A stretch of 64,000 nucleotides of DNA from assembly GCA_047495785.1 (NCBI GenBank), contig JBLDXI010000002.1, positions 310,001 through 374,000 on the forward strand, in the 5' to 3' direction. Under the pieces are notes generated by a model. That model searched no databases and had not been told where the DNA came from. It saw only the letters and a program-made list of their open reading frames with translations. Shown here piece after piece: positions 1 through 64,000 of the stretch (the stretch's first letter is position 1; every line of letters starts with the position of its first letter). The position numbers and the translations under genes were made by a program. The DNA is from Lepidodermella squamata. Lineage: Eukaryota > Animalia > Gastrotricha.

Positions 1-3000
1 TTGTAACACATCCCGCCCCACGCTCGCCACAAAACAGGACAGATAGTCGCGGTGACCTGGCAACTGAACCTCAGAGATGTCGAGCAATCAGCCAACTTAG
101 CGTAACCATCGGCATATAATGCAACACATTTACCCAAAGCAACACTAGGCGTGTAACCAGGTGCCCATTGAACATAAGTCGTCGCCAACGAAACTAAATC
201 AAACGTAAAACCTGTCCAGATCGGCTTCGAGCTATCGTTCCAAGCGGAATTTTCTAGCAAAAATTGAACTGCTTGTTGCCACTCATCTTGACTGCGTGGA
301 GCTACCAGTTGACCGCCGAAATTAGCTATGCAGCTACCATTCGACGAGGCAGCATTTTGAGGGCCACTTAGATCCGAAATGCAACGGCCATTTTTAAGCT
401 TCAGCGTTTGGTTCAGGATGTAATTATCGCAATTTCCACCGTAAGTTGGCTCGACCTGCGGTTTTAGCTCGCAAACGTAAGGCAATCTATTCGAACTATC
501 TATCACATTCCAAACGCCGTTTGAAGAAAGCATTGCAGCGCCACTTATAGCTGGTTTCGATAATGGGGTTTGGATCATGCCCCAGTTTGAGAAGGTGGAA
601 ATCGGGCCAGATCCATCCAACCAGAGCCAATCGTTTCTCTCACCCCCTGCAATGAGACCGACCCAAGCTGAGGTTAGGCCGAGAGATGAAAGCTGATCTC
701 GGATAAAATTGTTCTCCTCCATGCTTGCAATTGCCACTAAATTGCCACCAAAATTCTGCCGGCAGTTTCGCGCTGCAACATCCATGGATTCGATTTGAGC
801 GATAACTTTATAACAAACTCCATTTCTCAGAGTCATGCCGTTAGGACAATTCGTAAAGGCTGGGGTCACTTCTGTTAGCAGGCGTCTACTCGCAATCCTG
901 GAGAAGTATTTACTAGGCCTAGACTCTGATAGGATGGGCCTTTCGCACAATATACCGGCACTCGCATTATTTGGTTCCACCGTTGCTGTTTTTAGATCGA
1001 ATGTGTATAGACGGCCAACTGGTGCGTTGTCTCTATCCGGTTTGAAAACATTTGCATACCAATCCGTCTGCATTCTGTAGCCATTAGCGCCCAACAAAGC
1101 TTGGATGTAGTACTTGTTAGCGTTAGACGATGTTTGATTGAGGACACTGGCTAATTTAGCGTAGTCTGACGCGCGGCCTTTCGGGCTGAACAGGATGCTG
1201 TTGTAGTATTTGCACGTTCTGATCGCTTGAGCCCATGTTCCTACAGAATTAGGAAAAGCTCGATAACAGCTGCTGCCATAGGGTGTCCAAAGTTCCCCAT
1301 CAGGCCCACACAACTTAAAATCTGAAAAAGAAAATAACATATGTGCAGCGTTTTACATGTTCCGGGGCTGCAATCGTAAATTTATAAACTAGCTAAATAT
1401 TTTATAACTAGGAAAAATCCTTGAAGTCTTACTTGAAGCCGCTTGCTGGCATATAAAAGGTGATTCAAAATTGCAGTCATATGGTACTGGCGCTCCTCCC
1501 TTATACATGGCCGCACATTGCTGCTGCGAGGGTCGAAGAGTGCCAAGGAATGAGAACAAATCTCCGTTTCCAGTCAGTCCAGTGTAGAAGCCTTGGCGAT
1601 TTCTTAGAGAGGTCAGGCCGACCCAGACAAAGCTAAGCGAAGCCGGGAATGTGGACGCCAAGTGAGTTATGTTGAGACTACCAATATATTGAGCACTGGC
1701 GAGAGTTCCGCCTAGCGAGGCACAGTGGTACTCAGCATCACCGAAAGTCTTGTTGACATTCACGAACAGCAGACAGACACCAGCATTGCTTATTAGGGTC
1801 CATCCCGGTTGGCATGATCCATTTGTAGCAACAATATTGTCCATATCAAGGGAAACAGGCGTCTTTCCACCACCAAAGTCTAATGTCCAATTTGAGGTCA
1901 AATCTGCGATTGAAACAGTGTTAACAACCATTATTGAAAATATTGATCCGATATACCTTGAGAAGGAAAGCCAGCGTAGGAAATCACTTCTATCGCAACC
2001 GAGGTGCTATACAGCATAGCTGGCGGGTTTGAGAAACGGACATCCACATCTCCAATAGCATTGTAAACAGGGATGTAGTACTAAATATCAATGACTAATG
2101 TCATTCTTATGATCTTAAACGTGTTTTACCGTGAAATTTGTGTTGTTCCTGTCATTATAGGCTCGAAGTATCATCGTATAGTTCCCTGCATCTGGGAACA
2201 CCCTCGATATCGTTACGTAGCTATCCGAACTCGACCAGTTGATCGGCTTCAATATGGCTAACAAATCACCCCATCCGACTTCGTACTTGCAAGAGCAATC
2301 GTATGTTCGAGTCAAATTGAACTGAGCCATGGTTTGCGAGTAGAGTTTACCCGTTATCACTACACTCGGCCTCGGACAGCCCGATTGAATCGTAACAATT
2401 TGCGAAACAGTCAACACATTTATCGGCCAATTCGAGTCAACAGTCGTAGCCGTGAAAGGAACATCGCCACACGACGTCTGCCAAATAATGTTCATCGCAA
2501 ATGTTGTTGAATCCACCGTTATAGCTCGAACCAAGGGGACATGTTGCCGTTTGATAGTACTTGTAGCTGAAATGGTCGAATTGACAACGGGGAGGCCAGA
2601 GATCGAGTAACTTGGGACGTTCGTGACATTAGCTTGTCTGGGAAGTCCGATGCCAGTTCCGTTAGTTGGTAACGAAATTGCCATGATTGTTCCGATTGGA
2701 TATTCCCTAACCGCCTCTGGTGGCAAATAGTAAATGCGACGTCCCTGGCCGAGTAGGATGAAATCATGCTTCATCTCAACTTTGTAATCAACCGGCGAAT
2801 TCGCAGCGTTGTAGTAGTTCCAAATCGCAGGTGTCCAGGAGTTATTGGCTGTTTTCGCGCAGCAACCTTTACCCCACTCGCAGCGGAAGAACCCTGTTGG
2901 ACACTTGAAGCTGAACAAAGAGGCTCTTTGGAGCTTACACGGCAGTGAAGTCGATAAGCATGTGTAAGCTTGCATGCAAAAGGCTGTTCCGGTTGGACAG

Positions 3001-6000
3001 ATGGGTGTTAAGAAAAATACACTGAAAGATCCGCCTTTTTCGCAGCTAATAAGAAAAATCAAATGAAACTCAGAAAAATGCCTATGTACCCGCCTTACTT
3101 TATTTCGATTGCATAGACAGATGTTGATTTATCGAAGGGATAATTCACTGACATTGAAAGGGATGGGACGTAATTCGGGTAAGATACAGAATTGTTCGAT
3201 TCGATAATTCCATATTGACGCCTCGTAGCTAGAAAAAAATTACTTCATGACGATCCTAATAATGCCCTAACTTACCTATAACATTGGTTGCGTAATTTCT
3301 TTGACCTTGACCCGCTGCGCCGTAAGTTGTATTTATCGTGAAATTTGAGCCTCCCACAACTCGTACAAAGCATCTGATAAGAGTCGCGGCTGGTGCAGCT
3401 GTGGGACAGTCTTCAAAGTAAATATTCCGAGTTCTGGTTTCAAGTTGAAAATCTTTGAATATCGAAGTCTCCCCTCCCTCAGGGTTGAGTGATACGACAG
3501 TGAGTCGCTGATTTCCAACAAATTTCGGTGCGTAAAACGAGTCTCCTACGACTGGAATCGGTCCATCGATCAATTTAGGAACGGGTGAGAAGCCGAGTTG
3601 GTATACAAATAACTGGGAATTCGGCCTTCCAACGGACCAGAAAGGGAAGGTGAAAGGGCCGAAATTTTTTACGCCACCCTTGAAGGCAGTATCAGTAGTA
3701 ACTTGGAGGTTAAATCTGAAACAGTTAGGAAAATTCGGCCCAGTTGAAGTGATCCTCATAAATCTATCTGAATGTATTCCGTCAGTGAATAGGAATGTGA
3801 TTCTCGTATTCGTAGTATCCATCAGTGGTAAAATGATGCCGTACTTTGCAACGGGAGCAGTAATATTTGTTAGCACACCATTCACGCCAAAGAAGTACGA
3901 GGCCTTCGTCCAGGTGTAAGTTGTGAAGCCCGGGTCACCCGTAGTTCCCGATAGACGGAAATTATTGCCGCATAGGTTGTTCTGTGGTACGCACTCAAGT
4001 GTAGCGCTTTTGACTGTAACCATATCAGAATAATCAAGTTGGACATAGTCACTTGGCGTATTAAGGCACACGAAATTCGACGACCCAATGACTGCTAGGT
4101 GGGGATTGACCAACCCAGGGGAGCCAGTTATAGCCTGAGGAGTGATGCCGAATAGCGATGCATTTAGCACATAAGGTGAGTAATCCGATGGTAAACGGCA
4201 TGCGAAAGTTTTCAGCTCATTGCAAGACGTAGCCCTCCACTGAAAGGCCGATCTAGCATCAGCGTATACGCAGGGTGCCTGCATATCGGTGCTGTTCAGG
4301 TTTTGATCGATTGCAAGGTTATTCGTCGCACCAGGGCTACTGCCGCTGAAAGCGAACACGTCGGGAGCGGTAAACTTTGCATTGATCCAAATAGAGGACA
4401 GGCCATCACTTGTTTTAAGCATAGCTTCTCGACTGGAGGACCCACTCCCTTGAAACAAAGACCCTCCGGACACTAGATTCGTGCAGTATCGCGAGGCATC
4501 GGCGAAATTCATAGGAATTTTGACGTATAAAATGCAATATGAGCCGAGATAAACAGCAGGCGGCGAGCAACCTACAGCGAGATTAGGACTGTTCGAGTAA
4601 ACAGCAAGAAGTTACCTAAAATTTGAGGTGCTGGAGCTTCGCATAAAGCTTGAGCTGTTCCGCCTTGAACTACGTTCCACGAAGAAGAACCTGGCACAGT
4701 ATAACCCTGTACTGGATTCTGTTCACTACCGATCAAGTTGCTCCGAAACCTGTGTTAGACTCTTATTGAATGAATATGAATCTTCAGTGAATTTAACTTG
4801 TAAAACGAGGAGTGAAGTTGTCCATCCTCCCTATTGCACAGCCCCATAAGAGCATTCGTTGTAGTACCCCTACATCCGATCCATACGCGGCTGTGATTAC
4901 AAAACTCCAAAAACCTTTAATTATATCTTAATTTATCCATTACCTAGCATTCAACGAGTCGATCAAGGAATTCTCAGTCTCGTCATTCGGGTAGAAAAGG
5001 GTTGAGATGGAGTATGTTGCAGCGCAGTAGTTCTTCGCTTCATCGTACCCTGTCAGATCGGGACCCATCAATCGGTAGCATCTCGTGTAGAAAGGCGCAA
5101 TTGATGTGTAGCCAGGAGGACAGGCTTCAACGGGAAAGAGAGCAATATTGCGATAACCGAATCGAGAAATAATACTCACCTAAATTGCCTGAGTAGGGCC
5201 AGAAACCGATCGAGGTTTCATTAGTTCTTGACATGCTTGACTTGTACAAAGCTATAAGCCCACTTCCTTTCGGACCGCCGCCTAGATCGTTCGAATTTGC
5301 CGGGACTTTCATATTGCAATAACTGTTCTGAACCAGGTAAAACATTGCGTACAGGTTATCGTAACACCGGCAGTAGTAACCGCCCTCGAGACCGGCAAAT
5401 TTCTTGCCGGAATTCTTGCAAAACCACCGACATTTGCTTGCAGACATTGACCGTCGGTCCGCGATTACATAACGCGGGATAGCCTGGTAGGATATGTTGT
5501 AGCAACCAATGTAGTCGGGATGATTGCACCATTTCAAGGCCATGGTTTGCTCGTAAGGGGTCAGAGCTCGATCATAGAATTGCAGACACGACATTGAGCC
5601 GATGAAGTTGTAGTTGTTATCAGAAAATCCGGCTTACATTCGAAAAAATGCTTTAAAACTGTGAATTCTTGGTAAAATACCTACCTGGAGCATCTGCCGC
5701 TGTTCCGATGGTTAAATGTCCCTTGCTTGCCGGGAAATTTACGCCGTCACTGGTTCTTCGCTCCCCAACAACAGCGTTTACAAACCCATCAAGCGACACA
5801 ATCGTCGAATCACTCCCGATTTCGTACAAAAACCCATGCGAATGCCACTGGCCTGTTTTGTAGTTGGAAATCATCACACCATGCATAGCTGCATTACTCG
5901 TGTCATTTTTCATGGGATAGAAAATTGTCCCGTTGACGTAGCTACTCATCAGCCCATTTTTCGAGGTGTAACCTAGGTGGTTCTGGAAATTGTTGAGCCC

Positions 6001-9000
6001 AGAATCGTGTTTGATTTGATATAGCCACGTCGCACTGCGTGATCGAGCTTGAAAATCGAAACCGGCATCGAAAGTTGTGTTTAGCAGATAGAACTGGTTT
6101 GAGCTCCCGGGAAACCTAATCGCGCCCTGTGGAAGTCGATTTGGGCCATCGGTGAATTGGATACCGTCGAAACGAGCATGTATGGGGATGCTGTCCGGGA
6201 CAGTGTTATCGCCCAAAGTTTGGGCTGACATTGCGAAAAGAGCCGCTGGTTTAACAGGGGCTGATAGTAAATGATCAATCGACCCATCCAGCATCCTATT
6301 ACAATCAGCCTTGATCGAAAATAAATCCACAATAACCTCGTTATGGATCGTAAAACCTGTTTTAAAGCAGAATAAATTGGAATTCAAAGAGCAGTTATCC
6401 TTTTTACATGAGATTCGTGTATCTCCGCTCGGAGTTGCCCAATTTCCGAGGTAGAAGTTGTCGTAAATCATCGGCGAGTTTGCATAAGCGTTACCATTAG
6501 AGCTTGGAGCTGTTGCATTGCATAATGACTCGCCTTCAATAAACAGAGAAGCAGCCAGGTATTTGTTTCCGGAGACAGTGACCGTGTACATCGTCGCAGA
6601 CAGAAAATACCATTTCAAAGGATCAAATTTCGACCTTTTGAAATTCTCAAAAATCATCTTAAATAATCGGTAAATTAACTTACGGGATCTGACAGCTTGA
6701 GGTTACGTGGGGTCCACTAATGCCAACAGGAGTCCCAAAAGAGAAAAATACGAGATTTCCCTGAGATTTCAGGTATACGTTTCCAGTATTCTTCAGATAC
6801 GTGAACTCGTCGTTCGAATTTCTGTATAAAATAAGTGATAGAATATGTCTATGATCATACAATTCTTACTGATAGAAGAAGTAAAATGCTATCGTCAGTC
6901 CCAAATCACTGACCATCATTCGATTCATGTTGAGGAAAGTCATTTTGTAGTCAGGGTTGCTGACAGAGCAGCTTGACTGAAATGGAATAAATCTAAATTT
7001 AGAAATCATGAGAACAAAAATCCCACTGTATTGTAAGTTCGTTCCAGGACTCGCCCAGCTATGTTCGCTCCAACGGATACCGCCATTCCTTTTCGACCTC
7101 CAGGTCCCGGTACCCATTGAACGAGTGAGTTCGAATTCGAGCCGTAAGTCATCTTTAATACGACTTAATGTGAGGAGTGTAGAGATGATTTCGACTTCAA
7201 AGCTTACGGATAAGTGAATATTATGCCCGCTGACATCAAAAGACAATGATTTGTAATTAAGAGGCCAAAAGCCCACAAGACTAGTCGGATTCGAGAAAAC
7301 GTTTGTATCTATAAATAATTAAAATTTTCGGATGTAAGAAATTGTTTCCAATAACAAGTTACATTTTCCGTAGTAGAGATCCAGCGAGTCGTTGCACATT
7401 TTCTGAAGTTGCGGGAACTCCCAGTCAGGAACTGCGTAGTCATAAATCATGAAGCAGCTAAGAGCCCCATCGAAAGTCTAAACAATGCGAATTGATTTAA
7501 ATTATTTCGGAATTTTGATTTTGACTCACCGTGCCATTTGCAGATCCAAGTTGAAGCCAGCCGGTTGTAGTGACGGTTCGAGAGTCCAATGTTTTCGTAG
7601 CCAAAACACCGTCGACGTAGAGCTTTACAAGGTTATATCGAGTATCATATTCGACAACAATCCACAGCCATCGGTTAATGAACTGGAACTGGCTTTTGGC
7701 TTTAGCTTGAACAGATAGAATGGGATCAGGGCCAACAAATAGTCGGAACTCGAAAGTATCGACATCTGTCATGATTAAACCAGTAGTTTGTAGCTTTGAA
7801 CAAAATCTGTTTAAAAGTGTTGTCAGTCATCAGCTCAAATCTTACATCAGGTGCGTAAGGTAAGATGTGAGAGAATATTCCGCGCTGTGCTGTGACCTGT
7901 TGATCATAGGTTGAAGTGACGAACGCCCAGAAAGCATATGTGACAGAGTCATTCGATCCCAGGGTATACGCGTAATCTGGGTATTTAAATTCAACTCTGC
8001 TCGCTATAGAGTCGGAGTAGAATCTTGTCGCTGAAAATGGTATGCGGGTTGGACCGCTACGAGATGCACTTGAAATTGTCCAACCATCCAGTTTTCTGCC
8101 TGAAATGTCCTTTCCGCCTTAACGAAAGACGAATGCTTTACAATAAGTTCAAGTTGTGAGCAAACATACCAATATCTCGCCCTAGTGGCCAAAATGCTCG
8201 AAGCGACAGTGGTTTGTATAACAAGCCCCTTGGACCGCCTTTGAGCGATGTTCGATTGCTCAATCCAGAATATAGCGCGCTTTGGGTTGGCATAGATCCC
8301 GATTGGGTAACTAGAAAACCAATCATTTGACCGTTTAAAAACGATCGCGGAGCTTTAGAGCTGAAGTTTGGGCCAAATGGTGAATTGAGAACTGAGTAGC
8401 CTATGCGAATTCCATAGTTGGTAGATATCACAGAAGTTGAAACTGAACCAGGGGTGAAAACCACGCTACCGCTCGCTAACTGTCCACAAGACCAACCTCC
8501 GCCGAACTGGAACACTATTCTCCAAGTTATTTTCTTGCTCGCATTACCAACGATGTTGCAATCCTTGAATACATAAGTTTGAAATGACCCGTTGGACAGC
8601 TGCGTTGTCATAGCGAATGAGTCGTTTTTGGCATAACGCCAAAAGCTTATTCCTGACGACTTGTCCTTCGCAATGAATTCCAAAAAGGGGCCATCAGTTT
8701 CCTTCGTGATTTGAAAATTTATCTTCCACGAACTGATACCCGTTCTAGCCAAAACAGTTGCCTCGTCAAGAGCCCCTACGGTTAGACCGAACGTTCCGTC
8801 CCAGTTTAGAACCGGCCTTCTATACCAGCTGCTATAGACGTATGATAGATTTTCGTAAGGGATTGTAGGTACTGTAGTTAGTCTCTTCCCGCTCGCCTCT
8901 TGAATTCCGTAGTAGTCGGTCAGAGGCCAGTATGATCCGATAATTGTGAAGTCATTCGCTGGCAAGTACCGGGTAGTTTCTTCCTCATGAGCCCAAAGTT

Positions 9001-11063
9001 CCCTGTTAGTTACATTGAAGAAGTTTTCCACCTCCCATTCATAGTGGGAATCAGCTGTGGCCGCTTTATTGATGACGAACCCTGAAATCTCGTTCAGCGT
9101 ATTGTCAACTGATCCGTCAAGCTGGCCAAGAATGAGACCTTGCCTGATTCCTAGTTTCATCACGTCAATATTAACTGTCTGATTGAAGCAAGTTCCGCCA
9201 AGACGATTGTTCTTAACTACCAAGCGATCTTTGCTAAGGAAGATTGAGATAACTTGCCACCTGCCAACAAGTTGGCAACCAGTAAGCGTAGTTAAGCTTC
9301 GAGGTGTAGATTCGTTTTCGTAACGCAGACCAAGAAACAGCTCGTTGTTGCCGTATAAATGAACGCCTCGGCGATTACCAGGTGACGATCCATTCGTCAT
9401 GGTATTCACGATGTGGCAGAAAACCGGAGCATTCTATCAAAGAAAATGAGATGATACAACCTAAAGGTGAGTTATCCACATACGAGTGTTGATTGAATAT
9501 ATAACCAGAAAGACCAGGAAATTGTGCTGTCTGGTGTCAATCCAGCCGTAAACTTTGAATCGTAATTTCCGTCAAAATTTAAAAAGCTGACGCTTGAATT
9601 AGAACCAGAGACGAATTTGACACTAGTTCCAAGTAGTGAGCCGGATGGGCCACTGCCACGATTCGTAAGTTGGAAACGAACTGCCCCGGTGATCAGCGAC
9701 TGTGGCTCGAAGGGAAGAATGCCCGGCTCGATATGAGTAAGATCGCGACCGGCGTAAGCCAACGTCAACGGCAGTGCGACGGCTTCGTACTTGTGGAACG
9801 TGCCGGTGACGTCAGTGGCGTGCAGCACGAATCGGCAATAGCTAGGCAACACGCTCGCACAGGGCACAGCGACGTAAGCTGCGGCGTCGGTATCAAACGC
9901 GCCGCAAGCATCAGTACTGCCTACTAACGAGCCTGCGGAAAATTAAAAATATGTGTGTTTAAATTAGTTGAAAATTGAAGGAAATAATCAGAGATCACAA
10001 TGCAATCAGGTGATGCAAACATTTCAAAGGCAGTACGATGGTTTGTCACAGTGTGCGAAGTAGGATCCGGGTGCAGAGATGTTTTCTAGGAAGTTTCTAG
10101 CACCTAGCCGAAGAAACCAAAGGGTCGCGACACCCCAGCAACCCTATACTTCGCACCATAGTTTATCAAATGAGGTTATTCACGCATAACTTTTCAGCTA
10201 CGTCCCCATGCAAAGCAAATCTCTATAGATATGCTTTTATAGATATGCCTTGTTGAACTGTTTATGATTCATTATCAGGATTTCAAATTTCTCCAATGAA
10301 GAATTGAAAGTGATGTGATCACATCGGAAAGTTTCAGGTTTCAGGATGGTTGAATTTAATAAATGAAGATTAAAAGAAGTTTCAGCTTTGAATCTCCAAG
10401 CTGAAACACAATCTCAAAGTACCACGTTGGCATCACGCTCAAAGTTTCATGTTCCAGTACGATAACCGATAGCAGTGATACATGTAGCAAAATCGAATGC
10501 TCACGCTTGAAAGGGGTAGTTCTTGGAACCTCTTAGTTAGCCCAGCGAATTGTAGGAGAACATATTTTCTCTTTTCTCGTTTGGGAATTTATATCTCTCT
10601 TCAAAGGTTCTTTTCATTCTTCTGATTTTTTCAAGCCTCGGCGAGCTAAGCCCGTCCAATAAGAGCAACATTGAGTTCAGTCTTACCGATAGAGTAGTAA
10701 GGTAAATAAGCGCCATCCGGTGTCAACCACTGACTTCCGTTCCACCTCCAGCCCATCCACTTCAACGGAGTATCCATTTCGAGGGCCGGTGGGGCTATGT
10801 TGTAGTGAACCGCCAACCGAGCCCCGGGAGCCAAAGCAGCGCATTTCGTATCGGCTGTAGCCCAATCCGCCTTCACTTTATTCACCGTGAAACAGGCCTT
10901 ATTGACCTCGATCCAGCCGTTAGGACAATAACCTGGAAAATTTACAATGAAGGAAATGGCTAGGCATTACTTAATGACAGGGCTCACGATATGATGCAGC
11001 ATTTCCAACCAAAATATAAAGTAACAACTGTAATCTCAGCAGGAAAGAAGCTCCAGGCTTCAT
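1..11063 (-). CDS. Giant multi-exon secreted/cell-surface protein (signal peptide, at least 8 C-type lectin domains, ~5 LamG/concanavalin-like repeats, WSC, PKD); polycystin-1-like lectin receptor; 3' end lies outside the window
   Basis: ATG at 11063 gives MKPGASFLLRLQLLLYILVGNAASY (signal peptide). A GT-AG intron joins it to RYCPNGWIEVNKACF...WMGW...CGAF...C...LPSYC (CTL). LamG-like repeats start GSYWPLT/AFWPL/GFWPLN (8940-7270). WSC domain YIGCY...KCRWFCKNSGKKFAGLEGGYYCRC (5127-5594). PKD motif EVGWGD...RVFPDAGNYTMILRAYN (2115-2300). Further CTL domains at ~5150, 4570, 1810, 1310, 850, 430 and 30. The minus-strand frame from ~1320 to 1 is open and runs off the window. Confidence 0.85.
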
Positions 11064-11571
11064 TCTTTCAGTAAGTCGGACCATTACTAAATAATACCTG
11101 TGTTTAATGCCAGCTTACACAAGAAAACGAATCACTGCTTCGACCACGCATTTATCTGCGTTTATTCTATTTTTGTACTGGCTACGTCCGTTAAAAAGCT
11201 ATACGTTGAAAAGTAATAATCGATTTCGGCCCAGCCAATAAAACGCGTGGTGGAACTGCGTCAAGAAAATGATCTTCGCCGTTTATTTGAATTTTTAATT
11301 AACCGCACGATGCAGAATCCACAGTTACGGCAAGGTAGGGCTGCCCGGCCAAGGCTTTGAGCGGCAGTTTTTCTGTGCGTGAATTATCGAGCTAGCCGAG
11401 GAAAATCGATTCTCCACGGTCTAGGTGCATTGCGAAGCTTCACAAAGAAAAGGTTGAATTTTGCGCTGCGAAATCTCCCCCAACGAAATGTTCATCGATT
11501 CAGTCGAATGAAATTTCTAAATTATTGCATAAAATTAAACAAATTCTGTCAGTTTGCCGTGAAGCTTTATT

Positions 11572-12594
11572 CTACACCGCGTATTCCTGAAATTTAGAGT
11601 TATCATTTACTCGAAGGTAGGAATCAATGAATGACTTTTTTTCTGAAGGAATAGGCCTGAAGTATTTTACGATGAAGTTGTCAATATTCTGTGCCATAAC
11701 GTCAAGCGCATCGTGATCTAATTCAACCGCTGAACTAATCCTTGCCACCAAAGGATCCTTTGATAAGCGACCCTCCACTGAGGTTGTTACATCTTCCTTC
11801 TTCATACGATCCAAACGTTCCATCCGATCGTCCCTCGTCTCACGGTTTGGATGTTTTGTGAACAATTTGACACTTAGGGCTGTCAGAGTTGCTCCGAAAA
11901 GCACTGCGACGAAGAGATACGCAGCAGCCATCATCATGTTTGGTTTTTTCCGAGCAGGGCCGGGTTCCAATTGCAGTTGTTGTGCTCGAGAGGTCTCAGA
12001 CCGAGGCTGGCCGCTGTCGCTTAACTGGAAGCCCCCGGCAGGGTTCCCAACGGACGAGGATTGTTTGCTGCTGCTACTACTACTGCTGCTGCTGCTCGAG
12101 GACTTTTTAGATGGGTCGAATTTATCGCTCCAGTCAGGTTCCTCCGGAACTTCAGCTCCAGTATTCGAGCCCTGATCAGACAATGTTGGTTCAGGGTCAG
12201 TATTACCCCATACAGGATTGGTAACTTCAGTTTCGCCCCAGTTGTTTATGTAACCCTGGCTGCGAGACAGGCTGCCCCAAGGCCGGCGCACGTTGTAACC
12301 CATCGCACTCATCGCAAGACTGATGTCGCTGCTGGAACTTTTCGCCCTCGCATCGTTGTCAAGCGCAAAGCCTCGAAATACGGAATCGTAGAGGCCAGGC
12401 TTGTTGAGATCACTCGGTTCACTGTTGACTCTTCTCAGCGGAGCGGCAGCAGCCTTGACCCTGGCTGGGCCTTGAAATAACTGAGACGCAGATTTCTGAA
12501 TTTGACGGGGAAGTCGGCCAATCACAGCGCTGCAATATATCTCATCACAGAGTAGAGCGCTCGATAATAGAATGGGAAATATTTTGACACACGT
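11572..12594 (-). CDS. Orphan type I membrane protein (family member 1); ACG stands at the expected start codon
   Basis: Signal-peptide-like CVKIFPILLSSALLCDEIYC, Ser-rich ectodomain, TM AAYLFVAVLFGATLTALSV. Shares RGFALDNDA and a cytoplasmic module with 18405..19391. Confidence 0.7.
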   Translation of the reverse strand, partial: TCVKIFPILLSSALLCDEIYCSAVIGRLPRQIQKSASQLFQGPARVKAAAAPLRRVNSEPSDLNKPGLYDSVFRGFALDNDARAKSSSSDISLAMSAMGYNVRRPWGSLSRSQGYINNWGETEVTNPVWGNTDPEPTLSDQGSNTGAEVPEEPDWSDKFDPSKKSSSSSSSSSSSSKQSSSVGNPAGGFQLSDSGQPRSETSRAQQLQLEPGPARKKPNMMMAAAYLFVAVLFGATLTALSVKLFTKHPNRETRDDRMERLDRMKKEDVTTSVEGRLSKDPLVARISSAVELDHDALDVMAQNIDNFIVKYFRPIPSEKKSFIDSYLRVNDNSKFQEYAV

Positions 12595-12967
12595 GTTTCT
12601 TGTTTTGTCATTGCTCTCTTTCACGGCAATTTAAATGCCTACAAAAGTCATTACATTTTAAGATTGCTTTTTCAAAAAGTTTATGATGAAACATTTTTGC
12701 GACTTGAAAATACATGTTGAACATTCGATTCTTCGGTTAGGGCTGAAGAACTGCCTGAAGCTCAGTGATTTACCACGGCAGAAATTCTGACCATTGACCA
12801 TTTTTCTGGATACGAATGCTAGAGAAGTTACAGAGTTTACTATTTATTTCAATTCACGGATATTCGCTTGTGATAAATTATAGATACAAAAAGTCAATGT
12901 AAAGCTTCTGCCGCATGAAACCGTTGAAACATCGGCAGAAGTTGAAGCCAGAATTCCTCATCGCCAG

Positions 12968-13480
12968 CTAAATTTCGATTTCTTCATCGTTGAAACCTCC
13001 TTCATAACCTCCGTCCGAAGCCTCGTTTATCTCCATCAAAAATTCATCATTCAGCACAGATGAATCATCCGGAATAGGAAAAGAACTCAACATGGCTAGT
13101 GATGAGTCATGATCGTAGTCTCTGTTGCCCTTCATCAATGTTCGAAGTGATAAAATATCTTTCCCTGATTCAATCAAATCAATTTTTGAAAAGTCTTCTC
13201 TCGAATCAACCAAGCAGCCATCAGTGCTGCGGAATATTGAGTTCCCCGATTTTTTAGCCGGGGTGTTCGCAGTAGTGCAATATCGCCCGTACAAAATGAA
13301 GCTGGCAGCTACGACAGCTAAAGCGCAGAATAACCACAATGAGTTGAGGAATAAGCTCGGCTTCCTTTTTGGCTTATCGTGGTCCAAACTGATACCGCCA
13401 ATAGAGCTGCTTCGAGCGAGTAGTAGGCGTGATTTTTCAAGCTGATTTGAATCGTCCTTTGGGGATCGCAATTCGACCAT
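12968..13480 (-). CDS. Orphan single-pass membrane protein, possible short/divergent member of the same family
   Basis: 170-aa ORF with TM LFLNSLWLFCALAVVAASFILY and an acidic tail. Its DHD...P.P...D tail is weakly similar to the neighbours. No signal peptide seen. Confidence 0.55.
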   Translation of the reverse strand: MVELRSPKDDSNQLEKSRLLLARSSSIGGISLDHDKPKRKPSLFLNSLWLFCALAVVAASFILYGRYCTTANTPAKKSGNSIFRSTDGCLVDSREDFSKIDLIESGKDILSLRTLMKGNRDYDHDSSLAMLSSFPIPDDSSVLNDEFLMEINEASDGGYEGGFNDEEIEI

Positions 13481-14126
13481 GCTTACTCTTCTTTGAATCT
13501 TTCGGGGCTTGCAACTTGCAAAGCTACGATTCGGGTTGACAAGAGGTTTTGAAAGGCTGAGATACGCTATAGTTATAGGGTGGTATCAACCGTTTAACAG
13601 GTTTTGGGCAGAATATAAAGTACATAATTGAGTTGGATTTTTTTGACGTTATAAATGAACGCAACCGGGCTTTTATTCTGAAGTCACTATCAAGTCAATT
13701 TTACTATTTCAAAAAGACAATAGATTTGTAACTGTCGATACAATGGAAAATAAGATGAGAAAATAATAAATGTCGCTCAAGTTAATGATTAGCAATAAAA
13801 GTTTATTGATAATTAACTGGCATGCCACTAAATTTGTTATTCGATATTTGTTATTTGGCATCAATAATTAGTGATCGGTCAGTGATCAGTAATTATCGAT
13901 TTTACATTGCATTCCTTTTTCTCTAATAATCAATTAGTGCAAAACGTTAATAAAAGCAACAAGCAACACCCACTATTCAAGCCACGCAAAGCTAATAATC
14001 ACAACGTGAAACAGGTATTGGGACGACGGCAGGTCAAAGCCCGGAAAGCCCAGAAATTACTGCAACAGGGATAAGACGAGTTAAAAATCATTCTGCCTGC
14101 TTTCAGGCTGCTTATGTCAAGGAAAC

Positions 14127-15897
14127 TTATAAGCGTCCGGCAAGCTCTTTGATAACATTCCAAGCAAACTCAATATCCGCCTCGTTCGTAGAAGAAGCGC
14201 AAATCGCCAATCGTAGCATGTACACGTTTCTGTTAAAACAGTTTTCTCACCACACGGCATCAGACAATTTCTCTTACTTGACTTTGGTCGGTATCAAATG
14301 AATCCGCCCGTCGTCGATAATTGCCTTGTACAAGGCTTCATTAACTGCATTCCCGTCGTCTCCATTCCGTCCTTTCAGGCGGAAACAGACCAGTCCCATA
14401 ATGACCTTCGCTGCGATTTCGAACCTCTCATCAGATTTTACCAAGTTCTCAAAGAGTTTGGCTAGTCGAATGTGCTTTCTGATGTATTCCTTCAAGCATA
14501 TGGACATTTGTTAGGAGTTTGGTACTCATGTGTTGCTAATTTACCTGAATTCCTCGAACGCCATACAGCCTTAGGACGAAGAACAGTTTCAAGGCTCGAA
14601 AGCGTCTTCCTAACGGGATCTGCCAGTGACGATAATCTGGCATGGCCTGGAGATCTTGATATTTGTGTCTCATGAGGATCGAATCCACGCTGAAAGCATC
14701 CACCTAGGAGCAAAGTATTGGCATAACTCATAAAAGAGAACAAATATCGAAAACTCACGACGTCAGAAGCATCCCGAAACCAAGTTGCAGAGCAATCGAA
14801 GTTAACTAGCATCCATTTGTGAGGGTTGAAGCTGAATGAATCAGCATGTTCAATGCCATTCAATAGATACCGGTATTCGGGGCAACAAAATGCACTGCCA
14901 GCGTATGCTGCGTCAATATGAAGCCAAATCGGTGTATTACCGCTGTTTTTGTTGAAGGCTTCAATAACCTGAGCAATTTCAACCAAATTGTCGAAAGCGC
15001 AGGTGCTGGTCGAACCCAAAGTCGCCGAGACAAAGAAGGGAATTTTGCCCTCTTCGACAGCTTTATCGAGAGCTCTTTTCAGCGCATCGCCTCTCATAGC
15101 ATGTTCTTGATCCGATTCGATCTTGACGAAATGCTGAATTGCGCCCATAAGGCCAGCTCGTTCAGCGCAGAAGTGAGCCTGGTCCGAGGTGAAAGCAACT
15201 AATCGGTCCATAACTTTTCCCGGTGTCGATTTAGGGTCCCTTTCCAACATTTTTGCGATAGTCCTACTACGAGCTGCTAGTAGGCTTGTGAATATGGATT
15301 CGCTAGCTGTTCCATGGATGATTCCACCACCTCGGCCGCGGGAGCTGAACAGGAAATGTTCGGGTAGCTGCAGCATTTTAGCAAGCCAGTCCATCATAAC
15401 CGTCTCAAGCTGAAATTGAAAATGGAGATGGGCTTAAGCTCAACGGTAGAAAGATAACCTCAGTGCAGCTCGGGGAAGAAGCCCATGTGAAACCAATGCA
15501 GCCGATAGCATCGGATAAAATATCCGCAATAATTCCCGGGTAAGAATTAGCCGTTGGATAGTAAGCGAAAAATCTGGAAACATTTTAATGGAACTTGAAA
15601 TGCTCAGCTATGAAAAAACTTACTTTGGCGAGTGCCAGTGTGTAACTCCTGGTAAAATGACTGTATTTACATCATTCATTACAGCTTCATAGGTTTCAGG
15701 TTCTTCAGGAGCCTCAGCTGGGAGAAGTGGAGCCAGAAATCCAGGCTTGAGATTAGATGGGAAGACCGGCCTGGGAAGAAAATACAATGAGAAATTGAGG
15801 AGATGAATGTTACTTACCTGTCTCGAATGTCTTCCAAGTAATCTGCCGCAAAGTCGATCATCTCCTTACCTCGTTGACGAAATTCGTTCGCATTCAT
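14127..15897 (-). CDS. Ddc-like: Group II PLP-dependent aromatic L-amino acid decarboxylase family protein (DDC-like), catalytic-loop Tyr replaced by Leu
   Basis: Spliced through short GT-AG introns: [21 protein letters not shown]...[21 protein letters not shown]...[29 protein letters not shown]...[19 protein letters not shown]...SFNPHKW (PLP Lys)...[17 protein letters not shown]...GLVCFRLKG...[12 protein letters not shown]. Stop at 14129-14127. QIPLGRR (Gly) is DDC-type rather than HDC/TDC-type (Ser). Confidence 0.95.
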
Positions 15898-17390
15898 TTT
15901 TGTGAAGGTTTTGACAGCAGGGGGTTGAAAATCAAAGTCACCTATCAGAAGAAAATTGAATCATACATTACCAGGAATAATTGAAAATGAAAATCGCTTG
16001 AAATAGGCCAAGCTTTTGCGCCTTAAGGCTGAATTATTTGTTATTAGTCTGAAGAAGACATATTTTGTGAAGCGTGCAGTTCTAACATACACATACGGTT
16101 GGCGCCTTGGTTAGCTCGTCCGTTTGTATTTTTTTCAGACTTCGAACTTTTGTTTACAAATTTTCTAATTAGGTGTCTAATAAAAAGCGGTAATCTGTAT
16201 GATGTTGCTTCACGTTCATAATAAAACCAATTATAATTGAACCAAACGTGAACTAAAATCTGATAATTCCTCCGACGCAAAAAACCTCATTACGCATTAA
16301 TTTCTGAGATGGCTCATTCTTACGAAAAAAAACTTTGCACGTCTTTTCATCGACCATCATCACTACGAGACATTCCACTCACAAACCATCGTAATTTCGA
16401 GTGATAATGGCCTCAAATATGACTTAGAGCATGAAGCTTTGATTCCAATCGAGAAAGATTCGTGAGATTTGAAAAAACTTCATAATCACGAGTCGAAGTT
16501 TACTAGAGGGAGCGTTTTCGAAATTCAAAACGAGTGATCTAACATGTATTAGAGATTAGAGGGAATTGTCGCTCGAAATTAAGATGCTGTGGGTGGATTG
16601 TCTCGTAAATGAATCGCCGACTCGTTTCAACGTCTCCACAGCGCCGACTGGCTACTTCCGGCTCGCACCTATTTGGGCCTAGTTGCGCAATATACCCAAG
16701 GCTGTACTGTTTTTCATTTTTCATATAGCTAATTGAATTTTCCACGTGAATAAGAAAGCAAAATGTAAAATAGTTGACGCGTGTTAGCTTGAACCAAACT
16801 CGAATACGACCTTTCCACCACGCTGAAAAGCCTCGGTCTCATTCTTACGCTCCAGATAACGTGAAGATCAATTCATAAAATTGAAATGTCGTAGTAAAAT
16901 GGGGACGGAGGCCTCTGACATAGGAAGCTTTTCATGTCCATTTCCCAGAATCAGAACGGAGTAAAACTCTGCATGCGACGAGAATTGAGCAGGATACGCA
17001 GTGCAATGATTAGCAACATATAAAAACACATTTTATGATATGTACATAGATGCCAATGTTGGGATGAGCAAGCAAAAAAACGAGTGGGGTTGATTTAGAA
17101 TCGGCAACAGCAGCTGAACATACCGCAGTCTCTGAAAAAGCAGCGACTTAAAGACGTCAAATCAAAAATTGCTAGATATTTGCTGTCTGAGAAGGAAATA
17201 GGACTAAAGTGTACCTACGTGCTAGGGACGTTAACAAAATGAGTGCGGTAATAATACTAACACATTTTCACCAAATAAACTATCTATCTCGCGATTGATT
17301 TGAGATGTGAGTAACCGAAAAATCAATCTTAATGATTTCTGAATAGTTGTTCGGTAGAAGCGCCATGTTTTAAGCCAGAGCCCTGAGGCT

Positions 17391-18248
17391 ATGGAGCGCC
17401 GTAGCTTTGTACTTATCTTGTCTTTCGCTTTGCTCACTGCTCAGATCTTCGCAGAGTTCGTCGGGTTCGGCAGCCGCAAGATTCCGACTATCGAATTTCG
17501 GAGGAGACACTACCGACAAACGGATTATTACAACCCTATTTACGAAACTCTTACAGACGACGCGTCGAGCTATGCCTTTCAAATCCCCTCTAGCCGGATT
17601 CTCCTCCCATCTCTCAGCTGATGAACGCAGCTACGTCGTAGGATTCGGTCGAAGGGAGGAACCATTACTGCCGGACGGACCTCCGCCACCACCCCCAGCC
17701 CTCTTACCGTAGAGGAGAGACGGATGATTGAATGGAAAGCCCCGAAAGAACCGGCATATTTCAAACCTGATCCGTTGGGGCATCTTGGCACGCCCGAGCA
17801 CCTGCAGCAGATCAGGAGGCAAGAAACGATTCGAGCAGTCGTTTGGAGCGTGGTGATCGTCATAGCGCTAGCTATCACTATCGGTATATTAATATACCAA
17901 AAGAACAAGGCTGATGAGCCTGTCCTACCAAAACACGACAACAACCATCGTTTAGCTCTACTACAGAGCAGCTCTAATAGAGTCTCCGGGGCAGAGGGCA
18001 GATCTGCCAACGGAGGCGATGATCCTCTAATCTTAAAGCTCGAAGCTGTGCTCAAGTTCGATGAAGAGTCGCGAGAGGTTATCGGTCGTAATTTAGAGCT
18101 CTTTCAAGCAAAATTCTTTCTACCCGCTCCAACCGAATCTATGGCGAATTCTGATTTGTTCGTCGTTTTCGTCAAACGAAATGAGGATGAAATGCATTAT
18201 GCACTTGATGGCACGATCGGATCTCTACTAACTGAATATAAGCTATAA
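17391..18248 (+). pseudogene. Orphan type I membrane protein (family member 3), interrupted by in-frame TGA TGA or two compensating 1-nt frameshifts
   Basis: The signal-peptide ORF 17391..17621 (MERRSFVLILSFALLTAQIFA) and the TM/cytoplasmic ORF 17724..18248 are in the same frame, separated only by TGATGA at 17619-17624. Clearly paralogous to 18405..19391. Confidence 0.6.
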
Positions 18249-18404
18249 CGGTAGGATCGAAAAGGTTCTCAATTCAAATGATAAGATCGCCGTTTGCTTC
18301 AGTTTCGAAATTTTATATTACGGAAATAGTTCATGTTGCAATAAAAAAGCCACCTTAACCTGAATTTATCGAATTTATGGATTCTTTCCTGGTCCGTAGA
18401 GATA

Positions 18405-19391
18405 ATGCCGCGCTTCTCAGCGATTTTCATATCGTTTGCACTTTTGAACAGTCAAATTTTCGCCCAAGTTCTAACATTCGATGACTTGGCATTGGCAAAC
18501 GGCCAATTTAAGAATTTGTTTGAAGTCCGACGCCATGTTCCGCGAGCCAATTCATTCGCCGGTTTCAGGCAACCTGGCATAGAAGCTCCTAAAAGGTCCA
18601 GTAGTGTTGGCGCTGGGGCGAGAACTTCGATCTATCGCGGATTTGCTCTCGACAATGATGCAGCGTCAAGTTTGACTTCTGATGACATGGATCTCGGTGA
18701 GACTGCTTTGACGTACAGCGGTTATCCAAGAGGAAGTATACGAGAACCCGATGTTCTTGACAGCTGGAGTATTACACCGGAACAAGCCGCCAAAATGCAA
18801 AGGGAGAGTGACAAGCTATCAGAGGCTGGATCAGATGATGTTTTCCTACCAGATTCTAAGGATGAAATCGCGAAAGCTTCAAGTTCAAGCTCAAGTGGCG
18901 GAAAGCAGATTGCTCGCCCGATGCAAATCGACTCTGGCGACTTAAGTCTCAAGCCTAAAATCGAAATCGATGAACCCTCAAAATCGGCACCCGGAGCCTC
19001 GCAATTGAACAAGTGGATTCCACGGCTCTTAGTCGGAGGATTGATTCTGGTCGGCATTACTCTCATTGGGATCGCTATTGGCTACCTTACAAGAGACACT
19101 CGAAATGAACCAGCCCGGCCACTGGACGATTACAAACAAAGAATGGCTCTTTTGACAGCAAAATCTGACCTTCACGGCCGCACATTCGGCGAGAAGAGGG
19201 ATTCATCGGTGATGAATCATCTTGCATCAGTACTCAACTTCGATCAAGAGACTCGACTGTTGTTAGGGCGTAATTTGGCTGATTTCCAAAGTTCAATGGA
19301 ACATCTACCATCGCCTTCCGGGGATGCGGTGAGCTCGGATACCATCATACGCTTTTCTTCGAAGGTTCAAACGAAAGATTACATCATATGA
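18405..19391 (+). CDS. Orphan type I membrane protein (family member 4), intact and intronless
   Basis: Signal peptide MPRFSAIFISFALLNSQIFA, YRGFALDNDA motif, Ser-rich stalk, TM LLVGGLILVGITLIGIAIGYL, and cytoplasmic VL.FD.E.R...GRNL..FQ module shared with 17724..18248. Confidence 0.8.
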   Translation: MPRFSAIFISFALLNSQIFAQVLTFDDLALANGQFKNLFEVRRHVPRANSFAGFRQPGIEAPKRSSSVGAGARTSIYRGFALDNDAASSLTSDDMDLGETALTYSGYPRGSIREPDVLDSWSITPEQAAKMQRESDKLSEAGSDDVFLPDSKDEIAKASSSSSSGGKQIARPMQIDSGDLSLKPKIEIDEPSKSAPGASQLNKWIPRLLVGGLILVGITLIGIAIGYLTRDTRNEPARPLDDYKQRMALLTAKSDLHGRTFGEKRDSSVMNHLASVLNFDQETRLLLGRNLADFQSSMEHLPSPSGDAVSSDTIIRFSSKVQTKDYII

Positions 19392-20041
19392 TTTTATTAT
19401 AGAAAATAAATGGAAAAGATAATATGTAAACAGATTCCTTTCCCGCTGGAGTCCTGAACTTAATTGCCGAAGTTCGAAATCGACAAACAATCCCCTTACA
19501 TACTGATGGGACGAAATAAATGCCCCTTTTCATTTGTCGATAGGTTTCCTTTAGCCGTACTCTTTATAGCGCTGTTGACAGGTGTAAAATGGTATTTGAT
19601 CAAGAACGAACAAAAATCGTGCTTATTTGTTTTTGTCCACCTATTCAACCAATTTTGATTGAACATTGCTATAGACGATACAACAGGTTATCTATCTTTT
19701 CGCAAATCAGGATTTTCACGCAGGTGGAAATGCAACAGCAGTATAGTCAAAGGAGCCATGATGTCTGAAAAATTTGATCTTGAAAACAGACAACAGACAA
19801 CGCGTTGGTTTTGACACATTTTTCTCGAATCTTTTGTGTTTTAACGAGATTGAGAAAGAAGTTATAATCTTGACCCTGGACACATGACAAAACGCATAGC
19901 CATTCATTTAAATAGCGAAAAAACAACGCGTATTTGTCGAGTAAATAGACGCCTGTTTTTATAAATAGGTGAAGCATTTTCCCTGTTCTCTGCTACAGCT
20001 TTATGCAGCGATAATTCAGATCTTTTTAGAATTGTAAAACA

Positions 20042-21937
20042 ATGCTACAAACAATTCTATTAGCAGCTGGCCTCATCCCAACCGGCTTGATTCTGCTGCA
20101 GTGGCTTCACCTACTGATTCGAAGGCCTAAGGACATCCCGCCCGGCCCATTCCCTCTACCTTTGGTTGGATCTTTCTACTATTTCTGGCCGTATCGCAAG
20201 GACTATGCCCAAGCATTCGTGCAACTACAGAAAACTTACGGCGAAGCTGTCACTATCTATTCTGGCTGCTCCTTGGATGGCATGCTGACGTTCGTCATGG
20301 GCTGGGATGCAATGATGGAGGTTTCAACTGGGCGTCAAATCGCTGAAATCGCCGCGAATAGGTCCCCGAATTTGGTTAAAAACAGAGGCGTCACTTCAGG
20401 CATTGCAACGGCTGATTACGAAGATCATCGATTAATGAAGCGATTTCTGCTAAAATCATTTAAAGACCTTGGCCTTTCCAGCGGCAGAGTTAGCAGCCAT
20501 ATCGAGGACGAAATAACGAGCATGCTAGGGATTATCGAGGAAACCAAGGGGACGCCGTTCGACCCGGAGTTGACACTGATGGAGACTATGTCGAGTTGCA
20601 TTCTGCTGACAGTTTACAGCCATCGATTCGATTTGAACGATCCTGTATGCGCGAAGCTATACAGAGATGCTCTAGGGTTTTTCGACAGCACCATCGTCCA
20701 GCTGATGTTCCTGCCTTACCTCGACAAAATTGGCAAATTCGTTCCAGACAAAATGGCTGAGTAAGTCTTTCATTCTCCTGTTATGAAAGGAACGACGTGT
20801 AACTCATTCCAGAGCTGAACGTCTTATGGAGAGGACAATGGAAAAGTGGCTGAAAGATGAAATCGAACAGAGGCGGGCAACTTTCAATCCTGAGAATCCA
20901 AGAGATGTTTTGGATGTATATCTAGCCGAGCAGTCGGACGACATCAAGTTCCAACTTGAGCCTTGGTTCAAAAGGACAATGGTGGATGTGTTTCTTGGAG
21001 GCAAGTTATACAACCAGCGAAACCTATTACTGAAAGCAATTTTTTAGCAATGGACACAACTGCAAGGCTTACGGCATGGACCCTGTTCTACCTTGCGCAT
21101 CTCCCAGAGGAGCAGGATCGATTATTCCGCGACATTGAGTCCGTCGTAACAGCATCAGGATTGCCGTCACCGGTCGACAGAGCGAAATTGCCCCGCGTTC
21201 AAGCTCTGATCGAAGAAGCATCTCGCTACTCTTGCATGACTGTGTCGAGTTTCGCTCGCCGTTGTTCCGAGCCTATCGAATTCGGCACAAAGAAACGATT
21301 CAGGCTTGAAAAGGATGCTCAAGTCACCCTGGTTTGGTACCCGTCGCATTTTGATAAGGAATTCTGGGGAGATCCGGCGAATTTCCGCATCGATCGTTGG
21401 CTCGATGCTGAGGAGAAGGAATTTGTGCCCCGAGGTCATACAATGCTGTTCGGCTCAGGCAGGCGGGCGTGTCCGGGCGAGCAGATTGCGAGAAATTTGT
21501 TGTTCACGGGTATTACTTCGATTATTCAACGATTTAAATGGCGCTTGGCTGAGCATGTTCCTATCGACGGTTTTAATTACCATTGTGTTTGAGGTTGTAA
21601 GTTGAAAAAAATCCGCACGCTGATTGGTCAGTTGGCTCGTATCCATGACTCCGCCTTGCTACTTGATCGTGCGATCTATATAATTTGTGACTTTTATTAT
21701 TTTTATGAAGGCCGTATCGTAGCACGCGTTTCCAACAAATGCGTAAAACCATTCATAAAAAGATATTTTTTGCAAACATTTTATGGATCGCACGATCAAG
21801 TAGCAAGGCGGAGTCATGGATACGAGCCAACTGACCAATCAGCGTGCAGATTTTTTTCAACTTACAACCTCAAACACAATGACGTTCTAACACGCACACC
21901 GCCGAAGCATAAGCTCGTTTTCACTTGTCGGCAATAA
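20042..21937 (+). pseudogene. Cytochrome P450 (CYP2-clan-like), copy 1; last exon interrupted by a MITE, giving a premature stop at 21590-21592
   Basis: N-terminal anchor + PPGPFPLPLVG; introns 20761-20812 (GT-AG) and 21001-21047 (GC-AG); I-helix VFLGAMDTT, EEASR (ExxR), FRIDRW, heme motif FGSGRRACPG. The native C-terminus (VLTRTPPKHKLVFTCRQ*) resumes after the insertion. Confidence 0.85.
21581..21881. mobile_element. 301-bp MITE with ~95-bp TIRs (5'-CATTG...CAATG-3') and a 2-bp AC target-site duplication; CMC/EnSpm-like by termini and TSD length
   Basis: Near-perfect inverted repeats at ~21581-21676 and ~21786-21881; AC at 21579-80 and 21882-83. Removing the element and one AC restores the P450 frame seen in copy 2. 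Confidence 0.92.
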
Positions 21938-22052
21938 AACGTAGGATACGTAATAAAAATCATGAAATTGATCAGATTTTTTATAACAAAGATAATCCTC
22001 CTTAAAATGTGTTATAAACTTCTAGTAACGGCCAAAAACCAACTAGAATATA

Positions 22053-22244
22053 ATGATGGTATTCGTCCTTCCCCTCCTCGCATGTTTAGTTTCGATTGCG
22101 CTGTTTATGATACCATTCGATTCTGGATTCGAACCTCTAATACAAACCAGTGTTTTGAAGTTGGCTGACACTGGTCCTCGTGCGAAAATATCTGCACTGA
22201 AAGGGCCATTCGGCGAGTTGGAAACTTCTGCCGAGGTTGACTCA
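22053..22244 (+). pseudogene. Truncated 5' fragment of the LamG-family gene that follows P450 copy 2
   Basis: LFMIPFD..SGFEPLI.TSV.KLA..GPRAKISALKGPFGELETSAEVDS is nearly identical to 26470-26703, then homology ends abruptly. Confidence 0.85.
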
Positions 22245-22396
22245 TTCATGCAGACAAGGCTCAGCAAGGCTCAAGGGTCAGGCAATTACGGCTCAGGCTC
22301 ATGCTCCGGGCTCTGCAATGCAATCAGTTAGTTAGACGGTATGCTTACGTTTCGGGCAGACACGGGAGAGGCTCAGGGCGAGGATCGCAAGGGTAC

Positions 22397-23041
22397 CTAA
22401 GGAAAAACATGAAACCACAGGCTCATATTAGATTTTAGGGAAAATCTCGGAGATGAGGCCAAAAGGCTTAGCAGGGCACTAATGCAGTCTCGTAGGTGCC
22501 ATGCTGGACAATGCTTCTCCAGCATTCGAAGCCCGAAGGAGTTGGGCTGGAAGCTCGCAACGTAGGATATGCAATCCTTCATTCCGTTATTTGCGCTGAG
22601 GCACCTGACGGCGTACCGCATCAGTTGACGCTCAAATATGTTGCTGATCGCTTCCACGCCAGTTTCGACGACCACACCAAAAGGGTCGCACTCGATTGGC
22701 AGATCCAGGGCAGCTTTCAAGCCGTAGGCCTGGAAGCCGAGCAGGCGTAGCTCGGACGACTTGGGAAGACAATAGACAATACCAGGCTGGTGAACTGTAG
22801 GTGAGGACACTTTCGATGAGGACTTTGGGGTTGAGGTCAAGTCGCCATCTCGAAATTCACTGATAGAGGCCGTTGGCGGTTCTACGCTTTCCGGTTTTGT
22901 ACAAAGCGGTTCAAATATGATGTCGCCAGTCCATCTGGAGCTATTTCGGTGCGATTTAACAGAATTCGTCCATTCTAGTACTTTTTGGAATCTTTTGGGA
23001 CTTGTGCCTTGGCCTCGAAATACCGGTTTTCGTCTTGACAT
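22397..23041 (-). CDS. Hypothetical 214-aa ORF inside the inserted segment; function unknown (possible transposon cargo)
   Basis: ORF length only; no recognised motif; lies in DNA absent from the duplicated partner block. Confidence 0.25.
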   Translation of the reverse strand: MSRRKPVFRGQGTSPKRFQKVLEWTNSVKSHRNSSRWTGDIIFEPLCTKPESVEPPTASISEFRDGDLTSTPKSSSKVSSPTVHQPGIVYCLPKSSELRLLGFQAYGLKAALDLPIECDPFGVVVETGVEAISNIFERQLMRYAVRCLSANNGMKDCISYVASFQPNSFGLRMLEKHCPAWHLRDCISALLSLLASSPRFSLKSNMSLWFHVFP

Positions 23042-23321
23042 GTTATTGCTATCGATTGGTTGTTGGTTTTTTTACAACAAGGTCGTTATTATTATTTGCT
23101 TATCATCCAGGTGCGCATATTATCGCGTGCGCGTGTGAGATTTACGTACAACCACGGAAGGCTGTTTCATCGTGTGGCTTCCGTCAACCGCAACTCCGAC
23201 CGCAACAACAAGGGCGTTGCGGCGTGTCAGTTATTATCGAGGCGTATCATCGGAGCACTTGTGACACCCTGAGGGATAGCTCATCGCCAATTATGAGCCA
23301 GAAATATGGAGGCTGAGCGAC

Positions 23322-23467
23322 CGTCGCAAGAAACTGAGTGAGTGTAGCAAAAACAGTCTGAGTGAACGTCGCAATATCCAGTGTATTGTAGCATGATCGC
23401 ATGTACAGTTTGCTACATTCACTCAACATTTGCGACGCTCACTCAGCTTTTTGCAGCGCGCTCACCA
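23322..23467. repeat. Imperfect palindrome built from repeated CTGAGTGA...GCAA units (foldback/TIR-like)
   Basis: ctgagtgaacgtcgcaa vs ttgcgacgctcactcag; tgagtgagtgtagcaaa vs tttgctacattcactca. Confidence 0.55.
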
Positions 23468-23724
23468 TTTAAATCTTTATAAACACAGTTGTCGCAGGTA
23501 AATTTATCCGTCTAAATCACGCCACTAAATCAGTCTTAAATCCGGCGGTCAATTATCGCCTTGTCGCTAGCCTATTAGCGGTATTCCTTGACTTCGAGGG
23601 GTGTGTTCGAAGTTCGAATAGCGCACACACCGCTGTGTTCAAGCAGCCAATCACGCATACACAGTGTGTTCAAGTAGCCAAAAGTGTTCTGCTAAGATTT
23701 GCCAAGATTTGATCCCTAGGGCTA

Positions 23725-23970
23725 GCAAAGCTGCGATTCGGGTTGGCAAGGAGACATGCTGTTGACTGGTACCAACTATTTCAGAACGGTGTACAGTACC
23801 TATTTCACTAAACACAATATAATAGGAAATTATAAAGGAGAATTTTAATTGGCAACATGAAAGACGAACGCCAAAGGCTTTCATTCTCAAGTTCAAAGAT
23901 TAACATGCATTCAGCCTGCTTTCTGGTTAATTCTTTCAAAGAAGCTTATAAGCGTCCAGCAAGCTCTTTG
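23725..23970 (-). pseudogene. Relic copy of the DDC-like 3' end and its downstream region
   Basis: 23914-23970 matches 14095-14151 (gaa.cttataagcgtcc.gcaagctctttg = KELAGRL*). 23725-23750 matches 13518-13543 (24/26 nt). Same orientation. Confidence 0.75.
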
Positions 23971-24218
23971 GGCGTAGGCATCCTTCGTCTTTAGCTTCAT
24001 CAACGCATAAATGACGGGGATCGTCGTGGTTCGTTTGCTGATTTGCTGAGGCGTCGCGCTCATCGATTCCGCAGGCCGCGGCTTCAGTAAGACGAGGATG
24101 GTATAAAGTTAGTAGTAAATTTCCGGGGCGGCCTCGAACATTCCATCAGACGACCAGTCCCGCAACTCTTCAATCAACCCGATAAATTCCATCGGGGGTT
24201 CGACACGAGCGATTTCAG

Positions 24219-24240
<22 letters not shown>
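23971..24240 (-). mobile_element. Degenerate Mutator-like (MULE) transposase fragment
   Basis: Translates as ...LRDWSSDGMFEAAPEIYY*LYTILV...TIPVIYALMKLKTKDAY, matching the MULE signature W..DGTF...P..FYQLYTI...P.VYAL...KT...Y. The TAA is probably a mutated CAA (Gln). Confidence 0.75.
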
Positions 24241-24250
<10 letters not shown>

Positions 24251-24757
24251 AGCTCCTCAGATGATGAAGTGGCGTTCGAGGCGATCGAGGCGTCATGTCT
24301 TCTTCCTCTTCTTCACCTTCTAATAGCATGAGGTCATCGGCTATTTGCCTCGTTAGGTCGCAAAAACTCACAGAGGAGCATTTTCCGCAGAATTCATTTG
24401 ATTGAACATTGCTAGCCGATACAGCATGTGATTGTTCCTTTTGCAAGTCAGGATTCAAGCTTGAGTATTTTCGCGCTGATGGAAATGCACCAGCAGTAGC
24501 CACGATGTCTGAAAAATGTGAGGCAAAATGTGCGCGCGATGGTTTTGACCCAGAGAAAATGACACTTTTTTCGAGTCTTTTGTCTTTTCACAAATGTTTT
24601 CATCTTGGCTCTGAAAAAAACGCTATTCATTTATATAGAGAAAGAAAACGCGTACTTGTCAAGAAAATAGAACGCATGTTTAATATAGTTGGAGTGTTTG
24701 TCTTGCTCCATACTGCATACTGCAGCGATAATTCAGATATTTCTAGAATTTTAAACA

Positions 24758-26350
24758 ATGCTTCAAACACTTCTATTAGCAGCTGGCCTCATCCCAACCG
24801 GCTTGATTCTGCTGCAGTGGCTTCACCTACTGATTCGAAGGCCTAAGGACATCCCGCCCGGCCCATTCCCTCTACCTTTGGTTGGATCTTTCTACTATTT
24901 CTGGCCGTATCGCAAGGACTATGCCCAAGCATTCGTGCAACTACAGAAAACTTACGGCGAAGCTGTCACTATCTATTCTGGCTGCTCCTTGGATGGCATG
25001 CTGACGTTCGTCATGGGCTGGGATGCAATGATGGAGGTTTCAACTGGGCGTCAAATCGCTGAAATCGCCGCGAATAGGTCCCCGAATTTGGTTAAAAACA
25101 GAGGCGTCACTTCAGGCATTGCAACGGCTGATTACGAAGATCATCGATTAATGAAGCGATTTCTGCTAAAATCATTTAAAGACCTTGGCCTTTCCAGCGG
25201 CAGAGTTAGCAGCCATATCGAGGACGAAATAACGAGCATGCTAGGGATTATCGAGGAAACCAAGGGGACGCCGTTCGACCCGGAGTTGACACTGATGGAG
25301 ACTATGTCGAGTTGCATTCTGCTGACAGTTTACAGCCATCGATTCGATTTGAACGATCCTGTATGCGCGAAGCTATACAGAGATGCTCTAGGGTTTTTCG
25401 ACAGCACCATCGTCCAGCTGATGTTCCTGCCTTACCTCGACAAAATTGGCAAATTCGTTCCAGACAAAATGGCTGAGTAAGTCTTTCATTCTCCTGTTAT
25501 GAAAGGAACGACGTGTAACTCATTCCAGAGCTGAACGTCTTATGGAGAGGACAATGGAAAAGTGGCTGAAAGATGAAATCGAACAGAGGCGGGCAACTTT
25601 CAATCCTGAGAATCCAAGAGATGTTTTGGATGTATATCTAGCCGAGCAGTCGGACGACATCAAGTTCCAACTTGAGCCTTGGTTCAAAAGGACAATGGTG
25701 GATGTGTTTCTTGGAGGCAAGTTATACAACCAGCGAAACCTATTACTGAAAGCAATTTTTTAGCAATGGACACAACTGCAAGGCTTACGGCATGGACCCT
25801 GTTCTACCTTGCGCATCTCCCAGAAGAGCAGGATCGCTTATTCCGCGACATTGAGTCCGTTGTAACAGCATCAGGATTGCCATCGCCAGTTGACAGAGCG
25901 AAATTGCCCCGTGTTCAGGCCCTAATTGAAGAAGTATCCCGCTACTCTTGCATGACCGTATCAAGTGTCGCCCGTCGTTGCTCCGAGCCTATCGAATTCG
26001 GCACAAAGAAGCGATTCAGGCTCGAAAAGGATGCTCAAGTCACCCTGGTTTGGTATCCGTCACATTTCGATAAGGAATTCTGGGGGGATCCGGAGAATTT
26101 CCGCATCGAACGTTGGCTCGATGCTGAGGAGAAGGAATTCGTGCCCCGAGGCCATACAATGCTGTTCGGCTCAGGCAGGCGGGCTTGTCCAGGCGAGCAG
26201 ATTGCGAGAAATTTGTTGTTCACGGGTATTACTTCGATTATTCAGCGATTTAAATGGCGCTTGGCTGAGCATGTCCCTATGGAAGGTTTTAATTACTTTT
26301 TACTACGCACCCCACCAAAGCATAAGCTCGTTTTCACTTGTCGTCAATAA
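24758..26350 (+). CDS. Cytochrome P450 (CYP2-clan-like), copy 2, intact
   Basis: Three exons (introns 25477-25528 GT-AG and 25717-25763 GC-AG); PPGP, GAMDTT, EEVSR, FRIERW, FGSGRRACPG; ends LVFTCRQ* with AATAAA overlapping the stop. Confidence 0.95.
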
Positions 26351-26469
26351 ACCTGTAATAAAAATCAGGAAATTGATCGGATTTTCAAATAAAAAAATCC
26401 TCCTTAAAATGTGTTACAAACGTCTGGACAAACGTCTAGTAGAGGCTTTATACCTTTTGGAATGTAATC

Positions 26470-28865
26470 ATGTCATTCGTTCTACTTCTATTCGCCTGTG
26501 TAGTTTCTACTGCGCTTTCTGATGATAATAGCAATTCTACAGATCCGAGCCCGCTGTTTATGATACCGTTCGACAAAATTTCTGGATTTGAACCTCTAAT
26601 ACCAACCAGCGTTTCAAAGTTGGCTGAAATCGGTCCTCGTGCGAAAATATCTGCTCTGAAAGGGCCGTTCGGCGAGTTGGAGACTTCTGCTGAGGTGGAC
26701 TCAAGTTCCGGAACTAGCTTACTTGCCCAATATAATTTTTCTTATCCCGATAAAAAAGGGCAAGCGTTCACGTTGGCATTTTATCTAATGGTGAACGTGA
26801 TTAAAGATTGCCCGTTTTTATTTGCTGGCAAAGAATCGGAGTTCAAATTGGCAGCTTGCTGGAAATTGATTGATAGAGGAAATTGGCAATTCTACGCTTT
26901 CCGGTTTTCTACAAAGCGGTACAAATATGATGTCGTCAGTGCATCTGGAGCTATTTTGGAGCGATTTAACAAAACCAAGAAGTAATTTTAGCTACCAAAA
27001 AATGAAGTTTTAAATAGACTTTTTTCAGTACCAAAATCAGTGCTATGCTCGGGGCCACGAAAATGGCGATCGATTTGCCTCCTGTTAATCGTATCGCTTG
27101 TCTAGTAATGTTCGACGCCGATATTACCCCTGCTCAAATCAGCCGAATCCCCTGCTCCTGTAAATTACGCGGAAAATGCACGTCCGACGTTCGCTTGGGG
27201 AATGCTGTCTTCACTGGACCAAAGATTGATAATCTTATTGGATTCTGGCCAATGTTCGAGTTCGATTCTATCAACTCTGGGTCGCAAGAGTTTGTCAAAG
27301 GAGACCCGCCTAGTGATGTACGGGCCAAAGCAATCGTCCCGGTAACACGAGGCCCTTTGCCTAACAATCAGCTGAGAAATGTGAAATGTTTCCAGTCAGA
27401 AAACGGCATGGCTATCACAACAACCTCGATGTACAGCCTCAACGATACATCTTTCACAATATCTTTCTATAGATACATAACGGATGACTCTGAAACTCTA
27501 GCAGAAGTCTTCAATACTGGCGCAAACGGCTTTAAGATCTACCTCGGAAAGGGCCTAGCCAAATTCGAAAATCCTGGCTCCACCTTATCTGAAACAGAAA
27601 TACGTTGGGATCACAAGCCGAATGCCTCGTGGGAATTCATAGGAATCACGTTCGACAAAGAGTCGCAAACTCTCAGTCTCGTTAATGAAGACGGAATTGT
27701 CGTATCATCTAATCAATTCGAAGGAATCGGGACTCAGGAGGAAACTCCATTTAGCCTCGGCCATTATTCAACCAGCCCTGATAGCACCGCAGTTTGCTTC
27801 ACAATTCACAACACCGTCTTACAGCCTGACGACTTTAAGTCACTTCGATGCATGTGTCGAACTCTTGGTAAATGCAGCTTAGCCAGAACTTACAGAGGAC
27901 CTCGATTCGAAGCATTGTTAGCGTATCTACCTTTCGATATGGAGATGAAACTGCATAACGTAGTGTTAGATAGGCGAATTTCCCTATCATCACGGCCGTC
28001 GACGACAAAATGTGACGAAGCTAACGGGCCGTTCGGTCCCCAGCAGTCTTTCTGCACCCAACAAGACGATAGAGAACCATTCGCTGCTTACGATATCTCG
28101 CTGAATGAGAGACTCACCGAAGCAACGATGGTGTTCTATTTCTATCGAGGGACATCGCCAATGTCTGAAGCGGCTATTCCAGTCGTGAGATTTGTATTTG
28201 GGGTTAACATTACTGGATGGTACACGAGTCAAGGCAACTTCATCTTCGAATTTTTCGAAATTGGAGTCCTCAAATGGCCTAGGGACCTTAACGTTACAAA
28301 CGAATGGTTCTTTGTAGCCCTATCGCTCAAAATCGATGGCAACAATCTTATGATGGCTAAATACAGGGAGAGCGGAGATCTTATGAGTTCTACGACAACG
28401 AGTCTCAAGAGTTCACCGTATCTCATTCCAAATCTAGAATTCGGACCATTATCGAAAGGAGATGGCTTGAGCTGTTTCTTACTGTTTAATCAGGTTCTTA
28501 CCCCAGAAGAAATCGCTTTCATAGCCTGCGTTTGTCGAAATAATGGTAATTGCCCGGAAGCTGATCCACTGAATGGAGTTCTAGATGTCAGTAAGATTGA
28601 ACGATTGCCTTGTGTCGAAGCTAACACGGATTCAACTGAAACCAAGAAACCTAACTTCTGCAAATGCCGCCCTGGTTACGCTGGAAGGCTGTGCTCTCAT
28701 ACGTCATCAGTAACCGATGAGAGGAGTACAACGGACGTCATGGAAACAACTCCCGCTTTTGAAGCTCTGACAACAACCCTAAAGAGTAGTGCCATGTCAC
28801 TATCGTTTACTCATCCAATCTTAATTTACGCATTTTCAAAGCATCTGTTGTTACGTTTCTTGTAA
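26470..28865 (+). CDS. LamG/pentraxin-like repeat protein A: signal peptide, 3 LamG-like domains each closed by C.C...G.C, EGF-like domain, Ser/Thr stalk, hydrophobic C-terminus (GPI-like)
   Basis: Exons 26470-26981 and 27029-28865 (47-nt intron). Motifs LIGFWPM, FTISFY, WEFIGITFD, CFLLFNQVLTPEEI; EGF-like NFCKCRPGYAGRLCS; C-terminus PILIYAFSKHLLLRFL. Confidence 0.8.
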
Positions 28866-28932
28866 ATAAAAAGCCCAGCTTAAAATAACTGAGTTTGTAG
28901 CTTCAACATCCCCTTGTCGATGCAACAAGACT

Positions 28933-31900
28933 ATGATGGCTCCTGGGTTAGGATTGTTTCACATTTTTGGTCTTCATTTGTTAATCTTTATGAGTTTGGC
29001 TCTCTACCAGGGCCCAGCTTCTGATAGCTTGATATTCATGCTATCTTTTGACAACATCTCTCGCTTCGAGCCGACTTTTGAAACCGATCATTTAGCCTTC
29101 GAAAGTGGCGCCTTATTTTACCGATGGAAGACAGGACCTCACGGGAAACCGAGGACGTCAATCGCGCTAACCAATCATTCGATAAGTCCCATTCTTGCAA
29201 GATACGAGATTTCGCTGGGAGAAATTGTAGACCGAGGTGGATTTACAGTTGCCTTTTACCATAAAGCCATTCCTATTGTGAGGCAGTCGTGTTTCAATTT
29301 GCTCAGATTTCAAAAAGGCAAAGAGACAACTTTTAATCTTGAGAAATGCGTTTCACCTAATGAAAAATCGTATTGGGATTTCGATGCCTACGTTTTCAAT
29401 TCGGAAAAGGGAAATTTTACTTTGTATGGTCCATCCGGGGCAATCGTCCATTCTGCTGATAAAAGGTTTGTTTTCAACTCAAACAATTTGCTGAAATATG
29501 TATTTTTGCCTAGTTTCTCAGTCGAATTATTGGCATCCAGCGCAACAATGGTTATTGAACTGCCGAAGTTTCACAAACTAGCTTGTTTAATAATGTACGG
29601 GAGGCCATTGACTGCGATAGAAATCTCGAGGTTACCATGTCATTGTAAAATGCGGGGACTGGCATGTCCTGACACTGTTAGAAGTTTCAGAGGCCCGAAA
29701 CCTGAGCATCTAATCGGGTTCTGGCCAATGTTCGAATTTGACGCCGCAGATTCTTGGACTAAGGAATACGTCACACGAACGCAGCCACTTGCAGTGAATG
29801 CCAGGAAATTCCAGCCGAGATATCGCGGACCGTTGCCATCTGAAACTAAATGGAGACCTTCTATCTTCAGGTCGATTAACAGTAGTTACGCAGTTACAAC
29901 GCCTTGGATGTACAGCTTGAATGGAAAATCGTTCACTATAGCGTTTTACGTCTATCGAGAGTTGATCGATACGACTGAGCAATCTTACTTCTTCGAGATT
30001 TCTGAAGGCTTTTCCATCAATATCGCCAACGCAACAATCCAAATTGAAGGCAGAAGTTTAGGCTCTGCTGCAATCTTGAAGATCAAGGAAGCTTTGGATG
30101 GTAATTGGATATTCCTAGGCTTGGTTTTCGATATTGATAAGAAAATAATTGCATTAATGGATGAAGAAGGAAATGAGTTGTTTTCCGATCGCAACATTCA
30201 AGGTTTCACTTTGCCTGAAAATGCAAGCTTTTCATTGGGATATAAATCATCAAAAAATGTTGGATCAACTGTTTGCTATACAGTTTATGATACAGTTCTT
30301 GAAGCTGAAGACTTCAAGCAACTTAGATGTGTTTGCCGAACGACTGGGCAATGCAACTTAGACCGAACCTTTCGAGGACCTCGAGTCGAATCTTTGAAAG
30401 CTTATCTTCCTCTGGATGAAGATTCTGGGTTGGAAAATATTGTGAAACCCTCCGAGTTTCGACTTGTCTCTGAAATGAACGGAGCAAAGCAGGTTAAGAA
30501 GATTGATCCATTTGGCATTGAAAAGCCCATCTACGTCCAATCTTTGAATGAGCAGCCATTAGCTTGCTATAACTCAAGCATTGAAGGTCTATTCCTTGAA
30601 TCTACAATAGCCTTCTACTATTATAGAGGGCTAGTGTTTGGCGCAGATTAGACCAGTGCTAAAACTAACCGCTGGAATTCAGGTCGAAGTGATTTACAAC
30701 CCTGACGATGGGAGAGTCAGAATGCTTGTTAAGGACTCGGAGGATAACCTGTTGATGGATTTAAGTTGGTGGAAATCTGTCACTTCTGACGATTGGGTAT
30801 TTTTAGCCTTTTCCTACAAGATTACTGGGGATAGGATATCCATGAACATCACTCTTGAAAATGGCGAGGTAATAACAAGAACCGAAGAATTTCCTGATAT
30901 GGATCAGAGCGAAACTTCAACAATTCAGCTAACTCTTGGTGAGCTGACACCTGATCATGGATTCCGGTGCTTTCTACTTTACGATGAAGTTCTAACCCCG
31001 GCAGAAATCGCGTTCCTCCCTTGCGTTTGCAAAAATAACGGGATATGCCCAGATTCAGATCCATTGAACGGGAAACTTGACTTGAAGAAAGCCGATATCC
31101 TGCCTTGCGTGGCTGAAAATACTCAGAAGTTCCGGGTAGGGACGACAAACTTTTGCGTATGTCGCCATCCATTCTATGGAAGGTTGTGTTCGAAAACATA
31201 CGCAGCAGCGACCACTCCATCGAGCACGTCAACAACTAAAGAGCGAAAAGATGTGGCTGATGGACCCGTCTTCATGCTTCCCCTTGACCAATCATCGGAA
31301 TTCGAGCCAATTTTCGGATCAAATGTCTTAATTCTGAAAAACCATTCCTCTACTGCTACATTTGAAACTGGGCCATTCAACTTTCCAAACTCTTTAGTTG
31401 CAGCGCAAAAACATGAAACTATCGCTACTTATGACATTAGTTTTGGTGATAAATTGGAGGAAGATGGTTTCACAATTGCCTATTACCACTATGCTCCGCC
31501 CAATCGACTCAAACCTTGCTTCCGAGTTGTTGCGTTTTACCACGGTGCGATATCAACTTTGGTTGTTCGGCAGTGTACCGATTTGTCGCAAAATGGTATA
31601 TGGCAATTCGTTGCCCAAGTTTTCGACCTATCAGAGTCACTCCTTAACTTCTATTCGGCGTCTGGGACGATAAGGAGATCATCGAATTTCAGGTATTTTA
31701 CTGAATTAGAATGAAAATTTGTAAAATTTTCTCTTTTGATCGCAGTTTTTCGATCGAATCCTTGCTAGCTAGTTCAACTATGGAAATTACCCTACCAAAA
31801 TCGCATAAATTATCCTGTCTCGTGGTGTATGGCCGTAAATTGCAACCTGTTGAGATAACTAGGATTCCATGCATTTGCAAGAACCGTGGGCATTGTCCAA

Positions 31901-33594
31901 CAGATCAAAGAAATGAATTCATGGGCCCCAAACCGAATAAACTCATCGGATTCTGGCCGCTTTACGAGTATGACAAAACCGAACCTTGGTCGATTGAATA
32001 CGTTGGCCGAACCTACCCTATTGATGTGAGGGGAAGGAATCTCACTCCAATCACGAGAGGTCCTTTGCCTAATGATCGCGCTGTTTTTGCATCAGTGAAT
32101 GGGAGTTACGTCGTTCGAACTCCTGACAGTTATCGTTTAAGCCGGACATCTTTCACAATTGCCTTCTTTATGTATCAACACGAAATATCTCGGGATAGAG
32201 CTGATCTTTTTACGACATCTGAAGGCGGTTTCTCCATAAGCTACGAGAATGGAACAATCACAGTTGAAGAGACTGTTAGTGCCCGTCGAATGTTTTTCCC
32301 TGGGGTGGGAAAACACGAGTGGATATTCATTGGAATCGTTTACGATAAAGATTCACGTCATCTTAGTTTGTTCGACGAAAGTGGCAAATTAATTTCAGCA
32401 GAATCGGAAGTAGGCCAGTTTTCATTTCCTGATTATGCCAGTTTTTCATTGGGGTATCAATCGGAGAATCTCGGATCAACTGCTTGCTACACAATTTACA
32501 GTGCCATTTTGAATCCTGAAGATTTCAAACAGCTCAGATGTGTCTGCCGGAAAGCTGGAAAATGCAATTTACGAAGAACCTTCCAAGGACCACGTGTCGA
32601 GCATTTGAAGGCGTATCTTCCAATGGATGAAGACGCTGGATTGGCTAATATTGTTGTATCCGCTGATTTGAACCTGACATCGAATGACCATGGCGCTGAA
32701 ATGACTAGTAAAGGTTTGCTGAATGGGCCTTTCGGTCCTGATCGGTCTTTTTTCGTCCAGGCGAGAAACGGTACGTTTTCGCAGTACAGCTCGACTTCTT
32801 CAGGGCCTTGGAATCAAGCGACAATAGCTCTGTATTTCTACCGAGGGATGAATAAGGCGATAGATTCGACTGTGTCTATCTTCAAATTGACAACCGGAGT
32901 ACTAATCGAGGCTGTTTATCACGATGAAACAAAAGAATTCGTCCTAACCCTTAAAGATTACTACGACCAGTTGGTGATATCAGTTTTTCGACGGAATTCG
33001 GTGTTTTCTGGCGATTGGCTATTCATAGCGCTGAGCTATCGAATAATTGGACATTCCGTTGAGTTTATTGCCATTCTTGAGAATCATGAAAGGTCCAGTC
33101 ACTCAATCATCGACGAAGCCGCGATTTTAGATCGTGGGAAGGAAGTGACGCTAGAATTCGGCGAGCTAACTCCAGGTGATGGATTGTCTTGCTTCCTGTT
33201 GTACGATGAAGTTCTGTCCCCGGAAGAAATAGCCTTCCTTCCATGTGTTTGCAAAACACGTGGAAGGTGTCCTGATGCTGACCCATTAAATGGCAGGTTC
33301 GACATGGAAAAGGCGGATGTGGATCTGCCGTGTGTGCCAGAGAACACTGATTCGGTGCCCAAGGCTAATTTTTGCAAGTGCAAGCCGCTATTTTACGGCC
33401 GGTTATGTTCTGTCAATTCTTTGTTGGACCCAATTTCAAAATCTTCAACTGGATGGTCGATGAATGTCACGACTACACCTTTGCTGGTTAACTATATTAC
33501 TGCAGCCAATTGTGAGAAGAAACACTTAGCGCCAAGTTTCAGCTTGTTATTTTGTATCCTAATACTTAGTCCCAGCAGTTGGTTTCTCAATTAA
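28933..33594 (+). CDS. LamG-repeat protein B: two complete family units fused head-to-tail, frameshifted at ~30631-30652
   Basis: Unit 1 (28933-~31250) and unit 2 (~31260-33594) each repeat the architecture of gene A, with introns at the same position (29466-29513, 31693-31745). The unit 1 EGF and Thr linker read directly into unit 2. Hydrophobic C-terminus FSLLFCILILSPSSWFLN. Confidence 0.7.
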
Positions 33595-33813
33595 AACCTG
33601 GAGTGACACATTTGAAGCCTAACTTTATAGTGTGAGAAGTAGCGGGGGGACGGTACCGCCCCCTCGAGAGGTCCAGAACCCTGCTCAAAAAAGAAAAGGG
33701 GTAACCCTTTATCAACGCGGCTTAAAATATACTCACACTCTCTTAGAAAAAGGAAGACGAGAAGCACCTGAAAGCATCTGATATTGATTTTGAAAATCTC
33801 CTGGTATTAGTTT

Positions 33814-34520
33814 TTTTGCCCCTCCGGTGCCTTAGTACCTCCTTAGGGGAGATCCAGGTTCATCCTGGTGATCTCTCTGGATCTCTAACCGTAACACCTG
33901 GCAGCTTCTAATACTGATTTTAAAATTCTCCGTACTTGAATTAGTAAAGAATTTCTGATCGTTCAGAGAGATCATGACCGCCCAAAGTTATTCTAAGAAA
34001 TGGGGTTGTATGTCAAGTTGACTGATGAAGATCTCGTCAGACTCGCTATTTGAAGATGAACTCTCTGAACGATCATTTCGTTACTAAACCGAGTACGGGG
34101 AATTCGAAATTCTCCTATGATTGAGGCTAAAAAACGATACAGAAATAGTGTTTCTGTATTCCTGTACAATACAGAAACACTTTTATGAAGATGGACTTTT
34201 TATTATCGCATTTTCCTATATAAATGGCGTACAAGATCACTTTTTCCCGCACTTTCTAGCTACGTTTCTCCGAGTTTTTAGCAGATACAGAGGAGAAAAG
34301 CAATCTCGGATTTACTCAGAATACAGAAACACTTTTCTTGTACGAATGACTGTATTCATCTTCGGTTCCTGCGGAACCTCGATTCATAAAGTGTTTCTGT
34401 ATTCTGAGCCATCCAAGATTGCTTAAATCAGTATTAGATTTTTCCAGGTGTTACGGTTAGAGATCCAGAGAGATCCCCTGGATGACCCCGACGTGTACTA
34501 CGGCGCCAGAGTGGCAAAAG
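33814..34520. mobile_element. ~700-bp foldback/MITE with ~100-bp outer TIRs and two nested internal hairpins
   Basis: gatctctctggatctctaaccgtaacacctgg...ctaatactgattt (33870-33920) vs aaatcagtattag...ccaggtgttacggttagagatccagagagatc (34425-34475). Internal inverted repeats at 33927-34105 and 34137-34403. Confidence 0.8.
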
Positions 34521-34674
34521 CGAATTTTCCTGATCTATTAATTTTTCAAAGGTTCGACCGGTGATTTTACTTCGTACGCTGTTCGTCAGTGAATACGGGC
34601 GAAATGAAAAATGCCACCTTAATTTGTTAGCGTTCCTCAAAACGTTGCAACACTATTCTGCTGTTATTGGTGCA

Positions 34675-36924
34675 ATGCCTAACTTTTTACTGCTAATCGT
34701 AATTCAAATCTTAGCTGGCAAGTCACTCCATGCCGTCCTTATTAACAGCGACCTATTATTCTGGATACCATTGGGACGTGGCTCAGCGTCATGGACAGTC
34801 ATTCACCAAGCTTCTGGTTCTGAAATTGTAAAAAGAAAAGGGCCATTCAAGCGCAACTCAACCGCTTCCACTCTTTCGACAACAGCTACTACAAATGAGT
34901 TCGCTAGATTCGACATCGATTGGCGATCATCTCAACCGAAAAAAGATGCATTTACCGTAGTTTTTTACTACCTAGCCGCTCCGGATAGCGAGTACAGGTG
35001 TGTGAATCATCTGAACTTCAGACAGACGTCGGTAACATTCGCGGTAACACTTTGCCGAGATAGCGAAGAACAACGATTTTGGGAGTTCAATGCTCTAGTT
35101 TTCGATGCTAAAAAGCAAGCATTCGACCGTTTCTCATCTTCTGGAGCTCTTATCGACACTATACCTAAAACGTAAGTTATGCGACTTCGACGAAATATTT
35201 TTCCAGGAAGAATCGTTCTCAGGTTTGTGATGGACGATGTTTCTGGCAGTACGTCAATAAGTATCGAAATGAATCCTGGAGATTCGTTCGATTGCCTAAT
35301 GATGTTCAACCGAAGACTTCAGCCAGTTGAAATATCTCAAATTCCTTGTGTTTGCGAGACAAAAGGGGAATGCAAGCAAGCGGTACATACGCCGAAAATC
35401 GAATCTTTGCTCGGATTCTGGCCAATGTATCAAATCGACAGTAGGCAATCTTGGGCTGAGGAAGTAACGCAGAAAATTCCTCCAATAAGTATCAACACAA
35501 AATTGCAAAGAGCACTAACTCGAGGTCCGCTGTCGATGCGGGAAGATCATAGCAATGTTCTTTTCCAACCAATTGGTAAACACCCAGCCGTGACCACCCA
35601 AAAAGTCTACGATTTGCGAGGTCAATCGTTTACGATAGCTTTTTACCGATATTCCGAGGCTGGTAGCAAAGTAGGCCTGGCCCGTATTTTCGAAACGTCA
35701 TCGATTGGGTTTGAGATCTACGAGGCAAATGGAGCGATAAAGGTCGCGGCCAAAACGAAATATCAATTGAAGGGTCGAACAATAGAATTAGTCCCGAATA
35801 GTCTTCACCTCAACGAAGATAAACATTGGCGCTTCATAGCTATTGAGTTCGATTTACAAAATGAGTCGCTAAGCCTTAGAGACGAAGAAGGGCATAGTTT
35901 GGCTTCGGTCTTTGGATTCAAAGGCTTCGAACTGCCTGAGAAGACAAGCTTTTCTCTCGGTTACAAAGCTCTGAATCTAGACTCAGGTTCCGCTGTTTGC
36001 TATTCAGTCTACAATAAGATTCTGACAAAAGAGGAATATCAAGCACTAAGATGCATTTGCCGCAATGGTGGCACGTGCTCCAACCCAAAATTGAAAGGAC
36101 CTCGTTTAGATGCGTTAAAGGTTGCCTTAGCGCTTAATGACGAGGTCCAGCTGGAGAACTTGGTTGATAACGAAACCTTGCAACTCACTAGCAAGGACCC
36201 GAACTTTGAATTGCAGGAGAGCCTGATGAATTGGCCGTTCATCAGGAATGAATTGGCCGTTACTAATGATCGAGGATTTTACTTGCAGTCTTTAAATGCT
36301 GAAAGTGAGAGTTCGGCGGTTTTCCATTCGAAAATTGATGCTCCAAGCTGGGAAGCTACTATTTCCTTCTATTTTCGAAGGGGTCGGTCAGATGCAGATA
36401 GAACCCGGATTGTCAAATTCCGAAATGGAATATACCTCACACTCTTCTACTCTGGTTCGCTTGATGTTGTTGTTGAAGACCCGACTAATAAGTTGATATT
36501 GGATACAAGTTTGGAATTCGCCCTGCCGCCAGATGAATGGGTCCATTTTGTTGTAGTATACGCCATCCAAGGGCAAACCTTCGACCTTACCTTGATTGTG
36601 ACATTGCCTAGCCAGCCCTACTCGATTTCAGTTTCAGCGAGTGTGAATTCGACAATCCTGGAACCTGAGTCAAGTCACTGGAAGTTAACCTGGGGTCCGC
36701 TGAGTTATGGCGATGCATTTAGTTGCTTTTTAATATTTGACGAATGGCTCACAGAAACAGATATCGCTAACATACCATGCTTTTGCGAAAATATGGGAGT
36801 TTGTCCTAAGGCTGATCCCCTCAATCCTACCTATGAATTGGCACCTGACGATTCGGGCGGCAAAATTCGAATTTTCAATATGTTCGCGCTTTCGCTATTT
36901 TTCATGTTAAGGCTTTGCGAATAA
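34675..36924 (+). CDS. LamG-repeat protein C; no EGF domain or Ser/Thr stalk visible
   Basis: Signal peptide MPNFLLLIVIQILAG; family-position intron 35172-35206; LLGFWPM, FTIAFY, CFLIFDEWLT..DIANIPCFCENMGVCPKADPLN. Exact 3' end uncertain. Confidence 0.78.
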
Positions 36925-37882
36925 ATATTGTTTTATGTGGCGAAAATGTGGCTATCGGAGCGGAAATTTTGGAAAAGGACGCTACAATGCGCGCGTCACC
37001 ACCTTAAAACTGCTGACGAATTTACCTGGGGCTAGGTAATTAATAAGCGGTTGAGTGCACAGGGTCGTTTTAATTGCAACAAAAGAGCATCATCGCAGTT
37101 GTTTTAGCCTCAATAATATAATGATGAGAATAAAGTTTCAGTGCGCGCGCGCGCGTGATCTAGGGTAATAAACAAAGCGCGCATTATTATACTACAGATC
37201 CGTTTGTGTGTTTGTTTTGCGCGCGCATCTTTTTGCGCGGGAGGCTGCGCGTATTACATTCATGTTGAGTGAGGTGGTATTAATTCTGAATAGATAAATA
37301 AATAAATAAAACACTGCGACGATGTGAAATTGTAAATAAAACAATAACTGAGAAAATGCGGCTCATCAGTCGAGGCGATATTTTATTCACATAATTTCAT
37401 AATGTGAATATTATTAATGCTTTTTTTAATAATGTCTCGTTTTCTTCCGAGTCCGTCAAAGTTGCTGCTGGAACTGAGGCTAAGGTGATATAAATTCTGG
37501 GGTTTTCATTATTTTACGCGCATTTATATCGTTTTATTACCGCACTCAAAATCTTAAAAATATCAATATACGAAAAATGTAGGAAAATTCAAATTTCTTT
37601 AGATCATCAAATTATGATGCACAAATATCACTCCCTAGTATTCCGCTGAATCATGGTTAATTTCGATTCAAAGGTTAGAAAATTCTGTAAATACCCGGTG
37701 AATAGCATTTTCCGAACCGTTTCCACGTGCCGCGAATCATTATTATTTTTGAATTTTGAAATTGAATTTTGACCTTTTTCCTAATTTAGAGTAAAAAAAA
37801 TAAATTTCCGTTTTAATTATTTAATTTTGATTTTAATTTATTTTTCTACTGAGCAATTTATTTTTGAATAATTATTTCATAG

Positions 37883-40080
37883 ATGGAAATTAATATTCTA
37901 ATATTTGCTTTATTATGGCATCAAATTTTCGGAAATGAGGATGGCTCAAAATCCACCCATTCAGGAACTAACATTCGGTTAACTCGAAATCAACAACAGC
38001 ATCAAATTTCTACCTCAAATTTTGTACGACAAAATCCAGCCGGGAAGCAACGGAGGGCGACTTACTTCCTGGTACCGAAAACGCCGCCTCCCGAGCAAAA
38101 TTACCAGACTGTTTACGGCGATAATTTGGACTCGGAAACTCTCGCGGATGATGGTGTCGGGTTTCGGGAGGTCACTGTACCCGGTTTCGGACTTTCGGAC
38201 GACCAGGGCCAAAGTTGGCGGCAAATGGCGTTCGACGCCCTGGCCGAGCACTTACCAGAAAGTTTCCTATCCGGCTTCAGATCTAGACCATCAACTAATA
38301 GAGTCTATGAGACTACAACTTTAGCGCTGGTCCAGCAGTTTCAGAACGCCATCAGCCAACCTTCACCCGCATCTGATGATTTTTGGAGAATTACGACCAG
38401 GGGAGAAATTAAAGTGCTGCGTTGTGGCTCGGAGTCTTACGCTGTTTCGGACCGAGAGGTGAAACAAAATTTTTCATTGAATTTCCGATATTAATTTCCG
38501 GAATAGAAGCACTTTCATTACGGATGTCGAATGAAATTGAGCCGATCGCACTAAAAATTGCTGATTTTAATAGGAAAACGGCAATATTTATGACTCACAT
38601 ATTTTTATTTTTTTTAGAGAAATAAAATTGGATTTTAAACGAGGCTAAATATTTTTACATCTAAAATGGTCAAATATTGCAGAGAATTTAAATCAATTTT
38701 ATATTGTCCTAAAAAATTAACTCTAAATTTTTAATATTTTAAATTTTAAATTGAAAAATTATTTGATAATATTTCTGTTTTTTTTGCATTTAGAGAAACG
38801 AGGTCGCTTGCTGCGGTACCCACGCTTACCGTTTAAAATTGGCATCTTGTCTTAACGGCCGGGTTGTTAGCTGGTCTGACGCGATGAAAGCCGCAGCAAT
38901 GCTCGCCTCGTCATCCTCATCATCGACATCTACAACAACAACAACTAGACCAATGACTAAAACCCCGAATACAGGATCGTCGAACCTCAACGCGTTGTTG
39001 GAAAAATTTCAACGCGGCGATGAAATTCTCGACTGGAGAACTATCGATAAAATTTGCTTCGATCGGCTGAATTTAACGTCTTTTTTCGGCGAGGATTCTT
39101 TCAATACGAAAAGCATCAGTCGAACTTCGTTCTTCAAAAAACCGAAAAATCTGGAAAATTTAGCTCAGCAAATACATCGGCGTCTTGTCCCAATCGAGAG
39201 CAATGCGTTACCTGGCCGGAAGGCTGTGAAATCTAACCCGCCTGGAATGATACCGCCGAATGTTGAATTTTTATCAAAACCGAATTCGCAGAAATTATTA
39301 GGAAATTTGGACCGTTATCAAATCAAGCCGAAATCGACCGGCAGTCATTCGAGACCCGGGCGGATAGTTCAAAGGCCATTTCCGAACAGCCAGGAGAAGC
39401 ATTTAATTTCACCCTTGGTTAACGGACGTCAAATAGCTATTCTCGGATGTGGTCAGTCGAAATTGTACCGAGTTAACGAGCCGCTTCAATCTTTTGTTTG
39501 CTGCGGCGAGTCACTTGTGTCCAGAAATCGGCGATGCAACAACGTGGCGCCGACACTGCCGCGTGTTCTCGGCATTTCAGCCGCTGACCTGAATTCAGCT
39601 GAAAACGCTTCGAAGCCGGCAACTACTACTAATGAAAAGCGAGTGTTGACCCCGCCGCTTGAGGAGACTGGTGAAGAAAGTAGGTCACCTGGTAATAAAA
39701 ACGACGCCGCGCGACTGATCGAAGTAGGTCAAACCAATAAATGCGGGGCCGACAACGCTAATTACGATAAAGAGACCCAGATTTGTTGCGGCGGAAAAAT
39801 TTACGAGAAAACCGTCACGCAGGTATAAATTAAAAAAATTAAAAAATCCGCCTTAATAATTTTTATTCTATATTTTTGAAGATTTGTTGCAATGGCGTTC
39901 ATCAAACAGCTCCGCCAGACCAACCTCTCGGGTGTTGTGGGTCAAAGCCGTACCTCTTATCTGAATTCGTAAGGGTATCAGGTTCATTTTCATTTTTTAC
40001 TGATTTTTTTCTGATTAAAGGAGTGCAATGACAAGAAATTGAGTGAGCGGACGCCACCGCCTGATAGCAGCTCGTCATAA
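37883..40080 (+). CDS. Secreted galaxin-like (Cys-Cys repeat) protein G1
   Basis: Exons 37883-38458, 38794-39822, 39882-39968, 40021-40080 (GT-AG, phase 0). Signal peptide; motifs VACCGTHAY...SCLNGRVVS, FVCCGESL, CG...YDKETQICCGGKIY, ICCNG...GCCGSKPY. Confidence 0.8.
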
Positions 40081-42394
40081 TGATGAAAGGACTCCCACAG
40101 CGAAAAACTGACAAGCTAGTCGTCACTGCAAAATGGAAACTAGAACAAAGCCATTATTGTTCCCGTTCCACCACTCATCGCGCATCTATATGACTCGATC
40201 TCGTCGCCAAATAATTACTATTGTGAGATTATTACATTTTGAGAATAAATCGCCATTTAACCTCATTTACTGTCTGAAAATATCTTTTTACGGGTATCCA
40301 GGATTTGGGCTTTGTAATTTGAGCCATATATTATGTCCTCATTTTACCTGTGAATTAGTTTTTTTATTTACACCATATTGCTTTGCGTTTAAAACAAATT
40401 AATCCCAAAGGTGCCATCTCGCAAAGAGCGAAAAGTTATACGCATATATCATATAATAATTACGTGTTATGCCATGATTTAATTAAGCAAACAAGTCCCG
40501 CCGCGGTATCTATGATATTTTTTTGCGACGGCCTTTTATGTGCCGCGTACAATTTCGACACCAATGCGACAACAAATATTGCCACGCTTTTTCGCAAAAA
40601 TAATATCCTCAATTCATAGACTTTGCAATACATATTATGACCGTTGTTTTTTTTACGCGGAGTCAATTGACAAGTGAGATTCGTTTGTTTTGAAATATTA
40701 TGGCCCTATTGCGTGATTTTTGTTATTCGCATTATTACTACTATATTATATAGCGCGTATCATTTTGCGACAAATTGACTGCGCGACGTGTTCAAAAATT
40801 GCGCGCGACCATTTTTTTGTTCACGCGCAGCAAAACGCGCAATGATAGCTGTTGTGCGCGCATTGTAAGCATCTTCTTCATTATTTTTACTATAATGATA
40901 ATAATAATATATAATATCACGGGTTTTAGGTGAACGAATAATGACAAAGAATGTAGCTGCTGTTCCTTTTATTGCTCGCAAAGGTATATTTTTATACGCG
41001 TCAAAGCTTGAAAGTGTATAGCTAGAAACAAGCGTAACGACATGCAGATATGTTTTCGCGCATTTCGCGCGGTGCCAGCAGCTGATTATCTACTCTCGGC
41101 TTTTATCTTTTCTCGTCTCGTATTACTTTACATATAGGTCCATCTCGCTATACGTTCTGTCGCTTTACAGATTAGCGGAGGCGGCAACTCTTCTAAACAA
41201 AGCGCAGAAAACAAACTGCTGTTATTTGTTCTTTAATTAAACAATCACCAACCGCAACGTTTTATCTAGATTGAAGCCATCTTAATTTAATTGAATTTTC
41301 TGCAACTTTGCGAATTTTTCAGAAATTTATTACTTAATTTAAGCAAAATATTTTATAGCATAGCACCCATGAATAATAAGACCCCGAGCTTTGAATAATA
41401 AGATCCTATTTCGCGCAGGGTCTTACTACACCTTCCTATAGGCCGTAATCCGCGTAAAAAATTCCTTTGAAAAGGTATCAACACTCGAGGAGGATTACTC
41501 GCTAAATCGTTGAAAATGATAACTTTAAGCTTTTATTTAAAAATTTATTCACGCAATAAAACTTCAAAAAATACTTGATCCTATCAGCATTCCTTCTAGG
41601 TGCAATATTCAACAGTTTTCTTACATCATTTCCGTTAGAACTTAAATCTCAAATATTCATCAGGACATTATGAAAACGTTAGGGAATTTAATTCGAATTT
41701 TATTGGATGCTTTCAAAGATAAAAACGACCTTTCGTACTTAAATCAGGGAATTTATTCTAATTTTAGTCAGTATATGGCACTTAGGTTCCCCTTTCCAAG
41801 TCCCAAAAAATTCATAGAACAGGGGAAGCGTGAGTTTTTTGGAATTTTTCTATTAATTTAGGATCGAATTTATAAATTATTATTTCGCGATGGAGCTTCT
41901 CCAAATTCATTAAGATTCTGCATCTCAGTTCTGAAATCCGAGCTTCTATAGGCCCATGAATTTGGAATGCTGCTTCAGAAACATGAATTTTGCAGCACAG
42001 CTGTTAATTTTCAATTTGAATATTCGTATTATTTTTAAAATTTAAAATTTATGAAACATTTTCAAATTTTGTTCGTGGAATTCTCAGATGGTAGAAAGCA
42101 ATTTCGCAAAGCTTTAGGTTCTGATTTCTGATCAGATTCTATCCATTAATTAAATTTAAAAATTACTAATCAAGTTTGCTTCAAGGTGCTTATCGTTCAT
42201 CTTTCAGCTTTCAGTTCTTCTGCACGACTCGCATTTTTTAACCTAATTTTCAAGACAATAAACTGCTGCAGAATTCATGAATTTTTGAAATTTTCATTTA
42301 TTGCGAATTTTAATAATTTTTTTGCTTTCTTCTTTCTTTGAAATTTTGAAATTGATTTTTTCAAATTTTGAAATATTTATTCCTGTTATTTTAG

Positions 42395-45300
42395 ATGAAA
42401 TTACCATTTCATACTCGACTGATAATTCTGGCAATAAAATTCTGGATAAAATGCTCAAAATCCGCTCAATTATTCGACGCGATAATGACGCGCCAAATGC
42501 CGGTACCTTACGGCTATTCGGCAGCGGATGACGAGGACGGCGACGCAGGCGAGCAGCAGCACAAGGCCTACCCGCAGTACCCTAACCCACGATCTCATCG
42601 CCGTGTTGACGGCCATATTTACATGCACAAAAAAATCGACCCGGTCGCGTTTGAAATGGAAAACGGCGGCGACGATAAAATGAGCTACATGAGTCAAAAT
42701 TACGATTTCCAACCGGAAAAACTGCCACGACGCAAGGTGAAGCAAGGCTCGGGCGGTTTTACCGAAATTTCAGCCGGAACCTTCCAAGAGCCGATGATGA
42801 TGAATAATAACTTCAAGCAGGAACAACTGCCAGATTTTTCGAATGTAAACTTCGCAGGTGGCGGTCCGATGTTTCAAAATCAGCAGAGGTACCAGCAGCA
42901 GAATAACCAGAACGCCGGGGCTGGGAATAACCAGAATTTCCCGATGACCTACGCGAATCTACCGATTTCGGGTGTTATGAACAGCGCCCCGGCCATGCAG
43001 CCGGCGAGTTTCGCCACGAATAATTACGGCCGAATTTCGCCGGCTTTTCAACCCCCTCCAATCGCGGCACCCCCACCCCCGCCGGTACCGACTACAACAT
43101 GGCGGCCTATGATTAGGGTGACTACACCCGAGCCAGCCCCGCCGCCGCCGAAAATCAACTACCCAGCCCCGCCTGATATATTCAATAACCAGAAAATGTT
43201 GAACCCAAACGCCGATCTACCCGTCGACCCGAGGCCGTTATTCGGCGCTGGGTACGTGCCTGGGAAGAGTTCCAACCCGGAGCAGTTGCAAATGCCGCCG
43301 CTGCCCGTGCCGCAGAATCCAAGCTTCATAATGCCGGCGAATTCGACCCTGTTACCGCCGGAGATTTTGAGCCAGTTTCAGGCGCCGAGGGGCGTCGAGC
43401 CGCAAACTCCTAGTCCTAACTACAACTTCCCAACTCCGTTAAATTTCGTAATTCAACCCCAGTCAACAACCCAGTCGCCGTTTGTTACCAACAAAATTCT
43501 ACTTACAACGCAGAGGCCTGTTGAAAATAATAACAATCAACCCCTCGCGTTTCTAACCGGCAGCCCGGCTGAAATTCAGCGGCAAATGATGATGCTGATG
43601 AGTAGTGCCTTGAGTACGAATAACGTGATTCGGGAGCTACCGACAACCTGGGCGCCGGTTACAGCGGTAACCCCGGCTACAACCACTACAACCACGACTA
43701 CGACTACGACCACTACAACCACCCCGAGGCCAGCTTTGAAGTCTGTTTTAGAGCTTCAACAACAACAACAGCCGCATCGATCGATCCAACCAGCCGTTCC
43801 TTTAACCGCTGAATATTGGCAGAAAATCGCCGAGTTGCAGCGAAGAATTTCGCTGATGGACCGACAACCGGCGGCGAGTAATAACAACAACCAGCCGAAT
43901 TACCAATACTTAGCCCCGCCCCCTCAGCAACAATCGCCGAGTATGGTGTATCTAAACCCGAACCAGCAGCAGATGAATAACAACTACCCGAATTACCAAT
44001 TCATCCAGCAGCCGCAGTATGACCCGTACCTAGAGACAAGGCGCAAGCCAATGATCATTTCAGGGCCGACTCAGAAAATTGAGCCTGTTATTACGTCAGT
44101 TGGGAAGATTGAGGATGAGACGATTGTGCTGAATAGCGGCGGCGGCGGCGGGTCGAATTCTCGCCCGGCTGGGCTTTCGGATATTTTGACGTTTCCGATG
44201 TTGAAGGTCGCCCAGCCGGTGTTAATGACGCCACCGCCGAATTACGCCGTGCCGAACGATCCGACCAAGCCGATGGTTGTCAGTGAAGGCACGGTTCGTG
44301 GGTTGATTGTTATCAGCTGTAACGGGCAGGAGATTTCGGTGGTCGAGAAGGAGGTCGACCAGGTGGCGTGTTGCGACAGAAATGCTTACAATTTCAAGGT
44401 AAACCTTTATTTTCTTATCAGTTTGTTAACTTGTATATTAACTTCAAACTTCACTGAAATTTTACAGCAATTTTAAACATTTAATAATATTTTTTTTTCA
44501 ATTTCGCGCGACAATTTTCCGAGAATTCTCTCTGCTCGGGATTTTTCAACGCATTTAAAAACGTGTAAGAATCCACCTTAAAAATATACCTTTTCTCTGG
44601 AAAAGTTGCCCGTGGCCTGTCACACCGAATTTTTAGACTTCGAATCAAACCTAGACATTGGTGAAATAGTGCAATAAATAATGGAAAATATTATGAAGCC
44701 AAAGATGATGACAACAAAAACTAGATTTAGAGGATCCGAACTTCGGCTGAACCTTTTTTCAAAGTTACATATCGATTTTTTTCGAACAATTAATCCATTT
44801 TCGAAGAAATCTGCCCGGAAAAAAGCCATGACGTTTGTTTTTTTCAAACGTTGATGAACCTCTGACATTTAAAAGGGACTGACATTTATTTCGGGCCTGG
44901 CATTTATTTACTCGAACCAACAAGTAACTTGCCTAGGTAACCAAAATGGCAACCTTTCCGTGAGATATTACCTATTTTGACCCAAATATTGGTCCTTGAC
45001 CTTTCCAAGTCCCAAGAATAGAAATTATCTCCATTCAGAATGGCTATAATGACCTCATTAGTGATCTTCAGTATTGTCCCCGCCATTGACTTGACATTTA
45101 TTTCGGGCCTGACATTTGTTATTTCGAACGACCTCTAACCTCTGACATTTATTTGAGCCTGCCATTTATTCGGGCAGTACGGTAATCGTAATCATCAATT
45201 TCGAGTTTTGTTTTATGCTCAGGCAATAATCAATACCGCTCTCATCACTGCTACGAGAGTCGGCTTGACCATGATTCAGCAAAAATTATATTCGAAAATC

Positions 45301-48300
45301 TTTATTCAAGTATTTGACCTACATTGAAGCTTGATGCCAGTTTAATAATTTTTCTGCGCCTTTCGTTATTATAGATCTTATTGGAACCACTGAACGCATT
45401 TATGTGGGGATGTCAAAGGGCTAATTTCGAAATATTAGGCTGGTGTAATTCCAAGCTAATATTCTGCGATAATCTTTCGACAGAATGAGGGTTTCAATAA
45501 AAAAATCGCAAAATAATTCGCAAAATATTAAAATTTCAATTCGCACTCAAGGGATTTCAAACAAATTATCTTTTAGCGGAACCAAATATTTGCATTTTGC
45601 GGAACCAAAGTTGAAATATGCCAAGAGTCTTTTTTTTTAATAATTCTACGAATTTTAGGCGAAGCATGAGTTCTGAATTGAACCCTCTTTCTTATAGAGA
45701 ATTTTACGCTGAATTTAATGGTGATTATTCACGAATTATTGTGATCAATCTAGACCCGCAAAAAATATCCGAAAACTGATTTCAGACTACAGGAAAAGTC
45801 TAAAATTTGGTTCCGCTAACAGCAAATTTGGTTCCGCTACTGTAAATTTGGTTCTGGTAAAAGAAGGACCCGATTTATATTAGGTTTTGCTCAAGAGCCC
45901 GATAAAGAATCCCCTGAATATCAGCTTAGAAAAACTGCCTGGAAAAATGTCTGAACTCGCCAGTTACGAATTCCACCAAATTGTTTTACTGAGGATTATT
46001 CAGTCATTTTTTTTAATTAATTCTTATAAATAAGGGAAAATTTAACTTACATCGTATGAGAGTGATTCAGGCTCGCTAAATAAAGAAATTTGCTCAGTTT
46101 ATATGGCCAGCAGAAAACACCAAGTCGCCCCTGAGATGGTTCTTAGTGCTAATTTATGCATGAATTCAACTGTTAAGAGCACGCTTTCTTGATATTAAGG
46201 AGACCGTCTTTAATGATGCGCGATCATTAAAAGGCCGTAAATTAGCGAGAAAAAACCCTTGTAGGTTGGTGGATCGCTGCCTTTTCCCTGTGCAGTCTCG
46301 AAATCTTATATCCACGAAAGAACGGTGGCTTTATTTTATTGACATATAGCTCACATTTTGAAAATATTTTAGGTTAAATTTGGACAATATTTAGTCCTGA
46401 AAATTTCAGACATTCGCACAACTGGAGGTCCTTCATGAACTTCTCACTCGCAAAAATGTATTATCTTCGCATTTTTGACGTCATTTAACGACAAGTAAAT
46501 AATTGCAACAAACAGCGCTGAAAAATTTAATTAAAATTGGCACTTATGAAATGGGTCGCAGCTGAAACAAAAATGTAGCGTTAAACTGGTTTTCAAAATT
46601 TAGTTCACCTGTCCAACAGTTAATTTCAGCTATATATTGCTGAGTGTTTAGTTAACCTTTTTTATTTGTTTTTAATTACACAGCGTATGACTTGCTACAA
46701 AGGCCGAGTGGTCAGTAAAATTCCGAATTTTGTCACCCTGCCGCCGCAAGTTCAACCGATCATTTACGGCGCCGATCAGAATGTTCCGCAGCCAGTGATG
46801 ACGCAAATCGCCCGCATGGGTAAGGGCAACAGGCACCATCATCACACTCATAGTCACCACCATCACTTCCATACAACAGCGGGCAGCAGCAGTAAGGACC
46901 GCCGGCCGGCCAAGTCTTCGATGGCGGAACAACCGTTGCCGAAATGCGGGCGGATAACTTATAACGCCAGGGAACGCTTCTGCTGTGGCGAGTCGTTGTA
47001 CGACACCGCCCCAGGACAGGTGATTATTGCCAGATTTTTTATTCAATTTTTTATTCTTATTTTCATTTTGAATTCTATTTTTATTTTTCTTAATTTGTCA
47101 GGGCCAAGCTGTTTTTCCCCATTGTTGTGTACAGAAAAATTGCTATTCGTTCATTTTTATCTTCAATTATTTATATTTTTTGTAATATTTTTCTAAATTT
47201 CATAAATTATTTCTTGCTAAACTGAGATTTTTCGCAGTTTTCCTCGAATTTAGGAAAATAATCGCTGCTGGGAATAGGTTTATGTTGTTATGTTCAATCC
47301 GGTTTGAAAATCTCTCAGAAAATAACAATTTGTCCTTCATCGAAACTTGAATTAAAGCCCAACCCTATAAGTATTTATTTAAAAAATCCTGTAGGGTGAC
47401 TACAACCCCAGGGTGTCTAAAAGGCATATATCCACGCTGGGAAATCGTATTAATTCGGGGAAAACGGATAAATGACCAGTGTCTCGTAGGCTTGGTGATG
47501 AGCTAGGAGCCATTTTTTGGGACTGTCACCAAACTGCACTAAAGTGTCATCAAAATCGATTCTGCACGAAGTATTACCCAACTGAATGCATTTCTAGATA
47601 GATCTCATCACGCTGATGAACGTTTTCTTTGAGAGCGGCTTCCTAGCTATCACTGTTTATGAGATGATCGTCCAGGTGTGACAAAAGTAAAGGTCACGTG
47701 ACCAACTTGACACTGGAATATCTCAATAACGGTAGATGATAAAAATATGCGGTTTTCAAATTCTTAATTCCCTAATTTTTCTCTACCGGAAAAGCACGTA
47801 TCAATAGGGAAAGAGAAAGAAAAATATTTTCCGAAAACATTCTGGGATTTAATGGAATTTCTTTAGAGCCTTTTGCCAAATTTTACAACCAAATTTTATG
47901 ATTTTCATTAATTTCGTTTTTCCATTTAAAAATTCAAGTAAAATATTGTAAAAAGAATGTAGAATATCTGAACTTTACTGTGAGAACAAGTGGTAAAATC
48001 TTACACAAAAAATTATTCGAAAATGACTTTTCTATAATATAAAGTTTGCCTTTTTGGAGCCGATTTTCGACATTTTTTGATAATTTTCTTATTTCGGTAG
48101 ACGTTTTTACAGGCATCAAAGTTGATCGAAAGGGAAGCATTTTTACTTGATTATTTCGATTTTGCGACCCGGCTGACTGGATTGGGTTTGAGATGAAAAA
48201 AAGAAAAAATTAACGTTGAGATTTAAGAAAATGTCGTCGGACAAAAACATTTTAGTGCAAAATCTGTTGGTGTAAATATTTCGCCAGCCATCAAAAAGTT

Positions 48301-48795
48301 GTAAATTATTCGCGATATGCACTGGAGAGTCATCAGTTAGGCTGGAAAATGTCAAAATTACGGAGCTTGGTTCTAGGGTAGTCAAAGAAATCTAAATGTG
48401 GCCTCTGATATGCCTTGGTGTCCGAATTTAATTTCAGAAGCCGGTTATTTTCACATTTTCTTTCCGCCAATGTTAAAGTTACTGTGCGATTTTTCGAAAA
48501 ATTGTAAAAATACCAATATAACTGCTGTTTCTTGAACAATTTTACGCGTTTTCCACCATTTAGTAAATTTCGAATTTTTGTCATTTATCCAGGTTTGCTG
48601 TGGCGACATGATTTACGCGTATTCTCCGAACGAAACCGTGCGATGTTGCGGCCAGGTGCCGTACGACGGCGTGTCTCACGTAATTACTTCGATTTATCGT
48701 CAATTTTGTTCATCCTTTTTTGTACCCTTATTTTCTTTCAGTATTGCAAGAGCGCGAATTCGGTAGTTCGGAGGAGCGTTCGGAAAGGTGCGTAA
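42395..48795 (+). CDS. Secreted galaxin-like protein G2 with long Pro/Gln/Asn/Thr low-complexity region and a His tract
   Basis: Exons 42395-44398, 46684-47019, 48593-48679, 48742-48795. VACCDRNAYNFK|RMTCYKGRVVS aligns with G1; CGRITYNARERFCCGESLYD, VCCGD...RCCGQVPY; RHHHHTHSHHHHFH. Confidence 0.82.
44858..45184. repeat. Cluster of CTGACATTTATTTCGGGCCTG-type direct repeats ending in TACGGTA (probable DNA-transposon end)
   Basis: Motif repeated at ~44862-44905 and ~45090-45175; only one terminus recognised. Confidence 0.45.
45569..45864. mobile_element. MITE-like element with repeated GCGGAACCAAA sub-terminal motifs in inverted orientation
   Basis: tcttttagcggaaccaaa...gcggaaccaaa on the left; tttggttccgcta x2 and tttggttctggtaaaaga on the right. 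Confidence 0.6.
47520..47790 (+). repeat. Interspersed repeat; other copies at ~55940-56215 (+) and ~59745-60020 (-)
   Basis: Shared blocks aaagtgtcatca, actga.tgcatttct, gttttcttt.agagcggcttccta.ctatcac, tgtgacaa, gtcac.tgaccaacttgac. Confidence 0.75.
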
Positions 48796-51322
48796 TAGCG
48801 TCGAATGAAGCTGCTCAACCACACATCACCATTCAACTCTCGCCGGTCAAACGAATCAAATTCAAAGCCATATTATACAGAAAAATTTAACATTTTATTC
48901 GCTTTTAAAGTTATATTATCAAAAAACAATTAGCCGACAACTAACCGAATAGTGTGTTAATTTTGTACAAAATTGTTTTTTTTGTGAAAAGAAATGATAA
49001 AAAAATAAAAGTCTGCCGCAATTAAGGCTAGCCGGAGTTTGAGCTATAATTATCATATAAAAACAACAAGGCGACGATCAAGACTTGGCGCTACGTTGAG
49101 GGGGTTGTAATAATGCGAATGACCCAGACGCCGCTAATTGAAAAGCGCGCAAATATTGCTCTAATTGCGCCGGCCGGTTGAACATTTTATTATTATTATT
49201 AAAGGCAACAAAAATTTGTTATCTATCACGCGGGTGTACGATCAGTATTACACGTAAAAAGTTACATAATAATTGGCTGAATTTGAAAGAACCAAAAATA
49301 AATGGCCACCCGTTAAATAAGTCATTTGAGCCATCCGGCCGCAGCGGTAGTGGAAAAAAAGATAGCGATCGACACGCGGGGTTAATTGCTGACCCAGTAA
49401 TATATGACAAACAAAAATTGCGCTGGTCGCTTATTAAGCGGCTAAAAATGCGAATTTTTTTGTATACTGCATATACTGTCACAACAATTCTTATCTATTC
49501 CGTGAGAGAACGATCAGTGGCTTGAAATTTATCCGCAGCTTACATGGGTATTAATTCAAGTGTAACATTAATATATATACTAAATGATGTTAATTGTGTA
49601 CCAAAAACACTTGTTGAACAAAACGACATGCGTATATTGTCCTGTTGGAACGAGGCTGGTTTTTCGAGAATACAGTGCGAAGTTATTACCCGAGAAAAAC
49701 AAGACAGCTCGGCGCTTTGAGAGAAACCGTGTCAACTAATGAGTGGTCACTTGCCGACCAATCATTTTTATTGTCTAAAATGTTTGGTCCTTCGCATTAC
49801 GACCGCATAACAAGACGTTACGCGGAGTCACTTGACATTATTACATTCACTCATCATTCGCTTCTATCTCTGCTCATCCTCCAGGTATTGATTAATCACC
49901 GTCCAACGCGCGATGACCCAACCGATATTGATGAACGGCCTTAACGCGTAAAAAATCGCGTTGGCCGCGCATCATTAAGCGGCGGCATTACATGTCGTGA
50001 ACATGAATTTTTTTGTAGCAGACAGAATTTTAATTGAATTTTAATAGCGACACACGTGAATTTTGTTGTAACAGCGATCAAGGCGAGACATCAACAATAA
50101 TTTTTTGAAGCATTAAAAAATCGCCTTAATCGAGTCACCGGCGCGAGCGCAATTATGATAATTTTTTCAAGAAATATCATCTCTCTGTCGCGCTATAGCT
50201 AGCCATTAGGCGTTGCGGTGGTGTTATAAGGTATCCTTATACTTGAATATAAGAATAAGAATCATGGCGTTTTAAGCGGCTATTACAGCGGCTCGTTTTT
50301 AACACCTCTCGGCAAAAAAATTATACTAAAAAGCACCAGCGAAGATGACCGGCTGTTACTCAAGTTCTAATTGTCTATAGCATTGCGCCCGCGGGTGTTT
50401 TATAGCGGAAAAAAAATTGTGAACGCAGCTTTGTTCTTCCCGTTATCTATTCTAGACGCGTGCACATTTTTTCATACAACCTATAGCAGTGGGTTCATTT
50501 TTTTAAGATACTAAGAACGCGCTATTTCTTGTTTCAACTAATTCTTATGATCCACCTTTTATTTTTAACTTTTTTTATTTTTGTTTTGTTTCAATCTGGA
50601 GACCGGTTTAATACGCCAATCAGTATTTGAGAAATGGAAAAGGGCCTGCTGTGTTTCCTGTTTGAATCCGGCGAAAAAGATGGACGAAAAGCAATTTTTT
50701 TGCCTTTTTCTCTAAGTTTTACTTGCATTTTTTAATTTGTTATTTTACATATTTTTTGAAACGCTGCCAAAATTTTAATAATTATTTTAAATAAATAGCG
50801 TTACATATCAAGATGCACAATTATGAAGAAAACCAAGTCCGTACTACATGATGAGGTGTGAAACTTGGCTATAATACACTTAATGAGAGACTCACATATA
50901 CTTTTTCGTAAACTTTAAACCGCTTAATTAGCTGTTATAATAGCTTTCACCTCGTTCCTCATTTCGGACAGCAGGTAATTATGCTGGTCCTCATTAACAT
51001 TATTAAACAATTTGCATGGATAAGTGGTTTGGTTTGTTTTCGAAAAATGTCCATCCTAAAAAAATCTAAATTATGAAATTTAATTTTTTATTTGAAATTT
51101 TGATACTCGAAAAATTGAGGAGGAATTTTTATTTTCCAGCAATGTTTCAAAAATTGAGAAAAATGGCTTAATTCTAAATTTTGTGTAAGAAAAACAAAAT
51201 TATTAAAAAATTCAATTTTTATTTGAATTTAAATACACGCAAAAATTAAGGAAAACATTTCATTTTCCGCAAGAATATGAAAAATTGTGAATAATGACGT
51301 AATTTTATGTTTAGATTTTAAA

Positions 51323-53609
51323 ATGTCTGACAAAAATCGAGTAGATCTGGAAACGCTGTGCCCCGGTGGTGAGGCGATCGCTCGGTTGAATTCAATTCTA
51401 GACACGCCGCGAATCCTGCTCGCAACTTATCACCAAAAGCCGCACTATCACAGCGACATACGGCGATACAGCAGCTACGACTCATCGCCCGCCTCGTCCG
51501 CCTCATCCTCAACGTCATCGCCGAGCGAAGATTTCACGTACCCAGGATCTGGCTACTCGAGCGTCGCCTCGACCCCAACCGCCATCCTACCGGCAATTTT
51601 CAGTGTCGAAATCAATTTGAAGGCCCTAGCTGCTAATATACGAGACGCGTTGAGGCGAAACTGCGGCATTGGCATCACTGAAATTCGCCTCGGCGGGGGC
51701 TGCGCGAGTTACGTTGTCGGGAACGCGGCTGAATTTTTCAGTGACATCGATTTCGTGTTCAAAATCGACGACCAACTCGGCGAGAATCAACTGCATTCAA
51801 TTCGATCGGTTGTTATCGAAGTTTTCAACTCGATGATCGGCGTTCCAACGCAGACGAATTTCGTATCGAAAACCGTGAAATTGTGGAATGACCGCGATCG
51901 CTGGACGCTGATTTCACTCGGCGCCAGTCCGTTGAATGTTGATCTAATTTTCGTTGCGAAAATGGCTCGGAGTTACCAATTCTCCGTCGACTCGCTGCAA
52001 ATCAATATCGATCCGTTATTAAATCACAGCCCATCATCGCCGATCTATGTTGAAAGCGCCTTTGGCAATGCGGCTGATGCTGTTCAGCACGTGCGGTCGA
52101 AAATTGTCGCCACGCAATCGCCTGAGACAATTCGAGGCGGCGGCTTGTTGCGCTACTGCGATCTGGTTGTCAGGGGCTTCAAAACCGCGAATGGCCTCGA
52201 GTCGGATCCTAAACTGGAGAAAATTATGTGTACTAGGTAATTATTATTATTGTCAACGACACCTCCTAATTTGCGGCGCGTCTACCATAGCTAGAGTAAT
52301 TTTTTCATGCGCGCGGCTAATTATGCCAGTTGGACGATGTAGAAAATGATGCGCCTGTCATTAGTTTTTATTTTTGGACGCAATCTCGGCGCCCAGTTGT
52401 TTACGCCAAAGTCGTTTACTTGTCATGATATAATCAATTTTTTTCAAGTTCAAATTTTTGGTTTAAATTATTAAATGTTGTTCAGCAATTTCAATTTAAA
52501 TAATTTTATGAATTAATGATTAATTAATAATTGCGAATTTTCAAAGAAATCTCAGACTGCACGCGATGATGTCAAAGAGCAACTTTCGAATAATTTGTCG
52601 GTTTTTATATCAGAATAAAATTCAGAAAATTTCCTATCGATTGAATATGGTGACCTAGAGCGAAATAATCATCGAGAAAAAGTTTTAGGCGCAAAATAAA
52701 TGTTACGCGCGCGAAAATTTCCCGCACTCACAACTTGGTGTGCGCCCAAAACTTTTTTCCATTTATTATTTCGCTCTAGGTCACCACATTCAATCGATAA
52801 GAAATTTTCTGAATTTCATTCTGATATAAAAACCGACAAATTATTCGAAAGTAGCTCTTTGACTTCATCGCGCGCGGCGCGAAAATTCTTCAAAATTTGG
52901 ACTGCGCGCAAACATTGCAATTTTCTGCCAATGAGCGGCAATTATTTTAAATGGCGCGCGCTCTTGACCTACGTAGCTTTTTTCTCGTCTTCACTCCGGA
53001 AAATTAATGCAATCATTCAATAGAGATTCGTCTAGTGATGGATTATCGATAAAAATTTCCAATTTAAAATCGCTGATATTTTTACTGAATTGGTCTACAT
53101 TTGTTTTAATTCGGAATTTGATGAGAAACTTACCCAGATTATTCACCAGCTAAAATTCCGAAAAATTAAATAATTGAATAAAAAATTAAAAATCAAGTGC
53201 GGGAGAGAATCTTTTTTACTAAAGCTTAGACTGACGTTTTCTATGATTTTTCACAATTTCTTCACACTTTCAGCCTATAAAATTGATTTTCCGTCATTCT
53301 TGCATCTGAAATCTGAAATGTCTCTAAAGATATCGTTTTTTCTACCGCAGATTTTTCATCGACTACCCAAGCGTGGCCGAGCAATCGAAGGAAATCGAGC
53401 GTTACCTGCGCAATCACTACCAGGCAGCGGACGCGCGTAAATGCGCGCTTCTGCGCCGCCTCGTCGCCATCATCCAACGCTCGTCGGTCTGCATCATGAA
53501 CCAGGAACGCCGGCTCATCCTCGGCGCCATCGCGTCCTTCATCAGCCGCGAATCCGCCGTTCTACTTCTAGCGCAACAGCACAGTAGCAGTACCGTCGTC
53601 TTTGCTTGA
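51323..53609 (+). CDS. TENT5: Terminal nucleotidyltransferase 5 (FAM46 family non-canonical poly(A) polymerase)
   Basis: Exons 51323-52236 and 53351-53609. RLGGGCASYV (hG[GS]), FSDIDFVF (DxD), DRWTLISL, NVDLIFV..M.RSYQFSVDSLQI, IRGGGLLRYC, MCTR|FFIDYP...YLRNHY, SSVCIMNQERR are all FAM46 hallmarks. Confidence 0.93.
52535..52898. mobile_element. Palindromic MITE in the TENT5 intron (~130-bp inverted arms)
   Basis: gtcaaagagcaactttcgaataatttgtcggtttttatatcagaa...ggtgacctagagcgaaataat vs its reverse complement at 52765-52865. Confidence 0.85.
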
Positions 53610-54547
53610 TTTTATTTTAATATAATATATACGAATAATCATAAAAATAATTAATGTTTTATCATGCTATTTTTTCGACATTCATGGGCTATTTCGCTTT
53701 CGAGTTTTTTAATCAACGCGACGATAACTGGCGAATTGAAATGATTTTAGTCTAAAATCAGTTCAATTCGCGTTGATTACAATTTTAATTATATTTTTGT
53801 CGATTTTACTGTGTTCGCATCACGCATGCAAAAAATACTGCCAATTTTTTGATGAAATTGAAAAATTAGACTGCTGCCAAGTAATCGTTGTGTGTTATAA
53901 TAACCCCGCCGCTAATACGTACGTACGACTCAACGGTTTATCCTCACCTTTTTGATGAATAAAAAAAGTGGACAGTTGTTTTTCGTGTTCTTGTATCTAC
54001 ATAACAATTGTGCGGTGCTTGTTTTTAATTATACCTACACCATTGGCTTGTTAAGGAGGGTTTTCATATTTTAATTTAAAAATCTTGAATGATGAAGATA
54101 AATGAAAAGAACTGCAATCACTATATGAATTCCATAATTATTTTGATCGAAAATATTCTGAACATTTTTTTGTTATACCTCTTATTTTGATATTATTTGA
54201 TTTTCATGGGGCATGGGATGCCTATTAATTTTTTTCTATTCAATTTTTTAATATCTAATAATTACTTTTTTTTAATATAATTTTATTAGTATTAAAGGCT
54301 GGTTAAGGATTCTATGAGAAATAAATTTGGCAAGTGCATTGAATGTCTCCAAGAAAAATATCCATCGATGGTTTTCCTAAAAGGAAGGCAAAATTGTCGA
54401 AGCAAAATGACTTTTTGACGGATTCGAAATGTCCATATTGGGTCTGCATAAATTCCCATCTTGGGGTTGGCGTTTCACGGTTTCATGTTTTTTGCAAGTT
54501 AGGTCAACATAAACAATTGAACGTGAGTTACTGGCGAATATCTTGTA

Positions 54548-54712
54548 CGGCGACAAAACAGCAACTTCGCGAAACAGCGAATGCGACAGAAGAGCAAATT
54601 TTTTATTTCGCGGCCAAACAGCGAAAACTTACTATGCAAATGATCGCAAGTTATGTCGCAAGTTGAACAATTTGCTGTTTTGTCGCGTTTGCTGTTTTGG
54701 GTTATTTGCGCA
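54548..54712. repeat. Short inverted/tandem AAACAGC(G/A)AA motif array, likely transposon-derived
   Basis: gcgacaaaacagcaa, gcgaaacagcgaa, aaacagcgaaa vs tttgctgttttgtcgcgtttgctgtttt. Confidence 0.45.
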
Positions 54713-55222
54713 ACCTCAAAAGGGCACCCAGGATTATACGTGTATCGCACTGCGAAGCACAACCGTGGTTGTAGATTGCCTACAGGCCACGCAATGTAAC
54801 CTGCGAGTGCGGAGTTGACGGGGCCCTCGGCTTATTGAAGCACAACAACAAAATTATCATGAAAGGCGGGTTCAGCCGAATATACTTGATATCAAGTAGC
54901 TTTATTTATTCATGATCGAGCTTCACTCTTCTGCTCATTCAGCCTCCGAAGCCTTTCTCTTCTATACCCTCTCGTACAATGGAATGTGATGGATCTCGCC
55001 TCTGGTGCTGCAATCGTGCCAGATATGGCAGCGTGTCAGATCTTCCGCATATTTAAACCGCATAAAGGCTCTGTACCTCGCGTCCGTTGTGCACCATTGT
55101 GCAGCGCAGAGGTCTTCCGATTTTAGTTCTTAGTTCATCGGTATGTTTATCATTCAGAGCATTAGCGCAATGATTCTCCGCAGGCATCAGTTTGGGGAAC
55201 ACTTCTTTAATCCGGCTAATGT

Positions 55223-55525
55223 CTTTTTTATCCGACCAGTGTCTTATTTCATCCGACAACCAAAAATGTGACTAAAACCAGCCGGCTTGCTTTTTCATAT
55301 TTTCAAAAAATTGCAGTAAAAAAGTGGATACTCTGATTGCGATGAATCTTTCCCCATAAAATTCTGCCGGTTCAGGGGCCAAAATAGGGTGCATGAAAGG
55401 GGTATGCCCCTACGGAAAAATCGAACAACTTGGAAAAATCGAGAAAATCGATATTTTCCTGTCGGATGATTTTAGTCACATTTTTGGTTGTCGGATGAAA
55501 TAAGACATTGGTCGGATGAAAGAAG
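55223..55525. mobile_element. MITE with ~60-bp TIRs
   Basis: tccgaccagtgtcttatttcatccgacaaccaaaaatgtgactaaaa vs ttttagtcacatttttggttgtcggatgaaataagacattggtcgga. Confidence 0.8.
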
Positions 55526-55604
55526 TCACACCCTCAGTTTGAAGCCAGGGTAACCTTCTGCGGCTGAAATACAAAGTGACATGTATAACTTGTTGGTAGA
55601 TCAT

Positions 55605-56220
55605 TCGTCCGTCTCCGAGGAGGTTCGGCGTAGAGTACCACCCGGAAAGTAGGTCCGGACTGGTGGTAACTCAGCGGTATGCCGAATGTTGCGAAGCTGT
55701 TGTGGATTTTAGGAATGTGGCTGGAAGTGGATTCCAAACCATGGCTGGTATAGCGCTGAAATCTCCGGTTTGGCCTGCAAATGTACGCAACATTAAGTTG
55801 AACTTTTGAAGCTCACTTAAGCCTATATTGGCAAACATTCATGTTAGGGGTTAGGGTGACAACGATCTCCTTAGTGGGAAATCAAAGACTTACTGAAAAC
55901 GGAAAGAGGATATAAAAGTAATTTCTCGCTGGCCTGGTCAACTGTCACCAAGCGGAGCAAAAGTGTCATCACGGTCAATTTTGCGCAGCGTATCTTTAGC
56001 CCGCACTGAGTGCATTTCTCAGTAGTTCTCGTCAAGCTGACGAATGTTTTCTTTTAGAGCGGCTTCCTAACTATCACAGTTCTTTTAAGGTGTGACAAGA
56101 GGTAAAATGTCACATGACCAACTTGACACTTGACACGTGAACATCTCCGTATAACCGTACATGGTAAAATTAAGAGGTTTACACTGTTTTAATCCCAGAT
56201 TATTCTTCTACCCAAACAAC
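55605..56220 (-). pseudogene. Inverted partial duplicate of G3 intron 1 (3' part) and the start of exon 2 (~59740-60368)
   Basis: Translates ESTSSHIPKIHNSFATFGIPLSYHQSGPTFRVVLYAEPPRRRT vs G3 ESTSSHIPKIHNGFATFGIPPSYDQSGPTFQVVPYAEPPRRRT. The acceptor site and upstream intronic repeat are also copied. Confidence 0.88.
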
Positions 56221-58790
56221 GTATGCAAAAACCCGGCAATCCCGGCAGGCCTTGATTCTAAAATTAATCCTCGTCTTCCTCAATAAGTTGTGTGCATTTT
56301 GCTCAGTTATAGCATTTCATATCCCTTATCTAAAATTTAAACAACAAACCGTAAAAAGTCACCGTAGGCGCTTAAATTAGGTGGCAAGTTTCACAAGTAT
56401 ACAGCGTGTCCCACAAGCTGCGCTACCATTTTGTAATTTTGAAAATATACAAAAAGCTTGAACTATTTTTTGAAATTAAGCTCATCTTCCATCCTTCATC
56501 CACGATTTTGATGAAGAAATTTACAATTTGCCTTATAGAATGATCTGCAAACCCGATTATAACTGGCTCGGTAATTTTCGGTACTTTCTCCTACCAGATT
56601 TCTCCTTTTTTTAAAAAAGTGACATAATTGATTACTATTGTAGTGATTTACTTTAATTTTTTTTTTTAATTTCTGGCCCTGGAAAGTGGCTTCGCCTCTC
56701 ATTTTAGAGTTTCCGAACCTTTTTACGAGCGCCATTGCTTGCGTTACTTTTGGGACACGCTCTACTGAAGCCGATATAGATTCCAAATGCCGATGGAATT
56801 TTCACGATCAAAATCTTTGGTAGCCTACAGTACAAAAGTTTATAACTATAGCTGTTACCAGTTACCAGATTCTGCCAGTATTTTTCACAATTTTCTTACT
56901 TATAAAAATTCGAAAATCGTTCCAGAATCAAACAGATAGAAACCTTTTTATTCTTGTCTGAAATAAATAAATATAATAAATAAACTAGCAATGAATAAAT
57001 AAATATTGAGCGAAAGGTTCGGCGTCGAATCCTGAAACAAAACAGTAAATTCAAAATTCTGAAAATTAATTATTGATTATTAATAATGATAAACAAATGT
57101 TTACCGAATTTGACCTTCAAGCATCGATATAGATGGTAGCCTAGTTAAGGACAAATGGTTTCTCATTTGCGCTTAAAATGCGAAAGTTGTTCCGAAAGAC
57201 CGGCTCGGTAATAAAAAATGTTCTGCCTCAAGTTGTAATTACGAGAGAAAAACGCGCAAATGCGCGCTCGTCGGCCATTTTTATGTCCCGAATTGATACG
57301 TTTCTTAAAATAACAAATTATAGCCGTTGTAATTATTACGATGTGCGAAACACGAGGCGGCGCGCGGGTACCACAAAACAGCGCATCTTATCTTCTTGTT
57401 GTACAAAAAAAAGTAAGTGCATTATAATTTCTTAATTTTTTGCGCGCCGCCAGAGTAAACAATGCGAAATACCTGTGCGCATGCATGCGAGTTGTTGTCA
57501 TTTTTCATTTTTCTTATCTTAATTATTCCGCAACCTTAGCAGCATCCCGCAAAAAACCCACTAATAATATTTTCAAGTCATATACGAAGATAATAACTGT
57601 TCGTGATTAGTATTATTTTTTTTTGCAGCAAGCTTAACACTTAGCGCGGTCAAAAGGCAGTGTGTAACAAAAGGTTATATACTACTGCTACTACGATTCA
57701 TCCTTTGTTAGCTTAAAAAAACACACACACACAGCAGAGCGCGCAAGCACTTTTAATCACGGCGATGGTGGTCGCGCGGCGCTACAAAGTATGCCGGCAA
57801 ATCACCCACCGGTAATTTCGCACTAATAGCCCTAGAGTTGCCGCCGTATACGCGCCGTTAAGTCGAGTCACGCGTCGAAGTCACCCACACACCTTTAAAA
57901 AATTATCAACTACCTTAAAATTTACTTATTATTATTATTATTAAAAGGGAAAATAATATTAGTAATAATGTCAATTTTTTATATAATATTTTGCTAAAAT
58001 AGACAAAAAACAGCGCCTTTTTAACACGGGTGATTGAGTTAATTTGGCCGCTTAATTACCTTCGCTTTTTTTATGATCACCCCGTGATGCGTGTTCTGCC
58101 ACTCAATTATCTCATCAAGATCTTTCTTGTTTAATTACACACGTTTTTCTTATCACAATATTCTTAAATTTTAGAAAATTCATTTTTTGAGGGCTCGAGA
58201 ATTAGGTTTTAACTCGTCGCAGTTTTCACTCGAGCTCACACTGTTTTAATTGAACAAATATTTCCTAAGAGAATTTAACCAGGGTGAATAAACAATTGAA
58301 TCTTTTGAAAATTCCTTCTTATTTCTAGTAAGATTTATTGTTCTAGAATATTGTCCTCGTTCATTCATTTGTACCAAAATTTTCACGCCTAAAAGTCTCG
58401 CAATTTCTAGTTCAAAATGTTTCATTTGCCTACAATTTCAATTTAAACCCAGTCACCTTGGCGGAACAGCATTCGCACATTTTCCTAGTCTTCAATCTTA
58501 TATATTTATATTTTAAATTTTTTTCATTTTTCGTCTCGCTCTCGGACATGGAATGTCCTCATTTTCTTCGATATCAAAATTTCTAATTAAACTATAAAAT
58601 TATATCGTCTCGCGCACTCATTGCATTACAGCGTTTGTTCTATTTCAAACCGGCATTTGATAATTTCGAGGCTAAATAGAATTGACAAAATTGAAAAATA
58701 CAATTTATTTCAAATGATTCAATTTTCAATTAATTTTTTTCAATTTTGTAGTGAATATTAATCGGCATTACGGCATCCTGATTAGTTGCC

Positions 58791-61700
58791 ATGTTACCAG
58801 CCTGTTTATTAAGGCTGGCGATTTTTTTAGCATCATCGGCTGATCTCACGTGGTCAGCATTCATCTACAACGAATCAGATCCATTCGTATCGCTGCCATT
58901 CACATTCTCCGTAATCCGGCCTCAAAAAGTGAATATCGAATACGGAGCGCCTGAAGCGCCCTCGAGGCGGCGAGTTCGGCGGCCTTCCCAGGCGACAAAA
59001 AACTGGCCCATCACCCCGTCGACTACGACATCAACCACTACAACGAGCCCGCCTAAGGAACTGAATGATTTTCTGCCTTTTTCGAACGAACTACCTGATG
59101 GGGATGATATGCGAATGCTTCCCCCGAGATGGGAAGACCTTGGAGTCGCGCCACCGCCGAGTGCGGCGAGTTCAGCGGGTGATTTTACGTCGATACCTGG
59201 CGATTCTTTTAACCGGCCCAATGTCAAGTCAATGCCGGCTTATCCATCGTCGCCTTTCAGGCCGGCGTACAACAACCCTGCGATTCCGCCCCTCATGCAG
59301 CAACCGGCTGATAAGGGTGAACCCATGGCCAGCCCGCTTGGATCTAGTAAAAACAATGCCAGCGACATTTTAGGTAATTAAAGCTGAGTTAATCAGCTTT
59401 CAGCAATCAGCTATAGCAATCTCTGAGAATTTCAATTTTCCTCCTTCATCTTCCCTAATATCGAAGCTTCCGGACTTACCTAAATGAAAAAATTTGGAAG
59501 GATCCAGTTACCGAATAACCGAACCATTCGGGATCTTCGGTTTTTCGGGTTTTTGTTAAAATTTTAGAGATTTAGAGAAAGGAAGCGAAATGCTATAACT
59601 GGCAAAATACGCACAACCCTATATATTAAGGAAGATTAGGATTAGGTTCAGGATTAAGGCGTGCTAGGTCGCAGTAACCAATGGAAACGCTGAATTTTTT
59701 TGAAATTTTTTTATTTCATTTTTACCTTTTTTACATCTGTTGTTTGGGTAGAAGACTAATCTGGGATTAAAACAGTGAAAACCTCTTATTTTTACTATGT
59801 ACGGTTACGGAGATATTCACGCGTCAAGTTGGTCATGTGACATTACGATACCTGTTGTCACACTTGAAGGAATTACCTTAAGAACCGTGATAGCTAGGAA
59901 GCCGCTATAAAAGAAAACATTCATCAACGCGGAGAGAACAACTGAGAAATGCACTCAGTGCGGGCTAAAGATACCCTGCGCAAAATTGACCGTGATGACA
60001 CTTTTGTTCTGCCTGGTGACAGGTCATCACCAGGCCAACGAGAATTTTTTTTCATCTCCACTTTCCGTTTTTAGTAAGTTTTTCGATTTCCCAGCAAGCG
60101 TTGTCCCCCTAACAGGAATGTTTGCTAAAGTAGCCAAATGAGCTTCAAAGGTTCAACTTTGTCAATTAATGTTGCGTCTATTTTCAGGCCAAACCGGAGA
60201 TTTCAGCGCGATACCAGCCATGGCCGGCCATGGTTCGGAATCTACTTCCAGCCACATTCCCAAAATCCACAACGGCTTCGCAACATTCGGCATACCGCCT
60301 AGTTACGACCAGTCCGGACCTACCTTCCAGGTGGTTCCCTATGCCGAACCTCCTCGGAGGCGGACGAAACCAATGCTGAGTGACAATGTTCAAAATGGCC
60401 CTGTATCTGAACCGAGTGGCAATAGCCAACAAGCGGACCCGGAGAGTCAGCTGAACCAACTACTGAGGCTACAACAAATGCAGGTGCAACAACAGTTTAG
60501 GCCAGATGCGAATGGGAATATGGTCCCGGTTGGGCCCTCTTCGCAGCAGCAAAGGTTCCAACAGCCGACCAACTTCGCCGTGCAAAATTATCCGCAACAA
60601 TATCAGCAGTACCCGCAGCCTCCTCCTCAGCAGCTGCAACAACAACAGCCAATCCAGCAACAACCGCAGGAGTATCAAGGTCCGGCTCCAACTTTCGGGG
60701 CGATAAGTCGCTACAACCCGGCTATTGCCCCGGTTGATACCGATCTACTTTTCAACCCGGACAGTTTCGACCAACAACAGGAGAGGTTTAGGACAGGGCA
60801 ACAGGCCCCGCCGCAAGCTATGATGCCGCCGCCGCAGCAGCAACAACAGGCGCCGAGAAATCCGGCTGGGTGGCAGCAACCGCCTCAGATTAACCAGCCG
60901 CCACAGAATCCTCTCCAACAGCCGACGTACCAGCCTAGGCCGAATCAGCCGCCGGTGAGCGCGAATCTCAATCAGCAGACGCAACAGCAACAGGGCCAGC
61001 CGCCTTTTGTGCAGCAAGTTCCGACCTTCCCGCAAATGCAGCAGCAGCAGCAACAGCAGCCGAGTCAGCCCGTTAATAACCAGTTACCGCAGGGTGGTAA
61101 TCAAATGCCGAATAACCAGATGCTGAACCAAATGCAGAATCAAATGCCGAATAACCAAATGGTGAATCAAATGCCGAATCAAATGCCAAATAATCAGATG
61201 ATGAACCAAATGCCGAACAACCAAATGCCGAATAACCAGATGCCGTTCAATGTTACGCGGGGTGGCTTGGCGTTTATTCCCAATGATGCAAGTATGCCTT
61301 CTCAACCTTCGATGAACCAAGGTGAGCTTGAAATCGGCTGGTAACAATATTATAATCTTGCGGTACTCAGTAAATAGTCTGTGGTTAGCTTAGGGCTTGG
61401 ATAAGCAAATAATAGTGTTAGGAGGCAGTTGGAACTACCGAAATATCACTCTGATTCAGGCATATTATCGTTTTCTGGTCGTTAAATAGAGCGGAGCCTT
61501 CATTGTATACCTTCTGATCCTCTTCCTTTGCATTTTACTTTGTTTCCCTACTTATAGAACTCATTCTAGAAATTAAATTTTCATTGTTATACGAGAAATG
61601 GAATTAGGCATTTGAGCCCAGCGAAATTGGCAAGAATTGTGGAAGAGAATAGGGACCCTAGGAAATGAAGCTCCATCGTTTCGCAAGTCTTACATTTTTT

Positions 61701-63352
61701 CTATATTTGATCTAGGGAATCTAGCGCCTCAGCAGGCTTTGCTACAACAGCAGGCTTTGATGCAACAACAGGCTTTGCTCCAGCAACAACAACAGCAGCA
61801 GCCACAGCAGCAACCATCGCAAGCCGCCCAACTTCTCCAACAGCAATTTCAACAGCAGTTACTCCAGCAACAGCAACTGCAACAACAGCAGCAGCGGCAA
61901 CAGCAACCGCAATTCCAACCTCAGCCGCCTCAAATCAATAGTCAGCCATCAGCATTAGCGACCCAACAGAGCAGGCCTCAATTCCCGCAAACCGTGCCTC
62001 AATTTCAACAACAACAGCTACAGCAGCAGCCTCAATTAACCGCCAACAACCCAGCAGCTCTAACTTCCCTAGATACAGCCTGGGTCAATGTGAATCAACA
62101 GGCCAATCTACGTCAGCAACAACAACAGCAGCAGCAACAGACCCAGCAGCCGTTAAATTTCAACGACCCAGCTCGATATTGGCAACAAGTCGCTCAGCAA
62201 GGCCGGTCACCTCCGACATTCTCCGGAACCATACCCAGCTCGAGCGGGTTCAATCTGATACCCAATAGTAACTTGGTCCAAGCTGCTCCACCTGTTCAGG
62301 ACCAGACTCAAGCTTTATCACTGCGTCAGGTTATTCCTCAGGCTGATATGAGCAACCAGCAGGTTAACACTTACCCGCAAGTTCCTCCGCAAAGGAATTA
62401 CGCCTCTCCTATCAGCATTGAATACGCGCCCCAGCAAACGTGGCAAAACCAGCCGCAACAAAGGCCTGTTCAACAGCTGACTTATGTCGAGCCACAACAG
62501 AGTCTAGATTCTTACACGAATTCATTCCCCTCGTTACCGATGGCGAGACCAGCAGGTACGTTCGCAGGTGGAAGCAAGAAAGTATCGCACGGCAGTGGCG
62601 GTATCAGGCCGAGCTTTTTCAGCAACGACCTGCACTACGCTGGATCAACATTGGGGCTCAAGCGGTTGCGTGGTGGTTTAGCGAGATGCGGCGATGAAAT
62701 CCCTATTGCGTACAATCCTAGGAATAAATTTTGCTGCGACGGCATGCTGTATGACTTGGCACCCGGTCAGGTAAGGTTCCTTTCCTTTCCTTTCCTTTCC
62801 TTTCCTTTCCTTTCCTTTCCTTTCCTTTCCTTTCCTTTCCTTTCCTTTCCTTTCCTTTCCTTTCCTTTCCTTTCCTTTCCTTTCCTTTCCTTTCCTTTCC
62901 TTTCCTTTCCTTTCCTTTCCTTTCCTTTCCTTTCCTTTCCTTTCCTTTCCTTTCCTTTCCTTTCCTTTCCTTTCCTTTCCTTTCCTTTCCTTTCCTTTCC
63001 TTTCCTTTCCTTTCCTTTCCTTTCCTTTCCTACTTCACCTTGACTCCCCTTCTCTTCCCCCAACGCATTTTTCGTATCTCCTTACTTAGCTAAGCCTCTT
63101 ATTTTTGTTTCCTATATCCAGTTCTTCTCCATTAGTACTTATAACTAAAGGCTCATCTTCTCCTTTACAGTTGTGCTGTGACGGAAATTACGCCTACTCT
63201 CCTCGAGGCACCACTGAATGTTGCGGAAGTGTTCCTTACAACAAGAGTTCACATGTGAGTTTCATTTTCATTGATGGCTGATTAATTAACATAATTGTAA
63301 CTTGCTGATTTCCTAGAAATGCACCGGTTCCGGCGTAGTCGTTACTTTGTAA
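58791..63352 (+). CDS. Secreted galaxin-like protein G3 with extremely Gln/Pro-rich and NQMPNN-repeat regions
   Basis: Exons 58791-59373, 60188-61321, 61716-62770, 63171-63254, 63317-63352 with consistent phases. Signal peptide MLPACLLRLAIFLASSADLTWS; C-terminal CG...YNPRNKFCCDGMLYDLAPGQ|LCCDGNYAYSP...ECCGSVPY...H|KC, with the same intron positions as G1/G2. Confidence 0.85.
62777..63031 (+). repeat. Perfect (TTTCC)50 pentanucleotide microsatellite in G3 intron 3
   Basis: Uninterrupted tttcc from 62781 to 63030, beginning 6 nt after the GTAAGG donor. Confidence 0.98.
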
Positions 63353-64000
63353 AATCGCTTCAGCTTGGAAATATATCTGCCGTAGGAGGACCAGCATTTT
63401 CATCTTCCTCGCTTTCGATCCTGTAAATAACAATGTTTATAGTTCATTTACGCCTGATGTTATTCATTGCTGCTTATTCATGTGTAAATTTTCTCTAACA
63501 AATCAAAAGGTCGGCTCAATTTTATTTCTTTTCGTTGTATTTTTGTAAACACATATCGAAGTGAGAGAAATTAAAGACGACCTTGTTTGAATAACATGGA
63601 ACCTGTTGACAATTTCCTCTCCGAAAGCATCGAGCGTACATCGGTTTTGTTTCACGACTATTTGCTTTTCTGAAGTTCACGCGCATCAAAAGTTGCGGAT
63701 GAATAAAAAATGAATGATCATTTTCTCCTTTAAAATGAATTTGAAAAAAAATCCAGAACAGATTTTCGAAGAGGGTATTGAAGGCAGCGATGTTGACGAG
63801 AGTTCCTTTTGGCCTCCACGAGGTCATGAAAGCTCTTTAAGTCACCAGAATCTCATCTATTGGTATTGAAAAGAATGAAATCCTAAACAGAACTAAATAT
63901 TGAGATTTATTTATACAAAAATGATTGAAACACCAAAGGATAGTCTTCAACGTCGACCGGGTATAGGCAATCGGGGAGCTGCGAGCGGCGCCATGGTGCC

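What the first reader, a model, noticed from the sequence alone, without database searches (positions are those of the whole stretch)
14127..15897. DDC-like enzyme lacking the catalytic tyrosine: candidate new animal aromatic aldehyde synthase
Seen: the spliced loop reads [21 protein letters not shown], aligning without gaps to the DDC loop (AFxxDPxYLKH), so the Y332-equivalent is Leu (codon 14676-14674) and the Pro is Ser. Other active-site changes: QAHFCAERA (usual QAHSSVERA), AYYP (DDC AYFP), [11 protein letters not shown] Lys (NPHKW), His192 and an intact frame are retained. Known: this Tyr protonates the post-decarboxylation carbanion; Tyr-to-Phe turns mammalian DDC and plant AAADs into decarboxylation-oxidative deamination enzymes making aryl-acetaldehydes plus H2O2 and NH3, whereas insect DHPAA synthase uses His192Asn. 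Inference: an independent, plant-style route to an aldehyde synthase in an animal. Caveat: a Tyr five residues downstream (RHKY) might substitute.
Basis: partly seen in the sequence, partly recalled or inferred. Interest (0 to 1): 0.82.

Follow-up and report, generated by a model that had tools for sequence, protein, structure and literature searches.

The report
Animal DDC paralogue lacking catalytic tyrosine
A small invertebrate (probably a gastrotrich) has an intact, constrained copy of the dopamine-making enzyme DOPA decarboxylase that lacks the tyrosine needed to make amines, so it probably makes reactive aromatic aldehydes instead, which has been described in plants, a fungus and (by a different change) insects.

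Summary
A seven-exon, 488-codon gene on the minus strand (15897-14127) encodes a group II PLP decarboxylase 55-57% identical to animal DDC. In an ungapped alignment the catalytic-loop Tyr332 is Leu (CTC, 14676-14674) and Pro330 is Ser. The PLP lysine, His192, Asp271 and the substrate-pocket residues are kept.

The gene is not decaying. Splice sites are canonical, 18 of 25 listed coding differences from a divergent second copy or strain are synonymous, and a probable RNA run holds it with intron 5 removed.

Its nearest relative, a metagenome contig at 66% identity that shares three intron positions, keeps DPVYLKH, so the loss is lineage-specific. The downstream Tyr (RHKY) also occurs in homologues that keep Tyr332, so it is unlikely to be a substitute.

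Two other animal DDC-likes also lack the Tyr: Owenia (Phe) and a chelicerate-like transcript (Ile). The three losses are independent (AU p = 1.4e-6). The window-only changes at conserved sites overlap theirs (p = 0.0015).

The aldehyde-synthase reading is the best-supported inference, but no biochemistry exists. I rate it a new variant of a known kind, interest about 0.6.

Earlier notes of this scan report a canonical DDC elsewhere in this genome.

The parts
14127..15897 (-). Whole DDC-like gene: start codon at 15897-15895, stop codon at 14129-14127, 488 aa
   Evidence: Spliced model in frame with canonical GT..AG introns of 47-55 nt. Exons 4-6 match Pfam PF00282, with exon 4 at E 2.9e-77. Exon 4 matches pig and human DDC structures at E 9e-75.
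15818..15897 (-). Exon 1 ([27 protein letters not shown])
   Evidence: The intron position is shared with L001.
15624..15770 (-). Exon 2
   Evidence: It has the same length (147 nt) and the same intron position as L001.
15459..15573 (-). Exon 3. It holds AYYP; Tyr81 at 15560-15558 is the equivalent of DDC Phe80.
   Evidence: Tyr at this site occurs in 8 of 130 canonical homologues. Insect DHPAAS has Tyr80 (PMC13651850).
14759..15409 (-). Exon 4, the PLP-binding core. It holds SESIF (15304-15290), His193 (15175-15173), Phe194-Cys195-Ala196 (15172-15164), Asp280 (14914-12), Ser307 (14833-31) and PLP Lys312 (14818-14816).
14545..14703 (-). Exon 5, the catalytic large loop [16 protein letters not shown] followed by [14 protein letters not shown]
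14674..14676 (-). Leu341 codon CTC, the equivalent of catalytic Tyr332
14680..14682 (-). Ser339 codon, the equivalent of Pro330
   Evidence: Pro occurs here in 178 of 189 canonical homologues. It is replaced in all three Tyr-less animal sequences and by Arg in DHPAAS-like sequences.
14659..14661 (-). Tyr346 codon (RHKY), the equivalent of position 337
   Evidence: Tyr at this site also occurs in 9 canonical and 4 DHPAAS-like homologues that keep Tyr332.
14278..14489 (-). Exon 6
   Evidence: Run X2 holds a contig that skips exactly the 55 nt of intron 5 (14490-14544).
14127..14229 (-). Exon 7 with the stop codon
   Evidence: The intron position is shared with L001.

Best explanation
This is a lineage-specific paralogue of animal DOPA/aromatic-L-amino-acid decarboxylase. 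The organism is most probably the gastrotrich Lepidodermella squamata.

Shown:
- The protein keeps every residue needed to bind PLP and an aromatic amino acid and to decarboxylate it.
- Those residues, in DDC numbering, are Lys303, Asp271, His192, His302, Ser149, Thr246, Trp71, Tyr79, Thr82, Ile101, Phe103, Leu353-Gly354-Arg355 and Arg447.
- The large-loop Tyr332, which protonates Calpha of the quinonoid, is replaced by Leu, and Pro330 by Ser.
- Further changes lie in the small loop next to His192 (S193F, S194C, V195A), at F80Y, at 151-153 and at N298S.
- The gene is intact, under purifying selection and present in spliced form in a probable RNA run.

Inferred:
- After CO2 loss the carbanion cannot be protonated at Calpha.
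- It either attacks O2, giving aryl-acetaldehyde + NH3 + H2O2 as in Y332F DDC and plant AAS, or is protonated at C4', giving aldehyde + PMP.
- The enzyme therefore yields an aromatic aldehyde rather than an amine. DOPAL or 4-HPAA is the most likely product, given the DDC-like pocket.
- A role in cross-linking cuticle, scales or egg shell, parallel to insect DHPAAS, is speculation.
For: Structure and identity:
- Gene model and residues.
- DDC-clade membership.

Not a decaying gene:
- Purifying selection: 18 synonymous against 7 non-synonymous among the 25 listed coding differences to the second copy or strain.
- The terminal branch is only slightly longer than that of the Tyr-retaining sister (0.36 vs 0.29).
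- Spliced intron 5 in run X2.

A specific active-site shift:
- The sister L001 keeps DPVYLKH, AYFP and SVERA.
- Among 120 columns at least 97% conserved in 96 canonical animal DDCs, the window differs at 23 and L001 at 12.
- The 11 window-only changes overlap the changes in the two other Tyr-less animal DDC-likes at positions 152, 153, 195, 298 and 330. That is 5 observed against 1.1 expected (p = 0.0015). L001 overlaps at 1 or fewer.
- The three Tyr losses are independent: 3 changes on the tree, and monophyly is rejected at AU p = 1.4e-6.

Chemistry precedent:
- Y332F DDC forms DOPAL and no amine (PMC7497351).
- Tyr-to-Phe is necessary and sufficient in PsTyDC (bioRxiv 10.1101/404970).
- Loss of the proton donor, not O2 access, decides the outcome (PMC11308512).

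Genomic context:
- A canonical DDC is reported elsewhere in the genome (earlier notes).
Against: - No enzyme assay exists.
- Leu at this site has no characterised precedent; only Phe does.
- In insect DHPAAS, Tyr332 helps to hold O2 and Y332F lowers activity, so Tyr loss does not guarantee efficient oxidation.
- P330L in human AADC is pathogenic (title of PMC9121088), so the P330S loop may be poorly functional.
- The overlap of changed positions could also arise from relaxed constraint on catalysis-only residues.
- The overlap test and the AU grouping were defined after the data had been seen.
- One of the shared changes (T152I, Ile153) is Thr in the X1 contig (position 15294), so it is polymorphic.
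- Neither the Leu codon nor the intron-4 junction was seen directly in RNA.
- The listed variants are only 40 of 125.
Confidence: 0.5

Rival explanations
1. It is still an amine-forming decarboxylase. Another group (His193, water, or Tyr346 on the loop) protonates Calpha, and the pocket changes (F80Y, S193F) alter substrate preference, for example towards a non-catecholic or histidine-like substrate.
For: His192, all PLP ligands and the pocket are kept. Tyr80 is also the HDC state (my own knowledge of HDC sequences, not tested here). In plant work His was proposed to take part in proton transfer. Tyr346 exists.
Against: Y332F DDC forms no amine and PsTyDC Y350F makes only the aldehyde product. 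Tyr at position 337 co-occurs with Tyr332 in 13 homologues, so it is not a compensating novelty. Gly354 is the DDC state rather than the HDC state (Ser) (for the residue; the HDC state is from my own knowledge).
Confidence: 0.2
2. It is a catalytically crippled subunit. It could be a PLP-binding pseudo-enzyme, or a partner that forms heterodimers with the canonical DDC and modulates it. It would be retained for a regulatory or binding role, with at most single-turnover transamination.
For: There are double hits in the loop core (P330S, Y332L). The DDC active site is built across the dimer, with the large loop and the small-loop His coming from opposite monomers. Several DDC copies are reported in this genome. 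The convergent positions could reflect relaxed constraint.
Against: All cofactor and substrate ligands are kept under purifying selection. The terminal branch is only modestly longer than the sister's. The same extra positions change in independent Tyr-less lineages while the PLP ligands never do.
Confidence: 0.17
3. It is a recently inactivated gene drifting towards a pseudogene.
For: The catalytic residue is lost and there are 23 changes at highly conserved columns.
Against: The 488-codon frame is intact with six canonical introns. Listed variants are 18 synonymous to 7 non-synonymous. A spliced transcript is seen. The PLP residues are intact.
Confidence: 0.05

Closest known systems
Pig/human DDC Y332F mutant (decarboxylation-dependent oxidative deaminase; Bertoldi et al. 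2002, as reviewed in PMC7497351)
   Same: Same animal DDC scaffold: exon 4 is about 56% identical to mammalian DDC. The same position loses its proton-donating hydroxyl, and His192 and Lys303 are kept.
   Different: This gene is natural rather than engineered. It has Leu, not Phe, and carries further changes (P330S, L333M, S193F, S194C, V195A, F80Y, N298S, 151-153). Its activity is untested.
Plant and fungal aromatic acetaldehyde synthases (AtPAAS, Rr4HPAAS, Petunia/rose PAAS, Psilocybe AAS; EC 4.1.1.108/109)
   Same: A natural paralogue of an AAAD in which the large-loop catalytic Tyr is replaced by a residue that cannot donate a proton. This is the 'molecular fingerprint' used to predict AAS.
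   Different: It lies in a different clade: the animal DDC clade, not the plant TyDC clade. It has Leu instead of Phe. A plant-clade representative with Leu (P0131) exists in the database but is uncharacterised.
[quoted passage not shown]
   Same: An animal DDC-derived paralogue predicted to give an aldehyde. It shares Tyr80, a non-Pro residue at 330, Ile331, Val328 and Thr248.
   Different: DHPAAS has Asn192 and keeps Tyr332; this gene keeps His192 and loses Tyr332. It is not in the DHPAAS clade. An unbiased DHPAAS signature matches at only 6 of 20 positions, within the range of canonical DDCs.
Canonical animal DDC/AADC (EC 4.1.1.28)
   Same: 55-57% identity to vertebrate, brachiopod, annelid and insect DDC over exon 4. 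Same length, N-terminus, PLP site and substrate pocket.
   Different: It lacks Tyr332 and Pro330 of the DPxYLKH motif and has an altered small loop.
Other Tyr-less animal DDC-likes in databases: Owenia fusiformis P0250 (Phe), JGI transcript P0242 near Tetranychus (Ile), ENA fragment P0052 (Phe)
   Same: They lie in the animal DDC clade, have lost Tyr332 and (in the two full-length ones) Pro330, and share extra changes at 152/153, 193/195 and 298.
   Different: They arose independently. All are uncharacterised, and I found no paper describing them.

Membership tests
Group II PLP-dependent decarboxylase (Pfam PF00282 Pyridoxal_deC) | Significant match to the family profile over the catalytic domain | tested here: met
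   Exon 4 scores E 2.9e-77, exon 5 E 2.5e-10 and exon 6 E 6.1e-9, together covering profile positions 80-375.
Group II PLP-dependent decarboxylase (Pfam PF00282 Pyridoxal_deC) | Schiff-base Lys (NPHKW), Asp that binds the pyridine N, and His that stacks on PLP | tested here: met
   Lys312, Asp280 and His193 are present.
Canonical aromatic-L-amino-acid decarboxylase (DDC, EC 4.1.1.28) | Placement inside the animal DDC clade | tested here: met
   Maximum-likelihood trees place it among spiralian DDCs. It is sister to L001 with 100/100 support.
Canonical aromatic-L-amino-acid decarboxylase (DDC, EC 4.1.1.28) | Catalytic large-loop Tyr332 in the DPxYLKH motif (Calpha proton donor) | tested here: not met
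   The motif is DSILMRH, with Leu341 at the Tyr position and Ser at the Pro position.
Canonical aromatic-L-amino-acid decarboxylase (DDC, EC 4.1.1.28) | Formation of an aromatic amine from L-DOPA or 5-HTP | not testable with these tools
   Needs an enzyme assay.
Tyr-loss ('plant-type') aromatic acetaldehyde synthase | Large-loop catalytic Tyr replaced by a residue that cannot donate a proton, with the rest of the PLP machinery intact | tested here: met
   Leu341 is present and the PLP ligands are kept. The characterised cases have Phe; Leu is untested biochemically.
Tyr-loss ('plant-type') aromatic acetaldehyde synthase | O2-dependent formation of aryl-acetaldehyde, NH3 and H2O2 | not testable with these tools
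   Needs an enzyme assay.
Tyr-loss ('plant-type') aromatic acetaldehyde synthase | Common descent with plant or fungal AAS | tested here: not met
   It falls in the animal DDC clade, while the plant and fungal representatives lie on the other side of the tree. The mechanism would be analogous, not a sign of shared descent.
Insect DHPAA synthase (EC 4.1.1.107) | Asn in place of His192 | tested here: not met
   His193 is retained.
Insect DHPAA synthase (EC 4.1.1.107) | Membership of the insect DHPAAS clade and its sequence signature | tested here: not met
   It lies outside the clade of P0008, P0009, P0039 and P0067. The signature matches at 6 of 20 positions, which is not distinctive.

The most novel reading that the evidence does not exclude
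Animals have repeatedly and independently turned DDC into a 'plant-style' Tyr-less aromatic aldehyde synthase. The cases seen here are this probable gastrotrich, the annelid Owenia and a chelicerate. Each time the loss comes with a convergent set of co-substitutions: Pro330, 152/153, 193/195 and 298. These enzymes would supply reactive aldehydes such as DOPAL for cross-linking cuticle, scales or egg shells. If so, aldehyde-based hardening is not insect-specific.
Probability: 0.3. Interest if true: 0.75.

Novelty: new variant of a known kind. Interest (0 to 1): 0.6.

Why it matters
Aromatic aldehyde synthases are known from three sources. In plants and one fungus the catalytic Tyr became Phe. 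In insects His192 became Asn. A 2026 paper calls the insect enzyme insect-specific (PMC13651850).

A natural animal DDC that has lost the catalytic Tyr would be a third, independent route to this chemistry inside Metazoa. It would show that the engineered Y332F switch has been used by evolution. It would also point to DOPAL-type chemistry in a neglected phylum whose genome is reported to hold TH-DDC-acetyltransferase clusters as well.

The shared extra substitutions in three independent Tyr-less animal enzymes give a testable list of residues that may tune O2 reactivity. That is of use for enzyme engineering, for example in benzylisoquinoline or hydroxytyrosol pathways.

If the protein proves inactive or still makes amines, it is only a divergent paralogue.

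Tried and rejected
1. Orthologues carrying the Leu loop.
- An exon-5 query found only 7 short hits to the conserved DYRHWQ part, and none with DSILMRH.
- The metagenome-contig scan with exon 4 returned only relatives at 47% identity or less, apparently bacterial (not checked).
- A search with the sister protein P0151 found no closer kin than 60%.
- The clade is therefore essentially unsampled.

2. A paralogue in the window. tblastn found none.

3. Synteny between L001 and the window. There is none, so orthology versus paralogy of L001 is undecided.

4. Convergence on insect DHPAAS.
- A hand-picked 6-site signature matched 6 of 6, but I chose those sites after seeing the data.
- An unbiased 20-site signature matched 6 of 20, inside the canonical range.
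- I rejected this as evidence.

5. Rfam on the window gave no hits. Pfam on neighbouring ORFs shows no obviously linked pathway gene.

6. Structure prediction and fold search were not run.
- The spliced protein has no reference, and I did not type it in.
- The tool also returns no coordinates, so the reach of Tyr346 could not have been measured.
- Co-occurrence in homologues was used instead.

7. The first Pfam call failed because of a frame error and was repeated correctly.

8. Read evidence.
- The runs are held as contigs only, and only 40 of 125 differences were listed.
- Neither the intron-4 junction nor the Leu codon could be confirmed or refuted in X1 or X2.
- Read laying was given 2001 letters.

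Full report
**Observation**

Reading the minus strand of 13000-17500 and splicing in a script gives a seven-exon gene. The exons are 15897-15818, 15770-15624, 15573-15459, 15409-14759, 14703-14545, 14489-14278 and 14229-14127. The six introns are 47-55 nt with GT..AG ends, and the product is 488 aa.

The loop at the exon 4/5 junction reads WFRDASDV|[16 protein letters not shown].

Exon 4 matches pig and human DDC structures at E 9e-75 without internal problems. Exons 4-6 match Pfam PF00282.

In alignments with 250 homologues and with a curated set, Leu341 sits in the column of DDC Tyr332, with no gap between the PLP lysine and DYRHWQ. The loop lies wholly inside exon 5 and all introns are 55 nt or shorter. 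The exon 4/5 join also reproduces an ungapped alignment with a relative that has no intron there. An alternative splice restoring DPxY is therefore excluded by the sequence itself. Leu (CTC) to Tyr (TAY) needs two base changes.

**What is kept and what is changed (DDC numbering)**

Kept:
- Trp71, Tyr79, Thr82, Ile101, Phe103
- Ser149, His192, Thr246, Asp271
- Asn300, His302, Lys303
- Leu353-Gly354-Arg355 and Arg447

Changed:
- F80Y
- A151S, T152I, L153F
- S193F, S194C, V195A
- T245S, N298S
- P330S, Y332L, L333M

It is a lineage trait and not part of the shift.

**Relatives**

An HMMER scan of 1.84 billion representatives and a word-indexed search find one close relative. This is P0151 from two ENA metagenome contigs. 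Fetched as L001 and spliced, it is 66% identical over the full length and shares intron positions 1, 2 and 6. It keeps DPVYLKH, AYFP and HCSVERA.

Every other hit is 60% identical or less and spread over all animal phyla.

Trees (quick, 91 rows; careful LG+C20, 39 rows) put window+L001 together at 100/100, inside the animal DDC clade among spiralians. The terminal branches are 0.36 and 0.29. There is no synteny between L001 and the window, so L001 may be an orthologue or a paralogue.

Earlier notes of this scan report an intact, transcribed canonical DDC in a TH-DDC-acetyltransferase cluster, plus further AADC copies, elsewhere in this genome. I did not test these.

**Organism**

Several points are consistent with that:
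- The window's GC content is 42.6%, against 43% published for the 122-Mb L. squamata assembly (PMC11660948).
- The best DNA holder, X1, dates from 2024. Its study-mate X3 holds 101 Mb and none of this gene. That fits the paper's pairing of L. squamata with C. elegans.
- The published haplotypes are strongly divergent, and X1 holds a second copy about 9% different here.
- The tree position is spiralian.

This identification is circumstantial.

**Is the gene alive?**

Of the 40 differences listed by read laying, 25 fall in coding sequence. Of those, 18 are synonymous and 7 are not, which indicates purifying selection. Only 40 of 125 differences were listed.

Run X2, guessed to be RNA, holds a contig that skips exactly the 55 nt of intron 5 (14490-14544). 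It also holds a divergent contig joined across intron 6. A transcript of this gene, or of a roughly 92%-identical allele or strain, is therefore spliced.

Neither the Leu codon nor the intron-4 junction was seen in RNA. One window-specific residue, Ile153 (T152I), is Thr in the X1 contig (position 15294). That change is therefore polymorphic.

**The downstream tyrosine**

Tyr at position 337 (RHKY) is present in 9 canonical and 4 DHPAAS-like homologues that also keep Tyr332. It is an ordinary variant of that position and not a compensating replacement. No model was built to check this structurally.

**Other animals**

Among the homologues fetched, two other full-length animal DDC-clade proteins lack the Tyr:
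- Owenia fusiformis P0250: DAAFLK, with Phe.
- A JGI transcript, P0242, that groups with Tetranychus: DCVILK, with Ile.

A fragment, P0052 (NPLFLK), also has Phe. All 84 further top hits of P0151 keep Tyr.

The three full-length cases need three changes on the tree, and forcing them into one clade is rejected (delta lnL 100, AU p = 1.4e-6). The group was named after the tree had been seen.

I took 120 columns that are at least 97% conserved in 96 canonical animal DDCs. The window differs at 23 of them and L001 at 12. The 11 window-only changes, excluding position 332, coincide with changes in Owenia or P0242 at positions 152, 153, 195, 298 and 330. That is 5 against 1.1 expected (p = 0.0015), while L001 overlaps at 1 or fewer. 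Pro330 is replaced in all three (Ser, Ala, Cys), and by Arg in DHPAAS-like sequences.

This pattern fits a shared functional shift. It is also what relaxed constraint on catalysis-only residues would give, and the test was post hoc.

An apparent resemblance to insect DHPAAS did not survive an unbiased signature test (6 of 20 positions).

**Mechanism**

Established knowledge:
- Tyr332 protonates Calpha of the quinonoid. Y332F DDC makes DOPAL and NH3 with O2 and no amine, and converts PLP to PMP anaerobically (PMC7497351).
- Tyr-to-Phe is necessary and sufficient to turn PsTyDC into an aldehyde synthase (bioRxiv 10.1101/404970).
- Simulations attribute the switch to loss of the proton donor rather than to O2 access (PMC11308512).
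- Insect DHPAAS instead carries Asn192, keeps Tyr332 and has Tyr80 (PMC13651850).

Inference: Leu341 cannot donate a proton, so this enzyme should decarboxylate an aromatic amino acid and release the aldehyde instead of the amine. The DDC-like pocket (Gly354, Thr82, Tyr79, Phe103) points to L-DOPA or Tyr.

Against this:
- Leu has no characterised precedent.
- P330 changes damage human AADC (title of PMC9121088).
- Tyr332 aids O2 chemistry in DHPAAS.

**Novelty**

In the papers I could search I found no natural animal enzyme with the Tyr replaced. Reviews list plants, a fungus and insects only. I file this as a new variant of a known kind: predicted, not demonstrated.

Noticed in passing
window 20042-21592 and 24758-26350 (+): Two cytochrome P450 genes lie in tandem about 4.7 kb apart. 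Their N-terminal exons are 239/240 identical, so this is a very recent duplication. They sit 4-10 kb from the DDC-like gene. No functional link has been shown.
   Followed up: partly
window 11572-13480 (-) and 18405-19391 (+): The DDC-like gene is flanked by two divergently oriented genes for single-pass membrane proteins. They are distant paralogues (25% identity, E 9e-9) that share an RGFALDNDA motif and Ser-rich stretches. ORFs from both were scanned and had no Pfam match.
   Followed up: partly
window 14000-16000, run X1: X1 holds the gene plus a second copy about 9% different. One 224-nt piece has 20 differences, another has 43 differences and 16 gaps in 418 nt, and the upstream sequence is unrelated. 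This exceeds the 3% genome-wide heterozygosity published for L. squamata. It could be a divergent haplotype or a very recent paralogue. Ile153 is Thr in that copy.
   Followed up: partly
window 14281-15857, run X2: Many X2 contigs join opposite strands about 100-170 nt apart. This looks like palindromic library or assembly artefacts rather than biology.
   Followed up: no
P0250 (Owenia fusiformis), P0242 (JGI transcript near Tetranychus), P0052 (ENA fragment): These are other animal DDC-clade proteins whose catalytic Tyr is Phe, Ile and Phe. They also carry changes beside His192. I found no description of them in the papers searched.
   Followed up: partly
L001 9884-11538 (+): A metagenome contig (ENA, 27.9 kb, GC 37.6%) from a related compact-genome animal carries the nearest DDC relative. 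That gene has only three introns. Its neighbours are DCAF17, several metallophosphatase-like ORFs and a HECT E3 ligase.
   Followed up: partly
window 27045-36924 and 42395-44476 (+): A run of long open reading frames (572-693 aa) has no Pfam match, apart from a weak Laminin_G_3 hit at 35179-36924. This may be a lineage-specific family.
   Followed up: no
window 1389-1931 and 3256-4512 (-); 51287-52240 (+): Two ORFs have C-type lectin domains. Another ORF is a TENT5/FAM46-like nucleotidyltransferase (PF07984, E 3.8e-47).
   Followed up: no
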